A DNA stretch of 64,000 bases, taken from the NCBI GenBank assembly GCA_963727715.1, contig CAVSGX010000004.1:8455-72454 (forward strand), in the 5' to 3' direction. The position numbers were made by a program, and so were the translations under genes. The notes beneath the pieces are model-generated. The model ran no database searches. It was not told the DNA's origin and saw only the letters and a program-made list of their open reading frames with translations. Source of the stretch: an uncultured bacterium (GTDB lineage Bacteria > Patescibacteriota > Minisyncoccia > Phycocordibacterales > DATDWN01). Each line of letters begins with the position of its first letter. Positions within the stretch are counted from its first letter, which is position 1. Positions 1 through 64,000 of the stretch are shown one piece after another.

Positions 1-780
1 ATTGTTGGAGAATGTTGATGATGCTGTGGAGAAGAGACCGTTGAATCCGATGACTGTAGATGTGGAGTTGTAACCTGAATTAGAAGTGAATGGAAAGACT
101 TGACCTGACAGTGTTGAAGTGGAAATGGTTTGCACCAGTCCGTTTGATCCGAGGTAGTTAAATCCTTGTGAGAGATTGGAAAGGTAGAGATTGTTGGAGA
201 ATGTTGATGATGCTGTGGAGAAGAGACCGTTGAATCCGATGACTGTTGATGTGGAGTTGTAACCGGTGTTGACGGTGAATGGGAAAGCGAAAGATGATTT
301 GGAGTTGAGTATGGTTTGCAAATCATTTCCGTTCAGTGAGATTGTTCCGGCTAGGAGGTTAGTTGTGCTTGCTGTCAGGAAAGAAGAGTAAACAGTGGAT
401 GATGAGTAGTTAAAGTTCTGCAAGACTGTCCAGGTGTTGGTGTGATTTAGAGCAAGTCCCAAATCCGAAACTGAAGCTGAACCGTTGTATGATGTTCCTG
501 TCAAAGAAGTGTCGTGCGAGAGAGAGTAGAGACTTCCACCAAGTGAGACACCAGAGATGGTGGAGTTGGCTAGAGCGGAGTTAGGTAGATTCAAAGATGA
601 AGTGGCAATAGTCTGAACTAAACCATTTGAACCGAGGTAGCTAAAGCCTTGGGTAAGATTGGAGAGGTAGAGATTGTTGGAGAATGTTGATGATGCTGTG
701 GAGAAGAGACCGTTGAATCCGATGACGGTTGAGGTTGAGTTGTAACCGGTGTTGACGGTGAATGGGAATGAAAAATTTTG
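1..780. repeat. Imperfect tandem direct repeats (unit starts at about 1, 191, 671; 55-nt cores almost identical) inside the large surface-protein gene
   Basis: attgttggagaatgttgatgatgctgtggagaagagaccgttgaatccgatgac occurs at 1, 191 and 671 with similar flanking sequence. Confidence 0.7.
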
Positions 781-2655
781 ATAGTCCGTGCCAAGTATGG
801 CCGGAATAACTGAACCGTTGGCATTTGTTTTGAGCAGAGAAGAAGTGATGTTGGTGATGGCTAGGTTTGTGGTGGTGGAATTATTCGCTGACAAATTTGT
901 GATGAAAGCATTTGTTGTTGTGGAATTGTTGACCGACAAATTCACGCTAAACAAATTTGTTGTGGTCGCGGTTGTGCCGGAAGCGGTTTGAAAATTAAGA
1001 TTTTGCACAGTTGTGGAACCTGTCACCAAAAGATCAGCCAGTGTAGTTGACCCAGTCACAGCAAAATTACCGCCGATTGTCTGACCGCTGGTAACAAGAG
1101 AACCAACAGTTAAAGATCCACTAACATTTGCATTGCCAACAACATCAAGCGCGTCTTGCGGTGTGGTTGTGCCAATACCGACATTGCCACCAAATGTTGC
1201 TCCACCACTAAATGTTCCAGAACTGGCGGAAAGGGTTACGACCGACAAGGAATTCGTGTCAATGCTTATCATGTCCTTTATCGAACCCCCGTTTATCGTC
1301 GGCGTATTGATTTGTGTACCAGTCAGCTGATCAATCCGTTGGGTGCCAGCAATTTCATTGTAGATATTGTTTACACTGCCACCACTGCCAGTGGATAATT
1401 GGGCGAACTGAGATGTGATTTTGTTTTCTAGTTCTTGCAGGCGTAAATTTAATTCATCACTTGATATGCCAACCACTGTTGGCTGTGAAATTTTTTCAAT
1501 AATGGTTGTGACTACTTGCTTTGATTGATTCGTTGATTTGGCAAAATTATTTTTCAAAACAATTGGTGTTTGAGATATTTGAGCAATAAACGGAGATTTG
1601 TTTGGTATGACAATGGTTGTAATCTTTGAATTAAATAATTCGGCCAGTGGATTATATATGCCAGAATAGAAAAGATTATTAAAATAATCATAAACATACA
1701 CTCCGGTCCGATCTACCGAGGTAAGAGCTTTGTGTTGTGTGGTTGGAGAAAATACATTGGCGGTCAATTCCTCGGTGCCATTAACCACATTTTTTGTTTC
1801 TGTATTGACAAATGACAATGTGCCGACAGAATTGGAAACAAAAGAAAAAGTTTTAAAATAGGCTAGACTCAACTGACTGCCGGAAAAAGATAAGCTGTTG
1901 TCAACTAAACTTCTTTCAGTTTTAGAAAAACCGATTATGTTATTGACAACATAGAGAGGAGGATTTTTAACAAAAATTTTAGCCCCATCGGTTAACGCTG
2001 AGCTAGAGTTTATAATAAAATCTCCGGCAAAAATAAGATTTTTTGATAATTTGTCAGAGTAAAAATTTGTCAGACCATTTAGACTTCTGTACAAAATAAA
2101 AGGCGAATCTGAAATATCCTTTGAAATTTCCGGATAATTTGCCAATAGATTACTTGATGCTTTTGAAACAACTCTGGCTACAGAGTTAGATATCTTGGAT
2201 GCATCGGAAGCAAGATTTGCAATTTGATTTTTTGTGGAAAAAGCCCCAATTATCAAAACCAAAAACAAAAAAGCGGTGATGATTTTGTTTGAAAGATTTA
2301 GATTGTAGGAGAATATTCTATTGTGAGATCTCTTGACATATTTTGGTAATCCAGATTTCCCGAATGAAGGTAAAACGGGTATGCTGGGTAATTTCTCAAT
2401 TATTTTCTTTTGGTAAGATACCGCTTTCCTGGGTTTTTTGGGAAGAATTTGCAATTCGGACAAGGATTCTGCGCCAAAATTTTTATAATTGATGATAGAT
2501 TCCTTGTTCACATACCATGTGTGACCAATCTTCTTAGCATCAATTTTATCTGACCTGCAAAGTTGCCCAATGTAGTCACTTGTGTACGAAGTGATTAGGG
2601 CTGCATCTTTTGCAGAAATGTATTTTTTATTTTCAAAAAATAATTCAGAACTCAT
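1..2655 (-). CDS. Very large repeat-rich surface protein, 5' part only (runs off the window at coordinate 1). N-terminal excisionase-type HTH (HTH_17-like), one TM helix, then a Ser/Thr/Asn/Gly-rich extracellular region with ~60-80 aa tandem repeats
   Basis: Hand translation of the minus strand from ATG at 2655-2653 gives MSSELFFENKKYISAKDAALITSYTSDYIGQLCRSDKIDAKKIGHTWYVNKESI..., then a hydrophobic segment IITAFLFLVLIIGAFS, then a long open frame. Tandem DNA repeats start at about 1, 191 and 671 and encode NTGYNSTSTVIGFNGLFSTASSTFSNNL-type units. The supplied ORF track has no complete ORF here, consistent with an ORF truncated by the window edge. A TATAAT box lies just upstream of the ATG. 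Confidence 0.55.
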   Translation of the reverse strand, partial: MSSELFFENKKYISAKDAALITSYTSDYIGQLCRSDKIDAKKIGHTWYVNKESIINYKNFGAESLSELQILPKKPRKAVSYQKKIIEKLPSIPVLPSFGKSGLPKYVKRSHNRIFSYNLNLSNKIITAFLFLVLIIGAFSTKNQIANLASDASKISNSVARVVSKASSNLLANYPEISKDISDSPFILYRSLNGLTNFYSDKLSKNLIFAGDFIINSSSALTDGAKIFVKNPPLYVVNNIIGFSKTERSLVDNSLSFSGSQLSLAYFKTFSFVSNSVGTLSFVNTETKNVVNGTEELTANVFSPTTQHKALTSVDRTGVYVYDYFNNLFYSGIYNPLAELFNSKITTIVIPNKSPFIAQISQTPIVLKNNFAKSTNQSKQVVTTIIEKISQPTVVGISSDELNLRLQELENKITSQFAQLSTGSGGSVNNIYNEIAGTQRIDQLTGTQINTPTINGGSIKDMISIDTNSLSVVTLSASSGTFSGGATFGGNVGIGTTTPQDALDVVGNANVSGSLTVGSLVTSGQTIGGNFAVTGSTTLADLLVTGSTTVQNLNFQTASGTTATTTNLFSVNLSVNNSTTTNAFITNLSANNSTTTNLAITNITSSLLKTNANGSVIPAILGTDYQNFSFPFTVNTGYNSTSTVIGFNGLFSTASSTFSNNLYLSNLTQGFSYLGSNGLVQTIATSSLNLPNSALANSTISGVSLGGSLYSLSHDTSLTGTSYNGSASVSDLGLALNHTNTWTVLQNFNYSSSTVYSSFLTASTTNLLAGTISLNGNDLQTILNSKSSFAFPFTVNTGYNSTSTVIGFNGLFSTASSTFSNNLYLSNLSQGFNYLGSNGLVQTISTSTLSGQVFPFTSNSGYNSTSTVIGFNGLFSTASSTFSNN

Positions 2656-3173
2656 CCACTAAATTATACAATTTTTTATCATCCGAGAATACAAAAAACT
2701 GTGGATAAATAAAGATATATCGGATAATCTCGGCAAAACGAGTTTATCAATTTTTTTATCAAATTTTATCTAAAATTTTTCCAAATTTTAACCTATTTTA
2801 CGAACCGACAAAAAGAGCCCTTTGGATCAACCTAAAATGATATTCTCGGATCTTCTCGGCATTCTAAATGACCCAAACCTTGTCAAGTTTTAGTCAAAAT
2901 TCTAATAGATTTATCAAATAAAGACATTTTTGTGGTCAAAAACCCTATAAACACTTGTTGATATTTGCCAATTGATATATAATTAATATGTAAAGGTTAT
3001 TTTGAGATGAAAAATGTCTGAATTATTTTTCAATTAACAAATAAAAAACTTTAAAAATGTTTTTAATCTAATTTTTACAGAGTTGTTAGATAAGAACATT
3101 TGTATTCTTTCTTATTATTTAATATCATGTATAATATAGTTTAGTAAGGTTTATAAATGTTAACAAATAGAAT

Positions 3174-3419
3174 ATGGCTAATTTATATATTACAATTAAA
3201 CAAGCTTCAAAAATTTTAGGTGTGTCAGCTATTACTCTTCGCAATTGGGATAAAAACGGTAAACTCAAGGCCCACCGCCACCCAATGAACAACTATAGGG
3301 TCTATAAGATTGAGGATCTAGAGAAGGTTATACAGGAAATTGAGACTAATGCCGGTTTGCGTAAAAGCACTAAACAACAAATCCATAAACTTATTGTCAA
3401 ACACCTGGAAGAAGAATGA
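3174..3419 (+). CDS. MerR-family HTH DNA-binding protein (N-terminal HTH domain only, 81 aa)
   Basis: ILGVSAITLRNWDKNGKLKAHR...NNYRVYKIEDLEKV matches the MerR N-terminal HTH pattern (..TLRyYe..GLl.p.r...gYRlY..edl..l). It is transcribed divergently from the large surface-protein gene. Confidence 0.6.
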   Translation: MANLYITIKQASKILGVSAITLRNWDKNGKLKAHRHPMNNYRVYKIEDLEKVIQEIETNAGLRKSTKQQIHKLIVKHLEEE

Positions 3420-3442
3420 TGAATAACTGAGCCAACACATAC

Positions 3443-3476
3443 AAAAAATACCGCCTAGGCGGTATTTTTTGTTTTG
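3443..3476. terminator. Bidirectional intrinsic terminator between the convergent HTH gene and gatB
   Basis: aaaaaataccgcctaggcggtattttttgtttt: a GC stem (ataccgcc/ggcggtat) flanked by A-run and T-run. Confidence 0.55.
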
Positions 3477-3485
3477 TCATTTGTC

Positions 3486-4910
3486 TTACTTATTCAATAT
3501 TTCCAAGATGATCTTTTTCAAAATCTCCGGGTTAGCGCTACCTTTGCTTGCTTTCATCCCCTGCCCCACAAAAAACTGCAGAACCGATTCTTTACCGGAT
3601 TTATAATCGGCAACCACTTTTGGGTTTTCTAAAATTATTTCTTTTATTATTTTATTTAATTCTTCTGAATCATTTTTCTGAATTAAATTTTTCTCTTTGA
3701 CAATTTGTTCTGGCTTCCCACCAGATTCAAACATCATTTTCAAAATATCTTTGACCCCGCGAGAAGAAATATTTCCTTTCTTTTGCATTAAAATAAGTTG
3801 TTTAAAAGTAGTCGGAGTCACTTTACCGAAATCAAAATTACTTTCTCCAAAAGATTTTGAAAGACCCAATAAGTCGGATGTAATGTAGTTTGAAAAAGTT
3901 TGTAAAATATTTTTATCGGATATTCCTGTGGTTGCCTCTTCAAAAAACGTCGCTACTTTCGGGTTGTTGATGTAGACTTCCACATCTTCTTTTTTCAACC
4001 CTAAATCAGTCTCAAATCTTTTTCTTTTTTGCCATGGCAGTTCCGGCAATTCAGCTTTTAATTTTGCAATAGAAAATTCCGGTATTTCTGAAATGATTAA
4101 TTTTGGCAGATCCGGTTCCGGAAAATATCTGTAATCATGAGCAGATTCTTTTGATCGTTGGGAAAAAGTAATGCCTTTATTTTCATCAAAACCGCGAGTT
4201 TCTTGAACGACTTTTTCTCCCCTCTGAAGAAGAGATTTCTGTCTTTCAAATTCATATTCCACAGCCCGGCCTGCAGACCTAAAAGAGTTTATATTTTTAA
4301 CCTCTACTTTTGTGCCGAAAATATCAGAGTTTGAAATGGAAATATTTACTTCCACTCGCATTTCACCTTTTTCCATATTGGCGTCGGAAACTTGTAGGTA
4401 CTGTAGAAGCAATTGTAATTCTTGAGCAAACTTCATCACCTCTTCGGCTGAATGAATAACCGGTTCAGTTACCAGTTCTAGGAGTGGCACGCCGGCTCTG
4501 TTGTAGTCTACCAAACTGATATCCTTTGTATCGTGACTGGACCTGGCTGTATCTTCTTCAAGGTGGACGCGAGTCAACTTCACCCCGCATAGTCCCCCAC
4601 CGGAAACCAAAGGATATTTATACTGGCTGATTTGATAGCCTTTCGGTATATCCGGATAAAAATAATTCTTGCGATCAAACTCGGTAAAATCAGCCAAGTC
4701 GCTGCCGAGAGCTACGCCAACAAGCAAAACTTTTTTGACCGCCGATTTATTTATAACCGGCAAGGTGCCGGGATAACCCATACATATCGGACAAATATTT
4801 ATATTAGGTTCTTTCTCGTCCGGCACATTCAGACAACCACAAAACATCTTGGTTTTTGTCTTCAGTTCGGCGTGAATTTCCAGCCCAATAGTTATTTTGT
4901 AATCCTCCAT
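3486..4910 (-). CDS. gatB: Asp/Glu-tRNA(Asn/Gln) amidotransferase subunit B
   Basis: 474 aa; MEDYKITIGLEIHAELKTKTKMFCGC... has the typical GatB N-terminus and C-terminal GatB/YqeY domain. Confidence 0.9.
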   Translation of the reverse strand: MEDYKITIGLEIHAELKTKTKMFCGCLNVPDEKEPNINICPICMGYPGTLPVINKSAVKKVLLVGVALGSDLADFTEFDRKNYFYPDIPKGYQISQYKYPLVSGGGLCGVKLTRVHLEEDTARSSHDTKDISLVDYNRAGVPLLELVTEPVIHSAEEVMKFAQELQLLLQYLQVSDANMEKGEMRVEVNISISNSDIFGTKVEVKNINSFRSAGRAVEYEFERQKSLLQRGEKVVQETRGFDENKGITFSQRSKESAHDYRYFPEPDLPKLIISEIPEFSIAKLKAELPELPWQKRKRFETDLGLKKEDVEVYINNPKVATFFEEATTGISDKNILQTFSNYITSDLLGLSKSFGESNFDFGKVTPTTFKQLILMQKKGNISSRGVKDILKMMFESGGKPEQIVKEKNLIQKNDSEELNKIIKEIILENPKVVADYKSGKESVLQFFVGQGMKASKGSANPEILKKIILEILNK

Positions 4911-4921
4911 ATGGAGTTATA

Positions 4922-5890
4922 TTACATTTTTTTCAAAATTTTTACCAGGTTTTCAGAAAGTTCTTTGACTGATTTATCGTCCAAAATAGAGACACCAAGA
5001 ACCGTCTTTTTTTGTTTTTCAAAAAGTTTCTGTCTAGCTTTAAGAGTCTTTTCGTCTATCAGATCTGTTTTGGTCAATAAAATGACCTCTGGTTTGTTCA
5101 AAAGCTCTTTATCATAAGCGTTTAATTCATCCTTTATCGTTTTATAAGCCGTTAAGGAGTCGTCAAATCCGCATGAAATGCAGTGTAGGAGCATCTTAGT
5201 GCGCGAAATATGTCTTAAAAACTTGTGGCCAAGCCCCTTTCCTTCCCCAGCACCTTCAATTAGACCCGGGATATCAGCAATAATATACCCATAAAGATTA
5301 CCGAGGTTTGGTGTGAGTGTGGTAAATTGATAACTGCCAACTTTGGCATTGGCATTTGTAATTGAATTGAGTAAACTGGACTTACCAGCATTTGGAAACC
5401 CTACTAAACCTATATCAACAATCATTTTTAACTCAATAAAGAATTGACCACTTTGACCATCTTTACCAAGGGTTCTTTCTTTAGGATTGATATTTTTTGA
5501 GCCCTTGAAATGAGCATTACCGTAACCACCATTGCCACCTTTCAAAAAGAATATTGGTTTTTCTGTCAACACCTCAATCTCGTCACCCATTTCGGTATTC
5601 TTTAAAACACTACCAAGCGGTAATTCCAGTATTAAATCATTCCCTGCCGCTCCATGCATACAATCACTTTTGCCGTTTTCACCATTTTCGGCCTTAAAAT
5701 CCTTTATGAAGCGATAGGCTGAGAGACGAGCAATATCTTGAACGCCCTTCAAATAAACATCACCGCCACGACCACCATCACCTCCACCCGGCCCGGCGTG
5801 ATCAATACCTTTGGTGTGCATCCAAGACACTACGCCGTCGCCACCGCGACCGGCAGATATATTAAGAGTTATCTCATCAATAAAAGCCAT
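4922..5890 (-). CDS. obg: GTPase Obg
   Basis: Glycine-rich Obg fold N-terminus (RGGDGGRGGDV), G1 motif GFPNAGKSS, G3 DIPGLIEGA. Confidence 0.9.
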   Translation of the reverse strand: MAFIDEITLNISAGRGGDGVVSWMHTKGIDHAGPGGGDGGRGGDVYLKGVQDIARLSAYRFIKDFKAENGENGKSDCMHGAAGNDLILELPLGSVLKNTEMGDEIEVLTEKPIFFLKGGNGGYGNAHFKGSKNINPKERTLGKDGQSGQFFIELKMIVDIGLVGFPNAGKSSLLNSITNANAKVGSYQFTTLTPNLGNLYGYIIADIPGLIEGAGEGKGLGHKFLRHISRTKMLLHCISCGFDDSLTAYKTIKDELNAYDKELLNKPEVILLTKTDLIDEKTLKARQKLFEKQKKTVLGVSILDDKSVKELSENLVKILKKM

Positions 5891-5966
5891 GGAAACACTC
5901 TAACAGAAAAACAGACAAAAAGAAAACTCTTTTTAAGAGTTCATGGATTTTAAAAACGAAATAGAA

Positions 5967-6518
5967 TTAGTGACTGGTTTTTTTATCGTGTTTGTAATAA
6001 ATAAATTTCAGTGCAATTATATAAGCGAAAACAGTAAACGACATAAACGGTATGGTAATGTATGAATATTCCAAAACAAATACCTTGGCACAGGCGCTAC
6101 CTACCGCGGTGCAAGCGAAAAGCGAACCGCCAAAACCCCACTGGACAATTGATTGGTAGAGAGAAATAATCGCTCCGAGAATGGAGAGTGGTACAAGATA
6201 GTCAATTATCCCTTTATCTTTACGACGCATTGCCACAAAAAGTATGATGGCTTGAGGATACATAAAAATGCGTTGCCACCAGCAAAGATCACATGGCGGG
6301 AAGCCGATAATATTTGAATAAACTAAAGAGCCGACAACAGCAGATAACACAGCCCAAAAAAGAAGTTCCAAAATATATTTGTGAACGAAAGCCGAAAGAC
6401 GCACTCGTGTGCCGGCGTGAACAAGCATAGCGATCAAAACTCCGACAAAAATAATGTTTGAAAGTAAAGTTAAAAATCCGATAATCGGCGTGGCGTTTGT
6501 TTGGATAAATGTAATCAT
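5967..6518 (-). CDS. Disulfide bond formation protein, DsbB/BdbC family membrane protein
   Basis: Polytopic membrane protein; CDLCWWQRIFMYP closely resembles the Bacillus BdbC CVLCWYQRIAMYP CxxC loop. Confidence 0.6.
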   Translation of the reverse strand: MITFIQTNATPIIGFLTLLSNIIFVGVLIAMLVHAGTRVRLSAFVHKYILELLFWAVLSAVVGSLVYSNIIGFPPCDLCWWQRIFMYPQAIILFVAMRRKDKGIIDYLVPLSILGAIISLYQSIVQWGFGGSLFACTAVGSACAKVFVLEYSYITIPFMSFTVFAYIIALKFIYYKHDKKTSH

Positions 6519-6522
6519 ATTT

Positions 6523-6900
6523 TTATTGTGGCAATGGACACCCTGTTTTTTGAGTAAGATCGGAAAGTTGTTCTACACCTGGTGTTGTGCTGGTTGAGTT
6601 TGGAAATTGCCAAGTTGGGTATTCAACAATTCCTTTGTCCTTGCAAGCTTGGGTCTGACTCTGACCATCTGGAGTAGAACATTCTACGTAAGGAAGCAGG
6701 TGTACAGATGAACCAAACATAGCTTTCTGTTCCTGACAGTGTGGACACCAGAAAGCACCGTAAAAAACCGCCCCACTGTTTTTAATACAAGTGGCAAAGC
6801 TGTCATATTTCCCAACCGTCACCCTCGGCGGAGCAACAATAATATAGACAACACCAACCAAAACAACCAAACCAATTAAAATATAAAGAATTTTTTTCAT
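6523..6900 (-). CDS. Thioredoxin-fold thiol-disulfide oxidoreductase, DsbA-like (CPHC active site), membrane-anchored
   Basis: N-terminal TM/signal anchor; AFWCPHCQEQ is a CxxC thioredoxin motif identical to the DsbA CPHC site; adjacent to the DsbB-like gene. Confidence 0.65.
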   Translation of the reverse strand: MKKILYILIGLVVLVGVVYIIVAPPRVTVGKYDSFATCIKNSGAVFYGAFWCPHCQEQKAMFGSSVHLLPYVECSTPDGQSQTQACKDKGIVEYPTWQFPNSTSTTPGVEQLSDLTQKTGCPLPQ

Positions 6901-6960
6901 ATAAATATATTATAATAACGTGCCATTTATAGTAGCACACCTAAAAATTATTTCCATTAT

Positions 6961-7599
6961 TTAAATGAGATTCCATTCTAAAATTAGACTGGTTTTTCTG
7001 CTGGACTCGGCTACCAAGTCTATTGAATCTACGGTGAACTTCTCCACACTAAGCATAAAAGATATTTTATCTATTATTTGGCCCATAGAGTTTTTCTTGT
7101 CCGGCAGAAAACCCAGAGTGATGTGGGGTTTGAAATCGGTTACATACGGATTGCCGTATTTTTTCAAACTTTCCACCTGCTTTTGATTAAGCTGAGAAAT
7201 TCTTTTTTCATAATCTGGATCAAGACGATCCCCTTTAAAAGGCTCTACGGCAGCCAAAATTTTCTTCTGCAACCTGTCCAAATCAGGATTGTTTTTTATT
7301 TCCACATATAAAAGCCCAAAAGAGAAAGATTTCATTTCGGAAATCTGACATTCAATTTTTGGCTGGCTAACTAAAATTTCGTCTAGAGCGATTTTGATTT
7401 TCTCCACATTGCCGGTCGGCACCGAAAGATCATAGAAATTAAGATGGGGTTTCAGATGGTCGGAGTAAGCCATGCCGGCCGACAGTTCACGAACTAGATA
7501 GTTGTTTATTTTCTTCAAATCAAAAAACAAAGCTGAATTTTCTTTAATCACAGCCGACACGCCAAGCCATTTGTAATTCGGGTCTATTTCATTTTTCAT
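6961..7599 (-). CDS. Hypothetical protein (weak resemblance to 2H phosphoesterase: HITLGF motif)
   Basis: 212-aa ORF with coding-like composition; only one clear H-x-T-x motif, so the 2H/LigT assignment is tentative. Confidence 0.45.
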   Translation of the reverse strand: MKNEIDPNYKWLGVSAVIKENSALFFDLKKINNYLVRELSAGMAYSDHLKPHLNFYDLSVPTGNVEKIKIALDEILVSQPKIECQISEMKSFSFGLLYVEIKNNPDLDRLQKKILAAVEPFKGDRLDPDYEKRISQLNQKQVESLKKYGNPYVTDFKPHITLGFLPDKKNSMGQIIDKISFMLSVEKFTVDSIDLVAESSRKTSLILEWNLI

Positions 7600-7605
7600 T
7601 TTGAA

Positions 7606-8277
7606 TCATTTTATGATTTCTATAATTTTATGACCTTTATGATAACCACCATTTTTGTCACCATCCAGTGTGTTGAAAATTTCAAACGGAGTCAAACCAA
7701 CAGACGGTTCTTCTTTTTTATTTTTATCGTCGTCGTGAAATAAAATTTCGTCAGACAATGGATATAATTTGTAGTCATATCTTGTTTTTTTAATTCTTAA
7801 TGTCTTTCCGTTATGAATCACAAAATAAATTGATCCGTTCTCTGTTCTGAAGACGTACAAAAATCTGTCCTTAACACCTATCAGCTTTTCAATGAATTTT
7901 TCGTATAACTTATGAGCATCTTCAAACATCTTGGCAGTTCCACTGAATTTATCCTCAATACGCTGTAAATCACTTTTAAAAACTTCAACCATTGACAACA
8001 ATTCCGATTCTTCCAAAAAATTTACTGCTTCAAATTTATTTCCTTCTTCAACTTCTTCCCAAAAATAATATGGCTCATCGGGCAGTTGGGAAGGCTCGTT
8101 AACATTATACTTTTCAAGAATTTTCCATCTGGAATCCCACCCCGGGCCAGGGCCTTTTTCCGGCGTGTGGTGCGAAAAAAACTGCCGTAAAGTATAGCCA
8201 CTAAAAACTTTGCGGTACTTTACACCATCAACAATTCTCTCCTCATTTCCTTGAATAAATTGTGGTTCTTTTTCCAT
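7606..8277 (-). CDS. Hypothetical protein (start chosen at MEKEPQ..., since the longer ORF would overlap secA by about 100 bp)
   Basis: ORF track 7606..8382; the internal Met at 8277 abuts the secA stop (8279-8281). Confidence 0.45.
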   Translation of the reverse strand: MEKEPQFIQGNEERIVDGVKYRKVFSGYTLRQFFSHHTPEKGPGPGWDSRWKILEKYNVNEPSQLPDEPYYFWEEVEEGNKFEAVNFLEESELLSMVEVFKSDLQRIEDKFSGTAKMFEDAHKLYEKFIEKLIGVKDRFLYVFRTENGSIYFVIHNGKTLRIKKTRYDYKLYPLSDEILFHDDDKNKKEEPSVGLTPFEIFNTLDGDKNGGYHKGHKIIEIIK

Positions 8278-8278
8278 A

Positions 8279-10771
8279 TTATTCCCCATGGCAATGTTTG
8301 AACTTTTTACCGCTTCCGCACCAACACTTGTCATTCCTGCCAATTTTTTTACCATCCGGCGTGTTGCGACGAGTATCAACAACTTTGACCTCGCCCTGCC
8401 CCGCTAGAGTGCCGACCGGACCGCCGGCGTCTCGCGCTTCGGAAAGCTTGATTGGCTCCTCCAATCTAATCTGCTGTTGCCCGATTTGTGGAATGAGTTT
8501 GATAATTTCCAGCCCAATCGAAAACTCCATATCTTTGAAAAGTTTTAATCCTTCGCGTTTGTATTCCACCAACGGATCACGCTGGCCGTAAGCTCGCAGA
8601 TTAACCGAGGAGCGCATATAGTCCATCATCTCCAAGTGATCAATCCAGAACATATCAATGGTCGAGAGAATCAGTCGGCGGATATTTTGCAAGTATTCCG
8701 ATGATGCGCTTTCCAAAAGTTTTTCAACCGGCGCTCTTTCTTCATCGCTGACTGTCAGCAAAATTTCGGCCAGATAATTTTTGACTTCTTCATCTCCCCC
8801 GCGCAGAATGGCGTTGCGCCGAGCATACATTATTTTGCGCTGGAAATTCAAAACATCATCAAATTCCAAAATGTGTTTGCGGGCATCAAAGTTGAAACCT
8901 TCAATGCGTTCCTGGGCATTTTCCAAAGAGCGGGTAATCATTTTATTTTCAACTGGCTGATCATCACGAAGCCCCAGTTTGCTCAAAAGACCTTTAAAGT
9001 TTTCCCCGCCGAAAATTCGCATCAGATTGTCTTCTAGCGAAACGAAAAATTGCGTCTCGCCCGGATCGCCTTGGCGACCGCTACGGCCTCGCAGTTGGTT
9101 GTCTATGCGACGAGCATCGTGTCGTTCCGTGCCGAGCACAAAAAGCCCGCCAAGAGATTTGACCTTTTGATAATCCTGTTGGTTGCCCGGGTTGCCACCG
9201 AGTTTAACATCCACGCCTCGACCAGCCATGTTAGTGGCAATGGTTACTGCACTTGGTCTGCCAGCTTGAGCGATAATTTCTCCTTCTCGAGTGTGATTTT
9301 TGGCGTTCAAAATCTCATGGGGCACTCCTTCGGTCTTAAGATATTCGGAAAGTGTTTCGTTTTTTTCAATGGAAACCGTGCCGATCAGAACAGGCTGGCC
9401 GAGTTTGTGTCTTTCTTTGACTTCTTTGGCGATAGCCTTGAATTTACCAGCCTCTGTCTGAAAAATCAGATCATTTTTGTCTAATCGAATTGATTTTTGA
9501 TTTGTTGGAATAACTACCACTTCCAAACCGTAAACTTTGTAAAACTCCTCGCTGGATGTGACCGCTGTGCCGGTCATACCCGACAGTTTTTTGTAAAGTC
9601 TGAAATAATTTTGGAACGTTATTGAAGCGAAAGTTCGAGATTCCTTTTGGATTTTGACCCCTTCTTTGGCTTCAATGGCCTGATGCAGACCTTCCGACCA
9701 CCTTCGGCCGGGCTGAAGACGCCCGGTGAATTCATCCACGATAATCACTTCATTATCCTTGACCACGTATTCCTTGTCTTTGTGAAAAAGGGCTTCTGCC
9801 CGGACCGCCGTCTCCAAATGATGAACAAATTTGACTCCTTTTTCGGTGTAAATATTTTCTATCCCCAGAAGTTCCTCGGATCGGCTGATACCACTGTCGG
9901 TTAGAGAAATTGCTTTAAACTTCTCGTCCACTGTGTAATGCTCGTCTTTTTGGAGCTTGCTGGCGATTTGGGCAAAACGAATATAAAGCTCGTCGGAATC
10001 TCCAGCCGGCGCGGAAATAATAAGCGGAGTGCGGGCTTCATCAATCAAAATGGAATCAATTTCATCAACAATGGCATAATTAAACTCTCTTTGGCGCAAA
10101 CGAGCGACATCTTGTTCAATATTGTCTCGCAAATAATCAAAACCGAATTCATTATTGGTGCCGTAAGTGATATCGGCTTCATAGGCCTCGCGCCTAGTAG
10201 CTGGCCGCAAGAATTCGTTCACCACTTTGAAAGAACCAAGTTCATCGCGTTCTTTATCAAGCTCTCTGTGAGTCGGATCGTATAAAAATGATTCCTCATG
10301 GTTGATGACACCAACAGAAACACCAAGAAAATCATAAATTTGCCCCATCCACGTGGCATCTCTTTTAGACAAATAATCATTGACCGTGACAATGTGCACG
10401 CCGGCGCCGGATAAAGAATTAAGATAGGCCGGCAACGTGGCCACCAGCGTTTTTCCTTCACCAGTGCGCATCTCGGCTATGTTACCCTGATGCAAAACTA
10501 TGCCTCCCAAAAGCTGGACATCGAAATGTCTCTGTCCCAAAGTGCGCACAGAGGCCTCACGGACAACAGAAAAAGCTTCCGGCAAAATATCATCAAGAGA
10601 TTGGCCATCCTTAATTTTAGCCTTAAATTCTAGGGTTTTGGCCCGAAGAGCCTCGTCGGGTAGCGATTTAATCCCCGGCTCAAGCTGGTTGATTTTCTCC
10701 ACGACAGGCTTCAAATCTTTCAGCATTTTGCCCGATCTGTCACCCCCTAATTTATTCAAAAATGACAACAC
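8279..10771 (-). CDS. secA: Preprotein translocase ATPase SecA
   Basis: 830 aa; DEAD-like motor domains; C-terminal zinc-binding tail KCWCGSGKKFKHCHGE is diagnostic for SecA. Confidence 0.95.
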   Translation of the reverse strand: MLSFLNKLGGDRSGKMLKDLKPVVEKINQLEPGIKSLPDEALRAKTLEFKAKIKDGQSLDDILPEAFSVVREASVRTLGQRHFDVQLLGGIVLHQGNIAEMRTGEGKTLVATLPAYLNSLSGAGVHIVTVNDYLSKRDATWMGQIYDFLGVSVGVINHEESFLYDPTHRELDKERDELGSFKVVNEFLRPATRREAYEADITYGTNNEFGFDYLRDNIEQDVARLRQREFNYAIVDEIDSILIDEARTPLIISAPAGDSDELYIRFAQIASKLQKDEHYTVDEKFKAISLTDSGISRSEELLGIENIYTEKGVKFVHHLETAVRAEALFHKDKEYVVKDNEVIIVDEFTGRLQPGRRWSEGLHQAIEAKEGVKIQKESRTFASITFQNYFRLYKKLSGMTGTAVTSSEEFYKVYGLEVVVIPTNQKSIRLDKNDLIFQTEAGKFKAIAKEVKERHKLGQPVLIGTVSIEKNETLSEYLKTEGVPHEILNAKNHTREGEIIAQAGRPSAVTIATNMAGRGVDVKLGGNPGNQQDYQKVKSLGGLFVLGTERHDARRIDNQLRGRSGRQGDPGETQFFVSLEDNLMRIFGGENFKGLLSKLGLRDDQPVENKMITRSLENAQERIEGFNFDARKHILEFDDVLNFQRKIMYARRNAILRGGDEEVKNYLAEILLTVSDEERAPVEKLLESASSEYLQNIRRLILSTIDMFWIDHLEMMDYMRSSVNLRAYGQRDPLVEYKREGLKLFKDMEFSIGLEIIKLIPQIGQQQIRLEEPIKLSEARDAGGPVGTLAGQGEVKVVDTRRNTPDGKKIGRNDKCWCGSGKKFKHCHGE

Positions 10772-11387
10772 AACCGGTTAATGGTAACACAAAATTGATA
10801 CTTTCTCAAATTTTTAAATCACTAACAAAAATCCGCACCGGATTATCGGAGCGGGTTCTTGTAAGTAGGAAAGAAAAGAGCGATTATGCTCGTTTCTTCT
10901 TTGCAGCTTTTTTCTTCTTTGCCATAAAAGTGTATTTGAAACCAACCGGCTAGCCAATTGATTCCAGAAAAAAATTAATTTTTTTAAAGTTCGCAACGAA
11001 AATATTTTTTCGTTGTTCCGACCTGTCATAATTATAGTACAGAAAAAAATAAAAAAATATTTTTTTCAGACAAAAGTGTGGATAACTATTTTTCGAAAAA
11101 ATATTTGCAAAACAAATTTTCAAAAAGTATTTTCTAGAGCACGAATATTTTTCTGCTGAAAAATTTCTCTCGCTCGCCACTCAAGAAAACAATCGTCCTC
11201 GATGACGGGACTTCCGGCGAACTCCTCGCTTCGCTCGTCAAACACCGCCTTCACCCTCTCCCATCTCGTCGTTGTTTTCTAAGTGGCTCCGCAGTCTCCA
11301 AAAAACACTTTTTGAAAATTTTTTTTGTGACATATTCTTGTCTCAGCGGGATTGGAAAAACAAAAAAACACCGCGTGGTGTTTTTTG

Positions 11388-11468
11388 TCCCGCCGATGAG
11401 CGGCGGGCGGAGACGAACCTCCAACAAATGTCATTTTGTGAGTGTTATCCGCCTGCCACTCATCAGTA
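11388..11468. other. Long imperfect stem-loop (about 20-bp stem, about 35-nt loop) in a 930-bp noncoding region
   Basis: ccgATGAGcGGCgGGCGGAgacg...cgTCCGCCtGCCaCTCATcag; the arms are reverse complements with two mismatches. Confidence 0.4.
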
Positions 11469-11524
11469 AGACAAATAAAGCATAGCAAATTGGCCAAAAT
11501 CAGGCAACCCACCAATTTACATAA

Positions 11525-11555
11525 ACCACAAAGCCCGCCGTGAGGCGGGCTTTGT
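11525..11555 (-). terminator. Perfect 13-bp hairpin with GTGA (GNRA) loop; candidate terminator for the 11700..13901 gene
   Basis: cacaaagcccgcc GTGA ggcgggctttgtg; on the minus strand it is followed by GTTTATGTAAATT. Confidence 0.4.
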
Positions 11556-11699
11556 GTGACATTCGTTGAGAGGTTGTGCCTTATTGCCGAAGCAATCCTG
11601 CATTCCACTCACCCCCACAGTATACTACAATTCGACAAATAAAGCAAATCAGAAAAAGTTGTTTGTTTTAGCCGTTTTTCAGCATAGGATATCCACAGA

Positions 11700-13901
11700 T
11701 TATTGATTCTCTATCTGCTGAATGTATTGTTCCCCTTGTGTTTTGAAATCAGGTTGTTGAGTTATTATTTGGTTTATGAGGTCAATAGCCTTCTGTTTCT
11801 GTCCTATCTGCAAATAAGCTGAGGCCAAAGACAATTTGTATTGCAAGTTGGTTGGATCACTTTGCAAACGAGTGGACAAAATGGAAATGACATCTTGATA
11901 ATCATGGACTGCGGCATAAGTTTCCAAAAATCTGTTGTCGGAAATAATGACTTTCGGATCAATTTTTGATTCCATTTCTTTCAAAACATCCGGCTTTTTA
12001 TCATAAATCGCGCCAACAGCATAAATTATCTTTCCATCGGGAGAATCGGGGGCCAAATCGTAACCAGTCTGGAAAGCTTGAAAACCAGAATCATAATCCC
12101 CGGCCCCGATATAAGCCTGACCAAGAGCAAAGTATATGGAAGGTTTGTTTGGTGATTCAGCAGCAGCTCGTTTCAGATAAATCAGGGCTGTACTATATTG
12201 TCCGAAATTTCCGTAAAACTCGCCGGCAAAAAGCAAATAACGAGCATCATGCGGAGTGTTGGCAATTTTAATTTTAATCTGCTCCGCCCCAAGATTGTAG
12301 AATTGCTGTTTCAAATCGCTCGGCACTTGCTGGGAAGATTCAACTTGAGCAGAAAAAGAGACCATCTGTTCCAGAGCTTCGCTTGTGCCAAAAGAATTGT
12401 AACTGAAAACTTTTTTAAAATTCTGCAAATTGTTTGAGAGATCAGTAAGAGATTTTGGCGGAGTGATAGCCGAGATAAGAGTGACATTAGCCAAAATAGC
12501 TGGAACATTTATAAAATAGATTCCAGCCACGACCAAAATGGTGATAAGCGGAGCAAAAATATAGTTTTCACTGTCTTTGGAAAAAGTTTTGCTGTAAAAC
12601 TGGCCGGATGGTTTTTCATCGGCTGTGCTTCTGGTATGGACATAACCCAAAATAGAAAAGAACAAAATGTAACTTATGAGGTTGTCAAAGACGAAGAGAT
12701 TATGAAATACATAAGCGGCAATCATCCCGGTCAGAAGACTTTTTTCCGTCACAGACATCTTGCTCCCCCTTCTCCATATATAATAGAGTAGAGCGACATA
12801 CATTGAGGCATAAGCCAGAAAACCGACAATGCCTCCGGCTATGAGCCAATCCAAAACTATGTCGTGAGTGCGGTCAAACCACTGCTCCTGATTCCACATC
12901 CGCGTATCGTAATATTTGTTAAAGACAAAATTGAAACTTTCCTGCCCCCAGCCGAAAATCGGTCGTTCAATGACGCCTTTGACGGCCATAGGCCAAACAT
13001 AATAACGGCCCTGACTTTGAAGTTCCCCCAGACCCATTGAGGCAAAACGCGACAGAACCGGACTTTTCTGGACGAAAGAAACATTGCGAAGACTGATAAA
13101 ACTGACAATCAAAATGACAATGCCGATAAGCACGCCGTAAGCGGTTTTGCGCAAAGTTTTATTTTCTTTTTCTTTCCAAGCAACAATGATGGAAGCCAAA
13201 ACGAGACCGCCGATAAGGCCAAGAATCGCTCCCCTGGTGGCTGTGAAATACAGAATCCACGCTTCAAACAAAACCACCAAACCATAAATCCATTTTTGCC
13301 ATTTTTTGGTATCTTCTCGGAAGAAAAAATAAAGTGACAGGAAAATATTGAAAACCAGATAAATGGCCAGATAGGAAGCATTGCCAAGTGTGGCATCAAG
13401 TCTGACACCGCCTTGGTTGATTGTCAGCAAACCCAGAAGTTGCAAAGTCCCGTAAATAGACATCAGGACACTGGCCCCGATAGAGATGTTGAAAAATTGA
13501 TACCACCTTTTGGCGCTTTGAAAAACTCCGGTAGCCACAATGTAATAAAGAACAAGATGAAAAATCAAAACAAAACCTTCCATTCTTTCGTAGTTGCTCC
13601 ACAAACTTTTGTAAACATTGGCGGAAAGCAGATCGGCCACAAGCATTGCTCCGGCAAAAATAAGGATTGATTTGGTGATCCAGGACATTTTCGGTCGATA
13701 TTCGGGCGATATGACGCACAACATGGCATAAAGCCCGAACAAAATTTCAACTAAGATGCGAAAAACAAAACCTTTGCCGGAAATAAATGGGAAAAACATA
13801 TTGACTGGAACAAAAAAAGCGATGAACGGAACAAGAAACAGGCCGATTGTTGTGGCCCACAAAAGTGCGTTTTTGGTTTTCATATGGAAAGAGTATAGCA
13901 A
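11700..13901 (-). CDS. O-antigen ligase/polymerase-like (Wzy_C-type) polytopic membrane protein with C-terminal TPR repeats
   Basis: 733 aa; about 12 predicted TM helices in the N-terminal 450 aa, then a soluble C-terminal region with TPR-like repeats (..YFALGQAYIGAGDYDSGFQAF.., ..LASAYLQIGQKQKAIDL..). Confidence 0.55.
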   Translation of the reverse strand: MLYSFHMKTKNALLWATTIGLFLVPFIAFFVPVNMFFPFISGKGFVFRILVEILFGLYAMLCVISPEYRPKMSWITKSILIFAGAMLVADLLSANVYKSLWSNYERMEGFVLIFHLVLYYIVATGVFQSAKRWYQFFNISIGASVLMSIYGTLQLLGLLTINQGGVRLDATLGNASYLAIYLVFNIFLSLYFFFREDTKKWQKWIYGLVVLFEAWILYFTATRGAILGLIGGLVLASIIVAWKEKENKTLRKTAYGVLIGIVILIVSFISLRNVSFVQKSPVLSRFASMGLGELQSQGRYYVWPMAVKGVIERPIFGWGQESFNFVFNKYYDTRMWNQEQWFDRTHDIVLDWLIAGGIVGFLAYASMYVALLYYIWRRGSKMSVTEKSLLTGMIAAYVFHNLFVFDNLISYILFFSILGYVHTRSTADEKPSGQFYSKTFSKDSENYIFAPLITILVVAGIYFINVPAILANVTLISAITPPKSLTDLSNNLQNFKKVFSYNSFGTSEALEQMVSFSAQVESSQQVPSDLKQQFYNLGAEQIKIKIANTPHDARYLLFAGEFYGNFGQYSTALIYLKRAAAESPNKPSIYFALGQAYIGAGDYDSGFQAFQTGYDLAPDSPDGKIIYAVGAIYDKKPDVLKEMESKIDPKVIISDNRFLETYAAVHDYQDVISILSTRLQSDPTNLQYKLSLASAYLQIGQKQKAIDLINQIITQQPDFKTQGEQYIQQIENQ

Positions 13902-13945
13902 ATAGATTTTCTAAGCGCTAGCAATAAGGCTTATAATAAAGTAAT

Positions 13946-15223
13946 ATGGAACCTATGAATAAATTGAAAGAGAAAGGAATCAGTTGGCTAAAGTGGTTGG
14001 AGAAATACACCAAAACCGATATGCTTTACCTGGCCAGAGGCGGTTTTTGGGGTCTAATAAGCCAAATAAGCCTCGTAATTATGACTTTTGGCCTAGCTAT
14101 AGCCTTTGCCCATCTAGTGCCAAAAGAGGTCTATGGTCAATATAAATACATTCTTTCCATCATCAGCTTACTTGGCACATTGACTTTGACCGGACTTGGC
14201 ACAGCCACATTGCAATCAATCAGCCGTGGCTATGAAGGGGCTCTTTCCTACGCTTTTTGGAAAAATATAAAATGGAGCGTATTATTTTTTCTCGGCGCCG
14301 GATTGATATCGGTTTACTATTTTATCCACGGCAATTTCACTTTGGCCGTCTCTATGCTCATTGCCGGATGTCTCTGGCCATTTTTTAACAGCACTAATTT
14401 TTATTCTTCCCTCCTGATAGCTAAAAAAGATTTTCGTCGGATAACTATTTATTTTGATATCATCGGCAACTTTGTTCCATATATTTGTTTATTCGTCACA
14501 ATGTTTTTGACCAAAAATCCTGTTTTCTTTGTGGCGGTTTATATTATCTCAAATACACTTATTGGTATCATATTATATAGACGTATCATTTCAATCTACA
14601 AACCGAACAACAAAGTTGACCCTGAGATGCTTACTTACAGCAAACATTTGAGTTTGATTGGAATATTGTCAGGTCTTTCCGATAATTTGGATCAGATACT
14701 GGTTTTCCATTATGTCGGCGCAGCCGAGCTGGCCGTCTACAATTTCGCCACGGCCATTCCGGACCAGATTAAAGGCCCGGTAAAAAATTTGGGTAATATG
14801 ATTTTCCCAAAATTCGCCGAGCGTGAAGACAAAGAGATAAAATCTGGGATGGGATTAAAAATGTTGATATTGCTGGCCGTTTGCCTCATTATGACTGTCG
14901 GGTATATTGCGTTGGCTCCGTATATATTCAAAATATTTTTCCCAAAATATCTTGATTCGGTTTTTTATTCGCAGATTTTCAGTCTTTCCTTGATTTCTTA
15001 CATAGCCATACCGGCGAACACATATCTAGTTGCCAAAAAAAAGATTCGAGAGCAATATATCACAAATGTCACAATGTCCATTTTTCAGATAATTATTCTT
15101 TTTGTGTCAGTGGTGGTTTGGGGGCTTATTGGTCTTGTAGTGGCCAGAGTGTTGGTCCGCACCCTTTCGGCCGTTATCAGCATTGTATTTTATAATGTTT
15201 CCATAAAAAGGGTTGGGACATAA
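13946..15223 (+). CDS. Polysaccharide biosynthesis flippase (MOP/Wzx-like oligosaccharide translocase)
   Basis: 425 aa; 12-14 TM helices; architecture and position at the head of the glycan cluster. Confidence 0.55.
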   Translation: MEPMNKLKEKGISWLKWLEKYTKTDMLYLARGGFWGLISQISLVIMTFGLAIAFAHLVPKEVYGQYKYILSIISLLGTLTLTGLGTATLQSISRGYEGALSYAFWKNIKWSVLFFLGAGLISVYYFIHGNFTLAVSMLIAGCLWPFFNSTNFYSSLLIAKKDFRRITIYFDIIGNFVPYICLFVTMFLTKNPVFFVAVYIISNTLIGIILYRRIISIYKPNNKVDPEMLTYSKHLSLIGILSGLSDNLDQILVFHYVGAAELAVYNFATAIPDQIKGPVKNLGNMIFPKFAEREDKEIKSGMGLKMLILLAVCLIMTVGYIALAPYIFKIFFPKYLDSVFYSQIFSLSLISYIAIPANTYLVAKKKIREQYITNVTMSIFQIIILFVSVVVWGLIGLVVARVLVRTLSAVISIVFYNVSIKRVGT

Positions 15224-15229
15224 AACATT

Positions 15230-15841
15230 ATGATTAAAGCTGTTTTATTCGATCTTGACGGAGTATTGGTTAATATGCCAGATGGGCACTATGAAGCTCT
15301 TAATAAAGCCCTGTCTCTTTTTGGCGCACGCATAGAAAGGGAGGAACATGACAATCATTTCAACGGATTGCCGACAAGAAAAAAGTTGGAGTTGTTGGAA
15401 AGGGAAAAAAGATTACCACCAGGATTGTCTGAATTTATAAATTCAATCAAACAAAAATATACCAAAGAAATTATACCGAAATATTGCACTCCTGATTATT
15501 CAAAAATCATCATGCTTGAACATTTGAAAAGCAGAGATTTGAAACTTGCTTGTTGTTCAAATTCAATAAAAGAAACACTAAATTTAATGCTCCAGTCCGC
15601 CAATATTTTTGACTTCTTCGATTTGATTATGGGCAACGATGAGGTTGTAAATCCAAAACCCCATCCGGAAATATATTTGAGAGCCTTTGAAGAATTGAGA
15701 GTTAAACCGCTCGAATGCATAATTGTGGAAGACGCTCCTCATGGCATCGCCGCGGCAAAGGCCTCCGGAGCCCGGGTCATAGAAGTCCGCGGAGTTGAAG
15801 ATGTGAACTTCTCTTTATTTGAGGGTATAATTTTTGATTAA
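15230..15841 (+). CDS. HAD-superfamily hydrolase (beta-phosphoglucomutase-like subfamily)
   Basis: MIKAVLFDLDGVLV motif I (DxDGxL), motif IV EDAPHGIAAAKASG. Confidence 0.8.
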   Translation: MIKAVLFDLDGVLVNMPDGHYEALNKALSLFGARIEREEHDNHFNGLPTRKKLELLEREKRLPPGLSEFINSIKQKYTKEIIPKYCTPDYSKIIMLEHLKSRDLKLACCSNSIKETLNLMLQSANIFDFFDLIMGNDEVVNPKPHPEIYLRAFEELRVKPLECIIVEDAPHGIAAAKASGARVIEVRGVEDVNFSLFEGIIFD

Positions 15842-16162
15842 ATGAAAATACAACGTTTGGAAAATTTCACTAAAGGATGGGTTGTCGGAGACTTTGACCC
15901 GTCAATCATCAAAACCAAAGATTTTGAGTTCATGGTTCGTTATTACAAAACTGGAGATACCGAGGCAAAACATGTCCATAAAATAGCTGAGGAAATTACT
16001 GTCATCGTTTCCGGAAAATTCAGAATGAATGATAAAATTGTCACGGCTGGAGATGCTGTTCATTTGATGCCTGGCGAAGCCACTGATTTTGAATGCATAG
16101 AAGACGGCTCAAACGCGGTTGTAAAAATCCCCTCGGTTCTAGGAGATAAATATATTGTTTAA
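15842..16162 (+). CDS. Small cupin-domain protein
   Basis: 106 aa; His/Glu-containing beta-barrel-like pattern (HVHKIAEEITVIVSGKF...GDAVHLMPGE). Confidence 0.45.
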   Translation: MKIQRLENFTKGWVVGDFDPSIIKTKDFEFMVRYYKTGDTEAKHVHKIAEEITVIVSGKFRMNDKIVTAGDAVHLMPGEATDFECIEDGSNAVVKIPSVLGDKYIV

Positions 16163-17002
16163 ATCTTTAACCAAATCGGGCCAATCTGTGCACACAGCAT
16201 CTGGTTTCAGATTGATTATTTCTTTTAATCGTTTGATTAAAATTTCCTTACTGCTGGCGTCTTGATGAGCTTCCCCCCCTAAAAGTCCAGGGGATGTGGC
16301 ATGAAGTTCTGGAGTAACCAGGGCGATTTTTATGTTATTTTTTCTTAACAAATCAAATGTCTGCTTTTCATAAAAAGTTTTTTCTCCTCCACCAAGCAGA
16401 GATTTATCCCATTCATCCAACCAAACCCAGTCGAACAAATTTTTATTTTTTATGGCTTCGTCCAAGGTTATGAGTGTTTTGCCCACCACTTGAGAATAAC
16501 GCTCAATATCGTAAACATGCGATACCGACGGAGCAAGATGAGTTTTTGGATTTTTTCTTTTCATGTAAGAGGCTGTTTTGACTGTAGCATCAAAAATAAT
16601 TAAACAGTCTAAATCAATTTTTTGAAGTTCGTGGGAAAGAAGATCCAAATATTCCGGGTTTTGCCAAAGATATTTCAAATGAAGAGCGGAAATTCGCGAC
16701 TCAAAAGACATTAATAAATTAAAAATTTTTGGTATTGTCATCAAGTGACAACCGGAAAAATCCATATTGAGAATTTCTTCGGCTGTTACTTCACTAATCA
16801 ATCTTTCATCTCTACCTTGAGTTATGCGTTTAAGATTTGAATCGTGAATAACAACCATTTGACGGTCTTTTGTAAATTGCAGATCAAATTCCAAGCCAAA
16901 TCCCCTACTAAGCTGATCGGTAAAGGCCTCTCTTGAACTTTCCGCGAAATAATGGTCGCGACCGCAGTCTATCCCACGATGGGTGATTATTTGCATATGC
17001 AA
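16139..17002 (-). CDS. Glycerophosphodiester phosphodiesterase family protein
   Basis: IITHRG...ESSREAF...GLEFDLQFTKDRQMVVIHD matches the GDPD catalytic pattern (HRG, E..D, HD). Confidence 0.7.
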   Translation of the reverse strand: MHMQIITHRGIDCGRDHYFAESSREAFTDQLSRGFGLEFDLQFTKDRQMVVIHDSNLKRITQGRDERLISEVTAEEILNMDFSGCHLMTIPKIFNLLMSFESRISALHLKYLWQNPEYLDLLSHELQKIDLDCLIIFDATVKTASYMKRKNPKTHLAPSVSHVYDIERYSQVVGKTLITLDEAIKNKNLFDWVWLDEWDKSLLGGGEKTFYEKQTFDLLRKNNIKIALVTPELHATSPGLLGGEAHQDASSKEILIKRLKEIINLKPDAVCTDWPDLVKDLNNIFIS

Positions 17003-17067
17003 ATAATATCACTTTAAAAATCACTTTAAAAATGCTAGGATTGCATATAACAAACTAATAAAAATCT

Positions 17068-17889
17068 ATGAAAAATAAAGGCAAAAAACAAGGAAATTTG
17101 TCAGCCAAAAAAATGACAAAAAGTGTTAAAGAAAAGGAAAAAACACTCAATATCGTCATCCCCATGGCCGGTAAGGGCTCGCGCTTTATAGAGGCCGGGT
17201 ATACTTTTCCTAAACCGCTTATATCCATAAAAAATAAAACTATGATTGAGGTGGTTATAAAAAACCTCAAACCAAAAATCAAACACCGTTTCATTTTCAT
17301 AGCCCAAAAAGAACACTGCGAAAAATACGATATATACAATGTCTTGAAAAAAACAACGGACAACAATTTTGAATTGATTCAAATAAATGGGGTGACCGAG
17401 GGCGCGGCATGCACAGTTTTATTGTCATCACAATACATAAACAACGACGACGATTTGCTTATCGCTAACTCAGATCAATATATAGACACAGACATAAACG
17501 ATTTTATAAAAAAATCCAGAAATCTGAAAATGGATGGAACGATTATGACCTTCGAAGCCAGCCATCCGAAGTGGAGTTACGCCAGAACGGATAATCTTGG
17601 TAGAATAATCGAGGTAGCCGAAAAAAAAGTCATTTCGCCCAATGCCACCGTGGGCATATATTATTTTTCAAAAGGTTCCAATTTCGTAAAAGCGGCATAG
17701 TCCATGATCCAAAAAAATATACGTCACAACAATGAATTCTATGTTTGTCCGGTATATAACGAGATGATTTTAATGGGGAAAAATTCTTATGTTTATAAAA
17801 TAGAACCGGAAGATATGCATGGGCTTGGCACACCGGAAGATCTTAACCTTTTTATGAAAAAACTGGACGAGGGAAAAGTTAAAATTTAA
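17068..17889 (+). pseudogene. Sugar-phosphate nucleotidyltransferase interrupted by a single in-frame TAG (17698-17700). The 17068..17700 part (210 aa) and the 17704..17889 part (61 aa) are in the same frame
   Basis: NIVIPMAGKGSRF is the NTP_transferase G-x-G-x-R motif. The 61-aa downstream ORF continues the fold in frame (..LGTPEDL..). Other plus-strand genes in the window end with TAA or TGA. Confidence 0.5.
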
Positions 17890-17904
17890 CCATTAATCCT
17901 AAAC

Positions 17905-18729
17905 ATGACCAAACTATATTACAATTTCAAAAAAATGTGCATTTTGGTATTTAAATGGACAGGTTTGAGTGTATTGCTCCGCTATATTTCCGATGTTTAT
18001 GAGGTGAAATGCAACGCCCCCAAAGCAAACTTTGATGAACTAAAGAAAGGGTGGTCAATAATAGTCATAACCGATGGACACAATAAAGATTGTCTTGATA
18101 AATTAATACAGACGGCCGGTTTAGAATTGAAGGATTCTCCTTATGAGATAATAATAGTTGGCCCGCCGAATTTAGATATAAATTCATACAAAAATTATAA
18201 TGTTATACATTTCCCTTACAGAGAATTGTTGCTGTGGGGAGTGCCCGGTTTTATAAGCAGAAAAAAGAATGCCGGGGCAAAATTGGCCAAATATGACAAA
18301 TTGGCGGTAAGTCATGATTATGTATCTTTTTTGCCGGGTTGGAAAAAAGGATTTGATCAGTTTGGAGATTTTACAGTCGGCACAAATATTGTTTTGAATC
18401 AAAATGGAAAAAGGCATAGAGATTGGATAACATTTGACTACCCCGGTATCGGACAAGCGATGATACCATATGATAAATCCTGCAACAAATATCAATATCT
18501 CAACGGAACATATTTTGTGGTCAAAAGAAATTTTTTTCTGGAAAATCCGATTGATGAAAAACATAGATGGGGTGAAGGAGAAGATGTCTGGTGGTCAATG
18601 AAAATCAGAGAGAAGACAAATTTTTCAATGAATACACTTAGTTCCGTGATATATTCAAAACTGAAACCAAACCCTTCTGAACGTTGGCAAAGAAATTCAG
18701 AAAAATTAAAATTGGAATTGGAGAAATAA
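17905..18729 (+). CDS. Hypothetical protein, possible GT-A fold glycosyltransferase
   Basis: 274 aa; RWGEGEDVWWSMK resembles the WGxEDxD motif of some GT-A families; weak. Confidence 0.4.
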   Translation: MTKLYYNFKKMCILVFKWTGLSVLLRYISDVYEVKCNAPKANFDELKKGWSIIVITDGHNKDCLDKLIQTAGLELKDSPYEIIIVGPPNLDINSYKNYNVIHFPYRELLLWGVPGFISRKKNAGAKLAKYDKLAVSHDYVSFLPGWKKGFDQFGDFTVGTNIVLNQNGKRHRDWITFDYPGIGQAMIPYDKSCNKYQYLNGTYFVVKRNFFLENPIDEKHRWGEGEDVWWSMKIREKTNFSMNTLSSVIYSKLKPNPSERWQRNSEKLKLELEK

Positions 18730-18746
18730 TTGATAAAAATATTCAA

Positions 18747-19535
18747 ATGATTCATAAATTATTAAAAAGAATTAAAGGTATCAAGAGAACTCAAAAAATT
18801 TTTGGAAGACTTTTCAGATTTTCTTTGGCCGGGATGAATTATGGCAACGGCGATAACTTTACAGAAAGCGGAGAAATAAATACACTCAATTACATAAAAA
18901 ATAAAATCAAAAATGGAGAAAGGGCGGTAATTTTTGATGTGGGCGCAAATATAGGAAATTATTCATATCTCCTATCGGAAATGTTTGGCCCAGAATCAAT
19001 AGTCCATTCATTTGAACCATCAATAAAGACATTTGGGGTGTTCAAAGAAAATACAAAAAAGAAGGCGAATATTTTACCAAACAACTTTGGCATGAGTGAC
19101 TCAAAAAAAGAAGAGTTACTTTATACAAACGCTGAAGGCTCTGGAATAGCTTCCATGTACAAGAGAAACTTGGTTCACTTCGGAATAGTCTTGGATAAAA
19201 ATGAGAAAATAAAACTATCCACTGTGGATGATTATTGCGAAGAAAACAAAATCAAAAAAATAAACTTTCTTAAAATAGATGTGGAAAGGCATGAATTAAG
19301 TGTTCTTAAGGGTGCAGAAAAAATGATAGCTGGCGGAAAAATAGATTTCATACAGTTTGAATTTGGGGGTTGTAATATAGACTCCAGAACTTATTTTCAG
19401 GATTTTTTCTACAAATTAAAAGATAATTTCCGCATATACAGGATACTAAAAGATGGCCTCTTTGAAATACCTAGATACGACGAAACTTTGGAGATTTTCG
19501 TTACGACAAATTATTTAGCTGAAAAAATAAAATAA
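18747..19535 (+). CDS. FkbM-family SAM-dependent methyltransferase
   Basis: VIFDVGANIGNYS matches the FkbM (Methyltransf_21) DVGAN.G motif; start moved to the internal Met to remove overlap with the upstream gene. Confidence 0.7.
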   Translation: MIHKLLKRIKGIKRTQKIFGRLFRFSLAGMNYGNGDNFTESGEINTLNYIKNKIKNGERAVIFDVGANIGNYSYLLSEMFGPESIVHSFEPSIKTFGVFKENTKKKANILPNNFGMSDSKKEELLYTNAEGSGIASMYKRNLVHFGIVLDKNEKIKLSTVDDYCEENKIKKINFLKIDVERHELSVLKGAEKMIAGGKIDFIQFEFGGCNIDSRTYFQDFFYKLKDNFRIYRILKDGLFEIPRYDETLEIFVTTNYLAEKIK

Positions 19536-19538
19536 TCT

Positions 19539-20435
19539 ATGTCTCTAAAAAATGTAATAATCACTGAACTATCCGGTGGTTTAGGTAACCAGCTCTTTCA
19601 ATACTCTGCCGGAAAATCTTTGGCTAAAAAACTTGGCGTTCCTCTGATTTTAGATCTGGGAAATTACAAAGACAGTAAAAGGCCTTATGCTCTAGATATA
19701 TTTGATATCAATCCAAGAATCGCCACAATAGAAGAAATAGAACAAGCCAAAAGGGGAGAAATTTTCAGAAAAATAGCTCATAAAATTTCAGCGAGATTGG
19801 AAAATCCAGTTTCTTATATACTCTTATTGATAACCGGTTTTTATGTTTTTAAAGAGCCATATTCCCATTTTTATCCAGATTTTTTCAGATTGCCGAAAAA
19901 TTCTTTACTGCGCGGTAACTGGCAAAGTCAAAAATATTTTGAAAACATTATCGATGATTTACGTAATGAGCTTGTCTTTCGTTCCGATATAAAAGAAAAA
20001 TGTTTAGAAATGTTATCCCAAATATCTTCTATAAATTCCGTATCAATCCATGTAAGGCGAGAAGACTATTTGGACAAGCCCGAGAAATATCCTGTTTGCT
20101 CAATTGAATATTACAAAGAAGCAGTAAAAATTCTAGAGCAAAAAATATCTGAGCCGGTGTATTTTATTTTCTCCGATGACACAAAATGGTTTAAAGGAAA
20201 TATGGGTTTTATAAAAAATGCTATTTTCATATCTGATAAAACATACAGGGATTGCGATGAATTTTTTCTAATGAGCCTTTGCAAACACAATATTATTGCC
20301 AACTCATCATTTTCCTGGTGGGCGGCTAAACTCGGCAAAAACCGGGATAAACTGGTAATCGCACCTAAGATGTGGTTTGGTGGCCATATCAAAGACACTA
20401 TGGATATTGTACCGAGCTCGTGGATTAAAATATAA
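19539..20435 (+). CDS. Alpha-1,2-fucosyltransferase (GT11)
   Basis: ITELSGGLGNQLFQYSAGKSLAKKLG is the diagnostic GT11 N-terminal motif. Confidence 0.8.
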   Translation: MSLKNVIITELSGGLGNQLFQYSAGKSLAKKLGVPLILDLGNYKDSKRPYALDIFDINPRIATIEEIEQAKRGEIFRKIAHKISARLENPVSYILLLITGFYVFKEPYSHFYPDFFRLPKNSLLRGNWQSQKYFENIIDDLRNELVFRSDIKEKCLEMLSQISSINSVSIHVRREDYLDKPEKYPVCSIEYYKEAVKILEQKISEPVYFIFSDDTKWFKGNMGFIKNAIFISDKTYRDCDEFFLMSLCKHNIIANSSFSWWAAKLGKNRDKLVIAPKMWFGGHIKDTMDIVPSSWIKI

Positions 20436-20438
20436 ATC

Positions 20439-21455
20439 ATGAAATCACAGCCGAAAGTTACAGTTTTCATTTCCCTCTTTAACGCCGAGAAATATATCGG
20501 TATGACCATTGACAGTGTTTTGGTTCAAACTTTTTCTGATTTTCAGATTTTGATTGTGGATGACTGTTCAAAAGATAAAAGTGTGGAAGTGGTCAGGTCG
20601 TATAAAGACCCAAGAATCCGTCTAATCGTCAACGATAAAAACATCGGGTTATTGAAAAGCCGAAACATGGGGCTGGAAGAAGCAAAAACTGAATACGTAG
20701 CTATTATTGACTCGGACGACATTATGTACCCGACGCGTCTGGAAAAACAAGTTTCTTTTCTGGATTCACACCAAGATTTCTCCATGGTCGGGACGTGGAC
20801 AGAAATAATTGATTCCAATGGCAAAAAAACCGGTGTGGAGTGGAAAGACCCGATCCCGCCGGAAAAAATTCCCATGGTTCTATTATTTCATAATTGTTTC
20901 GCTCATTCGTCTGTTATGATAAGAATGAACGCGCTTCAAGGAGAAAGATACCAGACCGATGTGGTAGAAGACCGTGATTTGTGGATTCGACTGTCCAAAA
21001 AATCAAAAATCTGGAATATTCCAAAGATACTGACACAATATCGGGTTCACCAAACAAACAGAACGGTTGGTGTTATGGGAAAAGTGTCCTTCACAACCGA
21101 TAAAATTATCAGAAGAGAATTGAATTATTTGAATATAGATCCAACCGACGAGGAACTGGTGATACACAAAATAAGCTACGCATACAATAATGCCAATATA
21201 AAAGAATTTATAAAAAAGCGCCAAGACTGGCTTTTAAAACTGTTGGAAAAAAATACTCAAACCCATTACTTTCAGCAAAAAACATTTGAGGAAGTTTTGA
21301 AGGAAAGGTGGCTCATTAGTTGTAGCGCCAACGCGCAAGTTGGATTTTGGGTCTGGAAAACTTTTTGGAAATCTAGTTTGAGCAACAGGGCTTTATTTGC
21401 TCAACCAAAACAAGTGATAAAATTTTTTATTAAATGCTTGTTAAAGATTAGATGA
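20439..21455 (+). CDS. Glycosyltransferase family 2
   Basis: VTVFISLFNAEKYIGMTIDSVLVQTFSDFQILIVDDCSKDKS is the classical GT2 N-terminus with DD/DxD. Confidence 0.85.
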   Translation: MKSQPKVTVFISLFNAEKYIGMTIDSVLVQTFSDFQILIVDDCSKDKSVEVVRSYKDPRIRLIVNDKNIGLLKSRNMGLEEAKTEYVAIIDSDDIMYPTRLEKQVSFLDSHQDFSMVGTWTEIIDSNGKKTGVEWKDPIPPEKIPMVLLFHNCFAHSSVMIRMNALQGERYQTDVVEDRDLWIRLSKKSKIWNIPKILTQYRVHQTNRTVGVMGKVSFTTDKIIRRELNYLNIDPTDEELVIHKISYAYNNANIKEFIKKRQDWLLKLLEKNTQTHYFQQKTFEEVLKERWLISCSANAQVGFWVWKTFWKSSLSNRALFAQPKQVIKFFIKCLLKIR

Positions 21456-23169
21456 TTTTATAAATATAGATTCCTTTTGAAAAATACAGGATTTTATATG
21501 TTTTTGGTATGACCCAGTTTGGATTTTTGTTACTGTCCCAAACCAAATAATCCACTCTATAAGTTTTGATGATTTTGGCAAAATCAATTTTTTGCATTTG
21601 GACAGCGTCCGCCAAAACTTTGATGACTTGTTCTTGAGGAACCAAAGGACTATTATCCTGTGGCAATCCGAGAATTCTGCGAATCTTGTTTTTGCTTTGG
21701 TTGTGACCGTATTCGTCCGTGTAGTAACCGCCAAAAATCATTCTCTGATTTTGGACAATATGGGCCGGTGTAAAATTGTCAAAATAATGGTTGATAATAA
21801 ATCTCTCTTCTACTTCCCTGCCAGACATAAAAAACAATATTCCATAACCAGAATAATAAACATTTTGCGAAGTGTAGATGGGCAAAAAGAATCCGATATC
21901 ATCGTTGGTGTAAACCACCTCGTCCGGTTTGGCATTTTTAGATAGCCAATCAAATACCCCGGCATAATTTTGAGTGTAAATATCGTAAGAAGAATATGTC
22001 ATTTCAACTTTTATCATATTTGCCACACTGTATACAGACATAACACAAATCAAAAACATCATGATGTAAAAAAATATTTTCTTGAATTTCGACGACAATA
22101 TATTTTGCCATGAATAGATTACGTACGCACCGACAAAAACAAAGGTATACAAATTGCCCAAGAGATAATGGCTGGAAAATTCAAGATTCTTCCCTGTCAA
22201 TAAATGTTGATTGATAACTATGACCGCAGACAAAACAGCCGAGAAAAGAAAAATGGATAATTCACTGACAACAATTTTTTCCTTTTTGTAAGAATATAAA
22301 AACAGACAAATGATAATGACAGCCAAACCAACGCTCAAAAAACCGGACGGAAAGTGGGTGGCGATCATCCCAAGACGGCGGAGAGATTCATTGTAAACGG
22401 AAAGATTACTGCTTTGCCAGACAGAAACAAAATACGGTATGCCTATGACAAAAGCCCCCAAACATACGACAAGATATGTTTTATATGACATATCTTTTAC
22501 TTTCAGAACAAAAACCAGAACTAAAAAGACAGCAAACAAAACCACAAAAAATGTCCAGAAATACGGATAGAGATGAAATAAAAGACCAAACGAAAGAGCT
22601 GACAGAACAGCATACATTTTTTCTTTCTTTTTTATATAAAGCAGAAGAAATAGAAAAGTTAAGAGCCAGAAAACAAAATTGAAAGCCGGCGACGGCAGGC
22701 GCAAAAAAGTATTGGCTGAAAGAATAACATTGGCAAAAAACATACCCAAAATAGACCAGCTTTTTGAACCGGTTAAAACATATAAAATGACATACGATAG
22801 AACTGCAAGCAGAGCCGTCAAAATCCCCGTCCAAATAATAAACCCGACCGGCACGGAAAGACCGAGCCAGCCGATTGGTTTAGCCAAAATGTAATCAGGC
22901 AACCAAAATTGCATGGGGGAACCGTCTTTATGTTCGTAGATATACGGATTGGCTAAGTTTGGGTGACCGTCCAAAACATCACGGGCCCGAGCTTCATAAT
23001 ATATTTCGTCGTCAGTCACACCGTGATATATTCCCTGAAAATTCGGAGAATTTTTAGCGCCCATATATTGCGGAACGGAAGAAGCAACGCCTATCAAAAC
23101 GGCTAACAAAAGAATAACCCAATTATTCAACAAAAATTTAAATATTTTTTTCATCTTGTTTTTTGGCAA
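21448..23169 (-). CDS. Large polytopic membrane protein of the glycan cluster (function unassigned; possibly a polymerase/transferase)
   Basis: 573 aa; 12 or more hydrophobic helices in the N-terminal two thirds, soluble C-terminal domain. Confidence 0.5.
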   Translation of the reverse strand: MPKNKMKKIFKFLLNNWVILLLAVLIGVASSVPQYMGAKNSPNFQGIYHGVTDDEIYYEARARDVLDGHPNLANPYIYEHKDGSPMQFWLPDYILAKPIGWLGLSVPVGFIIWTGILTALLAVLSYVILYVLTGSKSWSILGMFFANVILSANTFLRLPSPAFNFVFWLLTFLFLLLYIKKKEKMYAVLSALSFGLLFHLYPYFWTFFVVLFAVFLVLVFVLKVKDMSYKTYLVVCLGAFVIGIPYFVSVWQSSNLSVYNESLRRLGMIATHFPSGFLSVGLAVIIICLFLYSYKKEKIVVSELSIFLFSAVLSAVIVINQHLLTGKNLEFSSHYLLGNLYTFVFVGAYVIYSWQNILSSKFKKIFFYIMMFLICVMSVYSVANMIKVEMTYSSYDIYTQNYAGVFDWLSKNAKPDEVVYTNDDIGFFLPIYTSQNVYYSGYGILFFMSGREVEERFIINHYFDNFTPAHIVQNQRMIFGGYYTDEYGHNQSKNKIRRILGLPQDNSPLVPQEQVIKVLADAVQMQKIDFAKIIKTYRVDYLVWDSNKNPNWVIPKTYKILYFSKGIYIYKII

Positions 23170-24022
23170 TTAACAAAAAATTATCTTTTAGATTAATGGG
23201 AATGGACAACTTCGGATATTTTTTTGCAAAAAAATTGGCCAGATAATTCCACAGTGAAATTTTTTGCCATTTATGCAATGTTTTGAAAATGTAAGAGAAT
23301 GTGAATTTTTTGGAAACCGAACCGGTGTATAAAATTTCAAAACCGTTTTTGCCGAGGTACTCCGACAAATTTTGCGGACTGAAATAAAACAAGTGCTCCG
23401 GCGGGACGACTAGGTGCCACCGAGTTTTCATTATCTTTGAAAGCAAACTTTGGCCATTTGGCGTATTGATGACTAGCAGGCCACCGGATTTAAGAGTGAG
23501 ACGAGCCTCAAGCATTTCCCTAAATGGATTAGTCATATGTTCCAAAACATCAAACATAGTGACAACGTCAAAAAAATTCTCCGGTTTTTGGTTTGACAAA
23601 ATATCACCGACGGAAATATTCAAACCCTTTTTTCTGCCTATATTAGCGGCAAAAGCCGATATTTCCACACCAGAAACAGCAAAACCGCGCGATTTGGCAA
23701 TGGACATAAAAAAACCGGTGGCAGCGCCGATATCCAAAAGATTACCATTTTTTTTGCCAAATTTTTCGCATAAACCAAGATATTTCTCAAATGTAGGAAT
23801 CATCGGTTCTTTGTCCGAGTCATAATTAACGTAGCCGAAACCATCTTCGGCCCCGGAAAAATAATCCTCATTGTAAAGGGAAAATGAATTTGGAATCGGA
23901 TAGACAAAAATCAACTTGCAATGATCGCATCTGTATAAATCAAAATTATTCTTCCTCCCCCATTTTGAAGAAACAACACTCCCACAGAGAGGACATTTTA
24001 TTTTTTGAATCTTATTTTCCAT
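23138..24022 (-). CDS. Class I SAM-dependent methyltransferase with N-terminal Cys4 zinc ribbon
   Basis: CPLCGS...CDHC, then LLDIGAATGFF (SAM motif I). Confidence 0.75.
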   Translation of the reverse strand: MENKIQKIKCPLCGSVVSSKWGRKNNFDLYRCDHCKLIFVYPIPNSFSLYNEDYFSGAEDGFGYVNYDSDKEPMIPTFEKYLGLCEKFGKKNGNLLDIGAATGFFMSIAKSRGFAVSGVEISAFAANIGRKKGLNISVGDILSNQKPENFFDVVTMFDVLEHMTNPFREMLEARLTLKSGGLLVINTPNGQSLLSKIMKTRWHLVVPPEHLFYFSPQNLSEYLGKNGFEILYTGSVSKKFTFSYIFKTLHKWQKISLWNYLANFFAKKYPKLSIPINLKDNFLLIAKKQDEKNI

Positions 24023-24744
24023 GGAGCTATTATACCTTCGCCAATAATATGATTTGATATTTTTGATTCGCCCCCGATTCGACTGCCGAAGATGATTGGT
24101 AATTCTTTGAATTTGGCTCCATTTTTCCGAAGCAGATTTTTAAATTCCATTTGAAAAGCGTATCCTGAAGAATCAATATCTTGCAAGTCAACCTTTTTCA
24201 GCACAGACATATCAATCATATAGAAACCGGCGGTTAAATCTCTGACTGGTATGCCGGTAATAATCCTGGCGTAAAGATTGCCAAAATACGACAGGGCTTT
24301 GCGCCAAGTTTCCCAGCCAATGGTATCACCGCCAGGGACATAGCGCGAACCGATGACAACCGAAAAACCTTTGTCAATCAATTTTTCCATTTCTTTCAAA
24401 TATTTCGGATGATGCGACATATCAGCATCCATCATGGCCACAATCTCCGGATCATATTTTTCAAAAATATGATTGAACGCGCCAATGTAAGCTTTACCAA
24501 GACCCTCTTTGCTTTTTCTAACCAAGAGGTGCACTTTGTTGTTTGTCAGTTTTAGATGTTTGACAATATCAGCTGTGCCGTCAGGTGAATTATCATCAAC
24601 TACCAGAATATGAGAGTGAGGGATACGCAAATTTATTTCATCAATGATTTTGACGATAGTGTCTTTTTCGTTATAAGTTGGAATGATGATAAGAAGCTTC
24701 ATTTTGTTATGAATGAAATAATATTTTCTGCACGTTTCCCCCAT
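23998..24744 (-). CDS. GT2 glycosyltransferase, polyprenol-phosphate mannose/glucose synthase-like (DPM1-like)
   Basis: KLLIIIPTYNEKDTI...ILVVDDNSPDGTADIV. Confidence 0.85.
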   Translation of the reverse strand: MGETCRKYYFIHNKMKLLIIIPTYNEKDTIVKIIDEINLRIPHSHILVVDDNSPDGTADIVKHLKLTNNKVHLLVRKSKEGLGKAYIGAFNHIFEKYDPEIVAMMDADMSHHPKYLKEMEKLIDKGFSVVIGSRYVPGGDTIGWETWRKALSYFGNLYARIITGIPVRDLTAGFYMIDMSVLKKVDLQDIDSSGYAFQMEFKNLLRKNGAKFKELPIIFGSRIGGESKISNHIIGEGIIAPWKIRFKK

Positions 24745-25823
24745 GTATATTTTGATATCACATCCTCGTAAGCTTTCTGGCTTATTTTTTTTGCAACATC
24801 AGGATTTTCTTTCAAAAAAACAATCTTTTCGGCAAGAGCTTTCGGATCGTTCGGCGGAATAAGGATGGCATTTACTCCATCTGTAAGCACCTCTCGTATT
24901 GAAGGCAAATTTGTCGTTACAATCGGTTTGCCACTGGCCATATACTCAAAAATCTTCAGTGGTGACATAAAATAAGCATAATGTTCAATATTTGGAAACG
25001 GAGCGACCAAAACATCACAGAGCGACATATAGCTCGGGATTTCAGTGTGAGAAACTTTACCGACAAAAATAGCTCTGCCAGACAAACCCAAATGTTTAGT
25101 CATATTGGTATAATATTCTATATCGTCCTTCTCCCCACCAACAATCAATAGTTTAAAATTATTATTCAAGTATTTCAAAGCCAGTAAGCAATCAGATAAA
25201 CCTTTCTCTTTGCCCATTGTTTTCAGAGTGCCAATATACCCGAAAATAAAATCACTTTGTTCAATATTTTCAATTTTTTTAGCGGTAACATTTTTTCTAA
25301 AATTTTCCATATCAACTCCATCCGGAGCGATAAGTATTTTCTCTTTTTCAATTCCAAACTTTACCAATCTGTCTTTTATAAAAGAAGTCAAAACTATAAT
25401 TTTTGAAGAAAGATTGAAAAATATTTTCTGGGAGAATGACATTTTTTTCGGAAAAGAGTGTCTTTCCAAAACCACATTTGGGAAAAAAATTGCCGAGTAA
25501 GTGTCGCGAGAATACAAAATATCAAAATGATTCATCCAGACAAAAACTCTGGCCGACAGATAAAATGAGATGAACCTAAGCCAATATAAAACTATGCTTT
25601 GATTTCCCGGTATAATATCCAGACACCAAACTTTTTTGACAACAAAAGTTTTAGCCATGCCGTAGTGATCAAAAGGATCCACTCCCTGCAAAATTTTCCT
25701 TTTCGGCACAACCAAAATCACCTCTTCCCCTTTTTGAGCAAAGGCTTTGCACATACTCATAATCTGGATAGAATGCGCCCAATCGTCCGGAATATTAGCG
25801 TTGACTACATAAGCCAATTTCAT
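24699..25823 (-). CDS. Glycosyltransferase family 4
   Basis: 374 aa; C-terminal GT-B Glycos_transf_1-like region (..FVGKVSHTEIPSYMSLCDVLVAPF..EH..). Confidence 0.75.
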   Translation of the reverse strand: MKLAYVVNANIPDDWAHSIQIMSMCKAFAQKGEEVILVVPKRKILQGVDPFDHYGMAKTFVVKKVWCLDIIPGNQSIVLYWLRFISFYLSARVFVWMNHFDILYSRDTYSAIFFPNVVLERHSFPKKMSFSQKIFFNLSSKIIVLTSFIKDRLVKFGIEKEKILIAPDGVDMENFRKNVTAKKIENIEQSDFIFGYIGTLKTMGKEKGLSDCLLALKYLNNNFKLLIVGGEKDDIEYYTNMTKHLGLSGRAIFVGKVSHTEIPSYMSLCDVLVAPFPNIEHYAYFMSPLKIFEYMASGKPIVTTNLPSIREVLTDGVNAILIPPNDPKALAEKIVFLKENPDVAKKISQKAYEDVISKYTWGKRAENIISFITK

Positions 25824-26822
25824 TTATATGTGTTTTAGAAATTGCTGGGTATGGGCCATCGGATTTTTGTATTTTTCCAAGTCCGCCTCAACCATCATCT
25901 TAACCAGTTCCTTGAAAGATACTTTTGGTTTCCAGCCAAGTATTGTTTTTATTTTTGTCGGATCACCGAGAAGATAGTTGACATCAACAGGTCTGTAAAA
26001 TTGTTTATCAACTTTGACATAATTTTTGTAATCAAGACCGACGGTAGAAAACGCTTCTTGGCAAAATTCCCTGACGGAATGACTCTCTCCAGTTGCTACC
26101 ACATAATCATCCGGTTTGTTGTGTTGAAGCATCATCCACATGGCCTCGACATAATCCCCGGCAAAACCCCAGTCTCTTTTGGCATCCAAGTTGCCCAGGA
26201 AAATTTCTTTGTTATAACCCATTTTTATTCTGGCCACACCATCGGTAATTTTTTTGGTCACAAATTCTATCCCGCGTATTGGCGATTCGTGATTGAAAAG
26301 TATACCCGAGCAGGTGAACATGTTGTACCCATCCCTGTAATTTTTGTTGACCCAATGCCCATAAAGTTTGGCGACAGCATATGGACTAGCTGGCTCAAAA
26401 GGTGTTTTTTCACTTTGCGGATGCGGAGCATTGCCAAACATTTCCGAGGTTGATGCCTGATAGAATTTTATTTTTGGATTCACTATGCGTATTGAATCCA
26501 AAATTCTGGTAACACCGAGCCCGGATATTTCACCGGTTGTAATGGCTTGTTCAAAAGAGACCCCAACAAAACTTTGGGAGGCCAGATTGTATATTTCATC
26601 TGGTTCAGATTCTTTGATGGCATTTATAATGGATGTTTGATCCAGAAGATCGAACGGCAACAGTTTTATATCCTTTTTTACATCCAAATAATGCAAGCGC
26701 CAAAAATTCCTAGTGCTTGATCTTTTATACCCACCAAAGACTTCATACCCTTTGCTGACTAAAAACTTGGCCAAATACGGGCCATCTTGACCTGTGATGC
26801 CTGTGATAAGTGCTCTTTTCAT
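25824..26822 (-). CDS. gmd: GDP-mannose 4,6-dehydratase
   Basis: ALITGITGQDGPYLAKFLVSKGYEV...KFYQASTSEMFG matches Gmd closely. Confidence 0.9.
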   Translation of the reverse strand: MKRALITGITGQDGPYLAKFLVSKGYEVFGGYKRSSTRNFWRLHYLDVKKDIKLLPFDLLDQTSIINAIKESEPDEIYNLASQSFVGVSFEQAITTGEISGLGVTRILDSIRIVNPKIKFYQASTSEMFGNAPHPQSEKTPFEPASPYAVAKLYGHWVNKNYRDGYNMFTCSGILFNHESPIRGIEFVTKKITDGVARIKMGYNKEIFLGNLDAKRDWGFAGDYVEAMWMMLQHNKPDDYVVATGESHSVREFCQEAFSTVGLDYKNYVKVDKQFYRPVDVNYLLGDPTKIKTILGWKPKVSFKELVKMMVEADLEKYKNPMAHTQQFLKHI

Positions 26823-26835
26823 AAAAAATAAATGA

Positions 26836-27975
26836 TTATTTCCTTTTAAAAATATTCTTTAAATTTTCCGCTATATATTTAATATCTTTGTCCAAAAGTT
26901 TTGAACTACTCGGTAAGGTCAAACCTTTTTTATGCAACATTTCGGCTACCGGAAATTTTTTACCTCTGGCAAATTCAGGATAAGCCTTTTGACTACTGAT
27001 GGTAGGAAAGAGAGGTCTTGTATCAATTCCTTTATCAGATAACAATTTTCTGATCTCATCTACACTACCATCAATTAATATATTGAAAAACCAGAAAGAT
27101 GGTACGGTACCAGAAGGAATAGGTTGAAAAGAAATCTCTGGAATACCTTTTAACAAACTTTTATACAAATGATCGTGCTCTTTTCTTTTTTTTATAAAAG
27201 CACCAATCCTTTCCAGCTGAGCAAGCCCTACTGCAGCCTGGATATTTGTCAGTCGATAATTATAACCTACAACTTCATTCAAATAGACTCCTGGTTGATT
27301 CATACCATGATGTTTTAACACCCTCATTTTTTCATACAATTTTTCGTCATTCATGAGACACATACCACCCTCTCCAGTCGTAATAATTTTATTTCCAAAA
27401 AAAGAAAAACAACTAACATCACCAAAACTTCCGACCATTTTGTTTTTGTATTTAGCACCATGAGCTTCTGCGGCATCCTCAATAAGAAATATTTTGTTTT
27501 TTTTACACCATTTTTCTATGTAGTCGTAATTGCAAGGCACACCATATATGTCGACAGATATAACGGCTTTGGTTTTTGAAGTTTTTAACTTATCAAGCTG
27601 ATTTTCATCAAGAGTCCAGTCATCTATTTTTGAGTCGATAAAAACAGGGGTGGCGCCAACATGCCTAACAACCGCTGCAGTGGAAACAAAAGTAAAAGTC
27701 GGAACTATCACTTCATCGCCTTTACCTACTCCTAAACCCAAGAGGGCCAGATGAAGGGCTGTAGTCCCATTACTGGTCGCCAGAGCATATTTTCTATTAC
27801 AAAAAGACGCAAAATCTTTTTTGAACTTATCTAAATACTTTCCGCTTGAAGAAACCCTCCCCTCGACCAAAACTGCATCTCTAAGATATTTCATTTCATT
27901 ACCACTCAAATCTGGCTCTGCAACTGGTATTTTTTTTATTTTTAAGCTCATGTGATTAGAATAGTATAGACCCAA
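26836..27975 (-). CDS. DegT/DnrJ/EryC1/StrS-family PLP-dependent sugar aminotransferase (perosamine synthetase-like)
   Basis: 379 aa; ..GDEVIVPTFTFVSTA.. and the Lys-containing C-terminal half; adjacent to gmd. Confidence 0.8.
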   Translation of the reverse strand: MGLYYSNHMSLKIKKIPVAEPDLSGNEMKYLRDAVLVEGRVSSSGKYLDKFKKDFASFCNRKYALATSNGTTALHLALLGLGVGKGDEVIVPTFTFVSTAAVVRHVGATPVFIDSKIDDWTLDENQLDKLKTSKTKAVISVDIYGVPCNYDYIEKWCKKNKIFLIEDAAEAHGAKYKNKMVGSFGDVSCFSFFGNKIITTGEGGMCLMNDEKLYEKMRVLKHHGMNQPGVYLNEVVGYNYRLTNIQAAVGLAQLERIGAFIKKRKEHDHLYKSLLKGIPEISFQPIPSGTVPSFWFFNILIDGSVDEIRKLLSDKGIDTRPLFPTISSQKAYPEFARGKKFPVAEMLHKKGLTLPSSSKLLDKDIKYIAENLKNIFKRK

Positions 27976-28017
27976 AAGGGTTTAAAATATACCCTTGACA
28001 TTTTACACAAAAAATTA

Positions 28018-28653
28018 TTATTTTTTAATTTCAAGTACGAGAGAAAGCCCACGAATTCCAAAAAATCTCTGAATCTTTGACACAGTGCTCGGAGTAATGT
28101 CCATAACCCTCATTATTTTCCCCAGACCAGGAAAACATCTAAAATCTTCACAGACTAGAATATTTTTAAACCCAGCATCGTAGGCAACCATACTCAGACT
28201 CTTTTTTGTAAACGGGTGTTTGTGTGTATAATCATCCCAAAATGCACGATTTAACATATAAGGACAGTTTGGTGTCAAAATTATTGCTTTGCCTTCAAAC
28301 TTCAAAATCCTATTAACCTCTTTAAAAAAAAGTAATGGATCGGAAAGATGTTCCACCACATGTTTAATATATATTCCTTCATATGCTTCATCTTTGAGGA
28401 TAGACATTGGCTTCCCCGGTTCAATTTTATCAACATTAAATCCCCTGCTCCTGGCAATAGCAATACTATCATCATCAATATCGACTCCAGATATTTGATT
28501 TGGGGCCAGAGCTATAAAATTACCGGTCGCACAACCAATATCTAGAATTTGACCTTTTGTGTCTTTAAACCAGCGATTAAAATATAGACGATCAAACCAT
28601 AATTCTTCTTGTGAATACTTAGGTCTGTATTCTTTATCTGAAAAGTAGCTCAT
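28018..28653 (-). CDS. Class I SAM-dependent methyltransferase
   Basis: ILDIGCATGNF motif I. Confidence 0.7.
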   Translation of the reverse strand: MSYFSDKEYRPKYSQEELWFDRLYFNRWFKDTKGQILDIGCATGNFIALAPNQISGVDIDDDSIAIARSRGFNVDKIEPGKPMSILKDEAYEGIYIKHVVEHLSDPLLFFKEVNRILKFEGKAIILTPNCPYMLNRAFWDDYTHKHPFTKKSLSMVAYDAGFKNILVCEDFRCFPGLGKIMRVMDITPSTVSKIQRFFGIRGLSLVLEIKK

Positions 28654-28655
28654 TT

Positions 28656-29939
28656 TTATTTTGTGACACTTAGTAATAAAGAAAACAACTCGACAGATGT
28701 TTTTTTTATATCAAACAAATCTTTTGCTTTTTTCGAGTTAAGTTCTCTGTAGTGTTTCTTTTGGTCTTCTGAAATTAAACTCATCTTGTATATAACATCG
28801 GCAAGCGCTTGTTTGTCTCCGGTCTTGACCAAAATACCATTGACATTATTTTCGACTGCCTCCTTTATACCACCGGTATCATAAGCAACCACCGGAAGGC
28901 CTACAGCCATAGCCTCTTTCATCGCCATACCCATACATTCACGTGGAGTTATCGATGGAAAACAAAAACAGTCGACAGCAGAATATAATTCAGCCAAATC
29001 TTGTTCTGAAAGAGCTTGAAAAATTTTTAGGTTTTCATCCGGAAAACCTATTTCTTCTGCCCTAGCTTTAAGTTCCAAAATATCCCCCATCCCACACAAT
29101 ACAACAGCCATAGAGTTTCGTACATTCACATCAAGTTTAAGTAAAGATTCAAATAACTGGTCGTGACCTTTTCTCATCTTAAGTGCTCCCACAGCCATAA
29201 TTAAATATTTATCTATCGGAAGATTAAATTTTATTCTTGCCTCTTTCTGATTTGAAAGCATCCTGCCATAAAAAACATCAAAACTTATTCCACTATATAC
29301 GACATGAATTTTTGAATGATCGTCTAAATATTTTTTAGGACCAATCGCACAGTGTTCGCTTGCCGGAACAACCATGTCAACTTGGTCTAAAATGTATTTC
29401 CATAGCTTTTCATATCTTGGCGCAATATTTATTCCATCGGCTTTTGCTTTAAATTGAATCTCTGCATAATTTTCAAAAACAATCGGTAATTTGTTATTTT
29501 TTGCTACCATGACCGCAACAAGAGTCTGCAAACTACCCGTTTCACTTACAATAATATTTGGTTTAATTTTTTTAATAGCATTATCAATAACAACCCCCCT
29601 TCCGGCACAATACAAAAAATATGTTAGATCAAAATTCGGAAATAATTTTACTTGTTTAGAAAATAGCCTTGCATATAAAACGGGACTGTTTAAAAAATTG
29701 CTCAGAATAAATAGTATTTTATCCATTCCATCCGGCTTTTTCTTGAAATCATATATACGACCAACACCAGAATCCAAATCATTTTCACCACCATGATAAT
29801 GGTGGGCATGCAAATATACTTCAGCATCAGCTTTTTTCCATTCTCGTGCATGTAATAAACACCTCTTCATAATTCCTCCGTACGGTGGAGGAATACATTC
29901 GCCATTGTCACCGGTAATTATAATTCTTAATTTATTCAT
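28656..29939 (-). CDS. Glycosyltransferase family 4
   Basis: 427 aa; GT-B architecture; C-terminal ..CFPSITPRECMGMAMKEAMAVGLPVVAYDTGG... Confidence 0.7.
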   Translation of the reverse strand: MNKLRIIITGDNGECIPPPYGGIMKRCLLHAREWKKADAEVYLHAHHYHGGENDLDSGVGRIYDFKKKPDGMDKILFILSNFLNSPVLYARLFSKQVKLFPNFDLTYFLYCAGRGVVIDNAIKKIKPNIIVSETGSLQTLVAVMVAKNNKLPIVFENYAEIQFKAKADGINIAPRYEKLWKYILDQVDMVVPASEHCAIGPKKYLDDHSKIHVVYSGISFDVFYGRMLSNQKEARIKFNLPIDKYLIMAVGALKMRKGHDQLFESLLKLDVNVRNSMAVVLCGMGDILELKARAEEIGFPDENLKIFQALSEQDLAELYSAVDCFCFPSITPRECMGMAMKEAMAVGLPVVAYDTGGIKEAVENNVNGILVKTGDKQALADVIYKMSLISEDQKKHYRELNSKKAKDLFDIKKTSVELFSLLLSVTK

Positions 29940-29962
29940 ATGGATAATTCTACATTAAACAT

Positions 29963-31651
29963 CTATTTGTGCACATCCGGAGCGTGACTGCAGTCATACA
30001 CCTTGGCCGAGATGTAATGGTCGGTTTGGTTGTAGATTATTTTGCAGGAGTCCAGATATTTGCGGTAGACGCTGTTTGGATCAATGCGCGGAATATTTAT
30101 TTCCAAATAAATCTCTTTGTACTGATTAAGGGTAGCGATTTTTTCGTTTATGTCAAAAGCCGGATCGGTGTAAAGTCTTTTTCTGTATTTGCCTATCTGT
30201 TGTATTTCATATCCGCCATTGTCATTGTAAACCGTTACGTATTTTATGTCCGGGTCGTTTTTAATGAATCCCACGGCACCAGAAAGAAGTTTCGGCGCCG
30301 AGCCGTAAAGACCACCGAACAAATATTCCTCGGCGAAAAGTCCGTTGTAGACAAGCCCAAGAGGAATGAGTAAAAGCAAAGCCATGCGACGCAGATGTGG
30401 TTTCCAAATAGCCACGACAACCAAGACCAGAGAAAAAATCCAAGACAAACCCATAAACAAAAAAGAAATATAAAATCCAAGAGGTCCGGAACCACCGGAG
30501 AACGGGTAAAGAAAATTCCATTTGAAACTTAGAATGCGACCAATCCAGGCCGTCTTCGGATAAAGCGACGGCACACTGTGAGGCAATGTTGCCAAGAACA
30601 AAAACACCAAAGCAACAAAAGTTCCAAGAAGAAGATATTCCGTGTCTCTTTTTTCTCTTGATCTAAAACAAGAAACCAAAACAACAGCTGATAAGACACA
30701 TAGCGGAATTATTATAAACTGCATATATCTGTCCAAAGCGCCGAGAGAAAAATCAAAAAGAATCGTGTAAAAAATTATACCGAACAAAATGTAAAACAGA
30801 AACGGTCTGACTTTTTTGACAAGATGTTTGTCGAGAAGAAAAGGAACCAAAACCAAAAACGGAGAAGAATACAGGAGGGCTTTGAAAACTTGGATGCCTG
30901 TCTGCAACCAATTTCTGTGAATGTTGGCAAAATGCATCCAGTATTCAAAGGATGTTTTCAGATTGAAAAAAGAAAAGAAATATTGAGAAACAAATAAAAG
31001 TAGCCAGAGCAAAACAACACCGCCGAAAATAAAACCAGCGTATCGAGCCATATCTTTTTTAGTCAGAAAATTTTTCTTCTGCCAGAGGAAATCGGCCAGA
31101 AGCGCGCAGATAGCCAGAGCAAAACTGACTTTGACGAAAAAACCCATAATGCACGAGAGAGCGAGCACGGCGACCCAAACCATTTTTCTTTTGCCAAAAC
31201 TTTGCCAGATTTTGTCGTATGAAATGAGAGCAATCAGAAAAAAGAACGGCATTATTGCCCCGTCGGTGTCCACCATAAGAGAAGCCAGAATGGAAAAATA
31301 AGACAGAACAAAAATGACCGAGCCGACAGTCGCTGTTTTTTTATCAAACCTTTGCCTCAAAAAATAATACAGGAGGAGCAAATTCATCACACCGAAAAAT
31401 AACGGCACGAAACGAAAATGAACATCGAAGCCGACAATCTCGCCGGCCACGCGATATATAAACTCCGAAAGTGGCGGGTGAGGAATATCTGTCCCGAGAG
31501 CAGTGGCCGGGTTGGCTATTTGTGGCCACTTGTACTCATCCTGATGGAGAGGTGAAGAAACCCCAGGCAGACGCAGGGCCAAGAAAGCCAAAACCAAAAT
31601 CCCGACAACAACCCACTCGTTTTTTCTAAAAAATTGTTCTATTTTTCCCAT
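29963..31651 (-). CDS. Polytopic membrane glycosyltransferase, GT39/GT83 (ArnT/PMT)-like
   Basis: 562 aa; first extracytoplasmic loop LHQDEYKW (DE motif), 11 or more TM helices, soluble C-terminal domain. Confidence 0.5.
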   Translation of the reverse strand: MGKIEQFFRKNEWVVVGILVLAFLALRLPGVSSPLHQDEYKWPQIANPATALGTDIPHPPLSEFIYRVAGEIVGFDVHFRFVPLFFGVMNLLLLYYFLRQRFDKKTATVGSVIFVLSYFSILASLMVDTDGAIMPFFFLIALISYDKIWQSFGKRKMVWVAVLALSCIMGFFVKVSFALAICALLADFLWQKKNFLTKKDMARYAGFIFGGVVLLWLLLFVSQYFFSFFNLKTSFEYWMHFANIHRNWLQTGIQVFKALLYSSPFLVLVPFLLDKHLVKKVRPFLFYILFGIIFYTILFDFSLGALDRYMQFIIIPLCVLSAVVLVSCFRSREKRDTEYLLLGTFVALVFLFLATLPHSVPSLYPKTAWIGRILSFKWNFLYPFSGGSGPLGFYISFLFMGLSWIFSLVLVVVAIWKPHLRRMALLLLIPLGLVYNGLFAEEYLFGGLYGSAPKLLSGAVGFIKNDPDIKYVTVYNDNGGYEIQQIGKYRKRLYTDPAFDINEKIATLNQYKEIYLEINIPRIDPNSVYRKYLDSCKIIYNQTDHYISAKVYDCSHAPDVHK

Positions 31652-31655
31652 ATTT

Positions 31656-32300
31656 CTATTTTTGTGCTACGAAAAGCATTTGGCCGGCGAAAGGTTTTAG
31701 TGGAGAGTGGATGTAAGCGCGGACAATGAAGGGCAGAAGAAAATCCGGGATGAGTGGAGAATTGGATCGCATAGAAAAAGGTAGAAAGCGTGGCATGGCG
31801 AGTAAGATATCGAAACTGTTTGAAATCAAAAAACTTTTAAGCGAAGCATCGCTCCAGATTTTCTTGTGAGTTGGATCGTCAAAATATTTTTTGGCCGACA
31901 GGCGGTAATTCGGTTGCATCAAAATAAGAATTCCTCTGGGTTTCAGTACACGCATTATCTCGGTGGTCGTCTTCTGGATCTCTTCGTCAGTGAAATGTTC
32001 CAAAAGATTGCTGGCAAAAACAACATCGGTCGACCGGCTTTTGATTAGAGATAGATTCCAAGCTGGAAATTTTATTTTTTTGACATCTTCTCCGGCAAAT
32101 TTGTCGATCTCCGTAGAAATATCAACCGCATATTTTTCTTCGGCCGAAGTATTGTTTATAAAATCGCAGTAGCCGGCGCCTAAGTCAACGACCACTTTTT
32201 TGTCACACAGAAAAGGTCGCAAAAATCGGACAATTTCTTTCCAGACGATCGTCCGTCTTTTGTCAAAAGTATATCGCGATGTGTAATATGGGTCTGTCAT
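31656..32300 (-). CDS. Class I SAM-dependent methyltransferase
   Basis: VVVDLGAGYCDF motif I. Confidence 0.65.
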   Translation of the reverse strand: MTDPYYTSRYTFDKRRTIVWKEIVRFLRPFLCDKKVVVDLGAGYCDFINNTSAEEKYAVDISTEIDKFAGEDVKKIKFPAWNLSLIKSRSTDVVFASNLLEHFTDEEIQKTTTEIMRVLKPRGILILMQPNYRLSAKKYFDDPTHKKIWSDASLKSFLISNSFDILLAMPRFLPFSMRSNSPLIPDFLLPFIVRAYIHSPLKPFAGQMLFVAQK

Positions 32301-33010
32301 AGCGTTTTGAATCGATATTTAACAATCATCGGTAACATTTTAAAACCAAGTTTTGTGGCGCGCCAAATACTGCCGGTGTAGCCGGAGAGACCGACACGCG
32401 GTTTGTACATTATCGGAATTTCAATAACCATTTTTTCTTTCCTGACGAGCCAGATCATAAGTTCCGGAGAAAATTTCCCGTCGCCGTCGGAATATTTGAA
32501 ATATTTTTTTATGTCTTCCAGTGAAGCGCGGTTTAGAAGTTTGTATGTGCAACCGACATCGGTCAGAGTCGGACCGTTGTGCAAAACTTCCAAAACTTTT
32601 GCCACAGCCCAGTTGCCCAGACGCACCGGAAAAGGCATAAAAGCGCCGGACCAAATAGCTGCCCGAGAAGTGCGTGTGCCGAAAACCACCGGGAAATTAT
32701 CGCTGTACAAAAGAAACTTGGCAATATCAGCCGGCTCAAATGTCCCATCCGCCTCAACCATAACAGTCAAATCCCCTGTCGATTCCATAAGCCCGCGCAT
32801 CAAGGCATAACCATAGCCCTGCTTTTTTTCTACCACCAATCTAGCCTTTGTTTTGGCCACTTCTTCTTTAGTTTTACCCAAAGCATTATTATCCACCACG
32901 ATAATTTCATCAACAAAACCAGTGGCAAAAAAACCGTTTATAACAAATTTGATTGTTTTGTCCTCGTTGTACGTTGGTATGATAACCGTTACTTTTTTTG
33001 ATTTATACAT
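32297..33010 (-). CDS. GT2 glycosyltransferase (polyprenol-phosphate sugar synthase-like)
   Basis: KVTVIIPTYNEDKTIKFVI...IIVVDNNALGKTKEE. Confidence 0.8.
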   Translation of the reverse strand: MYKSKKVTVIIPTYNEDKTIKFVINGFFATGFVDEIIVVDNNALGKTKEEVAKTKARLVVEKKQGYGYALMRGLMESTGDLTVMVEADGTFEPADIAKFLLYSDNFPVVFGTRTSRAAIWSGAFMPFPVRLGNWAVAKVLEVLHNGPTLTDVGCTYKLLNRASLEDIKKYFKYSDGDGKFSPELMIWLVRKEKMVIEIPIMYKPRVGLSGYTGSIWRATKLGFKMLPMIVKYRFKTL

Positions 33011-34023
33011 AAAAACAAATTGTCCATTAAAGTCTTTAGACTTTGGGACAAGACTGCTTTCTCAGCCAGATTACCATACTCCAAATATTGATCTTGGTCA
33101 AAGGAGAGCAAATTTAGAGCTCCTTTCAAAATATCTTCCTTGTTGTTTGAAACACATGACGACGGTGGCAATATTTTTTTGAATGATTGATTAGTAATTA
33201 AAACCAAAAGGCCACAAGCCAAAGCTTCAATGACGGTCTTGTCAAAACTGCCGGTGTCAGTGAAATTTAAAAAAATTTGATATCCTTGATAAACTCGCGG
33301 AGTATTTTCAAAAGAAACTCCTGGGGAGAGAAATACTTGTGACCGAAGTTTTTTCTCCGAGACAAGACTTTTCAAATTCTCAAAATATCTCTTATCTTTT
33401 GGAAGGACATCACCAACTATGGAAAGTCTTGGTTGAAGACCTTTATCAACCAAGTTGGAAATGAGATTTATGCCGGTTTCAATGTTTTTTATTTTGGCTA
33501 TGCGACCAAGCATCAAAAAAGAACATGGTTTGGTTGTGACACCAGTTTTCTTGAACATATCGGTATCAATACCGGCTGGCATTATTTTAGTCTTCTTAAA
33601 ACGAGCGGTGTAAGAACTCTCGGATGTGGCAAAGACGGTGTCTGAAAACCAGACGGCGAGGCCAGTCAGAAAATTGCCGTAGCGGTGATTGCGCCAGAAG
33701 AAAATTTTCTTGCCGAGCGATTTCCAAATCAATCCGCCTAAAAGAATGTACTCCTGATTCATATGGACAAAGACCAAGTCATATTCCTTGTGGTATTTCC
33801 AAATATATGAAAAAAATCTGGCCAAATATTTCATTTTGGAAACGCCATCTTCTTTGCCCAGAGAATAAACGGAAATATTTTTCGGCAAATCATATTCTCC
33901 TTTGGACAAACAAATAACAACAATCTTGTCGCATCTTTTGGCCATCTCCAAAAGCCAACCGTGAAAAAAACCAAGAGTTTTGTCTTTTTTATCAACCGTC
34001 TGTGTGATGACAAGCAATTTCAT
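32989..34023 (-). CDS. Glycosyltransferase family 4
   Basis: 344 aa; GT-B fold pattern. Confidence 0.65.
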   Translation of the reverse strand: MKLLVITQTVDKKDKTLGFFHGWLLEMAKRCDKIVVICLSKGEYDLPKNISVYSLGKEDGVSKMKYLARFFSYIWKYHKEYDLVFVHMNQEYILLGGLIWKSLGKKIFFWRNHRYGNFLTGLAVWFSDTVFATSESSYTARFKKTKIMPAGIDTDMFKKTGVTTKPCSFLMLGRIAKIKNIETGINLISNLVDKGLQPRLSIVGDVLPKDKRYFENLKSLVSEKKLRSQVFLSPGVSFENTPRVYQGYQIFLNFTDTGSFDKTVIEALACGLLVLITNQSFKKILPPSSCVSNNKEDILKGALNLLSFDQDQYLEYGNLAEKAVLSQSLKTLMDNLFLCINQKK

Positions 34024-34457
34024 AATTTGAATTCTGTTTCAATTTTAATGTTATTGTCTTCTTCGCGTATTTTGAAGACAAAATGTTTTGATAAGAAAAA
34101 AGTGCAACAAGCCGTGACTATACCGGCGGTTATTTGGCCGGCCAGAGCGTAGAATTTGAAATATTCAACGGAGACATACAAAACAAAAGTATTGATCAAA
34201 AGACCTAATAAAGAGGTTAGTAAATATTTTCCGATCTGATGATGAAATCTGTCCATCGAATGATCACGAAATGTCCAGAATTTTTGCAAAATCAGACTGA
34301 TCAAAAAAGCTACTGTGAAAGCTACAACCGAGGAGGTAATATAGTAAACGTGGTAGATATGATGCAACAAAAAAAATAAAGACAGGTTGACCGCCGCGCT
34401 GGTGCCACCGGAGATAATATATCTGATCAACAAATGTTTAGTTAAATATTTAATCAT
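34020..34457 (-). CDS. GtrA-family membrane protein
   Basis: 145 aa, 4 TM helices; YIISGGTSAAVNLSLFFLL matches the GtrA signature. Confidence 0.8.
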   Translation of the reverse strand: MIKYLTKHLLIRYIISGGTSAAVNLSLFFLLHHIYHVYYITSSVVAFTVAFLISLILQKFWTFRDHSMDRFHHQIGKYLLTSLLGLLINTFVLYVSVEYFKFYALAGQITAGIVTACCTFFLSKHFVFKIREEDNNIKIETEFKL

Positions 34458-35626
34458 TTTGAATTAATTCCCGGGTTGTCGTGAGTCGCTTCTTTCAAGA
34501 GAGCTGTGTACGATTCGACATATTCCTCTCTTGTGCCGATTCTGGATTCAATATCTTCCAAAAGGACCTGGGCCATCATATAACGCAAGGAGTTGTTACC
34601 AATCAATGTTTTTATACCTTCGGATATGCAAGCTATGTCGCCAACCGGACAGATGTAGGAATTTTTGAGATGAACTAAAATCTCGCCGGAAACACCAACA
34701 TCGGTAGACAAAACCGGCAAGTGAGCCAAGCCGGCTTCAATCAACGACATTCCGTATCCTTCGTATTCGGAAACGGACAAGAACATATTGGCTGATTTCA
34801 TTAGAGAAAAAATATCTTCCCGGAAACCCAGAAGAACGACTTTGTCAGAGAGTCCGAGTTTTTCAATTTTTTTCAAAAGTTTTTGGCGAAAAGGACCGTC
34901 GCCGGCGATAACAAGTCCGGCGTGAGGATAACTTTTGACCACATCAAAAAAAGCCGAGAGCGCGTCACTAAAACATTTTTCTTCGGTCAAACGACCGGCC
35001 GAGAGGATTATAAACTTGAATTGCGGAAACATTTTTTTCAGATCAGAATTTTCGTTTTTAGGATTTTGTGAAATGATAGATTCAACATCAATGCGTATGG
35101 GCAATATGCGGGCCGGATGTTTTAATTTTATCCCAGCTTCTTTTAAAGATTCGGCAATGCGCAAGGAAACAACCCTGACAAAATCAGCTCGAGGAATTAA
35201 AAATCTCGCTGTAAAAACCCTGAGACTTTGAAGAAAAGAATTTTTAAAATATGGGCTTAGAAAATCAGTATGTATTTGCAAATGGAGCGATAGGCGGAAA
35301 TATCTGGCCAGACGCCAACCGACAAACCCGCACTCAAAAGGATCTTGGCAGGTGATGACGGAATCCCCGCGGACAAATTTGTTTTCTTTTATTATTTTTT
35401 TGCCAAGTGAAATGGCATCAAAAATAAAAAACCAGCGCGAAGAAGAGTTGGTGGAATAAACAATTACATTTTCACTTATTGCGGTTTTCATCAGATTCTG
35501 TTTTTTTGTGGAAAAAACTATGATATGGAGAGAGTCCATCAATTTTCCATAATCCAAAGTACGCATAGCCACGGCGCTATTTTTTTCAAATAATTTTCTG
35601 TCTGTGCCTATGGATAAAACTTTCAT
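34454..35626 (-). CDS. Glycosyltransferase family 4
   Basis: 390 aa; ..SVSEYEGYGMSLIEAGLAHLPVLSTDVG.. Glycos_transf_1 core. Confidence 0.75.
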   Translation of the reverse strand: MKVLSIGTDRKLFEKNSAVAMRTLDYGKLMDSLHIIVFSTKKQNLMKTAISENVIVYSTNSSSRWFFIFDAISLGKKIIKENKFVRGDSVITCQDPFECGFVGWRLARYFRLSLHLQIHTDFLSPYFKNSFLQSLRVFTARFLIPRADFVRVVSLRIAESLKEAGIKLKHPARILPIRIDVESIISQNPKNENSDLKKMFPQFKFIILSAGRLTEEKCFSDALSAFFDVVKSYPHAGLVIAGDGPFRQKLLKKIEKLGLSDKVVLLGFREDIFSLMKSANMFLSVSEYEGYGMSLIEAGLAHLPVLSTDVGVSGEILVHLKNSYICPVGDIACISEGIKTLIGNNSLRYMMAQVLLEDIESRIGTREEYVESYTALLKEATHDNPGINSK

Positions 35627-36645
35627 ATTTGCGAGTAAATATCTACGAATTGTTGGGCGATTTCATCCCAAGAATGACCGTGGGAACTCAAGAGAATATT
35701 TCTTTTATAATTTTGATATATTTCCGGCTCAAGTAAAATCTCCACATTACGGACCAAATCATCAACCGAAAAAGGATTGGTAAATACTACCATACCTTTC
35801 AGTTTTTCAAACATACCATTATCGGAAGTCAAAATGACTGGCAAATCAAAACGAATGGCATCACAAACCAAATTCGGGCTAACTTCCGAAAAAGAATTGA
35901 TAATAATGGCGTAAGATTTGGAAATTTTTTCCAAAAGAACTTCGTGGGAAACTTGATTTGTGTCCAAGATCAGATCTGGATGTTTCTGTTTGATTCTGCG
36001 GAAAGCTTCCGCCAATCTTTTTTTATTTTTTATAACAATGTCGCGAGACGGAGATAGAAATATTTTCTGCTCGATATTCTGGGCGACGGGCATTTCCGGC
36101 ATAGGAAAAAAATTCTCTATAATTTTTGTTTTGTTTAAATTCAAGTTGTACGACTCTTTCATAATATTTCTTTGCCATTCGGTACTGAAAATAACCATGT
36201 CAGCCGAGTGTAAAACAAACTTGGTGGTATTGAAAATAATCTTCTCTTTCAAAGAAAACTCGCGAGGAGTTTGATAGAAATGTGAAAGTAAAATTTCTTT
36301 TTTGGTTCTCTCAACAAAAGATTCCCATAAAAAATCTCCACCCACTCTTAAAACCATTTTTTTGCCAAGCAATTTGCTAAAAATGAGTGTCGGTAAACCA
36401 ACACTAAAAGAGTCCAGAGCAATGATATAGTCGGCAAAAAGAGCATCAAAAAATAGTTTGACAAAATAAAAAAAATGGCGAACTCCTGTGGGAAATTTTT
36501 TCAATTCACCATAAGTGACAACCGAGACATTATATTTTTGGATTAAAAATGAATTAAAAAGCTCCTTGGCATATCCCGCCGGACCGCCTATTTCCGGAGG
36601 GTAAATACCTGTTGCTATGACAATATTTTCCGGTATTTTGTTCAT
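35623..36645 (-). CDS. GT-B glycosyltransferase (GT4-like)
   Basis: 340 aa; N-terminal IVIATGIYPPEIGGPAGY is typical of GT4. Confidence 0.55.
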   Translation of the reverse strand: MNKIPENIVIATGIYPPEIGGPAGYAKELFNSFLIQKYNVSVVTYGELKKFPTGVRHFFYFVKLFFDALFADYIIALDSFSVGLPTLIFSKLLGKKMVLRVGGDFLWESFVERTKKEILLSHFYQTPREFSLKEKIIFNTTKFVLHSADMVIFSTEWQRNIMKESYNLNLNKTKIIENFFPMPEMPVAQNIEQKIFLSPSRDIVIKNKKRLAEAFRRIKQKHPDLILDTNQVSHEVLLEKISKSYAIIINSFSEVSPNLVCDAIRFDLPVILTSDNGMFEKLKGMVVFTNPFSVDDLVRNVEILLEPEIYQNYKRNILLSSHGHSWDEIAQQFVDIYSQI

Positions 36646-36654
36646 ATCCCATAA

Positions 36655-38508
36655 TCAATGCTGTTCAGGTTTATTTTTATCAATTGTGTCGTCCACATTA
36701 AGCACTTTACGCAAAACCTCTTCCGGCACTTCTTTCCCCGACGCTGGCGCGGCTGGGGTTTGGACGATTTCTTTTTTAATTCCGGGTTTTATTTCCGTTT
36801 TTATTTCCGGTTTATTCATAACTTGAGACAGAGCATTTTTCAAACTGGAAATATTTTCCACTGTCGGATTTTTTTTATTTTCACTTGAATTCAGAGTAGA
36901 TAATGAAGCTGTTTGCGCAGTTGGAGGATTCTTATTTGAATCTACTGGTTTTCTCTGCGAAAAAGATTTGTTGCGCAAATCTTCGGTGGCTTTTATAAAA
37001 GCCAACTTATTAGGATCAGGGGTTGCAATTGTTGGAGTATTGTTCTGGTTGTTATATTTCTCTTTCTCACTGAAAGGCTTGTTAAAAATCGGACGATTGT
37101 CGACGCTTCGCTGAGGAGATGCCGGCGCAGATAAGGGCATAGGCGAAAAGCTGGAACGTCCTGTTCCTATATTTCCGTCGCCTTGCCCACCACCAGCCAT
37201 TTTGTCTCTTTGGGCCGATGTCCCCTCTTCATGCCATTTTTTTATTTCTGCCTCGACTTCGCCCCGTGGTCGGGTAAACTGTTTCCACGAGCTTTCCATA
37301 ACTTCTTTTTTGAATGAGACATCCGGCCTAGTAATCGGTGGCATAGTGACAGCTGAAAACGGCGCTGAAGAAACTTCATCGATCATCAATTTCAAATAAA
37401 TTTGGTATTTGCCAAGATTGACCAAATCTTCGGCGGTGAAAGTTGGAGCGAATTCTTTTTCCAAAACTTCAGCATCAAAAGCGCCGACTCGAAATGTGAC
37501 CATGGTGCCAACGTTGCCGAAAACGGCGTCGCGCACTTCCTCTTCCATTTGCTCAATGTACTGATGTGTGATGTTTAAACCTAATTTGTACTTGCGGGCT
37601 TCGGACAAAATGTCGGCAAAAGATTTGTTGGCGAAAGATTGAAACTCGTCCACATACAAATAAAAATTCGGCAGTTTGGCTAATTGCTCTTTGTTTTTGT
37701 CCGCTCGAGACATGGCCGCCAAGTATATTTTTGTGATAAGCATTGAACCAATGAGGTTGGCATTGCCCTCACCAACAAGCCCTTTGGACAAGTTGATGAG
37801 CAATATCTTTTTCTCATCCATAAAATCGCGAATGTCAAAAGATGATTTCGGCTGGCCGATTAAATTTCGGACAAGCGGGTTTGATGTGAATTGTCCGACT
37901 TTGTTTTGAATAGCCGGTGTGGCTTCGGCTGCGTATTTGTCGGTGTATTTGGCAAATTCCTCCGTCCAAAAAGTTTTGACCGATGGATCTTTGATGTTCT
38001 CCACCACTTTTTTGCGATACTCTTTGTCAGCTAACATTCGATTAACACCAAGAAGTGTGGCACCCGGATATTCCAAGAGCGCCAAAAGAGTGTTGTTTAA
38101 AATGTAAGCCATGCGAGCTGACCAAGCATCCACCCAGATTTTCTCAAACGTGGACATGAGGCCGTTGACCACCAGATGTCTTTTGTCCACACCAATATCT
38201 TCCAAGACATTGAAAGAAACTGGATGTTCCAAATCAAATGGCGCGAAATAAAGCACATCTTTGATGCGATTTTCCGGGATGTAATCCAGCAGTTTTTCGG
38301 CCATTGAACCGTGCGGATCTATGACGGCGATACCGTTGCCATTTTGAATATCCTGGATGGCCATATTTTCCAAAAGATTGGACTTGCCAACGCCGGTTTT
38401 GCCGATAACATAAACATGACGCAAGCGATCGCTTTCTTTGATACCAAAACGGATTTTTTTGTTGCGAGCGTCCGTTTCGGCAAAATATGTGATGGGGTTT
38501 GGGTCCAT
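36655..38508 (-). CDS. P-loop NTPase of the FtsK/HerA/TraD (type IV secretion DNA-binding domain-like) class with low-complexity Pro/Ser/Asn-rich C-terminal tail
   Basis: Walker A VIGKTGVGKSNLL, Walker B LYVDEFQSF; no TM segment; 617 aa. Confidence 0.55.
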   Translation of the reverse strand: MDPNPITYFAETDARNKKIRFGIKESDRLRHVYVIGKTGVGKSNLLENMAIQDIQNGNGIAVIDPHGSMAEKLLDYIPENRIKDVLYFAPFDLEHPVSFNVLEDIGVDKRHLVVNGLMSTFEKIWVDAWSARMAYILNNTLLALLEYPGATLLGVNRMLADKEYRKKVVENIKDPSVKTFWTEEFAKYTDKYAAEATPAIQNKVGQFTSNPLVRNLIGQPKSSFDIRDFMDEKKILLINLSKGLVGEGNANLIGSMLITKIYLAAMSRADKNKEQLAKLPNFYLYVDEFQSFANKSFADILSEARKYKLGLNITHQYIEQMEEEVRDAVFGNVGTMVTFRVGAFDAEVLEKEFAPTFTAEDLVNLGKYQIYLKLMIDEVSSAPFSAVTMPPITRPDVSFKKEVMESSWKQFTRPRGEVEAEIKKWHEEGTSAQRDKMAGGGQGDGNIGTGRSSFSPMPLSAPASPQRSVDNRPIFNKPFSEKEKYNNQNNTPTIATPDPNKLAFIKATEDLRNKSFSQRKPVDSNKNPPTAQTASLSTLNSSENKKNPTVENISSLKNALSQVMNKPEIKTEIKPGIKKEIVQTPAAPASGKEVPEEVLRKVLNVDDTIDKNKPEQH

Positions 38509-38587
38509 AATCGTTTATTATTATATCACAGATGATTAAAATCCAAACCACTAAAAGCTCGCCTGATTTTGCTCCGCAAAATCAGAA

Positions 38588-38672
38588 AGTAAAGAAAAAT
38601 TCAAAATTCAAAAACAAAAGAAAAAACAAATCGACAAGAGACAAGCTACCTTTTTGGAAATCACAAGAACGA
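38588..38672 (-). repeat. Conserved 3' flank downstream of the DGR VR/IMH (copy 1 of 3; other copies at 40604..40682 and 43418..43492)
   Basis: aaaattcaaaattcaaaaacaaaagaaaaaacaaatcgacaagagacaagctacctttttggaaatcacaagaac is present after all three target genes. Confidence 0.8.
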
Positions 38673-39650
38673 GCGGGAGAGGCGACCACCCAGAGGCGGA
38701 TGGGAACTGGACGGAGCATCGGCACGGACACCGAGCCGGGAACCGGCGGGGTTCCAATAGGCGCAGACGACACGAAAGGAAGATGGGGCGGTTTTGTCAG
38801 GGTTTGGCACTTTAGACCCGGGCAAAGCGGTCCAGTAGTATAGACCATCTTTCTCGTTTTTGGTGTCTATGTGCTTGCCTGTTTGTTCAAAGATTTTTCT
38901 TTGCAGGATGAGATAATCGGACAGAGTTAGAGATTGGTTCGGAGGCAAGGAGAGAAAGGTTTCAATCTTTTTGTTCAGAGTTTGTTTAAGCTCTGATTGT
39001 TGCCAGAGTTCTTGACTGTGGACTAGAACGATTCTTCTTTTTTTGTCTTCTATTACTCCTTCAAACCCGCCACCCGAGTTGAAATTGCTTCCGGTGTATG
39101 TTTCGTTGTATCCTTCCGACATTTTAGCGTTTAGGTCTGTCAGGTTTGGCAGAGTTTCCGGAATGAGCAGGATTGTGTCAAAACCGTGTTTTTCTATTTC
39201 TTCTCTGATTTGGTCAATGTTTCTTTCCCAGATGTTTTTCATCGTCTCGGAGAAGTCTTTCGGTCTGTCTATGGAGTGGGTTGTGTAAAAGGAAGTAAAG
39301 TATTCTATTTCTTTTTCAATATCTATGGTTATGGTTTCTTTCTTTTCTTCAGTGGTTGTTTTGCCGGTTTTTTCGTCTTTTGTCTCTTCGATATGTTTGT
39401 ATTCCACTTCTAGAGTTGTTGAGGATTTGCCTTCTATCTTTCTTTTGAGAGAACGGCATTGGGAGAGTGTTTCTTTGATTTTCAGGCTTAGTTCTTTCTG
39501 TTTCTCTGTATCTCCGCTCTCAATGGCTTTTAGGAGTTTATCTTTCATTTCTTCGGCCTGAGAGAGCAGGCCTTCCATTACGGTCAAGTCGGCCAGAGCT
39601 TGTTCTTTGGTTGGTGGAGAGTTTGGGATTTTGGGAGATTCGTGGGACAT
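38661..39650 (-). CDS. DGR target protein 1 (329 aa): Glu/Lys-rich coiled-coil N-terminus, conserved ligand-binding-type C-terminal domain ending in the variable repeat
   Basis: C-terminal region is shared with 40671..41660 and with the C-terminus of 43485..45512 (..YNETYTGSNFNSGGGFEGVIEDKKRRIVL..). The VR lies at the extreme 3' end, and the stop follows the IMH-like GC-rich TCGCCTCTCCCGC. Confidence 0.8.
   Translation of the reverse strand: MSHESPKIPNSPPTKEQALADLTVMEGLLSQAEEMKDKLLKAIESGDTEKQKELSLKIKETLSQCRSLKRKIEGKSSTTLEVEYKHIEETKDEKTGKTTTEEKKETITIDIEKEIEYFTSFYTTHSIDRPKDFSETMKNIWERNIDQIREEIEKHGFDTILLIPETLPNLTDLNAKMSEGYNETYTGSNFNSGGGFEGVIEDKKRRIVLVHSQELWQQSELKQTLNKKIETFLSLPPNQSLTLSDYLILQRKIFEQTGKHIDTKNEKDGLYYWTALPGSKVPNPDKTAPSSFRVVCAYWNPAGSRLGVRADAPSSSHPPLGGRLSRSFL
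38674..38771 (-). repeat. DGR variable repeat VR-1 (3' end of target gene 38661..39650)
   Basis: 98-bp match to the TR at 43081..43177; within the TR/VR alignment it differs from the TR only at template adenines (sense strand), apart from one sense-strand T-to-G difference in the IMH-proximal segment; encodes VVCAYWNPAGSRLGVRADAPSSSHPPLGGRLSR. Confidence 0.85.
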
Positions 39651-39666
39651 AATGGATGGATGATAA

Positions 39667-40347
39667 TCAGTCTAATTTTATTAATTTCTTTGTCAGAACA
39701 GGAATTTCTTTTTGAAAAAAAGTTTTGACCGAATTCCAATCAGCGTCAAAAAAGATGACCGGCTCTGGATCGCTTTCGGCATCGTCAAAATAAACCATAC
39801 TTTTCAAGATATGGTGATAGTCGTGAGCCACAGACGGATACTGTCCCGGCAATCGTCTGATAATATTTTCCAGCGGTTCCACATTTTTGGCGCACCAGTA
39901 CAAATCAAAGAAATCTCTTTTTCTGCCTCTTTGCGAGCTGGCGATTATTTTCATCACGGCCACATCCGTTTTATTCAAAATTTTGACAAAACCGTATTCC
40001 AAAAATTTTTGTTTTGGAATAAAAAACGGATAAGCGATAAAACTGATTTTGGTGTCATACAATACGCCATATAAAGTGTTTGGTTCATCAATATCCGTGC
40101 TCCAATTTTCATTGCTTGCAAAACGAGATAACAGTTTCTTTGTTATAAAACTTTTTTCTGTGGTAAAAAAATCCAAATCAACAGATTTGCGATTGCCGGC
40201 CTGCAAAGCTAAGGCGGTGCCACCGGCCAGATACCAGCCTGATTCACTCAGCCATTCTTGGGTTGATAAAAAATCCAGAGCTGTTTTGGTTGATTTGGGT
40301 AAACATGAAAAGTTGATGATATTTAATTTTGAAGTGTCAGTGTCCAT
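39667..40347 (-). CDS. Nucleotidyltransferase AbiEii/AbiGii-family toxin (DUF1814)
   Basis: WYLAGGTALALQAGNRKSVDLDFF matches the AbiEii GGTAL...R.S.DlDf signature; 226 aa. Confidence 0.7.
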   Translation of the reverse strand: MDTDTSKLNIINFSCLPKSTKTALDFLSTQEWLSESGWYLAGGTALALQAGNRKSVDLDFFTTEKSFITKKLLSRFASNENWSTDIDEPNTLYGVLYDTKISFIAYPFFIPKQKFLEYGFVKILNKTDVAVMKIIASSQRGRKRDFFDLYWCAKNVEPLENIIRRLPGQYPSVAHDYHHILKSMVYFDDAESDPEPVIFFDADWNSVKTFFQKEIPVLTKKLIKLD

Positions 40348-40603
40348 AATGCTTTTGTTCTTGGTCTCAAAGACCGTGATGCAGAAACAACTTTTCTCAA
40401 CAATGCCTTGTCATAAAAATTCCAAAGCCAGCGAACCTCATTATCCCTGCCAAAATCTAAAATTCTCTCAATTATATATTGAGCGTTTTTTTCAGTGTCA
40501 ATTCTGCTGACATCGGTGTCCCAAAACAAAGATTGTCTAAATGGCATACCTTCATTATATCAAATTTTGAGACAATATTCAACAAAAATCAAAATGCAAA
40601 AAT

Positions 40604-40682
40604 AAAAAATTCAAAATTCAAAAACAAAAGAAAAAACAAATCGACAAGAGACAAGCTACCTTTTTGGAAATCACAAGAACGA
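40604..40682 (-). repeat. Conserved 3' flank downstream of the DGR VR/IMH (copy 2 of 3)
   Basis: Same 3'-flank repeat family as 38588..38672 and 43418..43492 (aaaattcaaaattcaaaaacaaaagaaaaaacaaatcgacaagagacaagctacctttttggaaatcacaagaac); lies immediately downstream (minus-strand sense) of target 2 and its VR/IMH. Confidence 0.8.
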
Positions 40683-41660
40683 GCGGGAGAGGCGACCACC
40701 CAGAGGCGGATTGGAAATGGACGGATCATTGGCAACGACATTGAGCTGGGAACCGTCGGGGTACCAATGGGCGCAGACGACACGAAAGGAAGATGGGGCG
40801 GTTTTGTCAGGGTTTGGCACTTTAGACCCGGGCAAAGCGGTCCAGTAGTATAGACCATCTTTCTCGTTTTTGGTGTCTATGTGCTTGCCTGTTTGTTCAA
40901 AGATTTTTCTTTGCAGGATGAGATAATCGGACAGAGTTAGAGATTGGTTCGGAGGCAAGGAGAGAAAGGTTTCAATCTTTTTGTTCAGAGTTTGTTTAAG
41001 CTCTGATTGTTGCCAGAGTTCTTGACTGTGGACTAGAACGATTCTTCTTTTTTTGTCTTCTATTACTCCTTCAAACCCGCCACCCGAGTTGAAATTGCTT
41101 CCGGTGTATGTTTCGTTGTATCCTTCCGACATTTTAGCGTTTAGGTCTGTCAGGTTTGGCAGAGTTTCCGGAATGAGCAGGATTGTGTCAAAACCGTGTT
41201 TTTCTATTTCTTCTCTGATTTGGTCAATGTTTCTTTCCCAGATGTTTTTCATCGTCTCGGAGAAGTCTTTCGGTCTGTCTATGGAGTGGGTTGTGTAAAA
41301 GGAAGTAAAGTATTCTATTTCTTTTTCAATATCTATGGTTATGGTTTCTTTCTTTTCTTCAGTGGTTGTTTTGCCGGTTTTTTCGTCTTTTGTCTCTTCG
41401 ATATGTTTGTATTCCACTTCTAGAGTTGTTGAGGATTTGCCTTCTATCTTTCTTTTGAGAGAACGGCATTGGGAGAGTGTTTCTTTGATTTTCAGGCTTA
41501 GTTCTTTCTGTTTCTCTGTATCTCCGCTCTCAATGGCTTTTAGGAGTTTATCTTTCATTTCTTCGGCCTGAGAGAGCAGGCCTTCCATTACGGTCAAGTC
41601 GGCCAGAGCTTGTTCTTTGGTTGGTGGAGAGTTTGGGATTTTGGGAGATTCGTGGGACAT
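40671..41660 (-). CDS. DGR target protein 2 (329 aa); recent paralogous duplicate of target 1
   Basis: Protein is identical to target 1 except within the VR-encoded tail. About 1.07 kb of DNA (40604-41670 vs 38588-39660) is near-identical outside the VR. Confidence 0.8.
   Translation of the reverse strand: MSHESPKIPNSPPTKEQALADLTVMEGLLSQAEEMKDKLLKAIESGDTEKQKELSLKIKETLSQCRSLKRKIEGKSSTTLEVEYKHIEETKDEKTGKTTTEEKKETITIDIEKEIEYFTSFYTTHSIDRPKDFSETMKNIWERNIDQIREEIEKHGFDTILLIPETLPNLTDLNAKMSEGYNETYTGSNFNSGGGFEGVIEDKKRRIVLVHSQELWQQSELKQTLNKKIETFLSLPPNQSLTLSDYLILQRKIFEQTGKHIDTKNEKDGLYYWTALPGSKVPNPDKTAPSSFRVVCAHWYPDGSQLNVVANDPSISNPPLGGRLSRSFL
40684..40781 (-). repeat. DGR variable repeat VR-2 (3' end of target gene 40671..41660)
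   Basis: Encodes VVCAHWYPDGSQLNVVANDPSISNPPLGGRLSR. Within the TR/VR alignment all differences from the TR are at template adenines (sense strand), apart from one sense-strand T-to-G difference in the IMH-proximal segment. Confidence 0.85.
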
Positions 41661-41672
41661 GGAAGTATTCTA

Positions 41673-42700
41673 TCATGTTATAACAATATCATTCAATATT
41701 GAAGTCAGTTTGTTTTTTAATCCAAATGAATCGCAGTGTTTCAGTAAAGCAAAATAAGACTGAAAATTATTCTTGTTCATTCTTTCAAAAATTTTTTGCT
41801 TGGTTTTATCTCTCAATAAAAGACAATCTGGCAAAGTCAGAGATCCTAGAAAATCTACTCCCCATTTTAATTTTCTGATTGAGATTTTATCATCCGGGAT
41901 TTGCAGAAACAGTTTTGCCATAAATTTTTTAATTTCAACCAAACAAAACCCCAATCTTTTTTTATTTTTATTTACCAAAATAAAATCGTCGTTGTATCTT
42001 ATATAAAATCTGGCGTTTAATTTTTTCTTCACAAAATGGTCAAAATCGTTCAAATAAATGTTGGCGAAAATCTGGCTGGTGATGTTGCCGAGCGGGATGC
42101 TTTTGTCAGAGCCATGAAGCGAGCAAAAACTTTCTACTATTTTCCCCACTTCCAAAAAAATATTTTCATTTTTCACTTTTCTTTTGATAAATTTCAGCAG
42201 TAGGCGGTGGTTGACACTTTCAAAGTATTTTTTGACATCGCATTTTAAAATAAAAACATCCCCATTTTTTCTTTTCGCCAATCCATTGAAATATTGGAGA
42301 GTTTTGACGGCTTTATGCGTTCCTTTTCCGTCTCTGGATGAATAACGGCTTTATGCGTTCCTTTTCCGTCTCTGGATGAATATGAGTCGGCAATAAATGC
42401 CGGCTCAAATAGATTTTTCAAATAATCGGATATTATTTGATGAATAATTCTATCTTTAACTTCAGCTTTGTGAATATTTCTTTTCTTGTTGTCAGTAACA
42501 ATAAAATGCGAATACCCGCCATGGCGGTAAGTTTTGTTTTTCAGATCTCTGTGCAAATCAAAAATATTGTCTTCCAAATGTCTTTCAAAAATCATTACAT
42601 CCATCTTGGAGGACTTTCCCCGCCGAAATTTCCGCCAAGCTGAAAATATATTATCAAGACTGAATAATTCGTTATAATTTTTATGGAACAAGACGCTCAT
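41673..42700 (-). pseudogene. DGR reverse transcriptase, reading frame broken by a 38-bp tandem duplication (ORF track pieces 42245..43024 and 41673..42281)
   Basis: N-terminal piece: LFSLDNIFSAWRKFRRGKSSKMDVMIFERHLEDNIFDLHRDLKNKTYRHGGYSHFIVTDNKKRNIHKAEVKDRIIHQIISDYL...DSYSSRDGKGTHKAV (DGR-RT motifs 1-2). C-terminal piece: ILKCDVKKYFESVNH, IPLGNITSQIFANIYLNDFD, YIRYNDDFIL (YxDD). Deleting one copy of the 38-bp unit fuses the two pieces in frame to ...GKGTHKAVKTLQYFNGLAKRKNGDVFILKCDVKKYF.... Confidence 0.85.
42307..42382. repeat. Perfect 38-bp direct tandem duplication (2 copies) inside the RT gene
   Basis: acggctttatgcgttccttttccgtctctggatgaata occurs twice in tandem; 38 is not divisible by 3, so this is a frameshift. 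Confidence 0.9.
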
Positions 42701-43057
42701 AAAATTGAAAAATTGGAAATGCCTATTATGGCCAAACTCTTTATCATTTACGAACTGACGCACAAGCTTATTTTCAAATTGCCGAAATTTGAAAGATACA
42801 CTTTGGGTGAAAAAATTGAAAATATCATCTTGGAAACGATTGAAATAATTGTCATCGCCAATGGGACGAACAAATACGAAAAAGAAAAATATTTGCTCAA
42901 AGCCAATGCCAAAGTGGAAATGCTTAAGTTGCTTTTTCGCATCGTTTTGAACTGCCAAATCATTGATTTCAAAAAATATTTGGAGGCGGAAGGGTTGCTT
43001 CAAGAAATCGGCAAAATGGCGCAAGGTTGGATAAAATACACCAGAAACGCAAAATAG
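42683..43057 (+). CDS. avd: Avd (accessory variability determinant; four-helix-bundle protein, bAvd/23S-rRNA-IVP family), transcribed divergently from the RT; likely start at Met 42719
   Basis: KLFIIYELTHKLIFKLPKFERYTLGEKIENIILETIEIIVIANG...LLKANAKVEMLKLLFRIVLNCQII...EAEGLLQEIGKMAQGWIKY matches the four-helix-bundle family pattern (FPK.E.Y.L..Q..R...SI..NIAEG......f...A.GS..El...l..a..l.yi......l......igkml.gli). The antisense strand here gives only a Phe-rich nonsense extension of the RT ORF. Confidence 0.7.
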   Translation: MEQDAHKIEKLEMPIMAKLFIIYELTHKLIFKLPKFERYTLGEKIENIILETIEIIVIANGTNKYEKEKYLLKANAKVEMLKLLFRIVLNCQIIDFKKYLEAEGLLQEIGKMAQGWIKYTRNAK

Positions 43058-43080
43058 CTTTTGTATAAAGCAAGAACGGC

Positions 43081-43177
43081 GGGAGAGGCGACAACCCAGA
43101 TTCGGATTGGAATTGGACGGATCATTGGCATTGACATTGAGCTGGGAATTGTCGGGGTTCCAATTGGCGCAGACGAC
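43081..43177 (-). repeat. DGR template repeat (TR), noncoding, between the VR-bearing main target gene and avd/RT
   Basis: Sense strand reads ..VVCA NWNPDNSQLNVNANDPSNSNPNLGCRLSR with 9 AAT (Asn) codons and no in-frame stop context. IMH*-like end TCGCCTCTCCCGCCGTTCTTGC differs from the VR IMH ends (..CCCGCTCGTTCTTGTGA). Confidence 0.85.
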
Positions 43178-43417
43178 TGCGGTCGCCCCTCGATTAGCTT
43201 TGCGTCGTCATTTCCGTTTGGAAACAAGACTCTATTTATTAGGGGCTACTTCCCCCTGACGCAAAACTGCTGTTCTTGTGTTTTATTTCCACAAATCAAC
43301 GACTATTTGGTTTCTAAAATTCAGAAACCATCTTTCGCCGTCAATTAGCGCTTCGGCAAACCAACTCATCACTGATGGCTTACGAGCCGAAGCGGGCGAT
43401 TTTTGCTTCGCAAAAAT

Positions 43418-43492
43418 AAAAAATTCAAAATTCAAAAACAAAAGAAAAAACAAATCGACAAGAGACAAGCTACCTTTTTGGAAATCACAAGA
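43418..43492 (-). repeat. Conserved 3' flank downstream of the DGR VR/IMH (copy 3 of 3)
   Basis: Same 3'-flank repeat family as 38588..38672 and 40604..40682 (aaaattcaaaattcaaaaacaaaagaaaaaacaaatcgacaagagacaagctacctttttggaaatcacaagaac); lies immediately downstream (minus-strand sense) of the main AAA+ target and its VR/IMH. Confidence 0.8.
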
Positions 43493-45512
43493 ACGAGCGG
43501 GAGAGGCGACAACCCAGATTCGGATAGGAATAGGACGGATCATCGGCACCGACAACGAGCTGGGAATAGCCGGGGTCCCAATGGGCGCAGACGACGCGGA
43601 AACCGCCGGATGGATTTTTGACTGTTGAGCCGGGTAGCCATGTCCAACCGTCTTCATCCAAATGTTTGCCTGTTTGTTCAAAATATTGCTTTTGATACAA
43701 CAAATAATCTGTCAGAGACATTTTTTCACCTTGCGATATAAACTCCTCGGCTTTTTTATTCAGAGTTTTCTTCAGTTCCGAATGGTCTTTCAGATTTTGA
43801 GCGCTGTTTTTATGAATCAAAACGATTCTTCTTTTTTTGTCTTCTATTACTCCTTCAAACCCGCCACCCGAGTCGAAATTGCTTCCGGTGTATGTTTCGT
43901 TGTATCCTTCTGACATTTTTTTATGTATATCGGTTATGGTCAATCCTCCGGGCACAAGCAAAATCTCATCAAAACCATATTTTTCTACTTCTTGTTTTAT
44001 CTCGTCATAATTGTTCACCCATATATCCGCCATTTCTTCCGCAAATGATTCCGTCAATTCAATTTCGTGAGCTTTATAAAAAAGAAGAGAATCCTCAAGT
44101 TTTTTGTCAAAATTTATTTCTATTTTCTCTTTCTTTTCTTTGCCTTTCTCGTCCACGATTTTGTGTTCGGCAGAAACCACCGGTTCAAACGAACTGCCGG
44201 TCAATTCTCTTCTTTTACTTCTGAAAAATTTCTCCAAATCGGCTATTTCATTTTCAATCTTCTCTATCCCGTCCGCCGGACTTTCGGTTTTACCACCTTC
44301 AGGAATTGCCTCAGCAGACGCTTCTTTTTCTTCTTCGTTATTTTTCTTTTTTCTTTTCGTTCCTTTGCGTTTGGAATCTTTGGTTTCTATTTTGACTTCA
44401 ACCAATCGGATGATTTCTTCCAATTTTGTTCTGTCTTCGGCGCTTTCCAGTCTGTTGACATAATAATATTTCAGGGCTTTTTGAAAAGTTTCGCTGATGT
44501 CGCCATTGTAAAAACGCAAAACAAAATTTCTGACCCGCCTCGGCTCTTCGCGGTCGTCATAGGTGAAAACTTGTGGTTGATCTTCGGCGATTTGCCTGTT
44601 TTTCAAAAGTTCTTTGGCGGTTTTGTGAAATTCCTTGTATTTTTCCAAAATTTCGGCAATGCCTGGAATTTCCGAAAGTTGTTCCTGCGTCAAACCACCG
44701 GCGCCGGATAAAAACATATCATCAGGCAATTCGGCGGTTTTCTTTTCCAAACCGTTCTCTAAACCAAACAATGCACCAGTCGCTTGCTTAAAGGTCTCTT
44801 CCGGTAATTCATTTGGCATTTTTTTATAAACCCATCTGCGAAGCTGAGCTGGATCAAGTGGCTTTCTATCCAAATAACCGGCTCCCGGAGGATTCATAAA
44901 AGCGATGATTTTGGTTTTTTGTTTAGAAACTTTAACTGTTTCCGAAGCGTCTTCTGACAAAATGACATCGCTATCACGCTCCAGAGAATCCAAAACTTCA
45001 TGCAAACGAATCAAAATGTTCGGCGCCGATGAGTTGAATTCGTCCAAAACAATAATTTTGACTTTACCGTCTTCCTGTCGTAAACCGCTAGTTACTTTTC
45101 CGTCGGCGAAAATGTATTCCGGGTCTTCCGCATTATTTTTACGAGGATTTGGTATATATCGGCCCATCAAATCCTCCACATCCGTGGCACCGTTTAAGTT
45201 TATGTAATGAACTTCGTAGCCGAGCTCACTGGCCATTTTTCGCACCGTGGTGGTCTTACCAAAAGATGTTCCGCTTTCCACGGCAATAGGGTCGCCCATG
45301 GAAAACGACACGGCGATGTCACGTTGCAGTGGCAGAGCCACTTCGGTATCATTGGTGTAGTCCTTGTAATTTTCTCTTCTTGGCACAAATTGGCCATTTC
45401 TGTTTTTAGCTTTTTCCAGAGTAACACCCATATAAGAAACACTCCCGTCAGTTTCCATTATCGGCTCCAGTTTTGCTTCCGGATTGTTAAATTGTCCTTC
45501 TGGTGTTTTCAT
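43485..45512 (-). CDS. DGR main target: AAA_5/MoxR-type AAA+ ATPase fused to a long acidic linker and the conserved DGR-diversified C-terminal domain (675 aa)
   Basis: Walker A VESGTSFGKTT, Walker B KIIVLDEFN, sensor region ..IIAFMNPPGAGYLDRKPLDPAQLRRW. The C-terminal 170 aa is homologous to targets 1 and 2 and ends in VR-3. No signal peptide or TM segment. Confidence 0.85.
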   Translation of the reverse strand: MKTPEGQFNNPEAKLEPIMETDGSVSYMGVTLEKAKNRNGQFVPRRENYKDYTNDTEVALPLQRDIAVSFSMGDPIAVESGTSFGKTTTVRKMASELGYEVHYINLNGATDVEDLMGRYIPNPRKNNAEDPEYIFADGKVTSGLRQEDGKVKIIVLDEFNSSAPNILIRLHEVLDSLERDSDVILSEDASETVKVSKQKTKIIAFMNPPGAGYLDRKPLDPAQLRRWVYKKMPNELPEETFKQATGALFGLENGLEKKTAELPDDMFLSGAGGLTQEQLSEIPGIAEILEKYKEFHKTAKELLKNRQIAEDQPQVFTYDDREEPRRVRNFVLRFYNGDISETFQKALKYYYVNRLESAEDRTKLEEIIRLVEVKIETKDSKRKGTKRKKKNNEEEKEASAEAIPEGGKTESPADGIEKIENEIADLEKFFRSKRRELTGSSFEPVVSAEHKIVDEKGKEKKEKIEINFDKKLEDSLLFYKAHEIELTESFAEEMADIWVNNYDEIKQEVEKYGFDEILLVPGGLTITDIHKKMSEGYNETYTGSNFDSGGGFEGVIEDKKRRIVLIHKNSAQNLKDHSELKKTLNKKAEEFISQGEKMSLTDYLLYQKQYFEQTGKHLDEDGWTWLPGSTVKNPSGGFRVVCAHWDPGYSQLVVGADDPSYSYPNLGCRLSRSFL
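43496..43593 (-). repeat. DGR variable repeat VR-3 (3' end of the AAA+ target gene)
   Basis: Encodes VVCAHWDPGYSQLVVGADDPSYSYPNLGCRLSR. It differs from the TR at 12 positions, all corresponding to TR adenines. Confidence 0.85.
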
Positions 45513-45515
45513 ATT

Positions 45516-45917
45516 TTATGAACGATAAACCGGCCCAACTTTGTCTATAATTTCAAAACTTCTTTCTTTCAATTTCGCCAAAACGCTTTCCGTAGCGACC
45601 AAAACCAAAACCTGACTTTGATAATCAGGTGAAAAAACTTTTGATTCATTTTTTTCTTTATCAAAAATCTCAACTTGACCTGTCGGATACTGCGCGACAA
45701 AATCATATAAGTCCTTCGGTAGATTTTCGTCCAAAACCAGATACATTTTTTGAAAACCAAAAAAATCAAAAACATTTTTTGATGTTTGAAATCCACTATC
45801 TTCAAAAAACTTGATAAAACCACCCATCTCGCTTTCATCCCGCGCCAAAACAAGTCCGACATCTTTTTGTCCTTTCAAGATATCCAGAAACTCATGCAGA
45901 CCTTCGTTTTTGTTCAT
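45516..45917 (-). CDS. Hypothetical small protein (133 aa) between the VWA partner and the AAA+ DGR target
   Basis: Complete ORF; 4-bp gap to the downstream gene suggests co-transcription. Confidence 0.5.
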   Translation of the reverse strand: MNKNEGLHEFLDILKGQKDVGLVLARDESEMGGFIKFFEDSGFQTSKNVFDFFGFQKMYLVLDENLPKDLYDFVAQYPTGQVEIFDKEKNESKVFSPDYQSQVLVLVATESVLAKLKERSFEIIDKVGPVYRS

Positions 45918-45956
45918 AGTTGTATTCTAACACTAACCGGAAAATTATCAAATTTT

Positions 45957-48242
45957 TCAACCAACAACTTCTTTCTCAAGTATTTCTGATATATCTTTTA
46001 TTATTTTGTCCACTTTTATATTATCGGATTTTAGCGGGTAATAAATAAGCTTTACACCGCCGGCTTTTTCGATTTTGCCTTTAATTTTTTGAAAATCATA
46101 TTTTGAGCCGGGATGTTTAGTGGATTCAGCTGGTCTGTCATCCGAAAAAACAATCATTATTTTGTTGTCTGTTTTTTGTTTTGCAAGTCTTGCCGAAGCG
46201 GTTTCCATAGCCCAACCAATGTCGGTTTCATTATGCTCATTTCCGCAATTTTTGCAACAACTATCTTCAACCTCTTTAAACATTCCTCCCATGTGTTCCC
46301 TGATTTTTTTTGACATTGGCTCTCCAAATTTTTGATACTCGTATATATCATCATTAAAACCGTTAATTTCAACGTTCAATCCTAGTTTGTTTAATGCTTC
46401 AGCCAGCACAACTTTTGCTTTGAAATCTTCTTCAATTTTTTTACGCATAGAACCAGATAAATCGTTTAGAATGGAAATTGAATATTCTTTTTCATCTGGT
46501 TTTTCTCTTTTTTGCCAAGCGTTGCTTTCTATTGGCGAAATGCGTCTGGCTTTTTCCTGAATCCTTGTTTTTATATCAATTCTTTTGCCTATTCTAAAGC
46601 CCTTTTTCCATCTTGTGGTTTGGGTGTCAACAAATATCTGTCTTAGTTTATTTTCCAATTCATCAATCAGCGACGAAACTTCTCGTCGGTGCTTTTCATA
46701 AATATTTTCGTCTTTATTGACTTCTCTTTTTAATCTTTCTTTGTATATTCTCAATCCTTCCAAATCAAGAGGTTCTTTTCTTAAAGTTCCGGTTCTGACC
46801 GGAGCGCCGCCTTGATTTTGATTGTTTATTTCAACCCCTGGCAAATTTTCCGGCGGTTCTGGATTTTTTCTTTCTGCTTTTTCCTCCGGATTTTCAGTCA
46901 ATTTGCCTTCCATTTCTTCGTTTAGTTTGTCTTCAAATTCCTTCAGCGCTTTTTCGGCTCTGTCGGCCAGCTCTTTTTTCACATCTTCCGGAAGCGAGTC
47001 GACATAATCCCTTATTTTTTGTTTTATTTCGTCGGAAAGGTCGTTCAGGTTTATTGTCCTCGCACCGATATCGTCTAGCGTCTGTGGTTGTTCATTGCCG
47101 GTGTTGTCTTCGTGTGGAGTCGGCTTGTTTGTGATTTTATCTTCTCCCTGCCCACCTGTTGACATTGGTTTGATTTTTTCTTTCTCTTTTTTTGCTTCAT
47201 CAATAGCTTTGTCAATAGCATTTTCCAACGTTTTCTTTTCTTCTTCGGTTAATTTGTCTTCCAAATCTTTTGGCAGTTTTGATTTTTTTTCATTTTTTTT
47301 ATCTTCACTTTCTCCTTCCTGATTTCCGTTATCTTTTTGTCCATCACCACCTTCCTTCCCATTTTCTCTTTCTTGCTCTTTTTTCATTTCTTCCATCATC
47401 TTTTTCATCACATCTTTCAACACTTCTTCCATTTTCTCATCCTCTTTATCTGCTTCAACCAGTTTTTTAAATTCTGGCCAAATTTCTTCCAGATTTATTT
47501 CATACGACACTTTGGCGTATTCTTTTATTTTTTCTTCACTTTCATCCGCTTCCTCTCGCGACGGATATCGCCACCAAGAATCCTGAGCTGATTTCAGTGT
47601 GGCTAAAACAACAGCTTTGACTTCTTCGGGCAAATCTTCCGAAATTTCAAAATTCTGTCCCTGTTTTTCACGAAACCATTGTCTAATATATTCATACCCC
47701 GCTTGCACAAAACGCGGTTGGAAACCCAGTTTTTCGGTAGCTTCTTTCTTTTCTTTTTCTCTTTTGGCAAAAAAATCATCCCAAGCAAATTTTATATTTT
47801 CATCGTATTTCGGATAACTCTCGGAAACAAAGTTGTCGTTTCTGGGATCTTCAATGAAATTCATCATAGCTGAAAAGCCCGGTTGTCGCCATGTTTCAAT
47901 CGGAATAAAATCTGTTCTGGAAACTCGTCTATGTCCTCCTTCGTGACAAATTAAATATCTCAATAATTCAATTGGCTCCGTCAGCAGAGTTTTCGGGTCA
48001 ACTCTGATGACATTTTTTTGAAAATCCCAATGCCAGCCAGCGCCTGGTTGGTTTAGTTCTATCGGCATCTCAAAATCTTTGCCAATAAAATAAGCCAGAG
48101 ATGACAAAATATTTTTCTTGCGCAGAATTTCTTTTTGTTCTTCTTCGTTAAATCGCTTCAAGATTTCCTCTTCTGGATTTTGCCGGAGAGAATCGTAGGT
48201 TTGTTCGTTTTGATTGAATTTTGGTCCTTCCATAATTTGCAA
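45957..48242 (-). CDS. Putative zinc metallopeptidase (HExxH) N-domain, Glu/Lys-rich low-complexity linker and C-terminal VWA (MIDAS) domain; DUF2201-like AAA-partner architecture
   Basis: LICHEGGHRRVS (HExxH); central 300 aa of E/K-rich repeats; C-terminal ..ISILNDLSGSMRKK.. (DxSxS MIDAS) ...IMIVFSDDRPAEST... Confidence 0.75.
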   Translation of the reverse strand: MQIMEGPKFNQNEQTYDSLRQNPEEEILKRFNEEEQKEILRKKNILSSLAYFIGKDFEMPIELNQPGAGWHWDFQKNVIRVDPKTLLTEPIELLRYLICHEGGHRRVSRTDFIPIETWRQPGFSAMMNFIEDPRNDNFVSESYPKYDENIKFAWDDFFAKREKEKKEATEKLGFQPRFVQAGYEYIRQWFREKQGQNFEISEDLPEEVKAVVLATLKSAQDSWWRYPSREEADESEEKIKEYAKVSYEINLEEIWPEFKKLVEADKEDEKMEEVLKDVMKKMMEEMKKEQERENGKEGGDGQKDNGNQEGESEDKKNEKKSKLPKDLEDKLTEEEKKTLENAIDKAIDEAKKEKEKIKPMSTGGQGEDKITNKPTPHEDNTGNEQPQTLDDIGARTINLNDLSDEIKQKIRDYVDSLPEDVKKELADRAEKALKEFEDKLNEEMEGKLTENPEEKAERKNPEPPENLPGVEINNQNQGGAPVRTGTLRKEPLDLEGLRIYKERLKREVNKDENIYEKHRREVSSLIDELENKLRQIFVDTQTTRWKKGFRIGKRIDIKTRIQEKARRISPIESNAWQKREKPDEKEYSISILNDLSGSMRKKIEEDFKAKVVLAEALNKLGLNVEINGFNDDIYEYQKFGEPMSKKIREHMGGMFKEVEDSCCKNCGNEHNETDIGWAMETASARLAKQKTDNKIMIVFSDDRPAESTKHPGSKYDFQKIKGKIEKAGGVKLIYYPLKSDNIKVDKIIKDISEILEKEVVG

Positions 48243-48263
48243 GATTATAGCAAATTTTTGGAA

Positions 48264-49526
48264 TTATTTCGCTTCAAGGGCCCCGGCGGTGTATTTATTG
48301 GACGCTGACCAAAGAAGCCACGAGGAAAGGCCCGAGTCGTTCACTGCTTTGATCTCAGCCGAAACTTCGGTCGGACCGTAATCCATAGTTAAACCGAAAT
48401 CTTGTAACCAAGGGCGCAACTTCTCGGCTGTGCTGGCAAAATCACTGGTGGAACTGGCTAGATTTTTTTCACGAGCAACGGCTGATTGCATAGCGTAAGA
48501 AACGATTTGATACGGATACTGTTCCGGATTTTTGAAACCGTCAAAGTTTTTAGAGTAATGGGATGGATAAACCATAGGCGAGACATAATCAAAATACGGC
48601 AAGGCATTGATTAAAACCTGCCCGATACCCATATCGTCATTGGCTGTCGTGGTTTCCCCGAAAAGATCGGCTGAAATTTTCAGAGCCGACGCTTTGGTCG
48701 GCTCCCCGACCTTCGATTTTGCAATCAAAGCGTCGGGGACGCCATCTTTTTGTGGCGTGCCGTCATTTTCGGCCAGACGGTCGCGCAAATAGCTGAAAAA
48801 ATTTTTCAAAATTTCAGTTTTCGGGGTGCTCGTGCTGAACGGATAGGAAATGTCTTGCATATTTCCATCGGATGGAAAACGAATATAATCAAAATTAACC
48901 TCATCAAAACCAATGGCTCGCGCTTGTCTGGCCAGCGAAACAATGTAATCCCAATACTCTGGCGCGCCCGGATCAATCCAAGAAATACCTTTGTTATCTT
49001 TCCAAACAGCCGTACCAGCTAAATTTTTGACAGCTAGGTCAGGACGAACTTTAACGAAGTAAGCGTCTTGAAAAACAGCAATGCGGGCAATGGCGTAGAT
49101 GCCGTTTTGGTGGAGCTCCGCCACAAAATTTTGCATATCCGGCACGCGATCATCCTCGGAACCGTAAGCTTTCAATTTTGGATCGCTGATCGGAAAAAAT
49201 ATTTTGCCGGAATAATCCTTGATATCAATAACCAAAGTATTGAGTTCAGTATCGTCAATCAACTTAACCAACGGCTCTCGCAAACTTTTGTCCGAAGCTG
49301 TCCAGCTAGTCATATAAATTCCCTTGACCGGATCCGGTGTCGGCACATATGACGGCAGAAAAATTTTAGCTGGCGCTTGGACAACTGAAGTGGAGGAAGT
49401 GGTGACGCCAATAGAATTAAAAACAAAATGTCGGCTAAAAATCTGCGGAAGATAAAAACAAAAAACAACCAAAAAAAGGACGACACAAAATATGATTACC
49501 TGCCTGTGTCGCGATAAAAAGTTCAT
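48264..49526 (-). CDS. Putative glycoside hydrolase-like TIM-barrel protein (DUF4015/GHL15-like) with N-terminal signal anchor
   Basis: ..NTLVIDIKDYSGKIFFP..IYAIARIAVFQD..IGFDEVNFDYIRFP.. resembles the DUF4015 conserved blocks. Confidence 0.55.
   Translation of the reverse strand: MNFLSRHRQVIIFCVVLFLVVFCFYLPQIFSRHFVFNSIGVTTSSTSVVQAPAKIFLPSYVPTPDPVKGIYMTSWTASDKSLREPLVKLIDDTELNTLVIDIKDYSGKIFFPISDPKLKAYGSEDDRVPDMQNFVAELHQNGIYAIARIAVFQDAYFVKVRPDLAVKNLAGTAVWKDNKGISWIDPGAPEYWDYIVSLARQARAIGFDEVNFDYIRFPSDGNMQDISYPFSTSTPKTEILKNFFSYLRDRLAENDGTPQKDGVPDALIAKSKVGEPTKASALKISADLFGETTTANDDMGIGQVLINALPYFDYVSPMVYPSHYSKNFDGFKNPEQYPYQIVSYAMQSAVAREKNLASSTSDFASTAEKLRPWLQDFGLTMDYGPTEVSAEIKAVNDSGLSSWLLWSASNKYTAGALEAK
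48684..48735. repeat. Copy of a double-hairpin motif AGCCGACGcTTnGGTCGGCTCCCCGACC...GCGTCGGGG (other copies at 54826..54870 and 58833..58876)
   Basis: The 15-mer gtcggctccccgacc is shared exactly by all three loci. This copy lies inside the CDS 48264..49526; the other two flank the 16S gene. Confidence 0.6.
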
Positions 49527-49543
49527 ATTATTTTCAAAAAATT

Positions 49544-49849
49544 TTAGAGTTGTTTGTCCTGGTTAGAAATTTCAGTGATCGTTTCAACTGTATCAGGTTT
49601 CGGTTCGGGTTTAGGTAAAATCTCCTCTCTCATCTCCGGTGCGCTTTCGCTCCAAATTGGAGTGATTTTTTCTCGGCGACGGCGAGGAATATTGTGACGG
49701 GGCAGAGAAAATTTAACCGAGAGTAAAATCAAACAGAGGCCGGAGATAACAGCCAAAAAAGTTCGGCCGGATGACGGCAAACCGAAAAAAGGAATGAGAA
49801 AAATAAATATCCCCAGAAAAAATGTTTTGTTGTTTTTTATCATATACAA
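49544..49849 (-). CDS. Small membrane protein (101 aa, two TM helices)
   Basis: Hydrophobic N-terminal two thirds; no homolog recognised. Confidence 0.4.
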   Translation of the reverse strand: MYMIKNNKTFFLGIFIFLIPFFGLPSSGRTFLAVISGLCLILLSVKFSLPRHNIPRRRREKITPIWSESAPEMREEILPKPEPKPDTVETITEISNQDKQL

Positions 49850-49971
49850 ATCTTAATATAAAAATGTGAAAATGAAAAGCTGATAGATATAAAAAGAAAG
49901 GCCCGGCGCTTGCGCACCAGGCCAGGATTCTTCGGGTCCCAACCGCCTCTCGTGAGAGAGGAAAGAACGAA

Positions 49972-50763
49972 CTAGACCGCGGCCGGCTCCTCAACTTCGG
50001 CGTCGTCGCCCGTCCAGCCGGCTCTCTCCAGGGCCGTTGCCATGATGGCAGTGCCATTGGGACCCGCTGGGTAACTCGCGTCTTCCTGGGCGACCGCCCC
50101 CGGCGAAGTGAATTTGCTGTCCGGGAATGGCTTCTTGTGACCGCCGCCACGTTGGTTGCTGGACGAATTCGGCAGGTGGTATTTGCCCTTGTTGTGAACG
50201 CTGTCCACCAGGCCCCACAGACTGTCGTCCGATTCCATCCGGTCGGCGTAAGCCAACTTGAGGAAACCGGCGATGTTCTTGAATTCATCTTCGCCGGCGC
50301 CGAGACCGAGAAGAGCGGCCAGAAGTCCCTGAACGGCGTAGAAGAAGTCTTCCGTGTCGCCGTGCGCCTTGGTCCATTCCGGCGCCTGCCAGGTCGGTTT
50401 CGCGAAGTCGTCCGAGAGTAGTCGATGGAGATAGATATCTCCGATTTCCTGGCGGTCGGTCAGCCTGATGAACTCCGGAATCGCCCCGACCCACAAACGG
50501 TTCGGGAACTTCGTGACGAATCTCACGGCAGCATCGACGCCCGCCGGGCACTCGATGGCCGCGAAGATCGTCTCAGTGCTCGTCATCACATCGGCCAACC
50601 TGACTGTGCCGGCGACGAGCCGGTCAAGGATAGAAACAGCCTCGACCGAGCGCCTCTCCCGATGTCGGAGGCTAGTAGCCTCCAAGGTCTCCTTGACAGC
50701 TTCATTTGGAGGCGGCATGACAGTGGCAGCCGCCTTAATCCTGCGGAGCAAATTCAATCCCAT
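49972..50763 (-). CDS. Hypothetical protein encoded in a high-GC (about 60%) island; compositionally foreign
   Basis: 263-aa ORF with strong GC3 bias (Ala/Gly/Arg-rich) embedded in about 37% GC host DNA; flanked 3' by GC-rich hairpins (cctctcGTGAgagagg; ggcccggcgcttgcgcaccaggcc). Confidence 0.6.
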   Translation of the reverse strand: MGLNLLRRIKAAATVMPPPNEAVKETLEATSLRHRERRSVEAVSILDRLVAGTVRLADVMTSTETIFAAIECPAGVDAAVRFVTKFPNRLWVGAIPEFIRLTDRQEIGDIYLHRLLSDDFAKPTWQAPEWTKAHGDTEDFFYAVQGLLAALLGLGAGEDEFKNIAGFLKLAYADRMESDDSLWGLVDSVHNKGKYHLPNSSSNQRGGGHKKPFPDSKFTSPGAVAQEDASYPAGPNGTAIMATALERAGWTGDDAEVEEPAAV

Positions 50764-50985
50764 AAAAACCTCTTCTCCTCCATTTAGCCTAGGAGGTCGG
50801 CATTTTTCGAGGATCGTGCCTTTGGTTTAAACCTCCAGCATTCCGCAGATAAGTATACACCTTTTAATAATTTTGTCAAGCACATTTTTGGCCATATTTT
50901 AAGCCACTTTTTTAAGCATAAAAAATTACCTATTTATTTTTCCAAAAAAAATCCTGTGGCGTGTGGCCAGCAGGATTATCAAGAA

Positions 50986-51513
50986 CTATTGCTTTTTATA
51001 CAACTTTTCCTTCACATGACTGTAGACTTCATCGCTCAATCGAAACTCTCCCATAAGATACGAGGCGATTTCCTTGGCGAATCTGACCATGGCCGGCCGC
51101 TCGAGATCCCAATCTGTGAAGGTGTGACAATTTGGATTTCTCTTACCGTCAGCGTCAAGAGTAACATCAACGAATGCTACATTTCTACAGAGAGAAAAAA
51201 TGAAATCGGTGCCGTAGAAATAATCCATCGGCGTACCGAAGGCAGTCAAAAGCCTGAGATGACGACGCAGTCTTTTTGGCAAATGCTGTTTGACTTCGAC
51301 AAACACTTGCCAGAAGAAAGCGTTGTTTTCTTTCAAAGCATTCTGATCGGCATTGCGAGCTAGGACTAAATTAATTGTCTCCACCATAGCGGTGGGGAAA
51401 TCAAAACGTTGGCTGTCTGGCCCATATGCCACCCAGCCGGTATCTACGGAAGAAAAACCCCCACAAAACCTTTCAAAATCATATCCGGTTCGAAATGACT
51501 GTCTCGTTTGCAC
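50986..51513 (-). CDS. Hypothetical protein (175 aa), moderately elevated GC, adjacent to the high-GC gene
   Basis: Complete ORF with coding-like periodicity; no recognisable family. Confidence 0.45.
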   Translation of the reverse strand: MQTRQSFRTGYDFERFCGGFSSVDTGWVAYGPDSQRFDFPTAMVETINLVLARNADQNALKENNAFFWQVFVEVKQHLPKRLRRHLRLLTAFGTPMDYFYGTDFIFSLCRNVAFVDVTLDADGKRNPNCHTFTDWDLERPAMVRFAKEIASYLMGEFRLSDEVYSHVKEKLYKKQ

Positions 51514-51558
51514 ATTTGGACTCCTCTGCTACTATATAAGCATAAAGCAAAAATAAAG

Positions 51559-52596
51559 TCAACTGATTTGCAAGTTTGGCAAAAGTTCCCTGTCTCGCTC
51601 CGTTTCTTCAATAATTTTTGCCATATCTGCCACTACTTCCAAGGGGTACTTGCCAACGGCCGTTTCTTCGGAGAGCATGACTGCTTCAGCGCCATCCAAA
51701 ACGGCATTGGCCACATCAGAAACTTCGGCCCGAGTCGGTCTTTCGTTTTCCACCATTGATTCCATCATTTGAGTGGCGATGATTGTCGGTTTACTGACCT
51801 CGTTGCATTTTCCGGTGATCATTTTTTGAACGAACGGCACTTTTTCAAAAGGAATCTCCACGGCCAAGTCTCCGCGAGCCACCATTATGGAGTCCGAAGC
51901 GGAAATAATTTCGTCTATGTTCTCCACAGCTTGTGGTGTTTCTATTTTGGCGATGATTTTAGCTTGGCACCCGCGCTCTTCTAGAATTTTCCGTAATCCT
52001 AAAATATCCGAAGCTCTGCGAACAAAAGATACGGCCACAAAATCAACTTTGTTTTTTATACCGAACTCCAAACTGGCCAAATCTTTTTCGGTCAGAGCAT
52101 TAACCGAAAGTTCCGAGCCAGGCAGGTTGAGCCCCTTTCTGCTTTTGACTTCCCCGCCGATTAAAACTTTGCAGACGACATCATTGTCTTTGATTCCCGA
52201 GACTTCCAATTTTATTCTGCCATCGTCAATATAAATAAAATCGCCCGGAGAAACTTCTTTCGGCAAGAATGGGTAATTGACCGAAACACGGTTTTGGTCG
52301 CCTTGGCACTGGTCCGTGGTCAGAGTAAACATTTTTCCTTCTTTCAAACAAACAGTGTCGGATCCGAAATTGCCGATGCGGATTTTTGGCCCGGGCAAAT
52401 CCTGAATGACCCCGGCGACAATGCCGGTGTTTTTTACAGCTGTTTGAATATTGTCAAAGCGTTTTTGTTGCTCATCTATATCGGCTTGAGAAAAGTTGAG
52501 ACGAAAAATATTAGCTCCAGCTTTGAGCAATTCTTCAAGCATCTCCACATCTCTGGTTGATGGACCAATGGTGACAATAATTTTAGTTTTTCTCAT
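51559..52596 (-). CDS. pyk: Pyruvate kinase (short form without C-terminal regulatory domain); start at MRKTKII
   Basis: [33 protein letters not shown]..., ..[12 protein letters not shown].. catalytic motifs. Confidence 0.85.
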
Positions 52597-52672
52597 TACA
52601 AATATAATACAGGAAAACGGGAAGAAAGAGAAATGGAAATAATCTGTTTTACACAAAACAAAAGCCAGTTGT

Positions 52673-53281
52673 TTAGAGCAACTGGCAAATTTTTGGGGTT
52701 CTTTGTTTTTGCGTCATTCGGTACGCATCGACAATAAAACCCAAAGAAATTATTTGTTGAACGAAAAGCCATGGGTAGTTTTCTATATACATCAGCCACC
52801 CACAAGCAACGTGCATAAGAACATACCAGAGATATCCGCCAGACCGCTCTTTGGCAAGCATGTATGTGCCTATAAGAAAACCTGACACAAGCCCAACCTC
52901 CAGCCATTGATTAACAGTTTTGAGCCCACCGAAATCATATAGACTGTAAGTGAACCCAAGTGCAATGCAAATGACAGCAAGGTGATCAAGCCAACGTGGT
53001 GGTTTTTTAGTTATGCCACGAATAGCAATCACTAAACCCAGCACCATTGCTGGAGCTCCACTTGTTTCTACTGAAGCGGCGATCCAGTTTCGCTCCTTCA
53101 CAAAAATAATCACCCATGGAGGTAAACCAATAAGATACACTGCCCATGAGGCGATTTTCCAATTCCGCTTTTTCCCTATATCACCCCGATTGTGGGCATG
53201 TTCCGAAAATGAGAAAAAAATCTTATTGAGAAGATAAAATATCCCCCCAAGGTACTGTAACAGCAAAACACCCCTAGCCAC
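52673..53281 (-). CDS. Small polytopic membrane protein, possibly PnuC-like nicotinamide riboside transporter
   Basis: 202 aa, 6-7 TM helices, Trp-rich loops; assignment tentative. Confidence 0.35.
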
Positions 53282-54296
53282 CTTTGAAGTAGGACAGTTA
53301 GAATTAATGCATTAGTCGAAAATTAATTTTAATTGTCATATGAAAAACAAATATCATCATTTGTCTTTTGAAGAGAGGTTTTGTATTGAAAAGATGTATT
53401 GCGCCGGTTCGGCCATTCGCAAAATTGCCGAATTTCTCGGTCGGAGTGTCAACACTGTGAGCAGAGAAATACAAAAACACAGTGTTAATGGGGTGTATGA
53501 AGCGGAAAAAGCCAAGCAGAAAGTTTCAATGAAAAGATGGCGAGCCAAACAGCAGTGTCTGAAAGTGGCGCTTGACCCGTTTCTCTGTCGATTCGTGGTG
53601 GAACGATTAACCAAGCCGTATCATTGGTCGCCGAAGCAGATTAGCGGGTATCTTGAATGTGAAATGGGTATCATCTGCTCGGCCAAAGCCATATACAAAT
53701 TTGCCGAGTCGAGAGGTCTAAACCACCTGCTTTTTTGGGGTTGGAACAATCACAAGGGTGGGAGAAAACGAAATCATTGGAAGCACATTCAGGATGGCAG
53801 GAAGTATATTGATGTCAGACCGGAGAGAAAAGGTCTAGGACACATTGAGCTCGATTTCATCGTTTCCAAAGACAGTTCGTGGGTACTTTTGGTTGCTGTG
53901 GATTGGCAAGCCAAAAGAACATGGGTCAGGAAACTGCCCAACAGAAAACGCGACACTATTCGTGCCGCGCTTTCCCGTCTGTTCCATGGTGTTGAATTGA
54001 AGAGCATCACCACAGACAACGATATTGCATTCACCTGTTGGAAAGAGTTGGAAACTCTCCTGCAAGTGCCAATCTATTTTACACATCCATACCATTCTTG
54101 GGAAAAAGGTCTGGTGGAAAACACCAACAGATGGATCAGATGTTTTGTGCCTAAACGAAGAGATATTGAGTCAGTCACTGAGGAAGAATTGCAAGAAATA
54201 CATTCCTTCCTAAACAACCGACCGAGAGAAGTGATTGGCTTCCGCGCGCCAATGAGTTATTATTCAAACATTAGTTCTGTCCTACTTGAGGGGTAA
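53282..54296 (+). mobile_element. IS30-family insertion sequence (about 1.0 kb) with imperfect terminal inverted repeats
   Basis: IRL cctttgAAGTAGGACAGttagaatTAATG (53282-) against IRR reverse complement cctcAAGTAGGACAGaacTAATG (ending about 54292). Single transposase ORF inside. Confidence 0.8.
53340..54296 (+). CDS. IS30-family DDE transposase
   Basis: N-terminal HTH (HLSFEERFCIEKMYCAGSAIRKIAEFLGRSVNTVSREI), DDE core with ..FTHPYHSWEKGLVENTNRWIRCFVPK... Confidence 0.85.
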   Translation: MKNKYHHLSFEERFCIEKMYCAGSAIRKIAEFLGRSVNTVSREIQKHSVNGVYEAEKAKQKVSMKRWRAKQQCLKVALDPFLCRFVVERLTKPYHWSPKQISGYLECEMGIICSAKAIYKFAESRGLNHLLFWGWNNHKGGRKRNHWKHIQDGRKYIDVRPERKGLGHIELDFIVSKDSSWVLLVAVDWQAKRTWVRKLPNRKRDTIRAALSRLFHGVELKSITTDNDIAFTCWKELETLLQVPIYFTHPYHSWEKGLVENTNRWIRCFVPKRRDIESVTEEELQEIHSFLNNRPREVIGFRAPMSYYSNISSVLLEG

Positions 54297-54353
54297 TTGG
54301 AGGACACACCTCCATTAAATAAAATATCACAATAAAATAATAAAGTCAAATTG

Positions 54354-54427
54354 TGCGCGTGCCAGGACTCGAACCTGGGACCTCGTCATTATCAGTGACG
54401 TGCTCTAGCCACCTGAGCTACACGCGC
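54354..54427 (-). tRNA. tRNA-Ile (anticodon GAT), no encoded CCA
   Basis: Reverse complement GCGCGTGTAGCTCAGGTGGCTAGAGCACGTCACTGATAATGACGAGGTCCCAGGTTCGAGTCCTGGCACGCGCA folds as a cloverleaf with anticodon loop CUGAUAA. Confidence 0.9.
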
Positions 54428-54825
54428 GTATTTCAGAAAAATATAACAAAAAAAACGTTTTTAAGCAAACAAAAAAGGTCAGAGGGGACAAGCCCTCTAA
54501 CCCCGAGAATAAGGATGATTTTCCTTTTTCAAAATCTTGTATTCTAAAAAACCATAACCAAAAAGCAAAATGAGACAAACAATGAAAAAGATAAGCGACC
54601 GAAGTGGCTCCTTGGGATCGATGGGTTCCAATTTGTTTGGGAATCCTATACAAACCACAACACAAATCGCCACCGCTAGTAAAATCGGTATTCTGATTTT
54701 TTTTAGTGTACTAAGACTCATAGGTGAACCTCCACATAGAACTATATCATACTTTGTCCACAAAAGTCAAGTATAAATTTTTATACGAAAAAACCACTTT
54801 GTTTAGCGGTTTTTTCGAGCTATAA

Positions 54826-54870
54826 GCCGACGCTTCGGTCGGCTCCCCGACCGCAACGTCGGGGTTGTCC
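54826..54870. repeat. Copy of the double-hairpin motif (AGCCGACGcTTnGGTCGGCTCCCCGACC...GCGTCGGGG) in the 16S 3' flank / 16S-tRNAIle spacer
   Basis: Shares the exact 15-mer gtcggctccccgacc with 48684..48735 and 58833..58876; together with the 58833..58876 copy it brackets the 16S gene (candidate pre-16S processing stalk). Confidence 0.6.
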
Positions 54871-55350
54871 TTTATTTTGTTCCGTTCACCCGAGTCTTTC
54901 CTCGGTGTCAAACTGTTTTAGGACGCACAGTCATCGTCCATTGTCTGCTCAATTGAGGCAGGCAATATCGACTCAATCGTTCGACACATTCTAGGAACGC
55001 GCCGGACTTCTCGATCAGAGACCGAGAGTTTTTCAAATTGAATTATTCCACGACCAGCTTCCGCTAGCCGTGCCTTGTTACGACTTAGTCTTTGTCATTG
55101 AGCTTACCTTGGTGCCGCAAAAACGACGCTTCGGGTATTCCCAACTCCCCTGACTTGACGGGCGGATTTCGATAACTTTCGTTTCAGGTTCCCTGAAGTT
55201 TTTAACTTCACCATATCGCTTCCCGTTATTCACGACTTTGGACGTAGCGAGCGGATTTCCCGCACTACGCGAGTTCGATAGTTTCTAGAACTAACGATTT
55301 TGTCCTTCATTTTGTTTTTCAACAAAACTACTACGACGCAGCTGACTTCC

Positions 55351-55605
55351 AGCACTAATTTTTGGAGTCAAGATTTTCACTTGACAAACACATTTTTTTC
55401 TTATTATTTCATAGGAGGTACTTCGTATGCACATATTTGAGGTTTTTGTATGTGTTGTTTTGGCAATCATGTTTCTTCCTTTGCCAATTTTCTTTTTGCG
55501 TTTTATTGCTTGTATAATAACTGATGCTGATTAAATCTAATCAGTTATTAGTCGACTTGAGTGATTTTGTCAAATCACTCTTTTCTTTTTCCAAAAATTA
55601 GTGCT
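55351..55605 (+). mobile_element. MITE-like cassette with 15-bp terminal inverted repeats AGCACTAATTTTTGG / CCAAAAATTAGTGCT, inside 16S intron 2 and antisense to the rRNA; carries a promoter, RBS, 35-aa ORF and terminator
   Basis: TTGACA (55381) -N15- TATTAT, AGGAGG (55414), ATG 55427, terminator gagtgattt-tgtc-aaatcactc followed by a T-run. Confidence 0.6.
55427..55534 (+). CDS. Small hydrophobic peptide (35 aa) MHIFEVFVCVVLAIMFLPLPIFFLRFIACIITDAD
   Basis: Consensus RBS 8 nt upstream, single predicted TM helix, own promoter and terminator inside the TIR cassette. Confidence 0.5.
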   Translation: MHIFEVFVCVVLAIMFLPLPIFFLRFIACIITDAD

Positions 55606-56425
55606 GGATCTCCCAGGGTCATTTATATTTCTGTTCCAAACATCCGAATCGAGATTTTCGATAAGATTTATCGTGTGCTTCCTTCTGACTCACCGCAGAA
55701 GTCGCACATCTCTTTTTTTTGATTCGGCTGCTCTTTGCTACTAGGATCCTTCAGTCCAGTCATTGCTGATTGTGGACCTACCCGTTCGCTATTTTCACAC
55801 TCCTGTGAAAAGTTGGATTTGAACCAACTAGATATATAAACTGCCTGGCGCATTTTATTCTGAGTACAAGACTTGAGAACGTATTCACCGCGGTATGTCT
55901 GACCCGCGATTACTAGCAATTCCAACTTCATGGGGTCGAGTTTCAGCCCCCAATCTGAACTGGGGCGACTTTTCTAAGGATTGGCTCAGGGTTACCCCGT
56001 CGCAACCTGTTGTAGTCGCCATTGTATTATGTGTGTAGCCCAAGGTATCAAAGGGACATGCTGATCTGGCGTCATCCTCGCCTTCCTCCCAGCTCCAGTT
56101 GCGCAAGATGAACGAACTCGGTTAAGACCGAATACGGACATCGATGTTTGCACAGAGAGACATCTACTTATGATGTTCTTGTGCAACTGGAGCTGGGCAG
56201 TCTCGCCTGATACTTATAACAGACAACGAGGGTTGCGTTCGTTACCCCACTTAAGGGAACAATTCAAATCACGAACTGACGACGACCATGCATCACCTGC
56301 CTAACTGTCCTTGTGGGACCGCAAACGTTTCTGCTTGCATTCAGTTAGGTTTCAAACCTTGGTAAGATTCTTCGTTTATCATCGAATTAAACCACATAAT
56401 CCACTGCTTGTGCAAGTCCCCGTCT

Positions 56426-56457
<32 letters not shown>

Positions 56458-56641
56458 ACCCAGGCGCTTGACTTAACGCGTTAGCTACGCCACGCAGAGG
56501 GTCGATACTCCGCATAGCTAGTCAAGATCGTTTAGGGCGTGGACTACTGGGGTCTTAATGTTACTTCAAAATTTTGGGAAATTTTGAGGCACAACATTTC
56601 TGTTGTACTCTGCATGTTGCCATGCAGTTCGGACTATATCT

Positions 56642-57403
56642 TTATCTGTATGTATTCCACTTAGCTTTTTTCTTTTCATATTCTGCTATTATGACAGATT
56701 CTGAAAAATTACTAAGAGAAACCATTTCAGATATCCAGCGTTCTTGAAATTGAGAGTTTTTATATAGAAGAATTGCTTTGGATAACATGCTCGATACTGG
56801 TATGTATGGCAGTATGATACGCAAGAATTTTTTTAATTCTTCTTGTGACCTAATCCATAACCGCCAGTATTGTTCTTGCTTCCCATCTTGCTTACGCCCG
56901 ACGGGGGCAACAATGGCACGAACATCCCAAACAACTTTAAGATAGCGAGCTAGCATTTCGACTGATTGTTTTGAAAAACCATCAGTACAAAACACACCTT
57001 TTCTGGCGCCGTAACCAATAAGCGAACCGTCATCACACCACCAAACGGCGAGTGATAACGCTGTCATTTGATTAAGCCACCTACGCTCTATAAGCAATTT
57101 ATTTTGTTTGTGAGTTAAATGATGAAGTTCTGTAAGAGATGAAGTTCGCCTACTGGCAAATCTCCATTTTTTGTTCTTACTGTATCCATCAGGTTCCTGC
57201 ACAAACACACTGCTATCTCCTGCTATCTCTTTGAGAGCTTGCGCTTTCCATAAGAGATAATCTTTCTGCATTTCCGAATGACGAATTTGTAAATTCGCAT
57301 TGAAATAATTTTTTTGGATTTTTAGCGAGCCGTCTCCAAGGATTGAACCGAAGATAATAGCTTTCGCTTCATCCGACAAAGGCACATATTTCGTATCATG
57401 CAT
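56642..57403 (-). CDS. LAGLIDADG-family homing endonuclease (double-motif) encoded within 16S intron 1
   Basis: IIFGSILGDGSL and LAVWWCDDGSL are two LAGLIDADG motifs; 253 aa. Confidence 0.85.
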   Translation of the reverse strand: MHDTKYVPLSDEAKAIIFGSILGDGSLKIQKNYFNANLQIRHSEMQKDYLLWKAQALKEIAGDSSVFVQEPDGYSKNKKWRFASRRTSSLTELHHLTHKQNKLLIERRWLNQMTALSLAVWWCDDGSLIGYGARKGVFCTDGFSKQSVEMLARYLKVVWDVRAIVAPVGRKQDGKQEQYWRLWIRSQEELKKFLRIILPYIPVSSMLSKAILLYKNSQFQERWISEMVSLSNFSESVIIAEYEKKKAKWNTYR

Positions 57404-57480
57404 ATAATTTTAAGTTAATTGCACGACGACAGAATAGCACCAACTATCTTACTCAATTTCATAGTCTCTACGGGGTTTCT

Positions 57481-57702
57481 AGCACTAATTTTTGGAGTCA
57501 AGCTTTGACTTGACAAGATTCATTTTATGATTTAACATCAATTCCAGGAGATTAACTCGATGGAATTTATTATGATATTGATCTGTTTAGGAGTTTTTTG
57601 TTTGATCACAGATATGATGATAACTGTTGCTATTGATATCTGTGAATGGATCGATCATTACCTGCACCGGCTTTTATAGCGGTGCAGTTTTCTTTTTCCA
57701 AA
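57481..57702 (+). mobile_element. Second copy of the TIR cassette (same AGCACTAATTTTTGGAGTCAAG terminal repeat), inside 16S intron 1 and antisense to the rRNA
   Basis: TTGACA (57510) -N17- TAACAT, AGGAG (57546), ATG 57560, terminator ctgcaccgg-cttttatag-ccggtgcag followed by a T-run; the interior differs from copy 1. Confidence 0.6.
57560..57679 (+). CDS. Small hydrophobic peptide (39 aa) MEFIMILICLGVFCLITDMMITVAIDICEWIDHYLHRLL
   Basis: RBS AGGAG 10 nt upstream; one TM helix plus a short polar tail; same cassette architecture as 55427..55534. Confidence 0.5.
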   Translation: MEFIMILICLGVFCLITDMMITVAIDICEWIDHYLHRLL

Positions 57703-58832
57703 AATTAGTGCTAGAAACTTCCCTCGGGGTTGTCCATACGAAATCAGTAAATTTCATATTGTATGGAGTTTCCCCGATATAGCTAGATTACAATTCTATG
57801 TCACCATAGAAAAGAGACACCTTCGTCCTATATTTTATTAGCGGGACTGGATTATCTAATCCCATTCGCTACCCACGCTTTCGTGTTTCAGTGTCAGGAG
57901 TGGCCCAATGTGCTGCCTTCGCTTTCGGTGTTCCCCATGATATCAACGGATTTCACCCCTACTCCATGAGTTCCACACATCCCTGCCATCCTCTAGTCGT
58001 GCCGTTTCGCTCGCACTTCCGGGGTTAAGCCCCGGGTTTTAACAAGCGACTAACACAACCACCTACACACCCTTTACGCCCAATAATTCCGGATAACGCT
58101 CGGGGCACTCGTATTACCGCTGCTGCTGGCACGAGTTTAGCAACCCCTTATTCTTGAGGTACTATCAATAAACTTTCTCCCTCACAAAAGATGTTTACGA
58201 CCCAGAGGGTCTTCATCCATCACGCGGCGTCGCTCGATCAGGCTTTCGCCCATTGTCGAATATTCTCGGCTGCTGCCACCCGTAGGTGTATGGACCGTCT
58301 CTCAGTTCCATCGGTGGGGGCCAAGCTCTCACTCCCCCTACGCGTCATAGCCTTGGTAGGCCGTTACCCTACCAACTAGCTGATACGACGCAGACTTTTC
58401 CTTTAGCGATAAATCTTTCCTCCGAAGAGAATATCAAGTATTACCTAATCTTTCGACTAGCTATTCCTGACTAAAGGGTAAATCTCTGCGCATTATTACC
58501 TCGTTCGCCACTGTCCTTGCGGACCGTTTGACTTGCATGCCTTATCCACGCCGCCAGCGTTCATCCTGAGCTAGGATCAAACTCTTAATAAAGATTTATT
58601 AAGATCTATCTTTTAAGAACGGAACAAAATAAAGGAAAATACTTTTGGTATCGCGATTATTTTATTTTTCTTTGATGAACACTGATTGTGTTTTTGGTTG
58701 ATTGTTATTGATGTTGTGAATTTTGCTGAATTCACTTTCCGGAATTATTTTAAAAGAATATTTTGCATCCGACTGTTTTTGACAAAACAGCCGAACTGTA
58801 AAACTTGCACGTTTTACATTCTCTAAATAAAG

Positions 58833-58876
58833 CCGACGTTTTCAGTCGGCTCCCCGACCTAATGCGTCGGGGTTCA
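58833..58876. repeat. Copy of the double-hairpin motif (AGCCGACGcTTnGGTCGGCTCCCCGACC...GCGTCGGGG) in the 16S 5' leader
   Basis: Shares the exact 15-mer gtcggctccccgacc with 48684..48735 and 54826..54870; lies upstream of the 16S 5' end and together with the 54826..54870 copy brackets the 16S gene. Confidence 0.6.
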
Positions 58877-58971
58877 TTTTGATTGTCAACGAACTATCCA
58901 GTAAAGAAAATGCCTTTTGAGGCACCTAGATAGTATAGCCACGCCAAAGAAAAAGTCAAGTCAATCAGCGG

Positions 58972-59307
58972 TCAATTTTGCAAAAAAGAAACCTGGGAGG
59001 ATGACCCAGGTTTTGTTTGCCTTTTCCCTTGTTCTTTCAGCAAAGGCTTAATCTTTTTAGGAACTTCTTTTATTTTATTTTTTGCTTTTCTTACATCTTT
59101 TATATCTCCTTTATTCTGCAAACAACCAGAATAAAAATAAAAGAGATTGTCTTCAATGAGCAACGTCTGAGAAATTATTCCATCAAAATTTCCTTTGGCC
59201 ATGGCCTTTTCAAGATCAGCGATCGACTGTTTCAAATTGTGATTGCTTTGACAAAAACAAAAAATAGAAAAGGCAAAAAACAGAACAATGAGTTTTGTTA
59301 GCTTCAT
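58972..59307 (-). CDS. Small secreted/lipoprotein-like protein (111 aa) with N-terminal signal peptide
   Basis: MKLTKLIVLFFAFSIFCFCQS signal peptide; Lys-rich mature part. Confidence 0.45.
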   Translation of the reverse strand: MKLTKLIVLFFAFSIFCFCQSNHNLKQSIADLEKAMAKGNFDGIISQTLLIEDNLFYFYSGCLQNKGDIKDVRKAKNKIKEVPKKIKPLLKEQGKRQTKPGSSSQVSFLQN

Positions 59308-59364
59308 CGTTCGATCTCCACCAATAATATTACACCAAAACAGATTTTTGTAAAGTTGAGAAAA

Positions 59365-60267
59365 TTACTTCTTTTGCAATTTTTCCAATGTCACTAGAAG
59401 TGGCGAGGCAATGAAAATTGACGAGTATGTGCCGGCGATGATGCCGATGATGAGGGTCAGAGCGAAATCGCGAGTGGTTTGTCCGCCGATGAGGTACAAC
59501 GCCAGAAGAGCCAGAAAAATTGTCAGAGATGTGTTGATGGAACGACCAAATGTTTCGGAAACGGATTTGCCGACAGTTTCGGTGAATGTCTCTTTGGTTT
59601 TTGTTGTTTGATTGACGCGCAGATGTTCGCGGACACGATCAAAAACGACGATGGTGTCGTGAACCGAATAACCGAGAATGGCCAGAAGTGCCGTGACAAA
59701 AAGCAAGTCAATTTCTCCACCGTGAAAATGGGTGTAAGCCACATAAAATCCAGCCGGCAAGAGCACGTCGTGAGCCAAGGCGACGATAGTGGCAAAACCG
59801 TATTTCCACGATGAGACCGGGTAGGAAACCTTGCGGAAAGCAAAAGTGATGAACAGAACGATACAGATGATGACCATCAAAATGGCGTACATGGCTTTGC
59901 TTTTCATTTCATTGCCGACAGACGGGCCTATTGTGTTGGAGAGTTGTTCTACAGCAGGATTGTTTTGATCAACAGTGAAAGCCGAAAGAACCGCGGTGTT
60001 TTCAGGTTGCGACAGCTCGCGCGATTTTAAAATAAAACTATCCGCGCCGGATGGTGTTAAAACATATTCACCGAGATTTAATTTATCCAAATTAGCTTTG
60101 ACGGGAGCCAGTTCTGGTCGTGCCGACTGATAGTTAACTTCAGTGATTGATCCTCCTTTGAAATCAATGCCAAGATTAAAACCGAAAGCGAAAAAAGAAC
60201 AAATCGCGGCCAGAACCAGAATAGCTGACAAAGTGAAAAATATTTTTCTGTGGTTTACGATAAACAT
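59365..60267 (-). CDS. secF: Protein translocase subunit SecF
   Basis: 300 aa; LGIDFKGGS motif and six TM helices. Confidence 0.85.
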   Translation of the reverse strand: MFIVNHRKIFFTLSAILVLAAICSFFAFGFNLGIDFKGGSITEVNYQSARPELAPVKANLDKLNLGEYVLTPSGADSFILKSRELSQPENTAVLSAFTVDQNNPAVEQLSNTIGPSVGNEMKSKAMYAILMVIICIVLFITFAFRKVSYPVSSWKYGFATIVALAHDVLLPAGFYVAYTHFHGGEIDLLFVTALLAILGYSVHDTIVVFDRVREHLRVNQTTKTKETFTETVGKSVSETFGRSINTSLTIFLALLALYLIGGQTTRDFALTLIIGIIAGTYSSIFIASPLLVTLEKLQKK

Positions 60268-60275
60268 AAAGGTTT

Positions 60276-61619
60276 TTAAAAATGAAGACCGTTGCTAAAA
60301 AGAAATTTCTTAAATCGACTTTGGGTTTTCGGCGCGATGGCGAAAAGGAATGTGCGCGAAACAGAAATAGCGGTGAACATTGAGACGAGCACACCAAGAC
60401 CGAGTGTCAGAGCGAAACCTTTGATGGCGCTTGTGCCGAGCCAGAAAAGAACGACAGCCGTGATGATTGAGGAAATGTTCGAGTCGCGGATGGAAAGCCA
60501 GGCTCGAGTGAATCCTTCGTGCAAAGCTTCGTAAATGGTTTTACCTCTTTTCAATTCTTCTTTCATTCTTTCAAAAATCAAAATGTTGGCGTCCACAGCC
60601 ATACCGATGGACAGAATAAACCCGGCGATGCCGGCCGCGGAAAGCGTCACCGGAATCAATTTGAAAACAGAGAGAGACAAAACAATGTACATTGAAAGTG
60701 AAATGGAAGCCAAAAGTCCCGGCAAGCGATACCAAAGGATTAGGAAAATAACGATGAGCAGAAAGCCGATAGCCCCGGCTTTAACACCTTGCGTCTTGGC
60801 ATCCTGGCCGAGCGACGCGCCGATGGTTTGGTTTGAAACCAGAGTGATCGGTACAGGCAGAGCGCCGTAATTTAGATTTTGCACCAGCGATTTGGCATCT
60901 GCGGCAGTAAATTTACCGGAAATGACCGCCTGTCCATTTGTAATGGCATCTTGAATGACCGGGGCGGAAATAATTTGACCATCCAGTACAATGGCTAAAA
61001 TTTCACCTTTGTGCTGCGTGGTGATTTTAGAAAATAGAGTGGTGCCTTGATCATTGAAATTTAGAGCGACAAGCGGTTGGCCGGCAATCTGCCCACTACC
61101 GGTAGTGGTAAACTGCAAAGAAGCGTTGCTCAAATATTGCCCAGTCAACCCGGTTGATTCATAGACTTGATCAAGTGTCGCTGTCTTGAGTTGATCGGCT
61201 GTAAAGTTTTTGGCCTCTGGCCGTTGTAACATAAATTCAAGTTGCGGAGTTTGGCCGATCATGGCGATGGCCTGATCGATTCTTGTCACGCCCGGCAAGT
61301 CCACGATCAAACGATAATCTTTTTGTCCGGAAACCAATCCAGCTTCTTCTGTTTGCACCACCGGCTCCGAGACGCCAAAAATGTTTACTCGTCTTTCAAT
61401 GACAGAGCGTAGAGAATCCATAGCTGCCGAAATATCTCCGCCAATAACTTTGGAAACATCGGCACGGTATGTCAGCTCGGTTCCACCGTTTAGGTCCAGA
61501 CCAAGCTTGAATGCATATTGCTGAAAATGTCCGCCGACTTTTTGCGATTGGTAAACAAAGTAGCCGAGAAAGACAAGGACAACTAGTAAAAGCAGTGACA
61601 GAAATCTATGTTTGGTCAT
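60276..61619 (-). CDS. secD: Protein translocase subunit SecD
   Basis: 447 aa; LGLDLNGGT motif, large periplasmic domain, C-terminal TM bundle; directly upstream of secF. Confidence 0.85.
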   Translation of the reverse strand: MTKHRFLSLLLLVVLVFLGYFVYQSQKVGGHFQQYAFKLGLDLNGGTELTYRADVSKVIGGDISAAMDSLRSVIERRVNIFGVSEPVVQTEEAGLVSGQKDYRLIVDLPGVTRIDQAIAMIGQTPQLEFMLQRPEAKNFTADQLKTATLDQVYESTGLTGQYLSNASLQFTTTGSGQIAGQPLVALNFNDQGTTLFSKITTQHKGEILAIVLDGQIISAPVIQDAITNGQAVISGKFTAADAKSLVQNLNYGALPVPITLVSNQTIGASLGQDAKTQGVKAGAIGFLLIVIFLILWYRLPGLLASISLSMYIVLSLSVFKLIPVTLSAAGIAGFILSIGMAVDANILIFERMKEELKRGKTIYEALHEGFTRAWLSIRDSNISSIITAVVLFWLGTSAIKGFALTLGLGVLVSMFTAISVSRTFLFAIAPKTQSRFKKFLFSNGLHF

Positions 61620-61685
61620 ATGGCGTATAGTATAGCGATTTCGGAAGAAAAGACAAGTGAAGATTTCGAGGGCACAAATCCGACT

Positions 61686-61842
61686 GGCATAATAAATTTT
61701 TGGAGATGTAAACTTTTCCAGCGAAAAGTTTACTCGGTCCTCGGCTCGGATTTGTCAAGAGCCTTCGCTTTGCTCAGGTCATTGACAAAACCAGCTCCTC
61801 GCCTGCGTATGCTCCAAAAATTTATTATGCCAGTCGGATTTG
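61686..61842. repeat. Structured MITE-like element: 23-bp perfect terminal inverted repeats (ACTGGCATAATAAATTTTTGGAG) enclosing about 110 bp with internal hairpins
   Basis: actggcataataaatttttggag (61686-) pairs with ctccaaaaatttattatgccagt (-61842); internal gtaaactttt-ccagcg-aaaagtttac. Confidence 0.55.
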
Positions 61843-61928
61843 TTCAGTGATGATTTCCCACTTTGCTTTTCTTCCAAAATCTAGTGGGAATGGAAAAAAG
61901 AAAAGCGCCGGTTGCCCGGACACTTTAT

Positions 61929-62231
61929 TTACTGTTGATGATGCCTATTGTGAGACCATTCCCAAACCGCCATGGTGGCGGGCAAGACAGAGAGTGGACC
62001 CAAAAGAAATGAGAGCAGGAGTGATGTTATTTTATAATCCATCATCCAATACTCTCTACCTGTTGGGTAGTTTCCCGCTTTCCTGTCAGCAAAAAACATA
62101 ATACCCCAACTCAACAGAGCCAAAGAAAACAAAACAGAGAGCTTTGTAAAAACATACTTATGATTAATACCAAACACAAACATGTAATTCAAAAACCCTA
62201 AATAGAACCAAAGGATTGCCTTTGTGAGCAT
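61929..62231 (-). CDS. Small membrane protein (100 aa, three TM helices); gene call tentative
   Basis: Hydrophobic ORF; the alternative plus-strand ORF 61847..62101 looks non-protein-like. Confidence 0.3.
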   Translation of the reverse strand: MLTKAILWFYLGFLNYMFVFGINHKYVFTKLSVLFSLALLSWGIMFFADRKAGNYPTGREYWMMDYKITSLLLSFLLGPLSVLPATMAVWEWSHNRHHQQ

Positions 62232-62272
62232 AGAGTCTCCGTTTTATAGGTTATCATTAAAACAAAATTTTG

Positions 62273-63622
62273 TCAAACTCCCCTTCTTGAAACAAGTTCA
62301 CGAATGGTTTTCAAAGCGATTTTGATATCCAACCAGAATGAGCGATTTTTGATGTAGAAAAGATCGTAGGAAAGTTTGGTTTTGGTTTGAATATAATCGG
62401 TGGCAAATTTCGGCGGAGTTTTTTGATAGAGTTGAGCCCAACCGGAAAGCCCCGGCTTGATCAAATGACGAACATTGTAGAAACTGATTTCTTTTTCGTA
62501 GAGTTCCACTAGCTTCGGCAATTCCGGACGCGGGCCGATAAGTGAAATGTCCCCGCGCAAAACGTTCCAGAGTTGGGGCAGTTCATCAATACGCGAGGCG
62601 CGCAGAAATTTCCCAACATGAGTGATTTTTTGCTCCCTGCCGACGCGTCCGTCTCCGGAGTCATCCACGGACATTGTGCGAAATTTTAAAATGCTCACGG
62701 TGTGGTTGTTCTGGCCGACTCGCTCTTGGCGAATGAAAATTTTCCCACCATCATCAAGTTTTATGAGGAACCAAACAAACAGATACAAAACAAGAGAGAT
62801 GACGCCAAGGAAAAAAGAAATAACAACATCCATAATTCTTTTCAAAAAATCGTAAGTAAACTTCGGCGAGACGGAAATATTTTCCAGAAACCAACTGTAT
62901 GTGACGAGTGAAAGTGGGATGCGGTCAAAAATATCTTCGTAGATGCGATGCGAATCAATAAAGCTCACTTTAGAAAAAATCAGATTATAAAGATGGGGCA
63001 AAAGCGGACCGACCCCGCGGTGAGAAAAATCCACCGCCACTATTTTTATGTTGTTCTCGTAAATCGGAGTGATGACTTCGTTTTGGATATCAATGCCGGA
63101 AATATCCGAAACATCCAAAGAAGAAATAAAATTTATGCCATAGCGACTGTTGCCGTTAACTTCTTCCAGAAGTTCTTTCATTTCCTCGCCAGAACCGATG
63201 AGAAGAGCCGGCTCGCGTGTTCTGACGCCCAGAAGTCCGACGCCGTACGTCCTCCACAAGACGCTCAAAACAAAAGAAATAATGAGGTAGATGAAAAGAA
63301 TTGTCTTCGGGGTGATGCCGAAAAACGGAATGATGTAGAAAAAGACAATGGCAAAAATACTGTTGACCACTTGAGCACTCCAAATGATACTCGGCAACTT
63401 GCCTTTCAGAATTAAAGTGTGTTTTTCATAAAGACCGGCGATAAAATAAATCAAAAACCAGATGACAAAAAGAAAAGAGAAAGGCACGAGGTGCGTTTGA
63501 AACCTTTGCCAAGACGGCACTTCGCCAAAACGAATATAAAGGGAAAGCCAAAGAGAAAAGGCAAAGAAAAAGATGTCGCCTAAAAATAGAATTATGGCTT
63601 CTTTTTTACCGAGGCTTTTCAT
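62273..63622 (-). CDS. Polyprenyl-phosphate sugar phosphotransferase (bacterial sugar transferase, WbaP/EpsL-like initiating enzyme)
   Basis: N-terminal TM bundle plus C-terminal ..DLFYIKNRSFWLDIKI.., ..ISLIGPRPELP.., ..PGLSGWAQ.. conserved blocks. Confidence 0.85.
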   Translation of the reverse strand: MKSLGKKEAIILFLGDIFFFAFSLWLSLYIRFGEVPSWQRFQTHLVPFSFLFVIWFLIYFIAGLYEKHTLILKGKLPSIIWSAQVVNSIFAIVFFYIIPFFGITPKTILFIYLIISFVLSVLWRTYGVGLLGVRTREPALLIGSGEEMKELLEEVNGNSRYGINFISSLDVSDISGIDIQNEVITPIYENNIKIVAVDFSHRGVGPLLPHLYNLIFSKVSFIDSHRIYEDIFDRIPLSLVTYSWFLENISVSPKFTYDFLKRIMDVVISFFLGVISLVLYLFVWFLIKLDDGGKIFIRQERVGQNNHTVSILKFRTMSVDDSGDGRVGREQKITHVGKFLRASRIDELPQLWNVLRGDISLIGPRPELPKLVELYEKEISFYNVRHLIKPGLSGWAQLYQKTPPKFATDYIQTKTKLSYDLFYIKNRSFWLDIKIALKTIRELVSRRGV

Positions 63623-63659
63623 AGATTATTGACGTATTTTATGCTAAAATCCTGAAATA

Positions 63660-64000
63660 TGCAAGGGAACGAACAAAAAATCAAGCCAAGAATAAAAGTG
63701 ATGTTCTGTATCACAAAAGGCAAACCGTTTGGCGGCGCTCAAAAATATGTATTCGATTTGGCGGTGAATCTGCCGAAAAATAATTTTGATGTTTCGGTCG
63801 TTCACGGTTTTGGCGATATTTTGGCTACAAAACTTTCGGAATATTCCGTGCCGACTTTTTATATCAAAGATATGGGCCGGGACATAAATTTTTTGAAAGA
63901 TATAAAATCTTTTTTTGATCTACTTTTGATTTTCAGAAAAAATAAACCGGATATCGTTCATCTGAACAGTTCAAAAATCGGTGGCATCGGAGCTTTGGCC
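63660..64000 (+). CDS. Glycosyltransferase family 4, N-terminal part (runs off the window)
   Basis: KVMFCITKGKPFGGAQKYVFDLAVNL... is typical of the GT4 N-domain; no stop before the window end. Confidence 0.55.

Follow-up and report, generated by a model that had tools for sequence, protein, structure and literature searches.

Directly 5′ of the template repeat (TR) of a chromosomal diversity-generating retroelement (DGR), in the 64,000-nt stretch of DNA analysed here (the window), a conserved and structured RNA of about 230 nt was found. It lies within the ~300 nt between the main target gene and the TR, a segment treated as empty in the original prediction. The element is very probably a DGR of the CPR 'B3' type, with the order target, RNA, TR, avd (reversed), RT and further targets. 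The DGR call alone is ordinary for a genome of this kind, and the B3 gene order is already known; the folded RNA 5′ of the TR appears to be undescribed, and the open-access and bioRxiv papers searched gave no account of a DGR RNA that is permuted or placed upstream. The RNA may show how DGRs of this class prime DNA synthesis. We know of no natural systems for targeted protein hypermutation in prokaryotes other than DGRs, which are under development as in vivo mutagenesis tools, and knowledge of their mechanism rests, as far as we are aware, on one phage element, BPP-1. CPR bacteria are among the lineages richest in DGRs; the DGRs of CPR and DPANN were reportedly treated by Paul et al. in Nature Microbiology in 2017. 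All features of the locus are collated in Table 1.

Table 1. Features of the DGR locus and its neighbours, in minus-strand order (window positions; helices are given as their two paired strands).
Feature	Position	Strand	Remarks
761-aa vWA-domain protein and 133-aa protein	45516–48242 (133 aa, 45516–45917; vWA, 45957–48242)	-	CobT_C/VWA Pfam matches
Main target, 675 aa	43485–45512	-	MoxR/dynein-type AAA_5 N-terminus, linker, predicted C-type-lectin/FGE-like C-terminal variable domain; ends in VR3
VR3	43497–43595	-	11 mismatches with the TR, all at TR adenines
VR 3′ flank, conserved	43419–43496 (also 40605–40682, 38595–38672)	-	78 nt identical after all three VRs
Structured RNA, ~230 nt	43163–43394	-	Directly 5′ of the TR, overlaps TR start; covariance model R1, 172.8 bits, E 5e-44
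RNA helix P1	43392-43386/43357-43351	-	
RNA helix P2	43380-76/43363-59	-	
RNA helix P4	43342-37/43303-298	-	
RNA helix P3	43330-23/43315-08	-	
RNA J segment	43275-43269	-	GAACAGC
RNA helix P5	43268-58/43206-196	-	11 bp
RNA helix P6	43256-53/43245-42	-	
RNA helix P7	43224-20/43215-11	-	
RNA pre-TR strand	~43191-43182	-	
Template repeat (TR)	43074–43177	-	Strict TR/VR homology over 99 nt (43177–43079), plus 3′ end GCCGTTC
avd	42683–43057	+	Opposite strand to TR and RT; Pfam bAvd, 1.4e-17
DGR reverse transcriptase gene, disrupted	41673–42700	-	From ORFs; RVT_1 and BPP-1 bRT matches of the repaired protein
Perfect 38-bp tandem duplication	42307–42382 (42307-42344/42345-42382)	.	2 × ACGGCTTTATGCGTTCCTTTTCCGTCTCTGGATGAATA on the + strand
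Target 2, 329 aa	40671–41660	-	Coiled-coil, beta-hairpin, predicted CLec-like domain; VR2 at 40683–40781
DUF6922 and AbiEii nucleotidyltransferase toxin pair	39667–40547 (40323–40547; 39667–40347)	-	Nested between the two small targets
Target 1, 329 aa	38661–39650	-	VR1 at 38673–38771; one copy of the 1056-bp duplication

The RNA was recovered in 19 loci by nhmmer, and covariance model R1 gave 30 matches in CPR DGR loci, each lying on the RT-sense strand just upstream of a TR. Each locus holds a single match, distal variable repeats (VRs) without an adjacent TR do not carry the RNA, and the RNA always follows a target gene. The TR starts 14–29 nt before the end of the model, that is, the two overlap, in 27 of 28 loci. 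Compensatory changes were counted in 28 of 38 pairs (176 cells, against at most 37 in slid controls). When a MAFFT alignment that had not been fitted to the structure was scored, 92.9% of the cells were paired, with 23 compensatory pairs and 137 cells against at most 24. The strand of the RNA is fixed by its frequent G-U pairs. Variable hairpin P3 and the full P4 were read by eye in alignments and stand outside the covariance model and the formal counts; RNAalifold, applied to the first MAFFT alignment, recovered only P1, P2, P5 and P8. The constrained fold of the window RNA has an energy of −117.0 kcal/mol, compared with −117.7 for the MFE structure. An extension of P7 (GTAT/ATAC) and a GGAAA:TTTCC pseudoknot were found to be without covariation and were dropped, and a pairing of AAAGCUAA in the RNA with GTAGCTT in the VR flank (6 nt complementary) was likewise without supporting covariation.

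The members of R1 are the 30 related loci; BPP-1 and a set of 46 DGR loci of greater distance gave no match. A search of the whole window against Rfam 15 gave no match at gathering score, and the interval 42600–43600 gave matches at chance level only (E 1.6 and 2.8). The RT-10 motif is a structured RNA that has been assigned to a DGR and proposed as primer (Weinberg et al. 2017 NAR, PMC5737381); the present RNA is placed upstream of the TR, and at E ≤ 5 none of the Rfam 15 families matches it. In a scan for sigma-70 promoters and terminators the counts did not exceed the shuffled expectation, and no convincing promoter for the RNA or the TR was seen.

Two strands of the RNA pair with the 3′ part of the TR. 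The TR 3′ end GCCGTTC (43080–43074) pairs with the J segment, and this helix was paired in 90.9% of cases against 25–48% when slid, with compensatory changes in 3 of its 7 pairs (21 cells against 0–2) and one mismatched pair in 12 of 25 loci. About four sequence classes, distributed along the phylogeny, make up the J covariation, so that the independent events are few. The GC-rich part of the TR, GTCGCCTCTC (~43094–43085), pairs with the pre-TR strand as helix P9; the local hairpin P8 at the TR 5′ boundary uses the same strand, and therefore at most one of the two can form at a time. With TR 3′ ends placed by alignment columns, cognate duplexes were better than non-cognate ones for both J and P9, and the observed value was reached in none of 5000 permutations.

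In BPP-1 the DGR RNA is laid out as avd 3′ end, TR and Sp (Handa et al. 2018 NAR, PMC6182149; bioRxiv 10.1101/2023.10.23.563531), and in it a template:primer duplex of 7 bp is followed by a linker of 2 nt, a stop duplex of 11 bp formed with a TR-upstream segment, a short stem-loop and unpaired adenosines (10.1101/2023.10.23.563531). The present locus resembles it in a predicted duplex of 7 bp that joins the TR 3′ end to a 'primer' strand, in a short linker (AG in this locus and GC in the BPP-1 record, in which G57 is required), in an 11-bp duplex of the continuing strand with a segment just upstream of the TR, and in a subsequent short stem-loop plus unpaired adenosines. Counted from the priming end, pair three is a non-standard one both in BPP-1 (U54·C120) and in about half of the CPR loci. 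The two differ in that the putative primer/stop domain lies wholly 5′ of the TR here and 3′ of it in BPP-1, which amounts to a circular permutation; in the extra helix P9, which closes the TR loop here; in the VR flank, which carries a GTAGCTT direct-repeat motif here instead of a GC-rich inverted repeat; and in showing no detectable similarity by sequence or covariance model. The BPP-1-type layout of TR followed by Sp is not shared here, the stop codon of the inverted avd lying within ~20 nt after the TR, although the locus may function in the manner of that family.

Since the J:TR-3′ pairing, the 11-bp helix, the stem-loop and the A-rich stretch follow one another in the same order as in BPP-1, but 5′ of the TR, a circularly permuted DGR RNA is suggested; such a permutation would also explain why avd stands inverted directly after the TR. 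The upstream RNA would then do the work that in Bordetella phage BPP-1 falls to the 'Sp' RNA located after the TR. The J segment and the TR 3′ end would form the template:primer duplex, with priming from the 3′-terminal J nucleotide or the adjacent invariant A/G, and the stop element would consist of P5 (its 3′ arm just upstream of the TR), the stem-loop P6 and the A-rich stretch. Transcription of the RNA would probably come about by read-through out of the target gene that precedes it, the cDNA would replace VR sequence upstream of the GC-rich IMH-like end, and the VR-only 3′ flank with its GTAGCTTG-type motif would mark the recipients. Analogy is the sole basis for placing the 5′ and 3′ ends of the RNA and the nucleotide of priming, and for the role given to each helix. 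That B3-type DGRs use a circularly permuted RNA, with primer, stop and protein-binding domain ('Sp') 5′ of the template and the template 3′ end placed on J at a three-way junction (J, P5, P9), is given an even chance of being correct.

An alternative assignment, considered unlikely, is that the upstream RNA is not a primer/stop domain at all and serves as a 3′-UTR or stability element of the target mRNA, as a leader of TR transcription or as a binding platform, the true Sp-like element being located downstream of the TR and antisense to avd, as in BPP-1. A conventional downstream Sp would be favoured by the work of Handa et al., who searched from 40 nt upstream to 100 nt downstream of the TR in 278 DGRs with Avd homologs, from taxa that include CPR, and reported putative stop duplexes and Avd-binding stem-loops for 207 of them; the constant position of the RNA after a target gene and the derivation of its priming role by analogy speak for the same assignment. 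The RNA is, however, physically continuous with the TR, as the overlap of model end and TR start shows, covariation links two of its strands to the TR 3′ end, and its elements keep the BPP-1 order of primer, linker, stop, stem-loop and A-rich stretch. The restriction to one match per locus, with none at distal VRs that lack an adjacent TR, also argues against the alternative, as does the position of avd, the coding of which on the other strand constrains the sequence downstream of the TR (the TR ends 5–20 nt from the avd stop codon).

The permuted RNA would have a partial parallel in the msr-msd RNA of retrons, with which it shares a structured priming domain 5′ of the template, an RT gene downstream and a template 3′ end that pairs back beside the proposed priming nucleotide (compare a1/a2). 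This likeness is one of predicted RNA topology only, the 2′-5′ branch and msDNA being retron features; in contrast to retrons, the RT here is of the DGR clade, and Avd and TR/VR homing are present. If the permuted-RNA reading is true, a retron-like topology of 5′ primer and 3′ template would exist within a DGR, and a covariation-supported model would be available where earlier analyses assumed a downstream Sp. The covarying 5′ RNA and its pairing with the TR 3′ end provide a testable model of priming and termination for this class of DGR, and they suggest that the essential DGR RNA elements are modular and tolerant of permutation, which would be useful for the engineering of compact DGR RNAs. 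The covariance model marks the TR directly and can be used to locate TRs in fragmentary metagenomic contigs.

The DGR itself was established from its repeats and genes. A repeat search returned a 99-nt repeat in four copies (38673–38771, 40683–40781, 43079–43177 and 43497–43595), and the TR was compared with each VR in the minus-strand reading. VR1 differs from it at 16 positions, 15 of which are TR adenines (hypergeometric p = 4e-12), VR2 at 10, with 9 at adenines (p = 1.5e-6), and VR3 at 11, all at adenines (p = 3e-9). Pooled over the three VRs, 35 of 37 mismatches fall on adenines, which make up 21 of the 99 TR bases; the lone non-A change, T85→G (Cys→Gly), is common to VR1 and VR2. The adenine-specific mismatching asserted in the original prediction was thus confirmed by alignment, no spread of the differences over all four TR bases being seen, and the TR proved Asn-rich, as had been stated, when translated in frame (VVCANWNPDNSQLNVNANDPSNSNPNLGCRLSR). 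Located between avd and the structured RNA, the TR does not code for protein. The same adenine bias was found in 27 related loci. Targets 1 and 2 lie in a 1056-bp duplication (38595–39650 and 40605–41660), the copies of which are 100% identical except at 12 positions, all inside the VR; mutagenic homing was therefore active after that duplication. The paralogy of the targets and the duplications present in the locus could in principle point to four ordinary paralogous gene ends that diverged by point mutation or gene conversion, with an RT nearby by coincidence. This reading is of negligible probability: it is refuted by the concentration of the differences on the TR adenines, by the recurrence of that bias in the related loci and by the confinement of the differences between the 1056-bp copies to the VR, and the non-coding TR between avd and the RNA also speaks against it.

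The DGR reading, with one TR, three VRs and three targets as originally proposed, is further supported by Avd and by a DGR-clade RT. The predicted minus-strand order (675-aa target, TR, avd on the opposite strand, RT, two 329-aa targets) was recovered, and the divergent avd is normal for B3 elements, TR-(avd)-RT being the layout of 90% of CPR DGRs (Wu et al. 2018 NAR, PMC5758913). The order TR, avd on the reverse strand, RT recurs in loci L003–L005 and in ~60 CPR loci. The presence of Avd was verified with Pfam bAvd (1.4e-17, 64.5 bits, cut-off 40); NCBIfam DivGenRetAVD aligned from residue 13 at 5e-19, its 68.5 bits falling short of the curated cut-off of 80. The likely start of avd is Met13 at 42719, a start at Met1 giving an 18-nt head-to-head overlap with the RT start. 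The locus agrees with the CPR/DPANN B3 DGRs (Wu et al. 2018, PMC5758913) in gene order, avd orientation, CPR-type host, multiple targets and the A-to-N pattern at Asn codons, and differs from them in its frameshifted RT. Published surveys of such DGRs cover genes and repeats, and the ~230-nt structured RNA 5′ of the TR is absent from their descriptions.

The TR and VRs carry the IMH-like GC-rich ends that had been described, with a 1-nt indel between them: the shared end GTCGCCTCTCCCGC (IMH/IMH*) is followed by TCGTTCTTG in the VR and by CGTTCTTGC in the TR, and in relatives GCCGTT stands in the TR at the site of GCAGTT in the VR. The conserved VR 3′ flank reported earlier as 85 bp is real, its length being in fact 78 nt across the three VRs and 87 nt between VR2 and VR3. 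The 78 nt comprise the last four codons (TCG TTC TTG TGA) and 66 non-coding nt containing GGTAGCTTGTCTCTTG. Most of the related loci examined have a GTAGCTTGTAGCTTGA-like motif after the VRs and not after the TRs. The 78-nt flank contains no GC-rich inverted repeat (hairpin or cruciform) downstream of the IMH, and a GGTAGCTTG... motif is located there; such inverted repeats are not obligatory, because no more than 34% of DGRs were found to have them (Wu et al. 2018, PMC5758913).

The RT had been read as a single frame, the tandem duplication having been overlooked. This duplication splits the gene into two ORFs by a frameshift at codon 107: the N-terminal part runs from 42700 to ~42345 in one frame, and a C-terminal ORF of 202 aa from 42281 to 41673 in another. 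The description of the DGR as complete is therefore not supported for the assembled sequence. When the duplication was removed, a repaired RT of 329 aa with the motifs LGNITSQ and YNDD was obtained, which matched Pfam RVT_1 (2.2e-22) and, as best PDB sequence, the DGR RT of Bordetella phage BPP-1 (8ub7, E 6e-28), ahead of group II intron RTs (1.5e-17). The proposed membership of the DGR clade was upheld by this comparison, and a grouping with retron or group II RTs was not seen; NCBIfam holds no DGR-RT model, and on its group II model the RT scores 134 against a cut-off of 300. The full-length homologs are all 324–336 aa long, cover the repaired RT to 97–99% and sit in loci with TR, VR and avd.

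In the assembled genome the RT is inactivated by the duplication, and the element cannot diversify now unless an intact allele coexists; the frameshift could be confined to part of the population. A fully functional element, in which the duplication is an assembly artefact or a minority allele in a population with intact RT, is a less probable but serious possibility. Being perfect, the duplication must be very recent, the VRs of the two otherwise identical targets have diverged at 12 positions, which indicates recent activity, the close homologs all have an intact RT, and a k-mer graph cannot separate 'duplication only' from 'duplication plus intact allele'. On the other hand, the split product is the only RT entry in the database and the only one encoded on the deposited contig of 204,555 bp, and 5.8 billion clusters contained no intact RT of identical sequence. 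Furthermore, an independent Logan contig (run ERR11594402) starts 30 nt short of the end of copy 2, at 42353; this break is the expected k = 31 graph branch, so that copy–copy junction k-mers must be present in the reads. Read as assembled, the locus is a DGR caught just after inactivation, with a frameshifted RT and with diverged VRs in identical gene copies.

In all three targets the VR forms, according to a structure model, the C-terminal end of a C-type-lectin/FGE-like domain. The fold was taken from the model of the target 2 variable domain, and the main target shares homology with the 329-aa targets over its last ~235 aa, which hold its domain. When a profile of the target family was run against PDB sequences, no match was obtained, and the variable domain, the 329-aa targets and the 133-aa protein matched no family in Pfam, PADLOC or NCBIfam. 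The main target matched Pfam AAA_5 (5.4e-12). It resembles the P-loop/Midasin-type AAA targets of 'UVR4'/category g1 (Wu et al. 2018, PMC5758913); the fold of the UVR4-type variable region was left undecided by these authors, and the present model, of a VR that may be of this type, is CLec/FGE-like. The diversified proteins are probably cytoplasmic, since no obvious N-terminal signal sequence was seen by eye.

By its domain matches the main target is a putative AAA+ ATPase of MoxR type, accompanied by a vWA protein (CobT_C/vWA Pfam, 1.4e-6), and the vWA(-133-aa protein)-AAA_5 target module is also located upstream of the DGR in L018, L024, L006 and L046. The arrangement is similar to that of the MoxR-vWA (VMAP) ternary conflict systems (Kaur, Burroughs, Iyer and Aravind 2020 eLife, PMC7159879), in which a MoxR-type AAA+ protein and a vWA protein likewise share one operon with a DGR-diversified FGS/C-type-lectin domain and a toxin–antitoxin pair is adjacent. 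The FGS domain is carried by the vWA protein there and by the AAA+ protein here, the third component here is the uncharacterised 133-aa protein, and two free-standing coiled-coil-CLec paralogs are diversified in addition. The hosts of the known systems are mostly cyanobacteria or gammaproteobacteria (PMC7159879), here a CPR bacterium, to which the link of DGR-diversified lectin-fold domains with MoxR-vWA systems would be extended. The diversified proteins are probably ligand-binding modules of a MoxR-vWA-type system, and plausibly sensors of invaders.

The assignment of the host to the CPR type is drawn from its 16S gene, which is interrupted by a LAGLIDADG-encoding insertion, and from relatives, which are Patescibacteria MAGs. 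In the toxin pair, AbiEii (Pfam 3e-14, PADLOC 1.4e-9) is preceded by DUF6922 (Pfam 9.9e-18) and not by a recognised AbiEi; the pair is found at the same position in L003 and L005 and adjoins the DGR in L024 too.

A repeat search of the window returned a four-member family of 99-nt repeats, namely the template repeat (TR) and three variable repeats (VR1–VR3), the latter each lying at the 3' end of an open reading frame (ORF). When mismatches to the TR were tabulated, 15 of 16 in VR1, 9 of 10 in VR2 and 11 of 11 in VR3 were found at TR adenines (hypergeometric p=4e-12, 1.5e-6 and 3e-9, respectively); the sole change at another base, T85→G (Cys→Gly), is common to VR1 and VR2. The original prediction of a diversity-generating retroelement (DGR) with one TR and three VRs differing at TR adenines was borne out by this tabulation, and its description of the locus was accurate with respect to the repeats, the adenine bias, the VRs at ORF 3' ends and the conserved 3' flank. 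Upstream (5') of the VR, the large and small targets show ungapped identity at chance level. That the element is a genuine DGR of the type known from CPR genomes is virtually beyond doubt, and as a DGR the locus is ordinary. Its interest lies in a structured RNA that precedes the TR and supports a permuted-RNA model, in the snapshot of a recently inactivated element, in a motif in the VR flank, and in lectin-fold targets linked to MoxR-vWA genes.

Features of the DGR locus and of the rRNA region, in window coordinates
Feature	Position	Strand	Remarks
Small target 1 ORF, 329 aa	38661-39650	minus	3' end is VR1 (38673-38771)
Small target 2 ORF, 329 aa	40671-41660	minus	3' end is VR2 (40683-40781)
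RT region	42700-41673	minus	split, more than one ORF
avd	42683-43057	+	Pfam bAvd 1.4e-17; NCBIfam DivGenRetAVD 5e-19
TR	43079-43177	minus-strand reading	non-coding, 21 A in 99 bases
Upstream RNA	43394-43163	minus	R1 hit, 172.8 bits
Main target ORF, 675 aa	43485-45512	minus	3' end is VR3 (43497-43595)
VR 3' flank	38595-38672, 40605-40682, 43419-43496		after VRs, 78-nt identity
tRNA-Ile(GAT)	54353-54427		after 16S rRNA gene
LAGLIDADG homing endonuclease ORF	56642-57403	minus	Pfam 5.3e-32; in insertion interrupting 16S rRNA gene (55812-58592)

The window is chromosomal DNA with many glycosyltransferase genes and genes for SecA, GatB, SecD and pyruvate kinase. Rfam matches the 16S rRNA gene in two separate parts (57762-58592 and 55812-56668, minus strand); a LAGLIDADG-encoding insertion in this gene is a hallmark of CPR bacteria. 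An IS30-like transposase gene (53340-54296, plus strand; HTH_38 1e-15 plus rve) adjoins the tRNA-Ile and rRNA genes. The next gene downstream of target 1 encodes a TraG/VirD4/TrwB-like coupling ATPase of 617 aa (36655-38508, minus strand; T4SS-DNA_transf 1.2e-8, HerA/DUF87, PADLOC mad8 2e-12); no other conjugation genes were seen, the surroundings otherwise being housekeeping and glycosyltransferase genes. An RT-alignment scan of species-representative genomes gave 80 loci, nearly all from Patescibacteria/CPR MAGs by title. The avd gene lies head-to-head with and immediately upstream of the RT gene in about 60 of the 80, and the few loci with both genes on one strand are non-CPR; the order TR-(avd reversed)-RT, termed B3, accounts for 90% of CPR DGRs (Wu et al. 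2018, PMC5758913). In the closest relatives (loci L003–L005, RT 63% identical) the whole layout is kept: AAA_5 target, TR, reversed avd, intact 327-aa RT, 318-aa target, DUF6922, AbiEii and a second 318-aa target. TR/VR mismatches in these loci likewise fall at adenines (12/12 and 13/14). The pair of genes for DUF6922 and AbiEii (type IV toxin–antitoxin toxin) is nested between both small targets in the window (39667-40547) and was found beside the same DGR/target module in three lineages (L003, 3756-4636; L005, 3428-4308; L024, 135-1021), in L024 at a different position.

The earlier description of the element as complete is not supported, since the RT gene as assembled is broken at codon 107, where a perfect tandem duplication of 38 bp (42307-42344/42345-42382) puts it out of frame. 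Removal of one copy gives a 329-aa RT with the DGR motifs LGNITSQ and YNDD, covered to 97–99% by homologs of 324–336 aa (best two 68 and 63% identical). By sequence, the closest solved structure is the DGR reverse transcriptase of Bordetella phage BPP-1 (bRT; 8ub7, E=6e-28, residues 6-290), with group II intron RTs ranking behind (1.5e-17), in agreement with the predicted DGR type. The database entry is a 202-aa C-terminal RT fragment from the 204,555-bp source contig. In an independent Logan assembly (run ERR11594402), a contig corresponds to window positions 42353-43439. Its start lies 30 nt short of the end of duplication copy 2, the exact position at which a k=31 de Bruijn graph has to branch when the reads contain the copy–copy junction; its other end lies 30 nt inside the 87-nt VR-flank repeat. 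Because the break falls at the expected branch point, the duplication is real in at least part of the population. An intact RT allele possibly coexists there alongside the duplicated one; no identical intact RT was found in the protein cluster database searched.

The avd gene predicted beside the RT was recovered by profile search with Pfam bAvd. Against NCBIfam DivGenRetAVD the protein scored 68.5 bits, under the curated cut-off of 80, and the alignment begins at residue 13, which suggests Met13 as the start. From the first ATG, the avd and RT coding regions would overlap head-to-head by 18 nt (42683-42700), and the same overlap is crossed by tblastn alignments in several relatives (L006, L009, L010). 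A sigma-70-like site (TTATCA-16-TATAAT, 42651-42678) lies within the RT 5' coding region, facing avd.

Past activity is recorded in the small targets, which are both held in a 1056-bp duplication (38595-39650 and 40605-41660). The unit starts exactly at the target ATG and stops 66 nt beyond the stop codon, and the copies are identical except at 12 positions, all within the VR (TR positions 13–70), so mutagenic homing must have acted after duplication or homogenisation. The three 3'-most differences from the TR (A→C at 76 and 77, and T85→G) are common to VR1 and VR2; neither has thus been overwritten beyond about position 70–76 since their common ancestor. The lack of any conversion tract into the 3'-most ca. 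25 nt since the copies diverged would not be expected with a 3' boundary fixed at the IMH, the GC-rich VR end. Two mutually identical small-target copies are likewise carried by L003 which, together with the exact duplication boundaries, suggests concerted evolution or repeated cassette-like duplication. All three VRs of L003 (842-954, 3542-3654 and 5488-5600 in GCA_037134875.1) are identical to one another and to the VR in L004 (9129-9241), and those of L005, an ENA assembly of the same element, differ from one another; the identity in L003/L004 is probably consensus collapse in assembly, not biology.

A conserved VR 3' flank had been predicted correctly but with a length of 85 bp: the flank following the repeat is identical for 78 nt in all three VRs and for 87 nt in VR2 and VR3. 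The 78-nt flank contains GGTAGCTTGTCTCTTG and no GC-rich hairpin, and its motif reads GGTAGCTTG.... In most related loci examined, a GTAGCTTGTAGCTTGA-like direct-repeat motif was found 10–25 nt downstream of the VRs, distal ones included, and was absent after the TRs. Since the TR lacks the flank, homing cannot homogenise it, and its identity among three otherwise divergent gene ends argues for selection as a recipient-site element; by analogy, the flank may be the functional counterpart of the BPP-1 hairpin. The GTAGCTTGTAGCTTGA-type motif also has a 6-nt core complementary to AAGCUA of the upstream RNA, without covariation.

The stretch of ca. 300 nt that separates the main target from the TR is conserved between the window and L003, and this block was found 5' of the TR in 19 loci with nhmmer; its alignment holds many compensatory changes. 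On a 14-sequence MAFFT alignment, 93.8% of the cells of a 38-pair structure were paired (≤51% with slid partners), with changes on both sides in 16 pairs (2–9 for slid controls). A covariance model of 223 positions (R1) hit 30 full-length copies in 82 sources, without exception on the RT-sense strand and just upstream of avd/TR; 11 of these full-length loci (RT identity down to ca. 44%) had not gone into model building. In the R1 alignment, 28 of 38 pairs show compensatory changes (176 cells, ≤37 for slid controls), and the abundance of G-U pairs fixes the strand. The TR starts 14–29 nt before the model end in 27 of 28 loci, each with adenine-specific VR mismatches. No Rfam 15 family matched. 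The upstream RNA is very likely a real structured family. R1 detects neither more distant B3 loci nor BPP-1. Distant B3 loci may hold diverged versions; a crude duplex search placed the best TR 3'-end complement ca. 60–100 nt upstream of the TR, a position similar to that of J (see below), in 7 of 15 of them, a result that is only suggestive. Conserved non-coding blocks 5' of the TR were also seen in seven loci not detected by R1 (L050, L062, L060, L052, L057, L067 and L070), whose best TR 3'-end complement lies within that range.

Segment J (GAACAGC, 43275-43269) abuts helix P5 on the 5' side and pairs with the 3' end of the TR (GCCGTTC, 43080-43074). The J/TR-3' pairs fall into the classes GAAC[A/U]GC/GCCGTTC, AAACAGC/GCTGTTT, AAACTAC/GTAGTTT and AAAACTGC/GCAGTTTT. 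On a MAFFT alignment not fitted to the structure, the J helix was 90.9% paired (25–48% when slid), and 3 of its 7 pairs were compensatory (21 cells vs. 0–2), covariation that rests on a few clade-level events. Helix P9 joins the strand just 5' of the TR, GAGGGGCGAC, to the GC-rich, IMH-like TR part GTCGCCTCTC. Cognate duplexes were more stable than non-cognate ones for both P9 (−22.9 vs. −18.4 kcal/mol) and J (−6.8 vs. −4.3 kcal/mol), with 0 of 5000 permutations reaching the observed value in either case, a test inflated by relatedness. The structure including J, P5 and P9 was 92.9% paired on the MAFFT alignment, with 23 compensatory pairs (137 cells vs. ≤24). In the predicted structure these three helices meet in a three-way junction that leaves the TR looped out; for the window copy, the constrained fold (−117.0 kcal/mol) is essentially the MFE (−117.7 kcal/mol).

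These elements were compared with the cryo-EM structure of the BPP-1 bRT-Avd-RNA complex (bioRxiv 10.1101/2023.10.23.563531), the BPP-1 sequences being checked against the record. There, TR117-129 pairs with Sp47-56 of the RNA 3' of the TR (Sp), 7 of the pairs being canonical, with A56 as the priming nucleotide; the primer duplex is followed by two nucleotides, of which G57 is required; Sp59-70 and avd369-379, just upstream of the TR, form the 11-bp 'cPRT Stop' duplex; and a short stem-loop (Sp71-78) and unpaired adenosines in A-minor contacts come next. The CPR RNA follows this order: J, which forms 7 bp with the TR 3' end, then an invariant AG, the 11-bp P5, the short stem-loop P6 and UGAUAAAUAGAG. 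Counted from the priming end, pair three is non-standard in BPP-1 (U54·C120), and 12 of 25 CPR loci have a mismatch there. The 3' arm of P5 lies ca. 20 nt upstream of the TR. The difference is one of topology: if the Sp 3' end is joined to the avd-side strand and the RNA is cut between TR and Sp, the BPP-1 order becomes the CPR order. The upstream RNA and TR would then form a circularly permuted counterpart of the BPP-1 DGR RNA, with the J:TR-3' helix as template:primer duplex and P5 as stop duplex, and this order would account for the ability of B3 elements to place avd, inverted, directly after the TR. By this analogy the upstream RNA is probably equivalent to Sp, and the chances that the specific primer and stop assignments hold are about even. 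The order also resembles the msr(5')-msd(3') layout of retrons. The RT-10 motif of Weinberg et al. 2017 is the BPP-1 Sp (PMC5737381), and the analysis of Handa et al. was limited to 40 nt on the 5' side and 100 nt on the 3' side of the TR (bioRxiv 10.1101/2023.10.23.563531); the open-access and bioRxiv literature searched contained no account of a DGR RNA that is permuted or lies upstream.

The 329-aa target family is rare (16 clusters among 5.8 billion) and had no Pfam domain. In the main target its variable domain is joined to an AAA_5 ATPase of the MoxR/dynein type, and genes for a 133-aa protein and a vWA protein come before the target gene; a vWA (with or without the 133-aa protein) plus AAA5-target module also lies upstream of the DGR in loci L018, L024, L006 and L046. 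Midasin/AAA-linked 'UVR4' variable regions were left unassigned by Wu et al. 2018 (PMC5758913). In the DGR-linked MoxR-vWA conflict systems of Kaur et al. 2020 (PMC7159879) a lectin-fold domain is fused to the vWA protein, whereas in the window it is carried on the ATPase. No N-terminal signal sequence was seen in the targets by eye, and an intracellular sensor role is inferred for them as a candidate function. The TRs of 25 CPR DGRs can be aligned with one another, though the RTs are just 44–68% identical to the repaired RT of the window (consensus, alignment columns 290-380: ...AACTGGAATCC.GAC.AT...CAGCTCAATGT.AATGCCAATGA...AATCT.GG..CG.C.CTCCCGC.GTT), so targets with different N-terminal parts keep the same VR scaffold.

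Follow-up and report, generated by a model that had tools for sequence, protein, structure and literature searches.

Two neighboring target genes in the genome of an uncultured bacterium of the Patescibacteriota share their entire sequence except for a few positions near the 3′ end, and a gene of the AbiEii toxin family lies between them. The locus raises the question of what keeps the two copies alike, what makes them differ and whether the gene enclosed by them takes part in either. The window analyzed here is the whole stretch of 64,000 nts, taken from a contig of 204,555 nts. A preliminary description had read the locus as a recent segmental duplication of a target gene of a diversity-generating retroelement (DGR), with an AbiEii gene inserted between the copies.

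Divergence between the two target copies

The two copies and their parts are as follows:

38595..39650, minus strand: repeat copy 1, i.e., target gene T1 plus 66 nts of 3′ flank, the same as 40605-41660 except at 12 VR positions
38661..39650, minus strand: target gene T1, an open reading frame of 329 aa
38673..38771, minus strand: VR1, last 33 codons of T1
40605..41660, minus strand: repeat copy 2, i.e., target gene T2 plus 66 nts of 3′ flank, the same as 38595-39650 except at 12 VR positions
40671..41660, minus strand: target gene T2, an open reading frame of 329 aa
40683..40781, minus strand: VR2

Over 1,056 bp, at an offset of 2,010, pairwise alignment and base-by-base comparison agree on mismatches at 12 positions only (38702, 38707, 38716, 38720, 38725, 38726, 38731, 38732, 38737, 38746, 38753 and 38759 in copy 1). 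These are confined to 58 bp (38702-38759) within the 99-bp VR, and all 12 fall on adenines of the template repeat (TR), which holds 21 adenines in 99 nts. Random placement would put all of them on the 21 TR-adenine sites with a probability of about 8e-23 over the 1,056 bp and of 3e-10 within the VR alone. Outside the VR the copies show no difference in the 1,056 bp, an identity that could in part be the work of the assembler, through one consensus written for both, if the source contig was built from short reads. The limits of the identical stretch are the target start codon, to the base (39650/41660), and a point 66 nts beyond the stop codon (38595/40605). The near-identity of the copies outside the VR, the placement of their divergence at TR adenines and their value as a built-in control for targeting had all been proposed in the preliminary description and are borne out here, only A-templated VR substitutions separating the copies. 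The duplication itself was also correctly recognized, but its ends had been set a few bases too generously and the unit measures 1.056 kb rather than 1.07 kb.

Because T1 and T2 differ only at A-templated VR sites, the DGR has acted on at least one of them since the copies were last identical. T1 belongs to an orphan family, without a match in Pfam or, by sequence, in the PDB, and the family is rare (16 homologue clusters among 5.8 billion proteins).

The DGR and its neighborhood

Upstream of T2, the remaining components of the DGR and its neighbors are arranged as follows:

41673..42700, minus strand: DGR reverse transcriptase (RT) gene, in two frames as assembled, with an RVT_1 match on the 202-aa C-terminal open reading frame
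42307..42382, no strand: perfect 38-nt tandem duplication (2 x 38), found among the repeat families, which frameshifts the RT
42683..43057, plus strand: Avd accessory gene, divergent from the RT gene, whose 5′ end it overlaps by about 18 nts (Pfam bAvd, 1.4e-17)
43079..43177, minus strand: TR, found as a repeat family and rich in AAT/AAC codons
43485..45512, minus strand: target gene T3, 675 aa, with an N-terminal AAA_5 ATPase domain (5e-12)
43497..43595, minus strand: VR3
45516..48242, minus strand: 133-aa gene and 761-aa CobT_C/VWA protein (CobT_C, 1.4e-6), conserved neighbors of this DGR type

Read along the minus strand, the order is VWA, the 133-aa gene, the AAA_5-fused T3, TR, Avd (on the opposite strand), RT, T2, the DUF6922-nucleotidyltransferase pair described below and T1. 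The contig P0126 has the identical order of VWA, a gene of about 130 aa, AAA_5, Avd, RT and T. The C-terminal half of T3 is homologous to T1 and T2, as seen from tblastn similarity to T1. Avd scores 64.5 bits against the Pfam bAvd model (cut-off 40), which identifies the accessory protein, and 68.5 bits (5e-19) against the NCBIfam model DivGenRetAVD, under the cut-off of 80.

Mismatches between the VRs and the TR lie at TR adenines in 35 of 37 cases (15/16 in VR1, 9/10 in VR2 and 11/11 in VR3), the sole non-adenine change being T85G, which is common to VR1 and VR2. Each VR stops 9 nts short of the stop codon of its target, and a 3′ flank of about 75 nts is conserved in T1, T2 and T3 and is unlike the flank of the TR. 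Hairpin prediction 3′ of the VRs returned z-scores of -0.3 to +1.5, none of them significant.

The RT, matched by RVT_1 on its C-terminal open reading frame (9.8e-15), carries PLGNITSQIFANIYLN and YNDD, the gene being split by the 38-nt tandem duplication. Removal of one 38-nt copy restores a single reading frame that encodes an RT of about 330 aa beginning with MSVLF. Since the RT is frameshifted in the assembly, present-day activity of the DGR is doubtful, and diversification may have stopped in this genome.

The nucleotidyltransferase and its DUF6922 partner

Three features occupy the space between T2 and T1:

39667..40347, minus strand: short DUF1814/AbiEii-family nucleotidyltransferase (NTase), 226 aa, putative toxin (Pfam AbiEii, PF08843, 3e-14)
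40323..40547, minus strand: DUF6922 protein, 74 aa, putative cognate antitoxin (Pfam DUF6922, 1e-17)
40554..40582, minus strand: promoter-like site (TTGAAT, 17-nt spacer, TG-extended TATAAT) ending 6 nts before the DUF6922 ATG, a consensus match only

The 226-aa protein had been taken for an AbiEii/DUF1814 protein, and the HMM search agrees (54 bits against a cut-off of 22.5). Its assignment as a nucleotidyltransferase of this family rests on Pfam, on conserved motifs and on a predicted MenT-like fold. The residues G42-G43-T44, D57xD59 (DLD at 57-59), K133 and R144-D145..D148 show no variation among 35 homologues, motifs I-IV being defined according to PMC10435456. The AF2 model (pLDDT 89.5) is closest by Foldseek to PDB entries 4ok0 (E=2e-7, TM 0.55), MenT1 (8an5, 8e-6) and MenT4 (6y56, 5e-4), MenT1 entry 8an4 also being among the best matches. 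NCBI names its homologues 'AbiEii/AbiGii toxin family', its matches to the PADLOC AbiEii models are weak and partial, and no NCBIfam model matched. The subfamily comprises 2,813 homologue clusters.

An open reading frame of 74 aa upstream, with no recognizable AbiEi, had also been reported, and no AbiEi match was found for it in Pfam, NCBIfam or PADLOC. It is not anonymous, being a DUF6922 protein and, from the sequences compared, a near-obligate partner of this NTase subfamily. The DUF6922 gene overlaps the NTase start by 25 nts. Of 110 evaluable DUF6922 loci in Patescibacteria, 99 have a full-length NTase as the next gene downstream. Conversely, DUF6922 precedes 100 of 100 NTases, none of the 100 being without it, and 10-11 loci keep an intact DUF6922 alongside a decayed or absent NTase. 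This asymmetry, with DUF6922 sometimes alone and the NTase never, is as expected for an antitoxin and its toxin, and DUF6922 is likely to be the antitoxin of the NTase. Its model (pLDDT 94) predicts four helices, for which no specific structural match was found in the PDB, and it matches MenA1 neither in sequence nor in fold. A literature search returned no papers on DUF6922.

As a self-contained module, the pair recurs in thousands of sequences from Patescibacteria. Its extended -10 box recurs at the same place in three related contigs (L005, L118 and L090). Of about 110 pairs, more than 90% are without a DGR, AAA_5 or VWA gene at a distance of up to 8 kb. Because its closest relatives, on L011 and L091, have no target or DGR gene nearby, and because on L092 it adjoins another DGR target and lacks a T copy upstream, the pair is also mobile.

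Conservation of the target-pair-target layout

A second lineage (contigs L005/L006) has the identical order of RT, target, DUF6922, NTase and target. Its proteins are 63% (RT), 76% (Avd), 73% (NTase), 80% (DUF6922) and 53% (target, 63% at the nucleotide level) identical to those of the window, and its two targets, T_A and T_B, are the same over about 1,003 nts except at 12 TR-adenine sites. The complete structure is seen in these two lineages only. Two further lineages, represented by L118 and L090, have a target downstream of the pair and reveal just the 3′ end of an upstream target, through exact end overlaps of 30 and 99 nts, respectively. Both contigs (1,897 and 2,065 nts) assemble as closed cycles containing one target and the pair, with overlaps that stop where the 3′ boundary of the repeat lies in the window.

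Target copies are 98.7-98.8% identical at the nucleotide level within a genome, the differences being in the VR only, and 63-70% identical between lineages. In a neighbor-joining tree, the T copies group by genome, while the AAA-ATPase-fused upstream targets (win_T3c and ELA_Tup) group by position, which favors a conserved arrangement in which concerted evolution would keep the copies alike and the DGR would diversify them again. This combination of conserved synteny with greater likeness within genomes than between positional counterparts is the pattern by which concertedly evolving duplicates are recognized. Identity of copies is not automatic, since three T paralogues on L119, with no such pair between them, are only 77-82% identical in nucleotides, the adjacent two included.

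Proposed mechanism and alternatives

The explanation that we favor, with a probability of about 0.55 for the whole of it, is that the segment described here forms the 3′ portion of a Patescibacteria DGR locus with an old twin-target arrangement, homogenized by recombination, rewritten in its VRs by the DGR and stabilized by the pair. The target and the pair would form a repeat unit of 2,010 bp, present 1.5 times. Recombination, through gene conversion and/or unequal crossing-over, would keep T1 and T2 identical, while mutagenic retrohoming from the single TR would rewrite each VR independently, so that an otherwise identical protein would be made with two different variable C-termini. The pair would act as an autonomous module of the toxin-antitoxin (TA) type, served by its own promoter-like site. 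In this module the DUF1814 NTase toxin would probably add nucleotides to tRNA 3′ ends, like MenT toxins, and the small helical DUF6922 would serve as antitoxin, analogous to MenA1 beside MenT1. As the pair lies between direct repeats of 1 kb, recombinational collapse of the duplication would also delete it, and post-segregational killing would then remove the collapsed segregants and lock in the two-copy state.

The absence of any non-VR difference is what a single recent duplication in this genome would also produce, and the many unrelated contexts of the pair indicate that it is able to move and could have been inserted later between the copies. However, the gene order of the window recurs in the L005/L006 lineage despite its diverged targets, with divergence between the copies again restricted to 12 sites of the VR, and the junction between AbiEii and target measures 9-19 nts in the window, ELA and L118. 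The same rare series of events would have to have happened very recently in each lineage. We therefore consider a young duplication distinctly unlikely, and neither the recent date nor the insertion of AbiEii put forward in the preliminary description is retained, the pair belonging to the conserved arrangement. An assembly artefact, in which a single target whose VR has two alleles in the population, or copies more divergent than they seem, was duplicated or homogenized by the assembler, has a real parallel in the MAG contig L004/L012. Its three copies, 100% identical, are contradicted by megahit contigs of the same lineage, according to which one of them is a different gene. In the window, by contrast, the pair must have the 3′ flank of a target upstream of it and the start of a target downstream, and a k-mer can reach from each VR into its own unique 3′ flank. 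Moreover, L001, an independent contig of this strain from Logan, enters the repeat by 30 nts on both sides, and two separate samples of the sister lineage yield the same picture, which leaves an artefact as the least probable of the readings considered.

The unit of about 2 kb formed by target and pair might instead be amplifiable or excisable. It would occur in tandem in varying numbers, or as a circle able to return by homologous recombination, and the window would then represent one state, of 1.5 units. Repeated rounds of expansion and contraction, instead of gene conversion, would homogenize the copies. The closed cycles of L118 and L090, with their exact overlaps at the 3′ boundary of the repeat, and the similar unit lengths (2,010, 1,946, 1,867 and 1,966 nts) are consistent with this. 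However, a unique segment flanked by repeats can likewise yield cycles in an assembly graph, and in both the window and L005/L006 the RT and the downstream genes are joined at defined chromosomal junctions. We regard this reading as unlikely in its own right, and it overlaps the favored explanation, being one mechanism of concerted evolution. It is also conceivable that the pair is a working part of the DGR/AAA_5/VWA cluster, as the effector arm of a defence island or by acting on DGR products, rather than an addiction module. About six separate placements lie, at differing positions, in or beside such clusters (the clade of the window, L090, L092, L058, L002 and L023), and a role as conflict systems has been proposed for MoxR-vWA clusters with DGR-diversified sensors (PMC10907252). 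The rarity of such neighbors around the pair in general, an insertion point that varies between lineages and the promoter-like site of the pair itself make this very unlikely.

A broader proposal, to which we give rather less than an even chance, extends the favored explanation to a 'locked twin-target' unit. It would be a unit of about 2 kb in a 1.5-copy, possibly expandable tandem array downstream of the DGR RT, with scaffolds kept uniform by recombination, VRs written by the DGR and an addiction module forbidding collapse. DUF6922 would then represent a new class of antitoxin for short MenT/AbiEii-type toxins, widespread in Patescibacteria.

Comparison with known systems

In the multi-target DGRs of Candidate Phyla Radiation (CPR) bacteria (RT clade 2), a variable domain of the CLec type is frequently joined to an AAA ATPase (Paul et al. 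2017, according to PMC10907252 and PMC8144416). The locus in the window shares with them a Patescibacteria host, an RT, an Avd and one TR serving several VRs at gene 3′ ends, an AAA_5 target beside targets without a recognizable domain and adenine-specific mismatches. It differs from them in that two of its three targets are identical outside the VR and flank a TA-like pair, in the conservation of this layout between diverged lineages and in its frameshifted RT. In Thiohalocapsa PB-PSB1, intragenomic duplication of DGR loci is associated with transposons and MITEs, and the resulting copies undergo divergence and domain shuffling (PMC10907252). Here too the target repertoire expands via duplication and recombination of the VR-bearing C-terminal region, but no transposon is visible in the window, the copies are identical outside the VR and a TA-like pair lies between them.

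For the pair, the closest comparison is MenAT1 (Rv0078B/Rv0078A) of Mycobacterium tuberculosis, in which a DUF1814 NTase toxin is paired with the 68-aa antitoxin MenA1 (PMC10435456). A short, unrelated antitoxin for a MenT toxin thus has a precedent. Both systems combine a short DUF1814 NTase with a very short upstream partner unrelated to AbiEi, and MenT1 is among the best structural matches of the modeled 226-aa protein, whereas DUF6922 is predicted to fold into four helices and MenA1 to be disordered. With AbiE, a type IV TA/abortive infection system, the pair shares the Pfam family, the NTase motifs and a bicistronic order with the (putative) antitoxin gene first. The AbiEi partner (COG5340, a winged helix plus a kinase-like part) that defines AbiE proper is replaced by DUF6922, the toxin is shorter and its similarity to the AbiEii models of PADLOC is weak and partial.

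TA cassettes stabilize repeat-rich arrays, e.g., the superintegrons of Vibrio, and tufA and tufB are bacterial duplicates under concerted evolution, kept identical by gene conversion. By analogy, the locus may place an addiction module in a recombination-prone repeated region, as in the former, and hold duplicates identical, as in the latter. Unlike in both, the repeats are DGR targets, the surviving differences are written by the retroelement only and the stabilizing role of the pair is a putative one.

Implications for Patescibacteria and their DGRs

DGRs are usually inferred from mismatches between TR and VR alone, and the twin copies offer a natural and clean control of its targeting. That a diverged lineage has the same pattern shows that rewriting by the DGR outpaces both background mutation and homogenization. 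The layout also suggests a possible route by which target arrays expand. In a phylum in which almost nothing has been tested experimentally, DUF6922 gains a testable function, as the antitoxin of a large family of short NTase toxins. Should the conserved layout of target, pair and target be genuine, several variable alleles would be maintained in very small genomes by the joint action of recombination, a retroelement and an addiction module.

Architecture of the retroelement locus

The diversity-generating retroelement (DGR) comprises a reverse transcriptase gene (RT), Avd, one template repeat (TR) and three target genes, T1 to T3, with variable regions (VR1 to VR3) at their 3′ ends. On the minus strand the order is VWA protein, 133-aa protein (p133), AAA_5-fused T3, TR, Avd (opposite strand), RT, T2, DUF6922, nucleotidyltransferase (NTase), T1 and VirD4/TraG-like ATPase.

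Features of the DGR locus
36655-38508, VirD4/TraG-like ATPase, following T1 in minus-strand order
38661-39650, minus, T1, 329-aa ORF in repeat copy 1
40671-41660, minus, T2, 329-aa ORF in repeat copy 2
~42700 to 41673, minus, RT, in two frames as assembled
42683-43057, plus, Avd (Pfam bAvd 1.4e-17; NCBIfam DivGenRetAVD 5e-19, under that model's cut-off)
43079-43177, minus, TR, rich in AAT/AAC codons when read on the minus strand
43497-43595, VR3, within T3
43485-45512, T3, 675-aa ORF with an N-terminal AAA_5 ATPase, preceded by the 133-aa gene and a 761-aa CobT_C/VWA protein

The host belongs to the Patescibacteria (CPR), as indicated by relatives that are all Patescibacteria MAGs and by a 16S rRNA gene, within the window, that a LAGLIDADG endonuclease ORF splits. 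DGRs of the CPR are known with targets fused to AAA ATPases and with targets lacking known domains (PMC10907252; PMC8144416). A search of 18 members of the target family against Pfam, and of a family profile against the PDB, returned only coiled-coil noise. Avd and RT are divergent, with 5′ ends overlapping by 12-18 nt in the window (42683-42700) and in the relatives L004 (1714-1731) and L120 (1540-1551), and this layout, with the TR past the 3′ end of Avd, is kept in three lineages. Because the TR lies beyond that end, a TR-to-RT transcript would cross Avd antisense.

Elsewhere in the window, the minus-strand 16S rRNA gene gives two Rfam matches (55812-56668 and 57762-58592), and its intervening sequence carries a 253-aa LAGLIDADG_2 homing-endonuclease ORF (56642-57403, 5e-32). 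Insertions of the LAGLIDADG type are known from CPR rRNA genes.

Twin targets differ only at template adenines

Over their 1,056 bp, the copies at 38595-39650 and 40605-41660 show just 12 mismatches, all within 38702-38759; pairwise alignment and a direct comparison with the offset fixed at 2,010 nt give the same result, which upholds the preliminary description of T1, T2 and their 3′ flanks as near-identical outside the VR. The identity begins exactly at the ATG of both ORFs on its right edge and ends 66 nt past the stop codons on its left. A repeat search of the window located two further copies of the 99-nt variable block, the TR (43079-43177) and VR3 (43497-43595). Against the TR, VR1 has 16 mismatches, VR2 has 10 and VR3 has 11, of which 15, 9 and 11 are at TR adenines, the sole non-adenine mismatch being T85G, common to VR1 and VR2. 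All 12 differences between T1 and T2 fall on TR adenines (chance about 8e-23 across the repeat and 3e-10 inside the VR). Hence the substitutions are retroelement-directed, and the two copies are the valid internal control for VR-targeted substitution that had been proposed.

In addition to T85G, VR1 and VR2 have non-template states in common at TR positions 28-29 and 76-77. After the copies last matched, rewriting appears to have been confined to tracts spanning TR positions 13-70, which so few sites can only suggest. The identity beyond the VR could in part be a product of assembly; exact look-ups of the T1 and T2 proteins for collapsed variants found no record.

The twin-target layout is probably ancestral

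The preliminary description read the repeat as a recent duplication with an AbiEii gene inserted between the copies, and it is here that the comparison with relatives departs from it. In a sister lineage, ELA, whose contigs carry a DUF6922 protein 80% identical to that of the window, the order is target, TR, Avd (opposite), RT, 318-aa target, DUF6922, 226-aa NTase and 318-aa target. Amino acid identity between ELA and the window is 63% for RT, 76% for Avd, 73% for the NTase and 53% for the target (63% in nucleotides). In two ELA megahit contigs from different samples (L005 and L006), the downstream targets T_A and T_B are identical over ~1,003 nt save 12 positions, which lie at gene positions 865-923 and all fall on adenines of ELA's own TR (12/12). 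The same layout and the same VR-only divergence thus occur at a target nucleotide identity of 63%, which argues against a recent duplication.

Three 100% identical targets in the ELA MAG GCA_037134875.1 (L004/L012, JBAXLH010000010.1: 1-1020, 2701-3712 and 4647-5666) were rejected as evidence. They probably represent an assembler collapse, since the megahit contigs carry a different upstream target (T3-like in L005, unlike the MAG copy) and two downstream copies that differ in the VR.

Two further lineages assemble as closed cycles of pair plus target, with exact end overlaps of 30 nt (L118) and 99 nt (L090). These overlaps stop where the window repeat ends, which places a target 3′ end upstream of the pair in L118 and L090 as well. 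Identities to the window for DUF6922, NTase and target are 86%, 80% and 56% in L118, and 66%, 61% and 36-40% in L090, whose target belongs to a different clade of the family. Conservation of the pair between direct repeats is thereby shown for two lineages and is probable for four; the full target-pair-target structure is seen in two lineages only. In a neighbour-joining tree of the target family, T1/T2 of the window, the L118 target and ELA T_A/T_B form one clade in which copies group by genome; the upstream targets (the C-terminal half of window T3 and ELA T_up) group together by position. Across the window, ELA and L118, the NTase and the target after it meet at a junction of 9-19 nt. Other arrangements exist: L121 has RT, VWA gene and target followed by housekeeping genes, without the pair or a second copy, and L119 has three target paralogues, two of them adjacent, just 77-82% identical in nucleotides throughout.

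These comparisons are read most economically if the ancestor of the window/ELA/L118 clade already had target-pair-target, with the pair between the copies. The identity of T1 and T2 would since have been kept by concerted evolution, through gene conversion and/or unequal crossing-over of the ~2-kb unit, with the DGR repeatedly re-diversifying each VR. Retro-duplication of a leaderless target mRNA was also considered, because the window repeat starts at the ATG and ends in a T-rich run; it was set aside because the ELA repeat begins 9 nt before the ATG and because copying of whole mRNAs is not known from DGR RTs.

Possible exchange between T1 and T3

Across their shared half, T1 and T3 are about 50-60% identical in nucleotides, apart from two stretches. 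The first, a patch of 99 nt (39027-39125 in T1, 41037-41135 in T2, 43821-43919 in T3), is 98% identical and encodes KMSEGYNETYTGSNFNSGGGFEGVIEDKKRRIV, suggesting either a tract of gene conversion or very strong constraint. The second comprises the VR and its ~75-nt 3′ flank, near-identical between T1 and T3. The flank of the TR differs, so the VR flank is not TR-derived and must be kept by selection or conversion. In the window (38595-38672, 40605-40682 and 43419-43496) it carries the motif GGTAGCTTGTCTCTTG ~20 nt past the ...CCCGC end of the VR, the form elsewhere being GTAACTTGTAGCTTG or GTAGCTTGTAGCTTG (L005 ~3339-3400, L118 ~1847-1897, L090 ~1-99). The motif is absent after the TR and may be a target-recognition element of the DGR. 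DNA folds of the flanks from four lineages gave no hairpin or cruciform 3′ of the VRs better than shuffled sequences.

A self-contained DUF6922-NTase pair

The identification of the 226-aa protein as AbiEii/DUF1814 was borne out by Pfam (PF08843, 54 bits against a cut-off of 22.5), whereas several PADLOC AbiEii models gave only weak, partial matches and no NCBIfam model matched. Its homologues form 2,813 clusters, and the NCBI name for many of them is 'AbiEii/AbiGii toxin family'. The expected NTase motifs I-IV (GGT 42-44, DLD 57-59, K133 and RD..D 144-148) are invariant in 35 aligned homologues, and the AlphaFold model (pLDDT 89.5) is nearest to 4ok0, the H. pylori DUF1814 NTase, and to M. 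tuberculosis MenT1 and MenT4.

As had been noted, no recognisable AbiEi lies upstream. The 74-aa ORF there matches Pfam DUF6922 (1e-17). Its confident model (pLDDT 94) has four helices, and neither structure nor sequence comparison linked it specifically to AbiEi, MenA1 or any other solved protein; no paper mentioning DUF6922 was found. The protein is 62-86% identical over most of ~115 fetched Patescibacteria loci. Among 117 loci surveyed, 110 were evaluable, and in 99 of these a full-length NTase lies directly 3′ of DUF6922, usually overlapping it by 20-25 nt. DUF6922 is intact with the NTase truncated, frameshifted or absent in 10-11 loci of the 110; an NTase without DUF6922 upstream was never seen (0/100). 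Such asymmetric loss is the pattern that a putative antitoxin (DUF6922) and a putative toxin (NTase) should leave. Upstream of DUF6922, a promoter-like site (TTGAAT and a TG-extended TATAAT with a 17-nt spacer) stops 6 nt short of the ATG, and a similar extended -10 box occupies the equivalent site in three other lineages. The pairing, the one-sided loss and the promoter-like site together indicate a self-contained module.

Extended -10-like boxes, TGATAGAAT and TGATATAAT (41667-41696 and 40554-40582, minus), lie 6 nt ahead of the T2 and DUF6922 ATGs, with similar boxes in sister lineages. Boxes so close to the ATGs may point to leaderless transcripts; in total, promoter-like sites are no more numerous than expected by chance.

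Lacking the AbiEi partner that defines AbiE, the pair is not a canonical AbiE system. It may instead work like MenAT1, as a putative toxin-antitoxin system: there, a short NTase toxin is accompanied by an unrelated 68-aa antitoxin (PMC10435456); here, a 226-aa NTase accompanies the 74-aa DUF6922 protein.

Role of the pair between the repeats

Elsewhere the pair is a mobile module that occurs mostly away from DGRs: among ~110 loci, DGR, AAA_5 or VWA genes are close to it in only about six separate placements. Enrichment near DGRs seems apparent, but the loci are too few and too interdependent to support a claim of significance. One of the closest relatives (L092, Ga0182027_10028696, 170-7210; DUF6922 83%, NTase 79%) lies directly upstream of a different DGR, composed of a 756-aa AAA_5 target with a C-terminal VR, TR, Avd (opposite strand), RT and a 639-aa VWA-matching protein; family and neighbourhood are those of the window clade, with another insertion point. 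In L002 (GCA_023267025.1, 3413-8676) an AAA_5 protein of 747 aa, which shares 52% identity with the L092 target, lies on one side of the pair and a VWA protein of 611 aa on the other; the 14-kb locus has no RT. Another instance amid duplicated genes is L086 (3277-6532), where the pair and an Avd-like four-helix-bundle gene separate paralogous lipoprotein genes (260 and 262 aa) that are 88% identical over 623 nt and diverged in their C-terminal parts. Finally, L052 has two DUF6922-NTase pairs (4803-6027 and 9342-10591), 88% identical over 1.25 kb and ~4.5 kb apart, so the pair itself can be duplicated.

In the window, 1-kb direct repeats, 1 kb apart, flank the pair. Recombination between them would remove the pair and one target copy together, so that an addiction module at this place would purge collapsed segregants and stabilise the two-copy state. 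Such a role would agree with the known stabilisation of repeat-rich arrays by toxin-antitoxin modules. That the pair acts as a lock on the two-copy state is a hypothesis drawn from this geometry, and three other explanations stand beside it. The pair might be a selfish module present as a bystander, might accompany the AAA_5/VWA/DGR cluster in a defence island, or might form part of an amplifiable unit.

State of the reverse transcriptase

In the assembly, a perfect 38-nt tandem duplication (ACGGCTTTATGCGTTCCTTTTCCGTCTCTGGATGAATA twice, 42307-42344 and 42345-42382) splits RT into two frames, the break falling just past the SYSSRDGKGTHKAV motif. In silico deletion of one copy restores a single continuous ORF, its RT part starting at MSVLF (~330 aa) and containing the motifs PLGNITSQIFANIYLN and YNDD. 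The duplication could inactivate the gene, act as a reversible on/off variant, exist as a variant in the population or stem from an assembly error; owing to the frameshift, the DGR of the window genome may be off.

Significance

The initial observation was thus confirmed and its interpretation partly supported. The components are of kinds already known, namely a CPR DGR, a toxin family of DUF1814 NTases and concerted evolution of duplicates. What appears to be undescribed is a conserved, homogenised twin-target layout with a toxin-antitoxin-like pair between the copies, DUF6922 as the partner of a short-NTase subfamily, and VR-only divergence replicated in two lineages.

Follow-up and report, generated by a model that had tools for sequence, protein, structure and literature searches.

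A perfect 38-bp tandem duplication interrupts the reverse transcriptase gene of an otherwise intact DGR in a Patescibacteria population

Introduction

Diversity-generating retroelements (DGRs) whose reverse transcriptase (RT) has been freshly inactivated by a nonsense mutation, an IS insertion or a frameshift, with clean template repeat (TR) and variable repeat (VR) sequences, have been on record for some time, an example from the DiGReF survey being the frameshifted RT of Bacteroides sp. 9_1_42FAA; very recent inactivation was inferred for such elements, with sequencing error raised as an alternative (Schillinger et al., 2012; PMC3521204). Given these reports from 2012, a frameshifted DGR RT is in itself unsurprising. 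Cellular DGRs restricted to Patescibacteria are likewise a recognised group, DGR clade 2 of Roux et al. (2021; PMC8144416), and the RT of the Bordetella phage BPP-1 (bRT) is available in solved structures with Avd (PDB 8ub7-8ube). A different kind of precedent is offered by contingency loci and simple sequence repeat (SSR) phase variation, where changes in the copy number of a repeat shift a reading frame.

Here we describe a DGR in a window of 64,000 nucleotides (the whole stretch of DNA analysed) whose RT gene is split by two identical, adjacent copies of a 38-nt unit. Like the inactivated DGRs of Schillinger et al. (2012), it has an RT truncated by a single lesion, TR/VR differences confined to adenines, and no accumulation of other substitutions; unlike them, it owes its interruption to a perfect 38-bp tandem duplication rather than to a point frameshift, nonsense mutation or IS insertion, the presence of the lesion in raw reads is backed by an independent assembly, and the host is an uncultivated Patescibacteria MAG carrying three VRs. 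With other Patescibacteria/CPR DGRs it shares an avd gene, an RT gene and multiple chromosomal targets, and it differs from them in that the RT is broken. The repaired RT resembles BPP-1 bRT in a match over residues 6-290, in the (I/L)GxxxSQ motif and in a YxDD-type motif 5, whereas sequence similarity is moderate, motif 5 reads YNDD here and YMDD there, avd lies on the opposite strand, and the host is cellular and not a phage. As in contingency loci, the copy-number change shifts the frame and exact reversion is possible in principle; in contrast to them, the unit is 38 nt long and present in two copies instead of forming a microsatellite tract of 1-8 nt units, there is no recurrence in relatives, and nothing points to elevated switching. 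A frameshifted DGR RT is therefore a known kind of object, and what is specific to this one is a perfect 38-bp duplication that the exact loss of one copy would undo. We consider it quite probable that this duplication is a genuine and very recent inactivating mutation in the sampled Patescibacteria population, and we set out below the evidence for this reading along with the alternatives.

The DGR and its targets

The components of the element other than the RT gene are as follows (window coordinates).

38673..38771, minus strand: VR1, at the 3' end of a 329-aa target (38661-39650), with 15 substitutions at TR adenines and one T>G
39667..40547, minus strand: DUF6922 and AbiEii-like gene pair between the two paralogous targets, an order kept in relatives
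40683..40781, minus strand: VR2, at the 3' end of a 329-aa target (40671-41660), with nine substitutions at TR adenines and one T>G
42683..43057, plus strand: avd (accessory variability determinant), divergent from the RT gene; Pfam bAvd, E=1.4e-17, above cutoff
43079..43177, minus strand: TR, a 99-nt core with 22 adenines on the coding strand and rich in AAY codons
43497..43595, minus strand: VR3, at the 3' end of a 675-aa AAA_5 target (43485-45512), with 11 substitutions, all at TR adenines

Together with an RT of DGR type bearing the SQ motif, for which we took the (I/L/V)GxxxSQ form of motif 4 from Schillinger et al. (2012; PMC3521204), these components give the locus the anatomy of a DGR: an Avd protein, adenine-specific differences between TR and VRs, VRs at the 3' ends of their targets, and AAY codons. 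Read in the target frame, the TR runs ...AAT TGG AAC ... AAT ..., and the one difference between TR and VRs that does not involve an adenine is a single T>G common to VR1 and VR2, near the GC-rich 3' end CTGGGT(G/T)GTCGCCTCTCCCGC that TR and VRs have in common. As regards an IMH, a 3' recognition element that the VR has and the TR lacks, sequence comparison showed about 75 nt of downstream flank common to the three VRs and absent at the TR. The stop codons of all three target ORFs come 12 nt after the end of the VR. The Avd protein also matches the NCBIfam model DivGenRetAVD (E=5e-19), with a score of 68.5 bits that falls under the model's 80-bit equivalog cutoff; its true start is likely to be M16, at 42728, giving 109 aa as in relatives (106-109 aa).

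The orientation of avd, divergent from the RT gene, recurs in 43 of 80 related loci and is the commonest arrangement in this RT clade. Since avd lies antisense between TR and RT, a transcript running from TR to RT would be antisense to all of avd; and since its likely start, M16 at 42728, is some 25 bp from the RT start at 42700, its promoter has to be located within the RT gene. The third target (43485-45512, minus strand; 675 aa) has an N-terminal AAA_5 (dynein-related ATPase) domain and a C-terminal module in common with the 329-aa targets (98% DNA identity over 99 nt, 43821-43919), and a syntenic AAA_5 target of 917 aa is present in one relative.

The two paralogous targets bear on the age of DGR activity. 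Over 1056 bp (38595-39650 and 40605-41660) they are 100% identical save for 12 positions, all inside the VR; the 1056-bp repeat ends exactly at the target start codon. A very recent gene duplication as the source of this pair was rejected, as the same arrangement is found in a relative whose target is 53% identical. That relative has an RT 63% identical to the one described here, intact and 327 aa long, with avd on the opposite strand and a gene order of AAA_5 target, avd, RT, a 318-aa target, DUF6922/AbiEii and a second 318-aa target, its AbiEii gene product being 74% identical. This makes the paralogue pair an old one, and the identity of the two genes within the genome is best explained by homogenisation through gene conversion (concerted evolution). 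The VRs diverged after the last such homogenisation, and so the DGR was active very recently; the RT lesion would be younger still. In that relative the target copies (contig positions 2701-3712 and 4647-5658) are all identical, VR included, which is probably a repeat collapse in its MAG.

Apart from its RT gene, then, the DGR is intact and recently active.

An interrupted reverse transcriptase gene

The gene and its repeat occupy the following positions.

41673..42700, minus strand: DGR RT gene, frameshifted; N-terminal ORF from 42700 to 42245, repaired product 329 aa
42307..42344, minus strand: 38-nt unit, copy A, read second on the coding strand; its C-terminal frame encodes YSSRDGKGTHKAV
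42345..42382, minus strand: 38-nt unit, copy B, read first on the coding strand, in the N-terminal frame

From an ATG at 42700, the N-terminal ORF (151 aa) keeps to the RT frame as far as the end of the first-read copy (42382-42345), with the sequence ...DSYSSRDGKGTHKAV; in the second-read copy it is out of frame, and it terminates at a TAA at 42247-42245. What remains of the gene is open in a different frame as far as a stop at 41673-41675, and in that frame copy B contains a TAA (42351-42353, given on the plus strand). When one copy of the unit is removed in silico, a single ORF of 329 aa results, in which DSYSSRDGKGTHKAV is joined directly to KTLQYFNGLAKRKNGDVFILKCDVKKYF.

The two copies, spanning 42307-42382, are identical and head to tail, as detected by TRF (period 38, 2.0 copies, 100% matches, score 152) and confirmed by direct string comparison. 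The unit is ACGGCTTTATGCGTTCCTTTTCCGTCTCTGGATGAATA and the junction between the units is the 20-mer GGATGAATAACGGCTTTATG. With a G before the repeat and a T after it (flanks GTTTTG on one side and TGAGTC on the other), and an A at both ends of the unit, the repeat cannot be extended into its flanks, so that there are exactly 2.0 copies and zero junction microhomology. Chance would supply a perfect 38-nt tandem repeat in 64 kb with an expectation of 64000 x 4^-38, or about 1e-18, and the 64-kb window holds no other perfect tandem duplication of period greater than 12. Slippage duplications devoid of junction microhomology are unusual; a search around the repeat for microhomology or local structure that might explain its origin gave none, only weak, unrelated short repeats and palindromes being found nearby.

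The repaired product behaves as one protein. It gives a single unbroken match to Pfam RVT_1 (residues 71-273, E=2.2e-22), aligns across the junction without a gap to 17 intact homologues (51-68% identity), and keeps all 80 invariant columns of the resulting 18-sequence alignment, including K113, G114, A118 and Y124 near the junction as well as LGNITSQ (motif 4) and RYNDD. Its best match among solved structures is the Bordetella phage DGR RT 8ub7 (E=6e-28), continuous across the junction, and the peptide of the duplicated segment, YSSRDGKGTHKAV, belongs to the conserved fingers region, aligning to bRT 107-YACRPDKGTHAGV-119. The closest homologues come almost entirely from Patescibacteria MAGs. 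The fragments fare poorly by themselves: the N-terminal ORF has no Pfam match, and the C-terminal ORF, which is without motifs 1-2, matches only RVT_1 positions 62-202. The gap-free alignment of the repaired RT and the poor matches of its fragments argue that the single-copy state is ancestral and the duplication the only visible defect. The preliminary description of this DNA had identified the gene as a DGR RT split into two ORFs by a perfect 38-bp tandem duplication, and had proposed that removing one copy restores an intact RT with homologue-like spacing; the domain match, the LGNITSQ and RYNDD motifs, the structural match, the ORF coordinates and frames, the repeat analysis and the gap-free alignment all uphold that account, and the in silico junction is exactly as it was written there.

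The probable course of events is that one 38-bp segment was duplicated head to tail and that the extra 38 nt put the downstream part of the gene out of frame (+2). A protein translated from the RT start would then consist of 118 native and 33 out-of-frame residues, and with this early termination motifs 3-7 and the catalytic YNDD would not be made in the same protein. Cells with two copies would no longer make cDNA through this DGR, and their three VRs would be frozen at their current sequences. An active DGR requires a full-length RT, and the two-copy locus, with its frameshift of +38 nt, does not encode one; by descent and anatomy the locus is a DGR, predicted from its sequence to be inactive in the two-copy allele, where RT activity is presumably lost. 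Complementation in trans by an RT encoded elsewhere in the genome is conceivable; the 64-kb window holds no second RT that might provide it. As everything else in the element is intact, the lesion is likely to be young; and as the copies are identical and adjacent, the exact loss of one of them would restore the wild-type gene, which should make the duplication reversible.

Could the gene nonetheless be functional as it stands, through programmed frameshifting (+1/-2), transcriptional slippage, stop recoding, or the assembly of two polypeptides? Both frames are open for about 100 nt (42350-42248), the N-terminal ORF ends in a UUU-UAA context, and there are A4 and A6 runs in the overlap region, all of which might be seen as opportunities for such a rescue. 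Yet in a shifted product either 13 aa of the conserved fingers region would be present twice, or 25-32 junk residues would stand in for the segment that holds the invariant Y124 and L139. UGA is recoded in some CPR lineages, but the blocking stops here are TAA. The internal TTG of the C-terminal ORF has nothing resembling a Shine-Dalgarno sequence upstream of it, and the RT is encoded in a single frame in all 17 aligned homologues and in 78 of the 80 related loci. We regard rescue of the interrupted gene as barely conceivable.

The duplication in the reads

A perfect repeat in a deposited contig may also arise in the course of assembly or curation, by concatenation of unmerged contig ends overlapping by 38 nt or by an error in gap closing. 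Several features of the locus invite this explanation: 38 nt is k-1 when k is 39, a setting often included in assembler k-lists; there are exactly 2.0 copies and no microhomology; the duplication sits no more than about 25 bp from the centre of a 1.4-kb unique segment (between the end of the paralogue repeat at 41660 and the TR start at 43079); and the locus is rich in repeats. What speaks against it comes from an independent assembly of the same population, the Logan contigs of run ERR11594402, which we reached via neighbouring proteins. This run may be the MAG's own read set, in which case the comparison is with an independent assembly and not with an independent sample.

Logan contigs derive from 31-mer unitigs from which singleton k-mers are dropped, followed by a SPAdes-like graph cleaning (Minia3), and all 31-mers within them are distinct by construction (PMC12424806). 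A k=31 de Bruijn graph was accordingly simulated from the window alone, in its two-copy and its one-copy form. The two-copy graph predicts a unitig at 42353-43439, 1087 bp long, whereas the one-copy graph predicts a single unitig of 1771 bp that spans the site. The Logan contig covering this region corresponds to window positions 42353-43439, is 1087 bp long and 100% identical, and begins exactly k-1, or 30 nt, short of the end of the second copy. A branch arises at its start only if the 31-mers ...GGATGAATA+A, leading into the second unit, and ...GGATGAATA+T are both present in the reads. Two control contigs follow the simulation as well, one having exactly the length of its predicted 1005-bp unitig (39621-40625 in the simulation) and the other ending, as predicted, at 38624, 30 nt inside the 1056-bp repeat. 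Unpredicted breaks are rare in these contigs, at about one in the 35 kb of the predicted unitig to which the latter contig (16.5 kb) belongs and within which it stops early, so that an accidental break at this exact nucleotide would have a probability of the order of 1e-4. For the left-hand Logan contig (predicted at 41631-42336, 706 bp), neither the 220-aa edge-truncated product to be expected nor any other form of its product gave a match in look-ups, probably because genes are not called on contigs below 1 kb or because of the 5'-5' overlap with avd.

Since the Logan boundaries match the two-copy prediction, the junction k-mers must be present two or more times in the reads, and the duplication is present in the raw data. 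An assembly artefact, which the preliminary description had listed among its possibilities, is hard to reconcile with contig boundaries that fit two copies (1087 against 1771 bp) at both ends and in two controls, and we hold it to be extremely unlikely. The very recent inactivating mutation, also raised there, is the reading that we favour, with the two-copy junction in the reads and the rest of the DGR intact. For users of this genome, its broken DGR would accordingly be real biology and not a misassembly, and it provides a clean natural case of young DGR inactivation, with a single lesion and no decay elsewhere.

One or two alleles in the population

Recent inactivation does not oblige all cells to carry the lesion, and a polymorphic population, in which one-copy cells with an active RT coexist with two-copy cells lacking one and the assembly shows the commoner allele, is not mutually exclusive with it. 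Such a mixture is possible, if rather doubtful on present evidence. A perfect duplication should be young, which makes incomplete fixation plausible, and VR1 and VR2 differ only at adenine sites in otherwise identical genes, a sign of very recent DGR activity. The Logan data agree equally well with either state: with a k-mer length of 31, shorter than the 38-nt unit, no 31-mer is specific to the single-copy allele, so that a one-copy subpopulation would be invisible and a mixture would give the same k=31 graph topology as a population made up of two-copy cells only.

Against a mixture, no intact or junction-spanning one-copy product was met with in a collection of about 15 billion proteins. 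The repaired, single-copy RT had no match there; the collection represents this RT solely by its C-terminal fragment, whose source is one NCBI/ENA contig of 204,555 bp, and the best intact homologue there is only 68% identical. Nor did the single-copy DNA version find an exact match in genome contigs (0) or in viral contigs (0). By protein look-ups the population was found in one run only. In addition, the deposited contig has two copies, and where an indel bubble occurs, assemblers with k above 40 would normally retain whichever branch has the better coverage; with the junction path also kept by Minia, this suggests that the two-copy allele is substantial and probably the major one. The two-copy form is thus most likely the majority allele, and the three hypervariable surface/ATPase-linked targets are probably frozen in the dominant genotype. 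Should the population prove polymorphic, it would offer a natural comparison of VR diversity with and without RT in an uncultivated CPR bacterium, VR2 and VR3 being 1.6 kb and 1.1 kb distant from the RT allele.

Related loci and a possible switch

Perfect adjacent repeats are prone to deletion, and it might be asked whether gain and loss of the 38-bp copy serve as a selected, reversible ON/OFF switch that toggles the DGR mutator within the population. If so, cells would be able to fix receptor variants that prove useful and to return to diversification at a later time, by precise deletion. The exact restoration of the wild-type gene by loss of one copy and the intactness of the remainder of the DGR are what such a switch would need. 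The relatives give it little encouragement: a tandem duplication was present in the RT of none of the 80 related loci (91 kb screened), and with no RT tandem duplication of period 10 or more among them, the locus does not qualify as a phase-variable contingency locus and gives no sign of a recurrent switch. The two relatives with damaged RTs carry a small indel and a truncation, respectively, and not a duplication, and the site itself is without flanking repeats or structure that would favour recurrent duplication. No literature precedent for a duplication-based DGR switch was found. We judge a selected switch to be highly unlikely and continue to prefer a recent inactivating mutation, reversible in principle.

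The RT is uninterrupted in 78 of the 80 related loci, which come from reference genomes. In the other two, the damage consists of a small-indel frameshift (contig L029, about positions 1740-1768) and a truncation after about residue 163 (contig L053, 30-518), which puts the background of disrupted RTs in the clade at roughly 2-3%.

Other features of the window and of related loci

The DGR cassette is flanked on one side by a gene for a VirD4/TrwB-like type IV coupling protein (36655-38508, minus strand) and on the other by a gene for a large protein with VWA and CobT_C domains (45957-48242, minus strand), which adjoins the AAA_5 target; a mobile-element or surface-apparatus context is possible.

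The window also contains a split 16S rRNA gene (55812-58592, minus strand), with Rfam matches at 55812-56668 and 57762-58592 separated by an insertion of about 1.1 kb, in which lies an ORF for a 253-aa LAGLIDADG_2 homing endonuclease (56642-57403, Pfam E=5e-32). Interrupted 16S genes with insertions of this LAGLIDADG kind are typical of CPR bacteria.

Finally, three Saccharibacteria DGR loci among the relatives have (CT)n tracts 40-90 nt upstream of the RT start, located at about position 365 (at least ~20 nt; L034), about 2933 (about 28 nt; L036) and about 2915 (about 44 nt; L038) of their contigs, which could be a regulatory or slippage-prone element.
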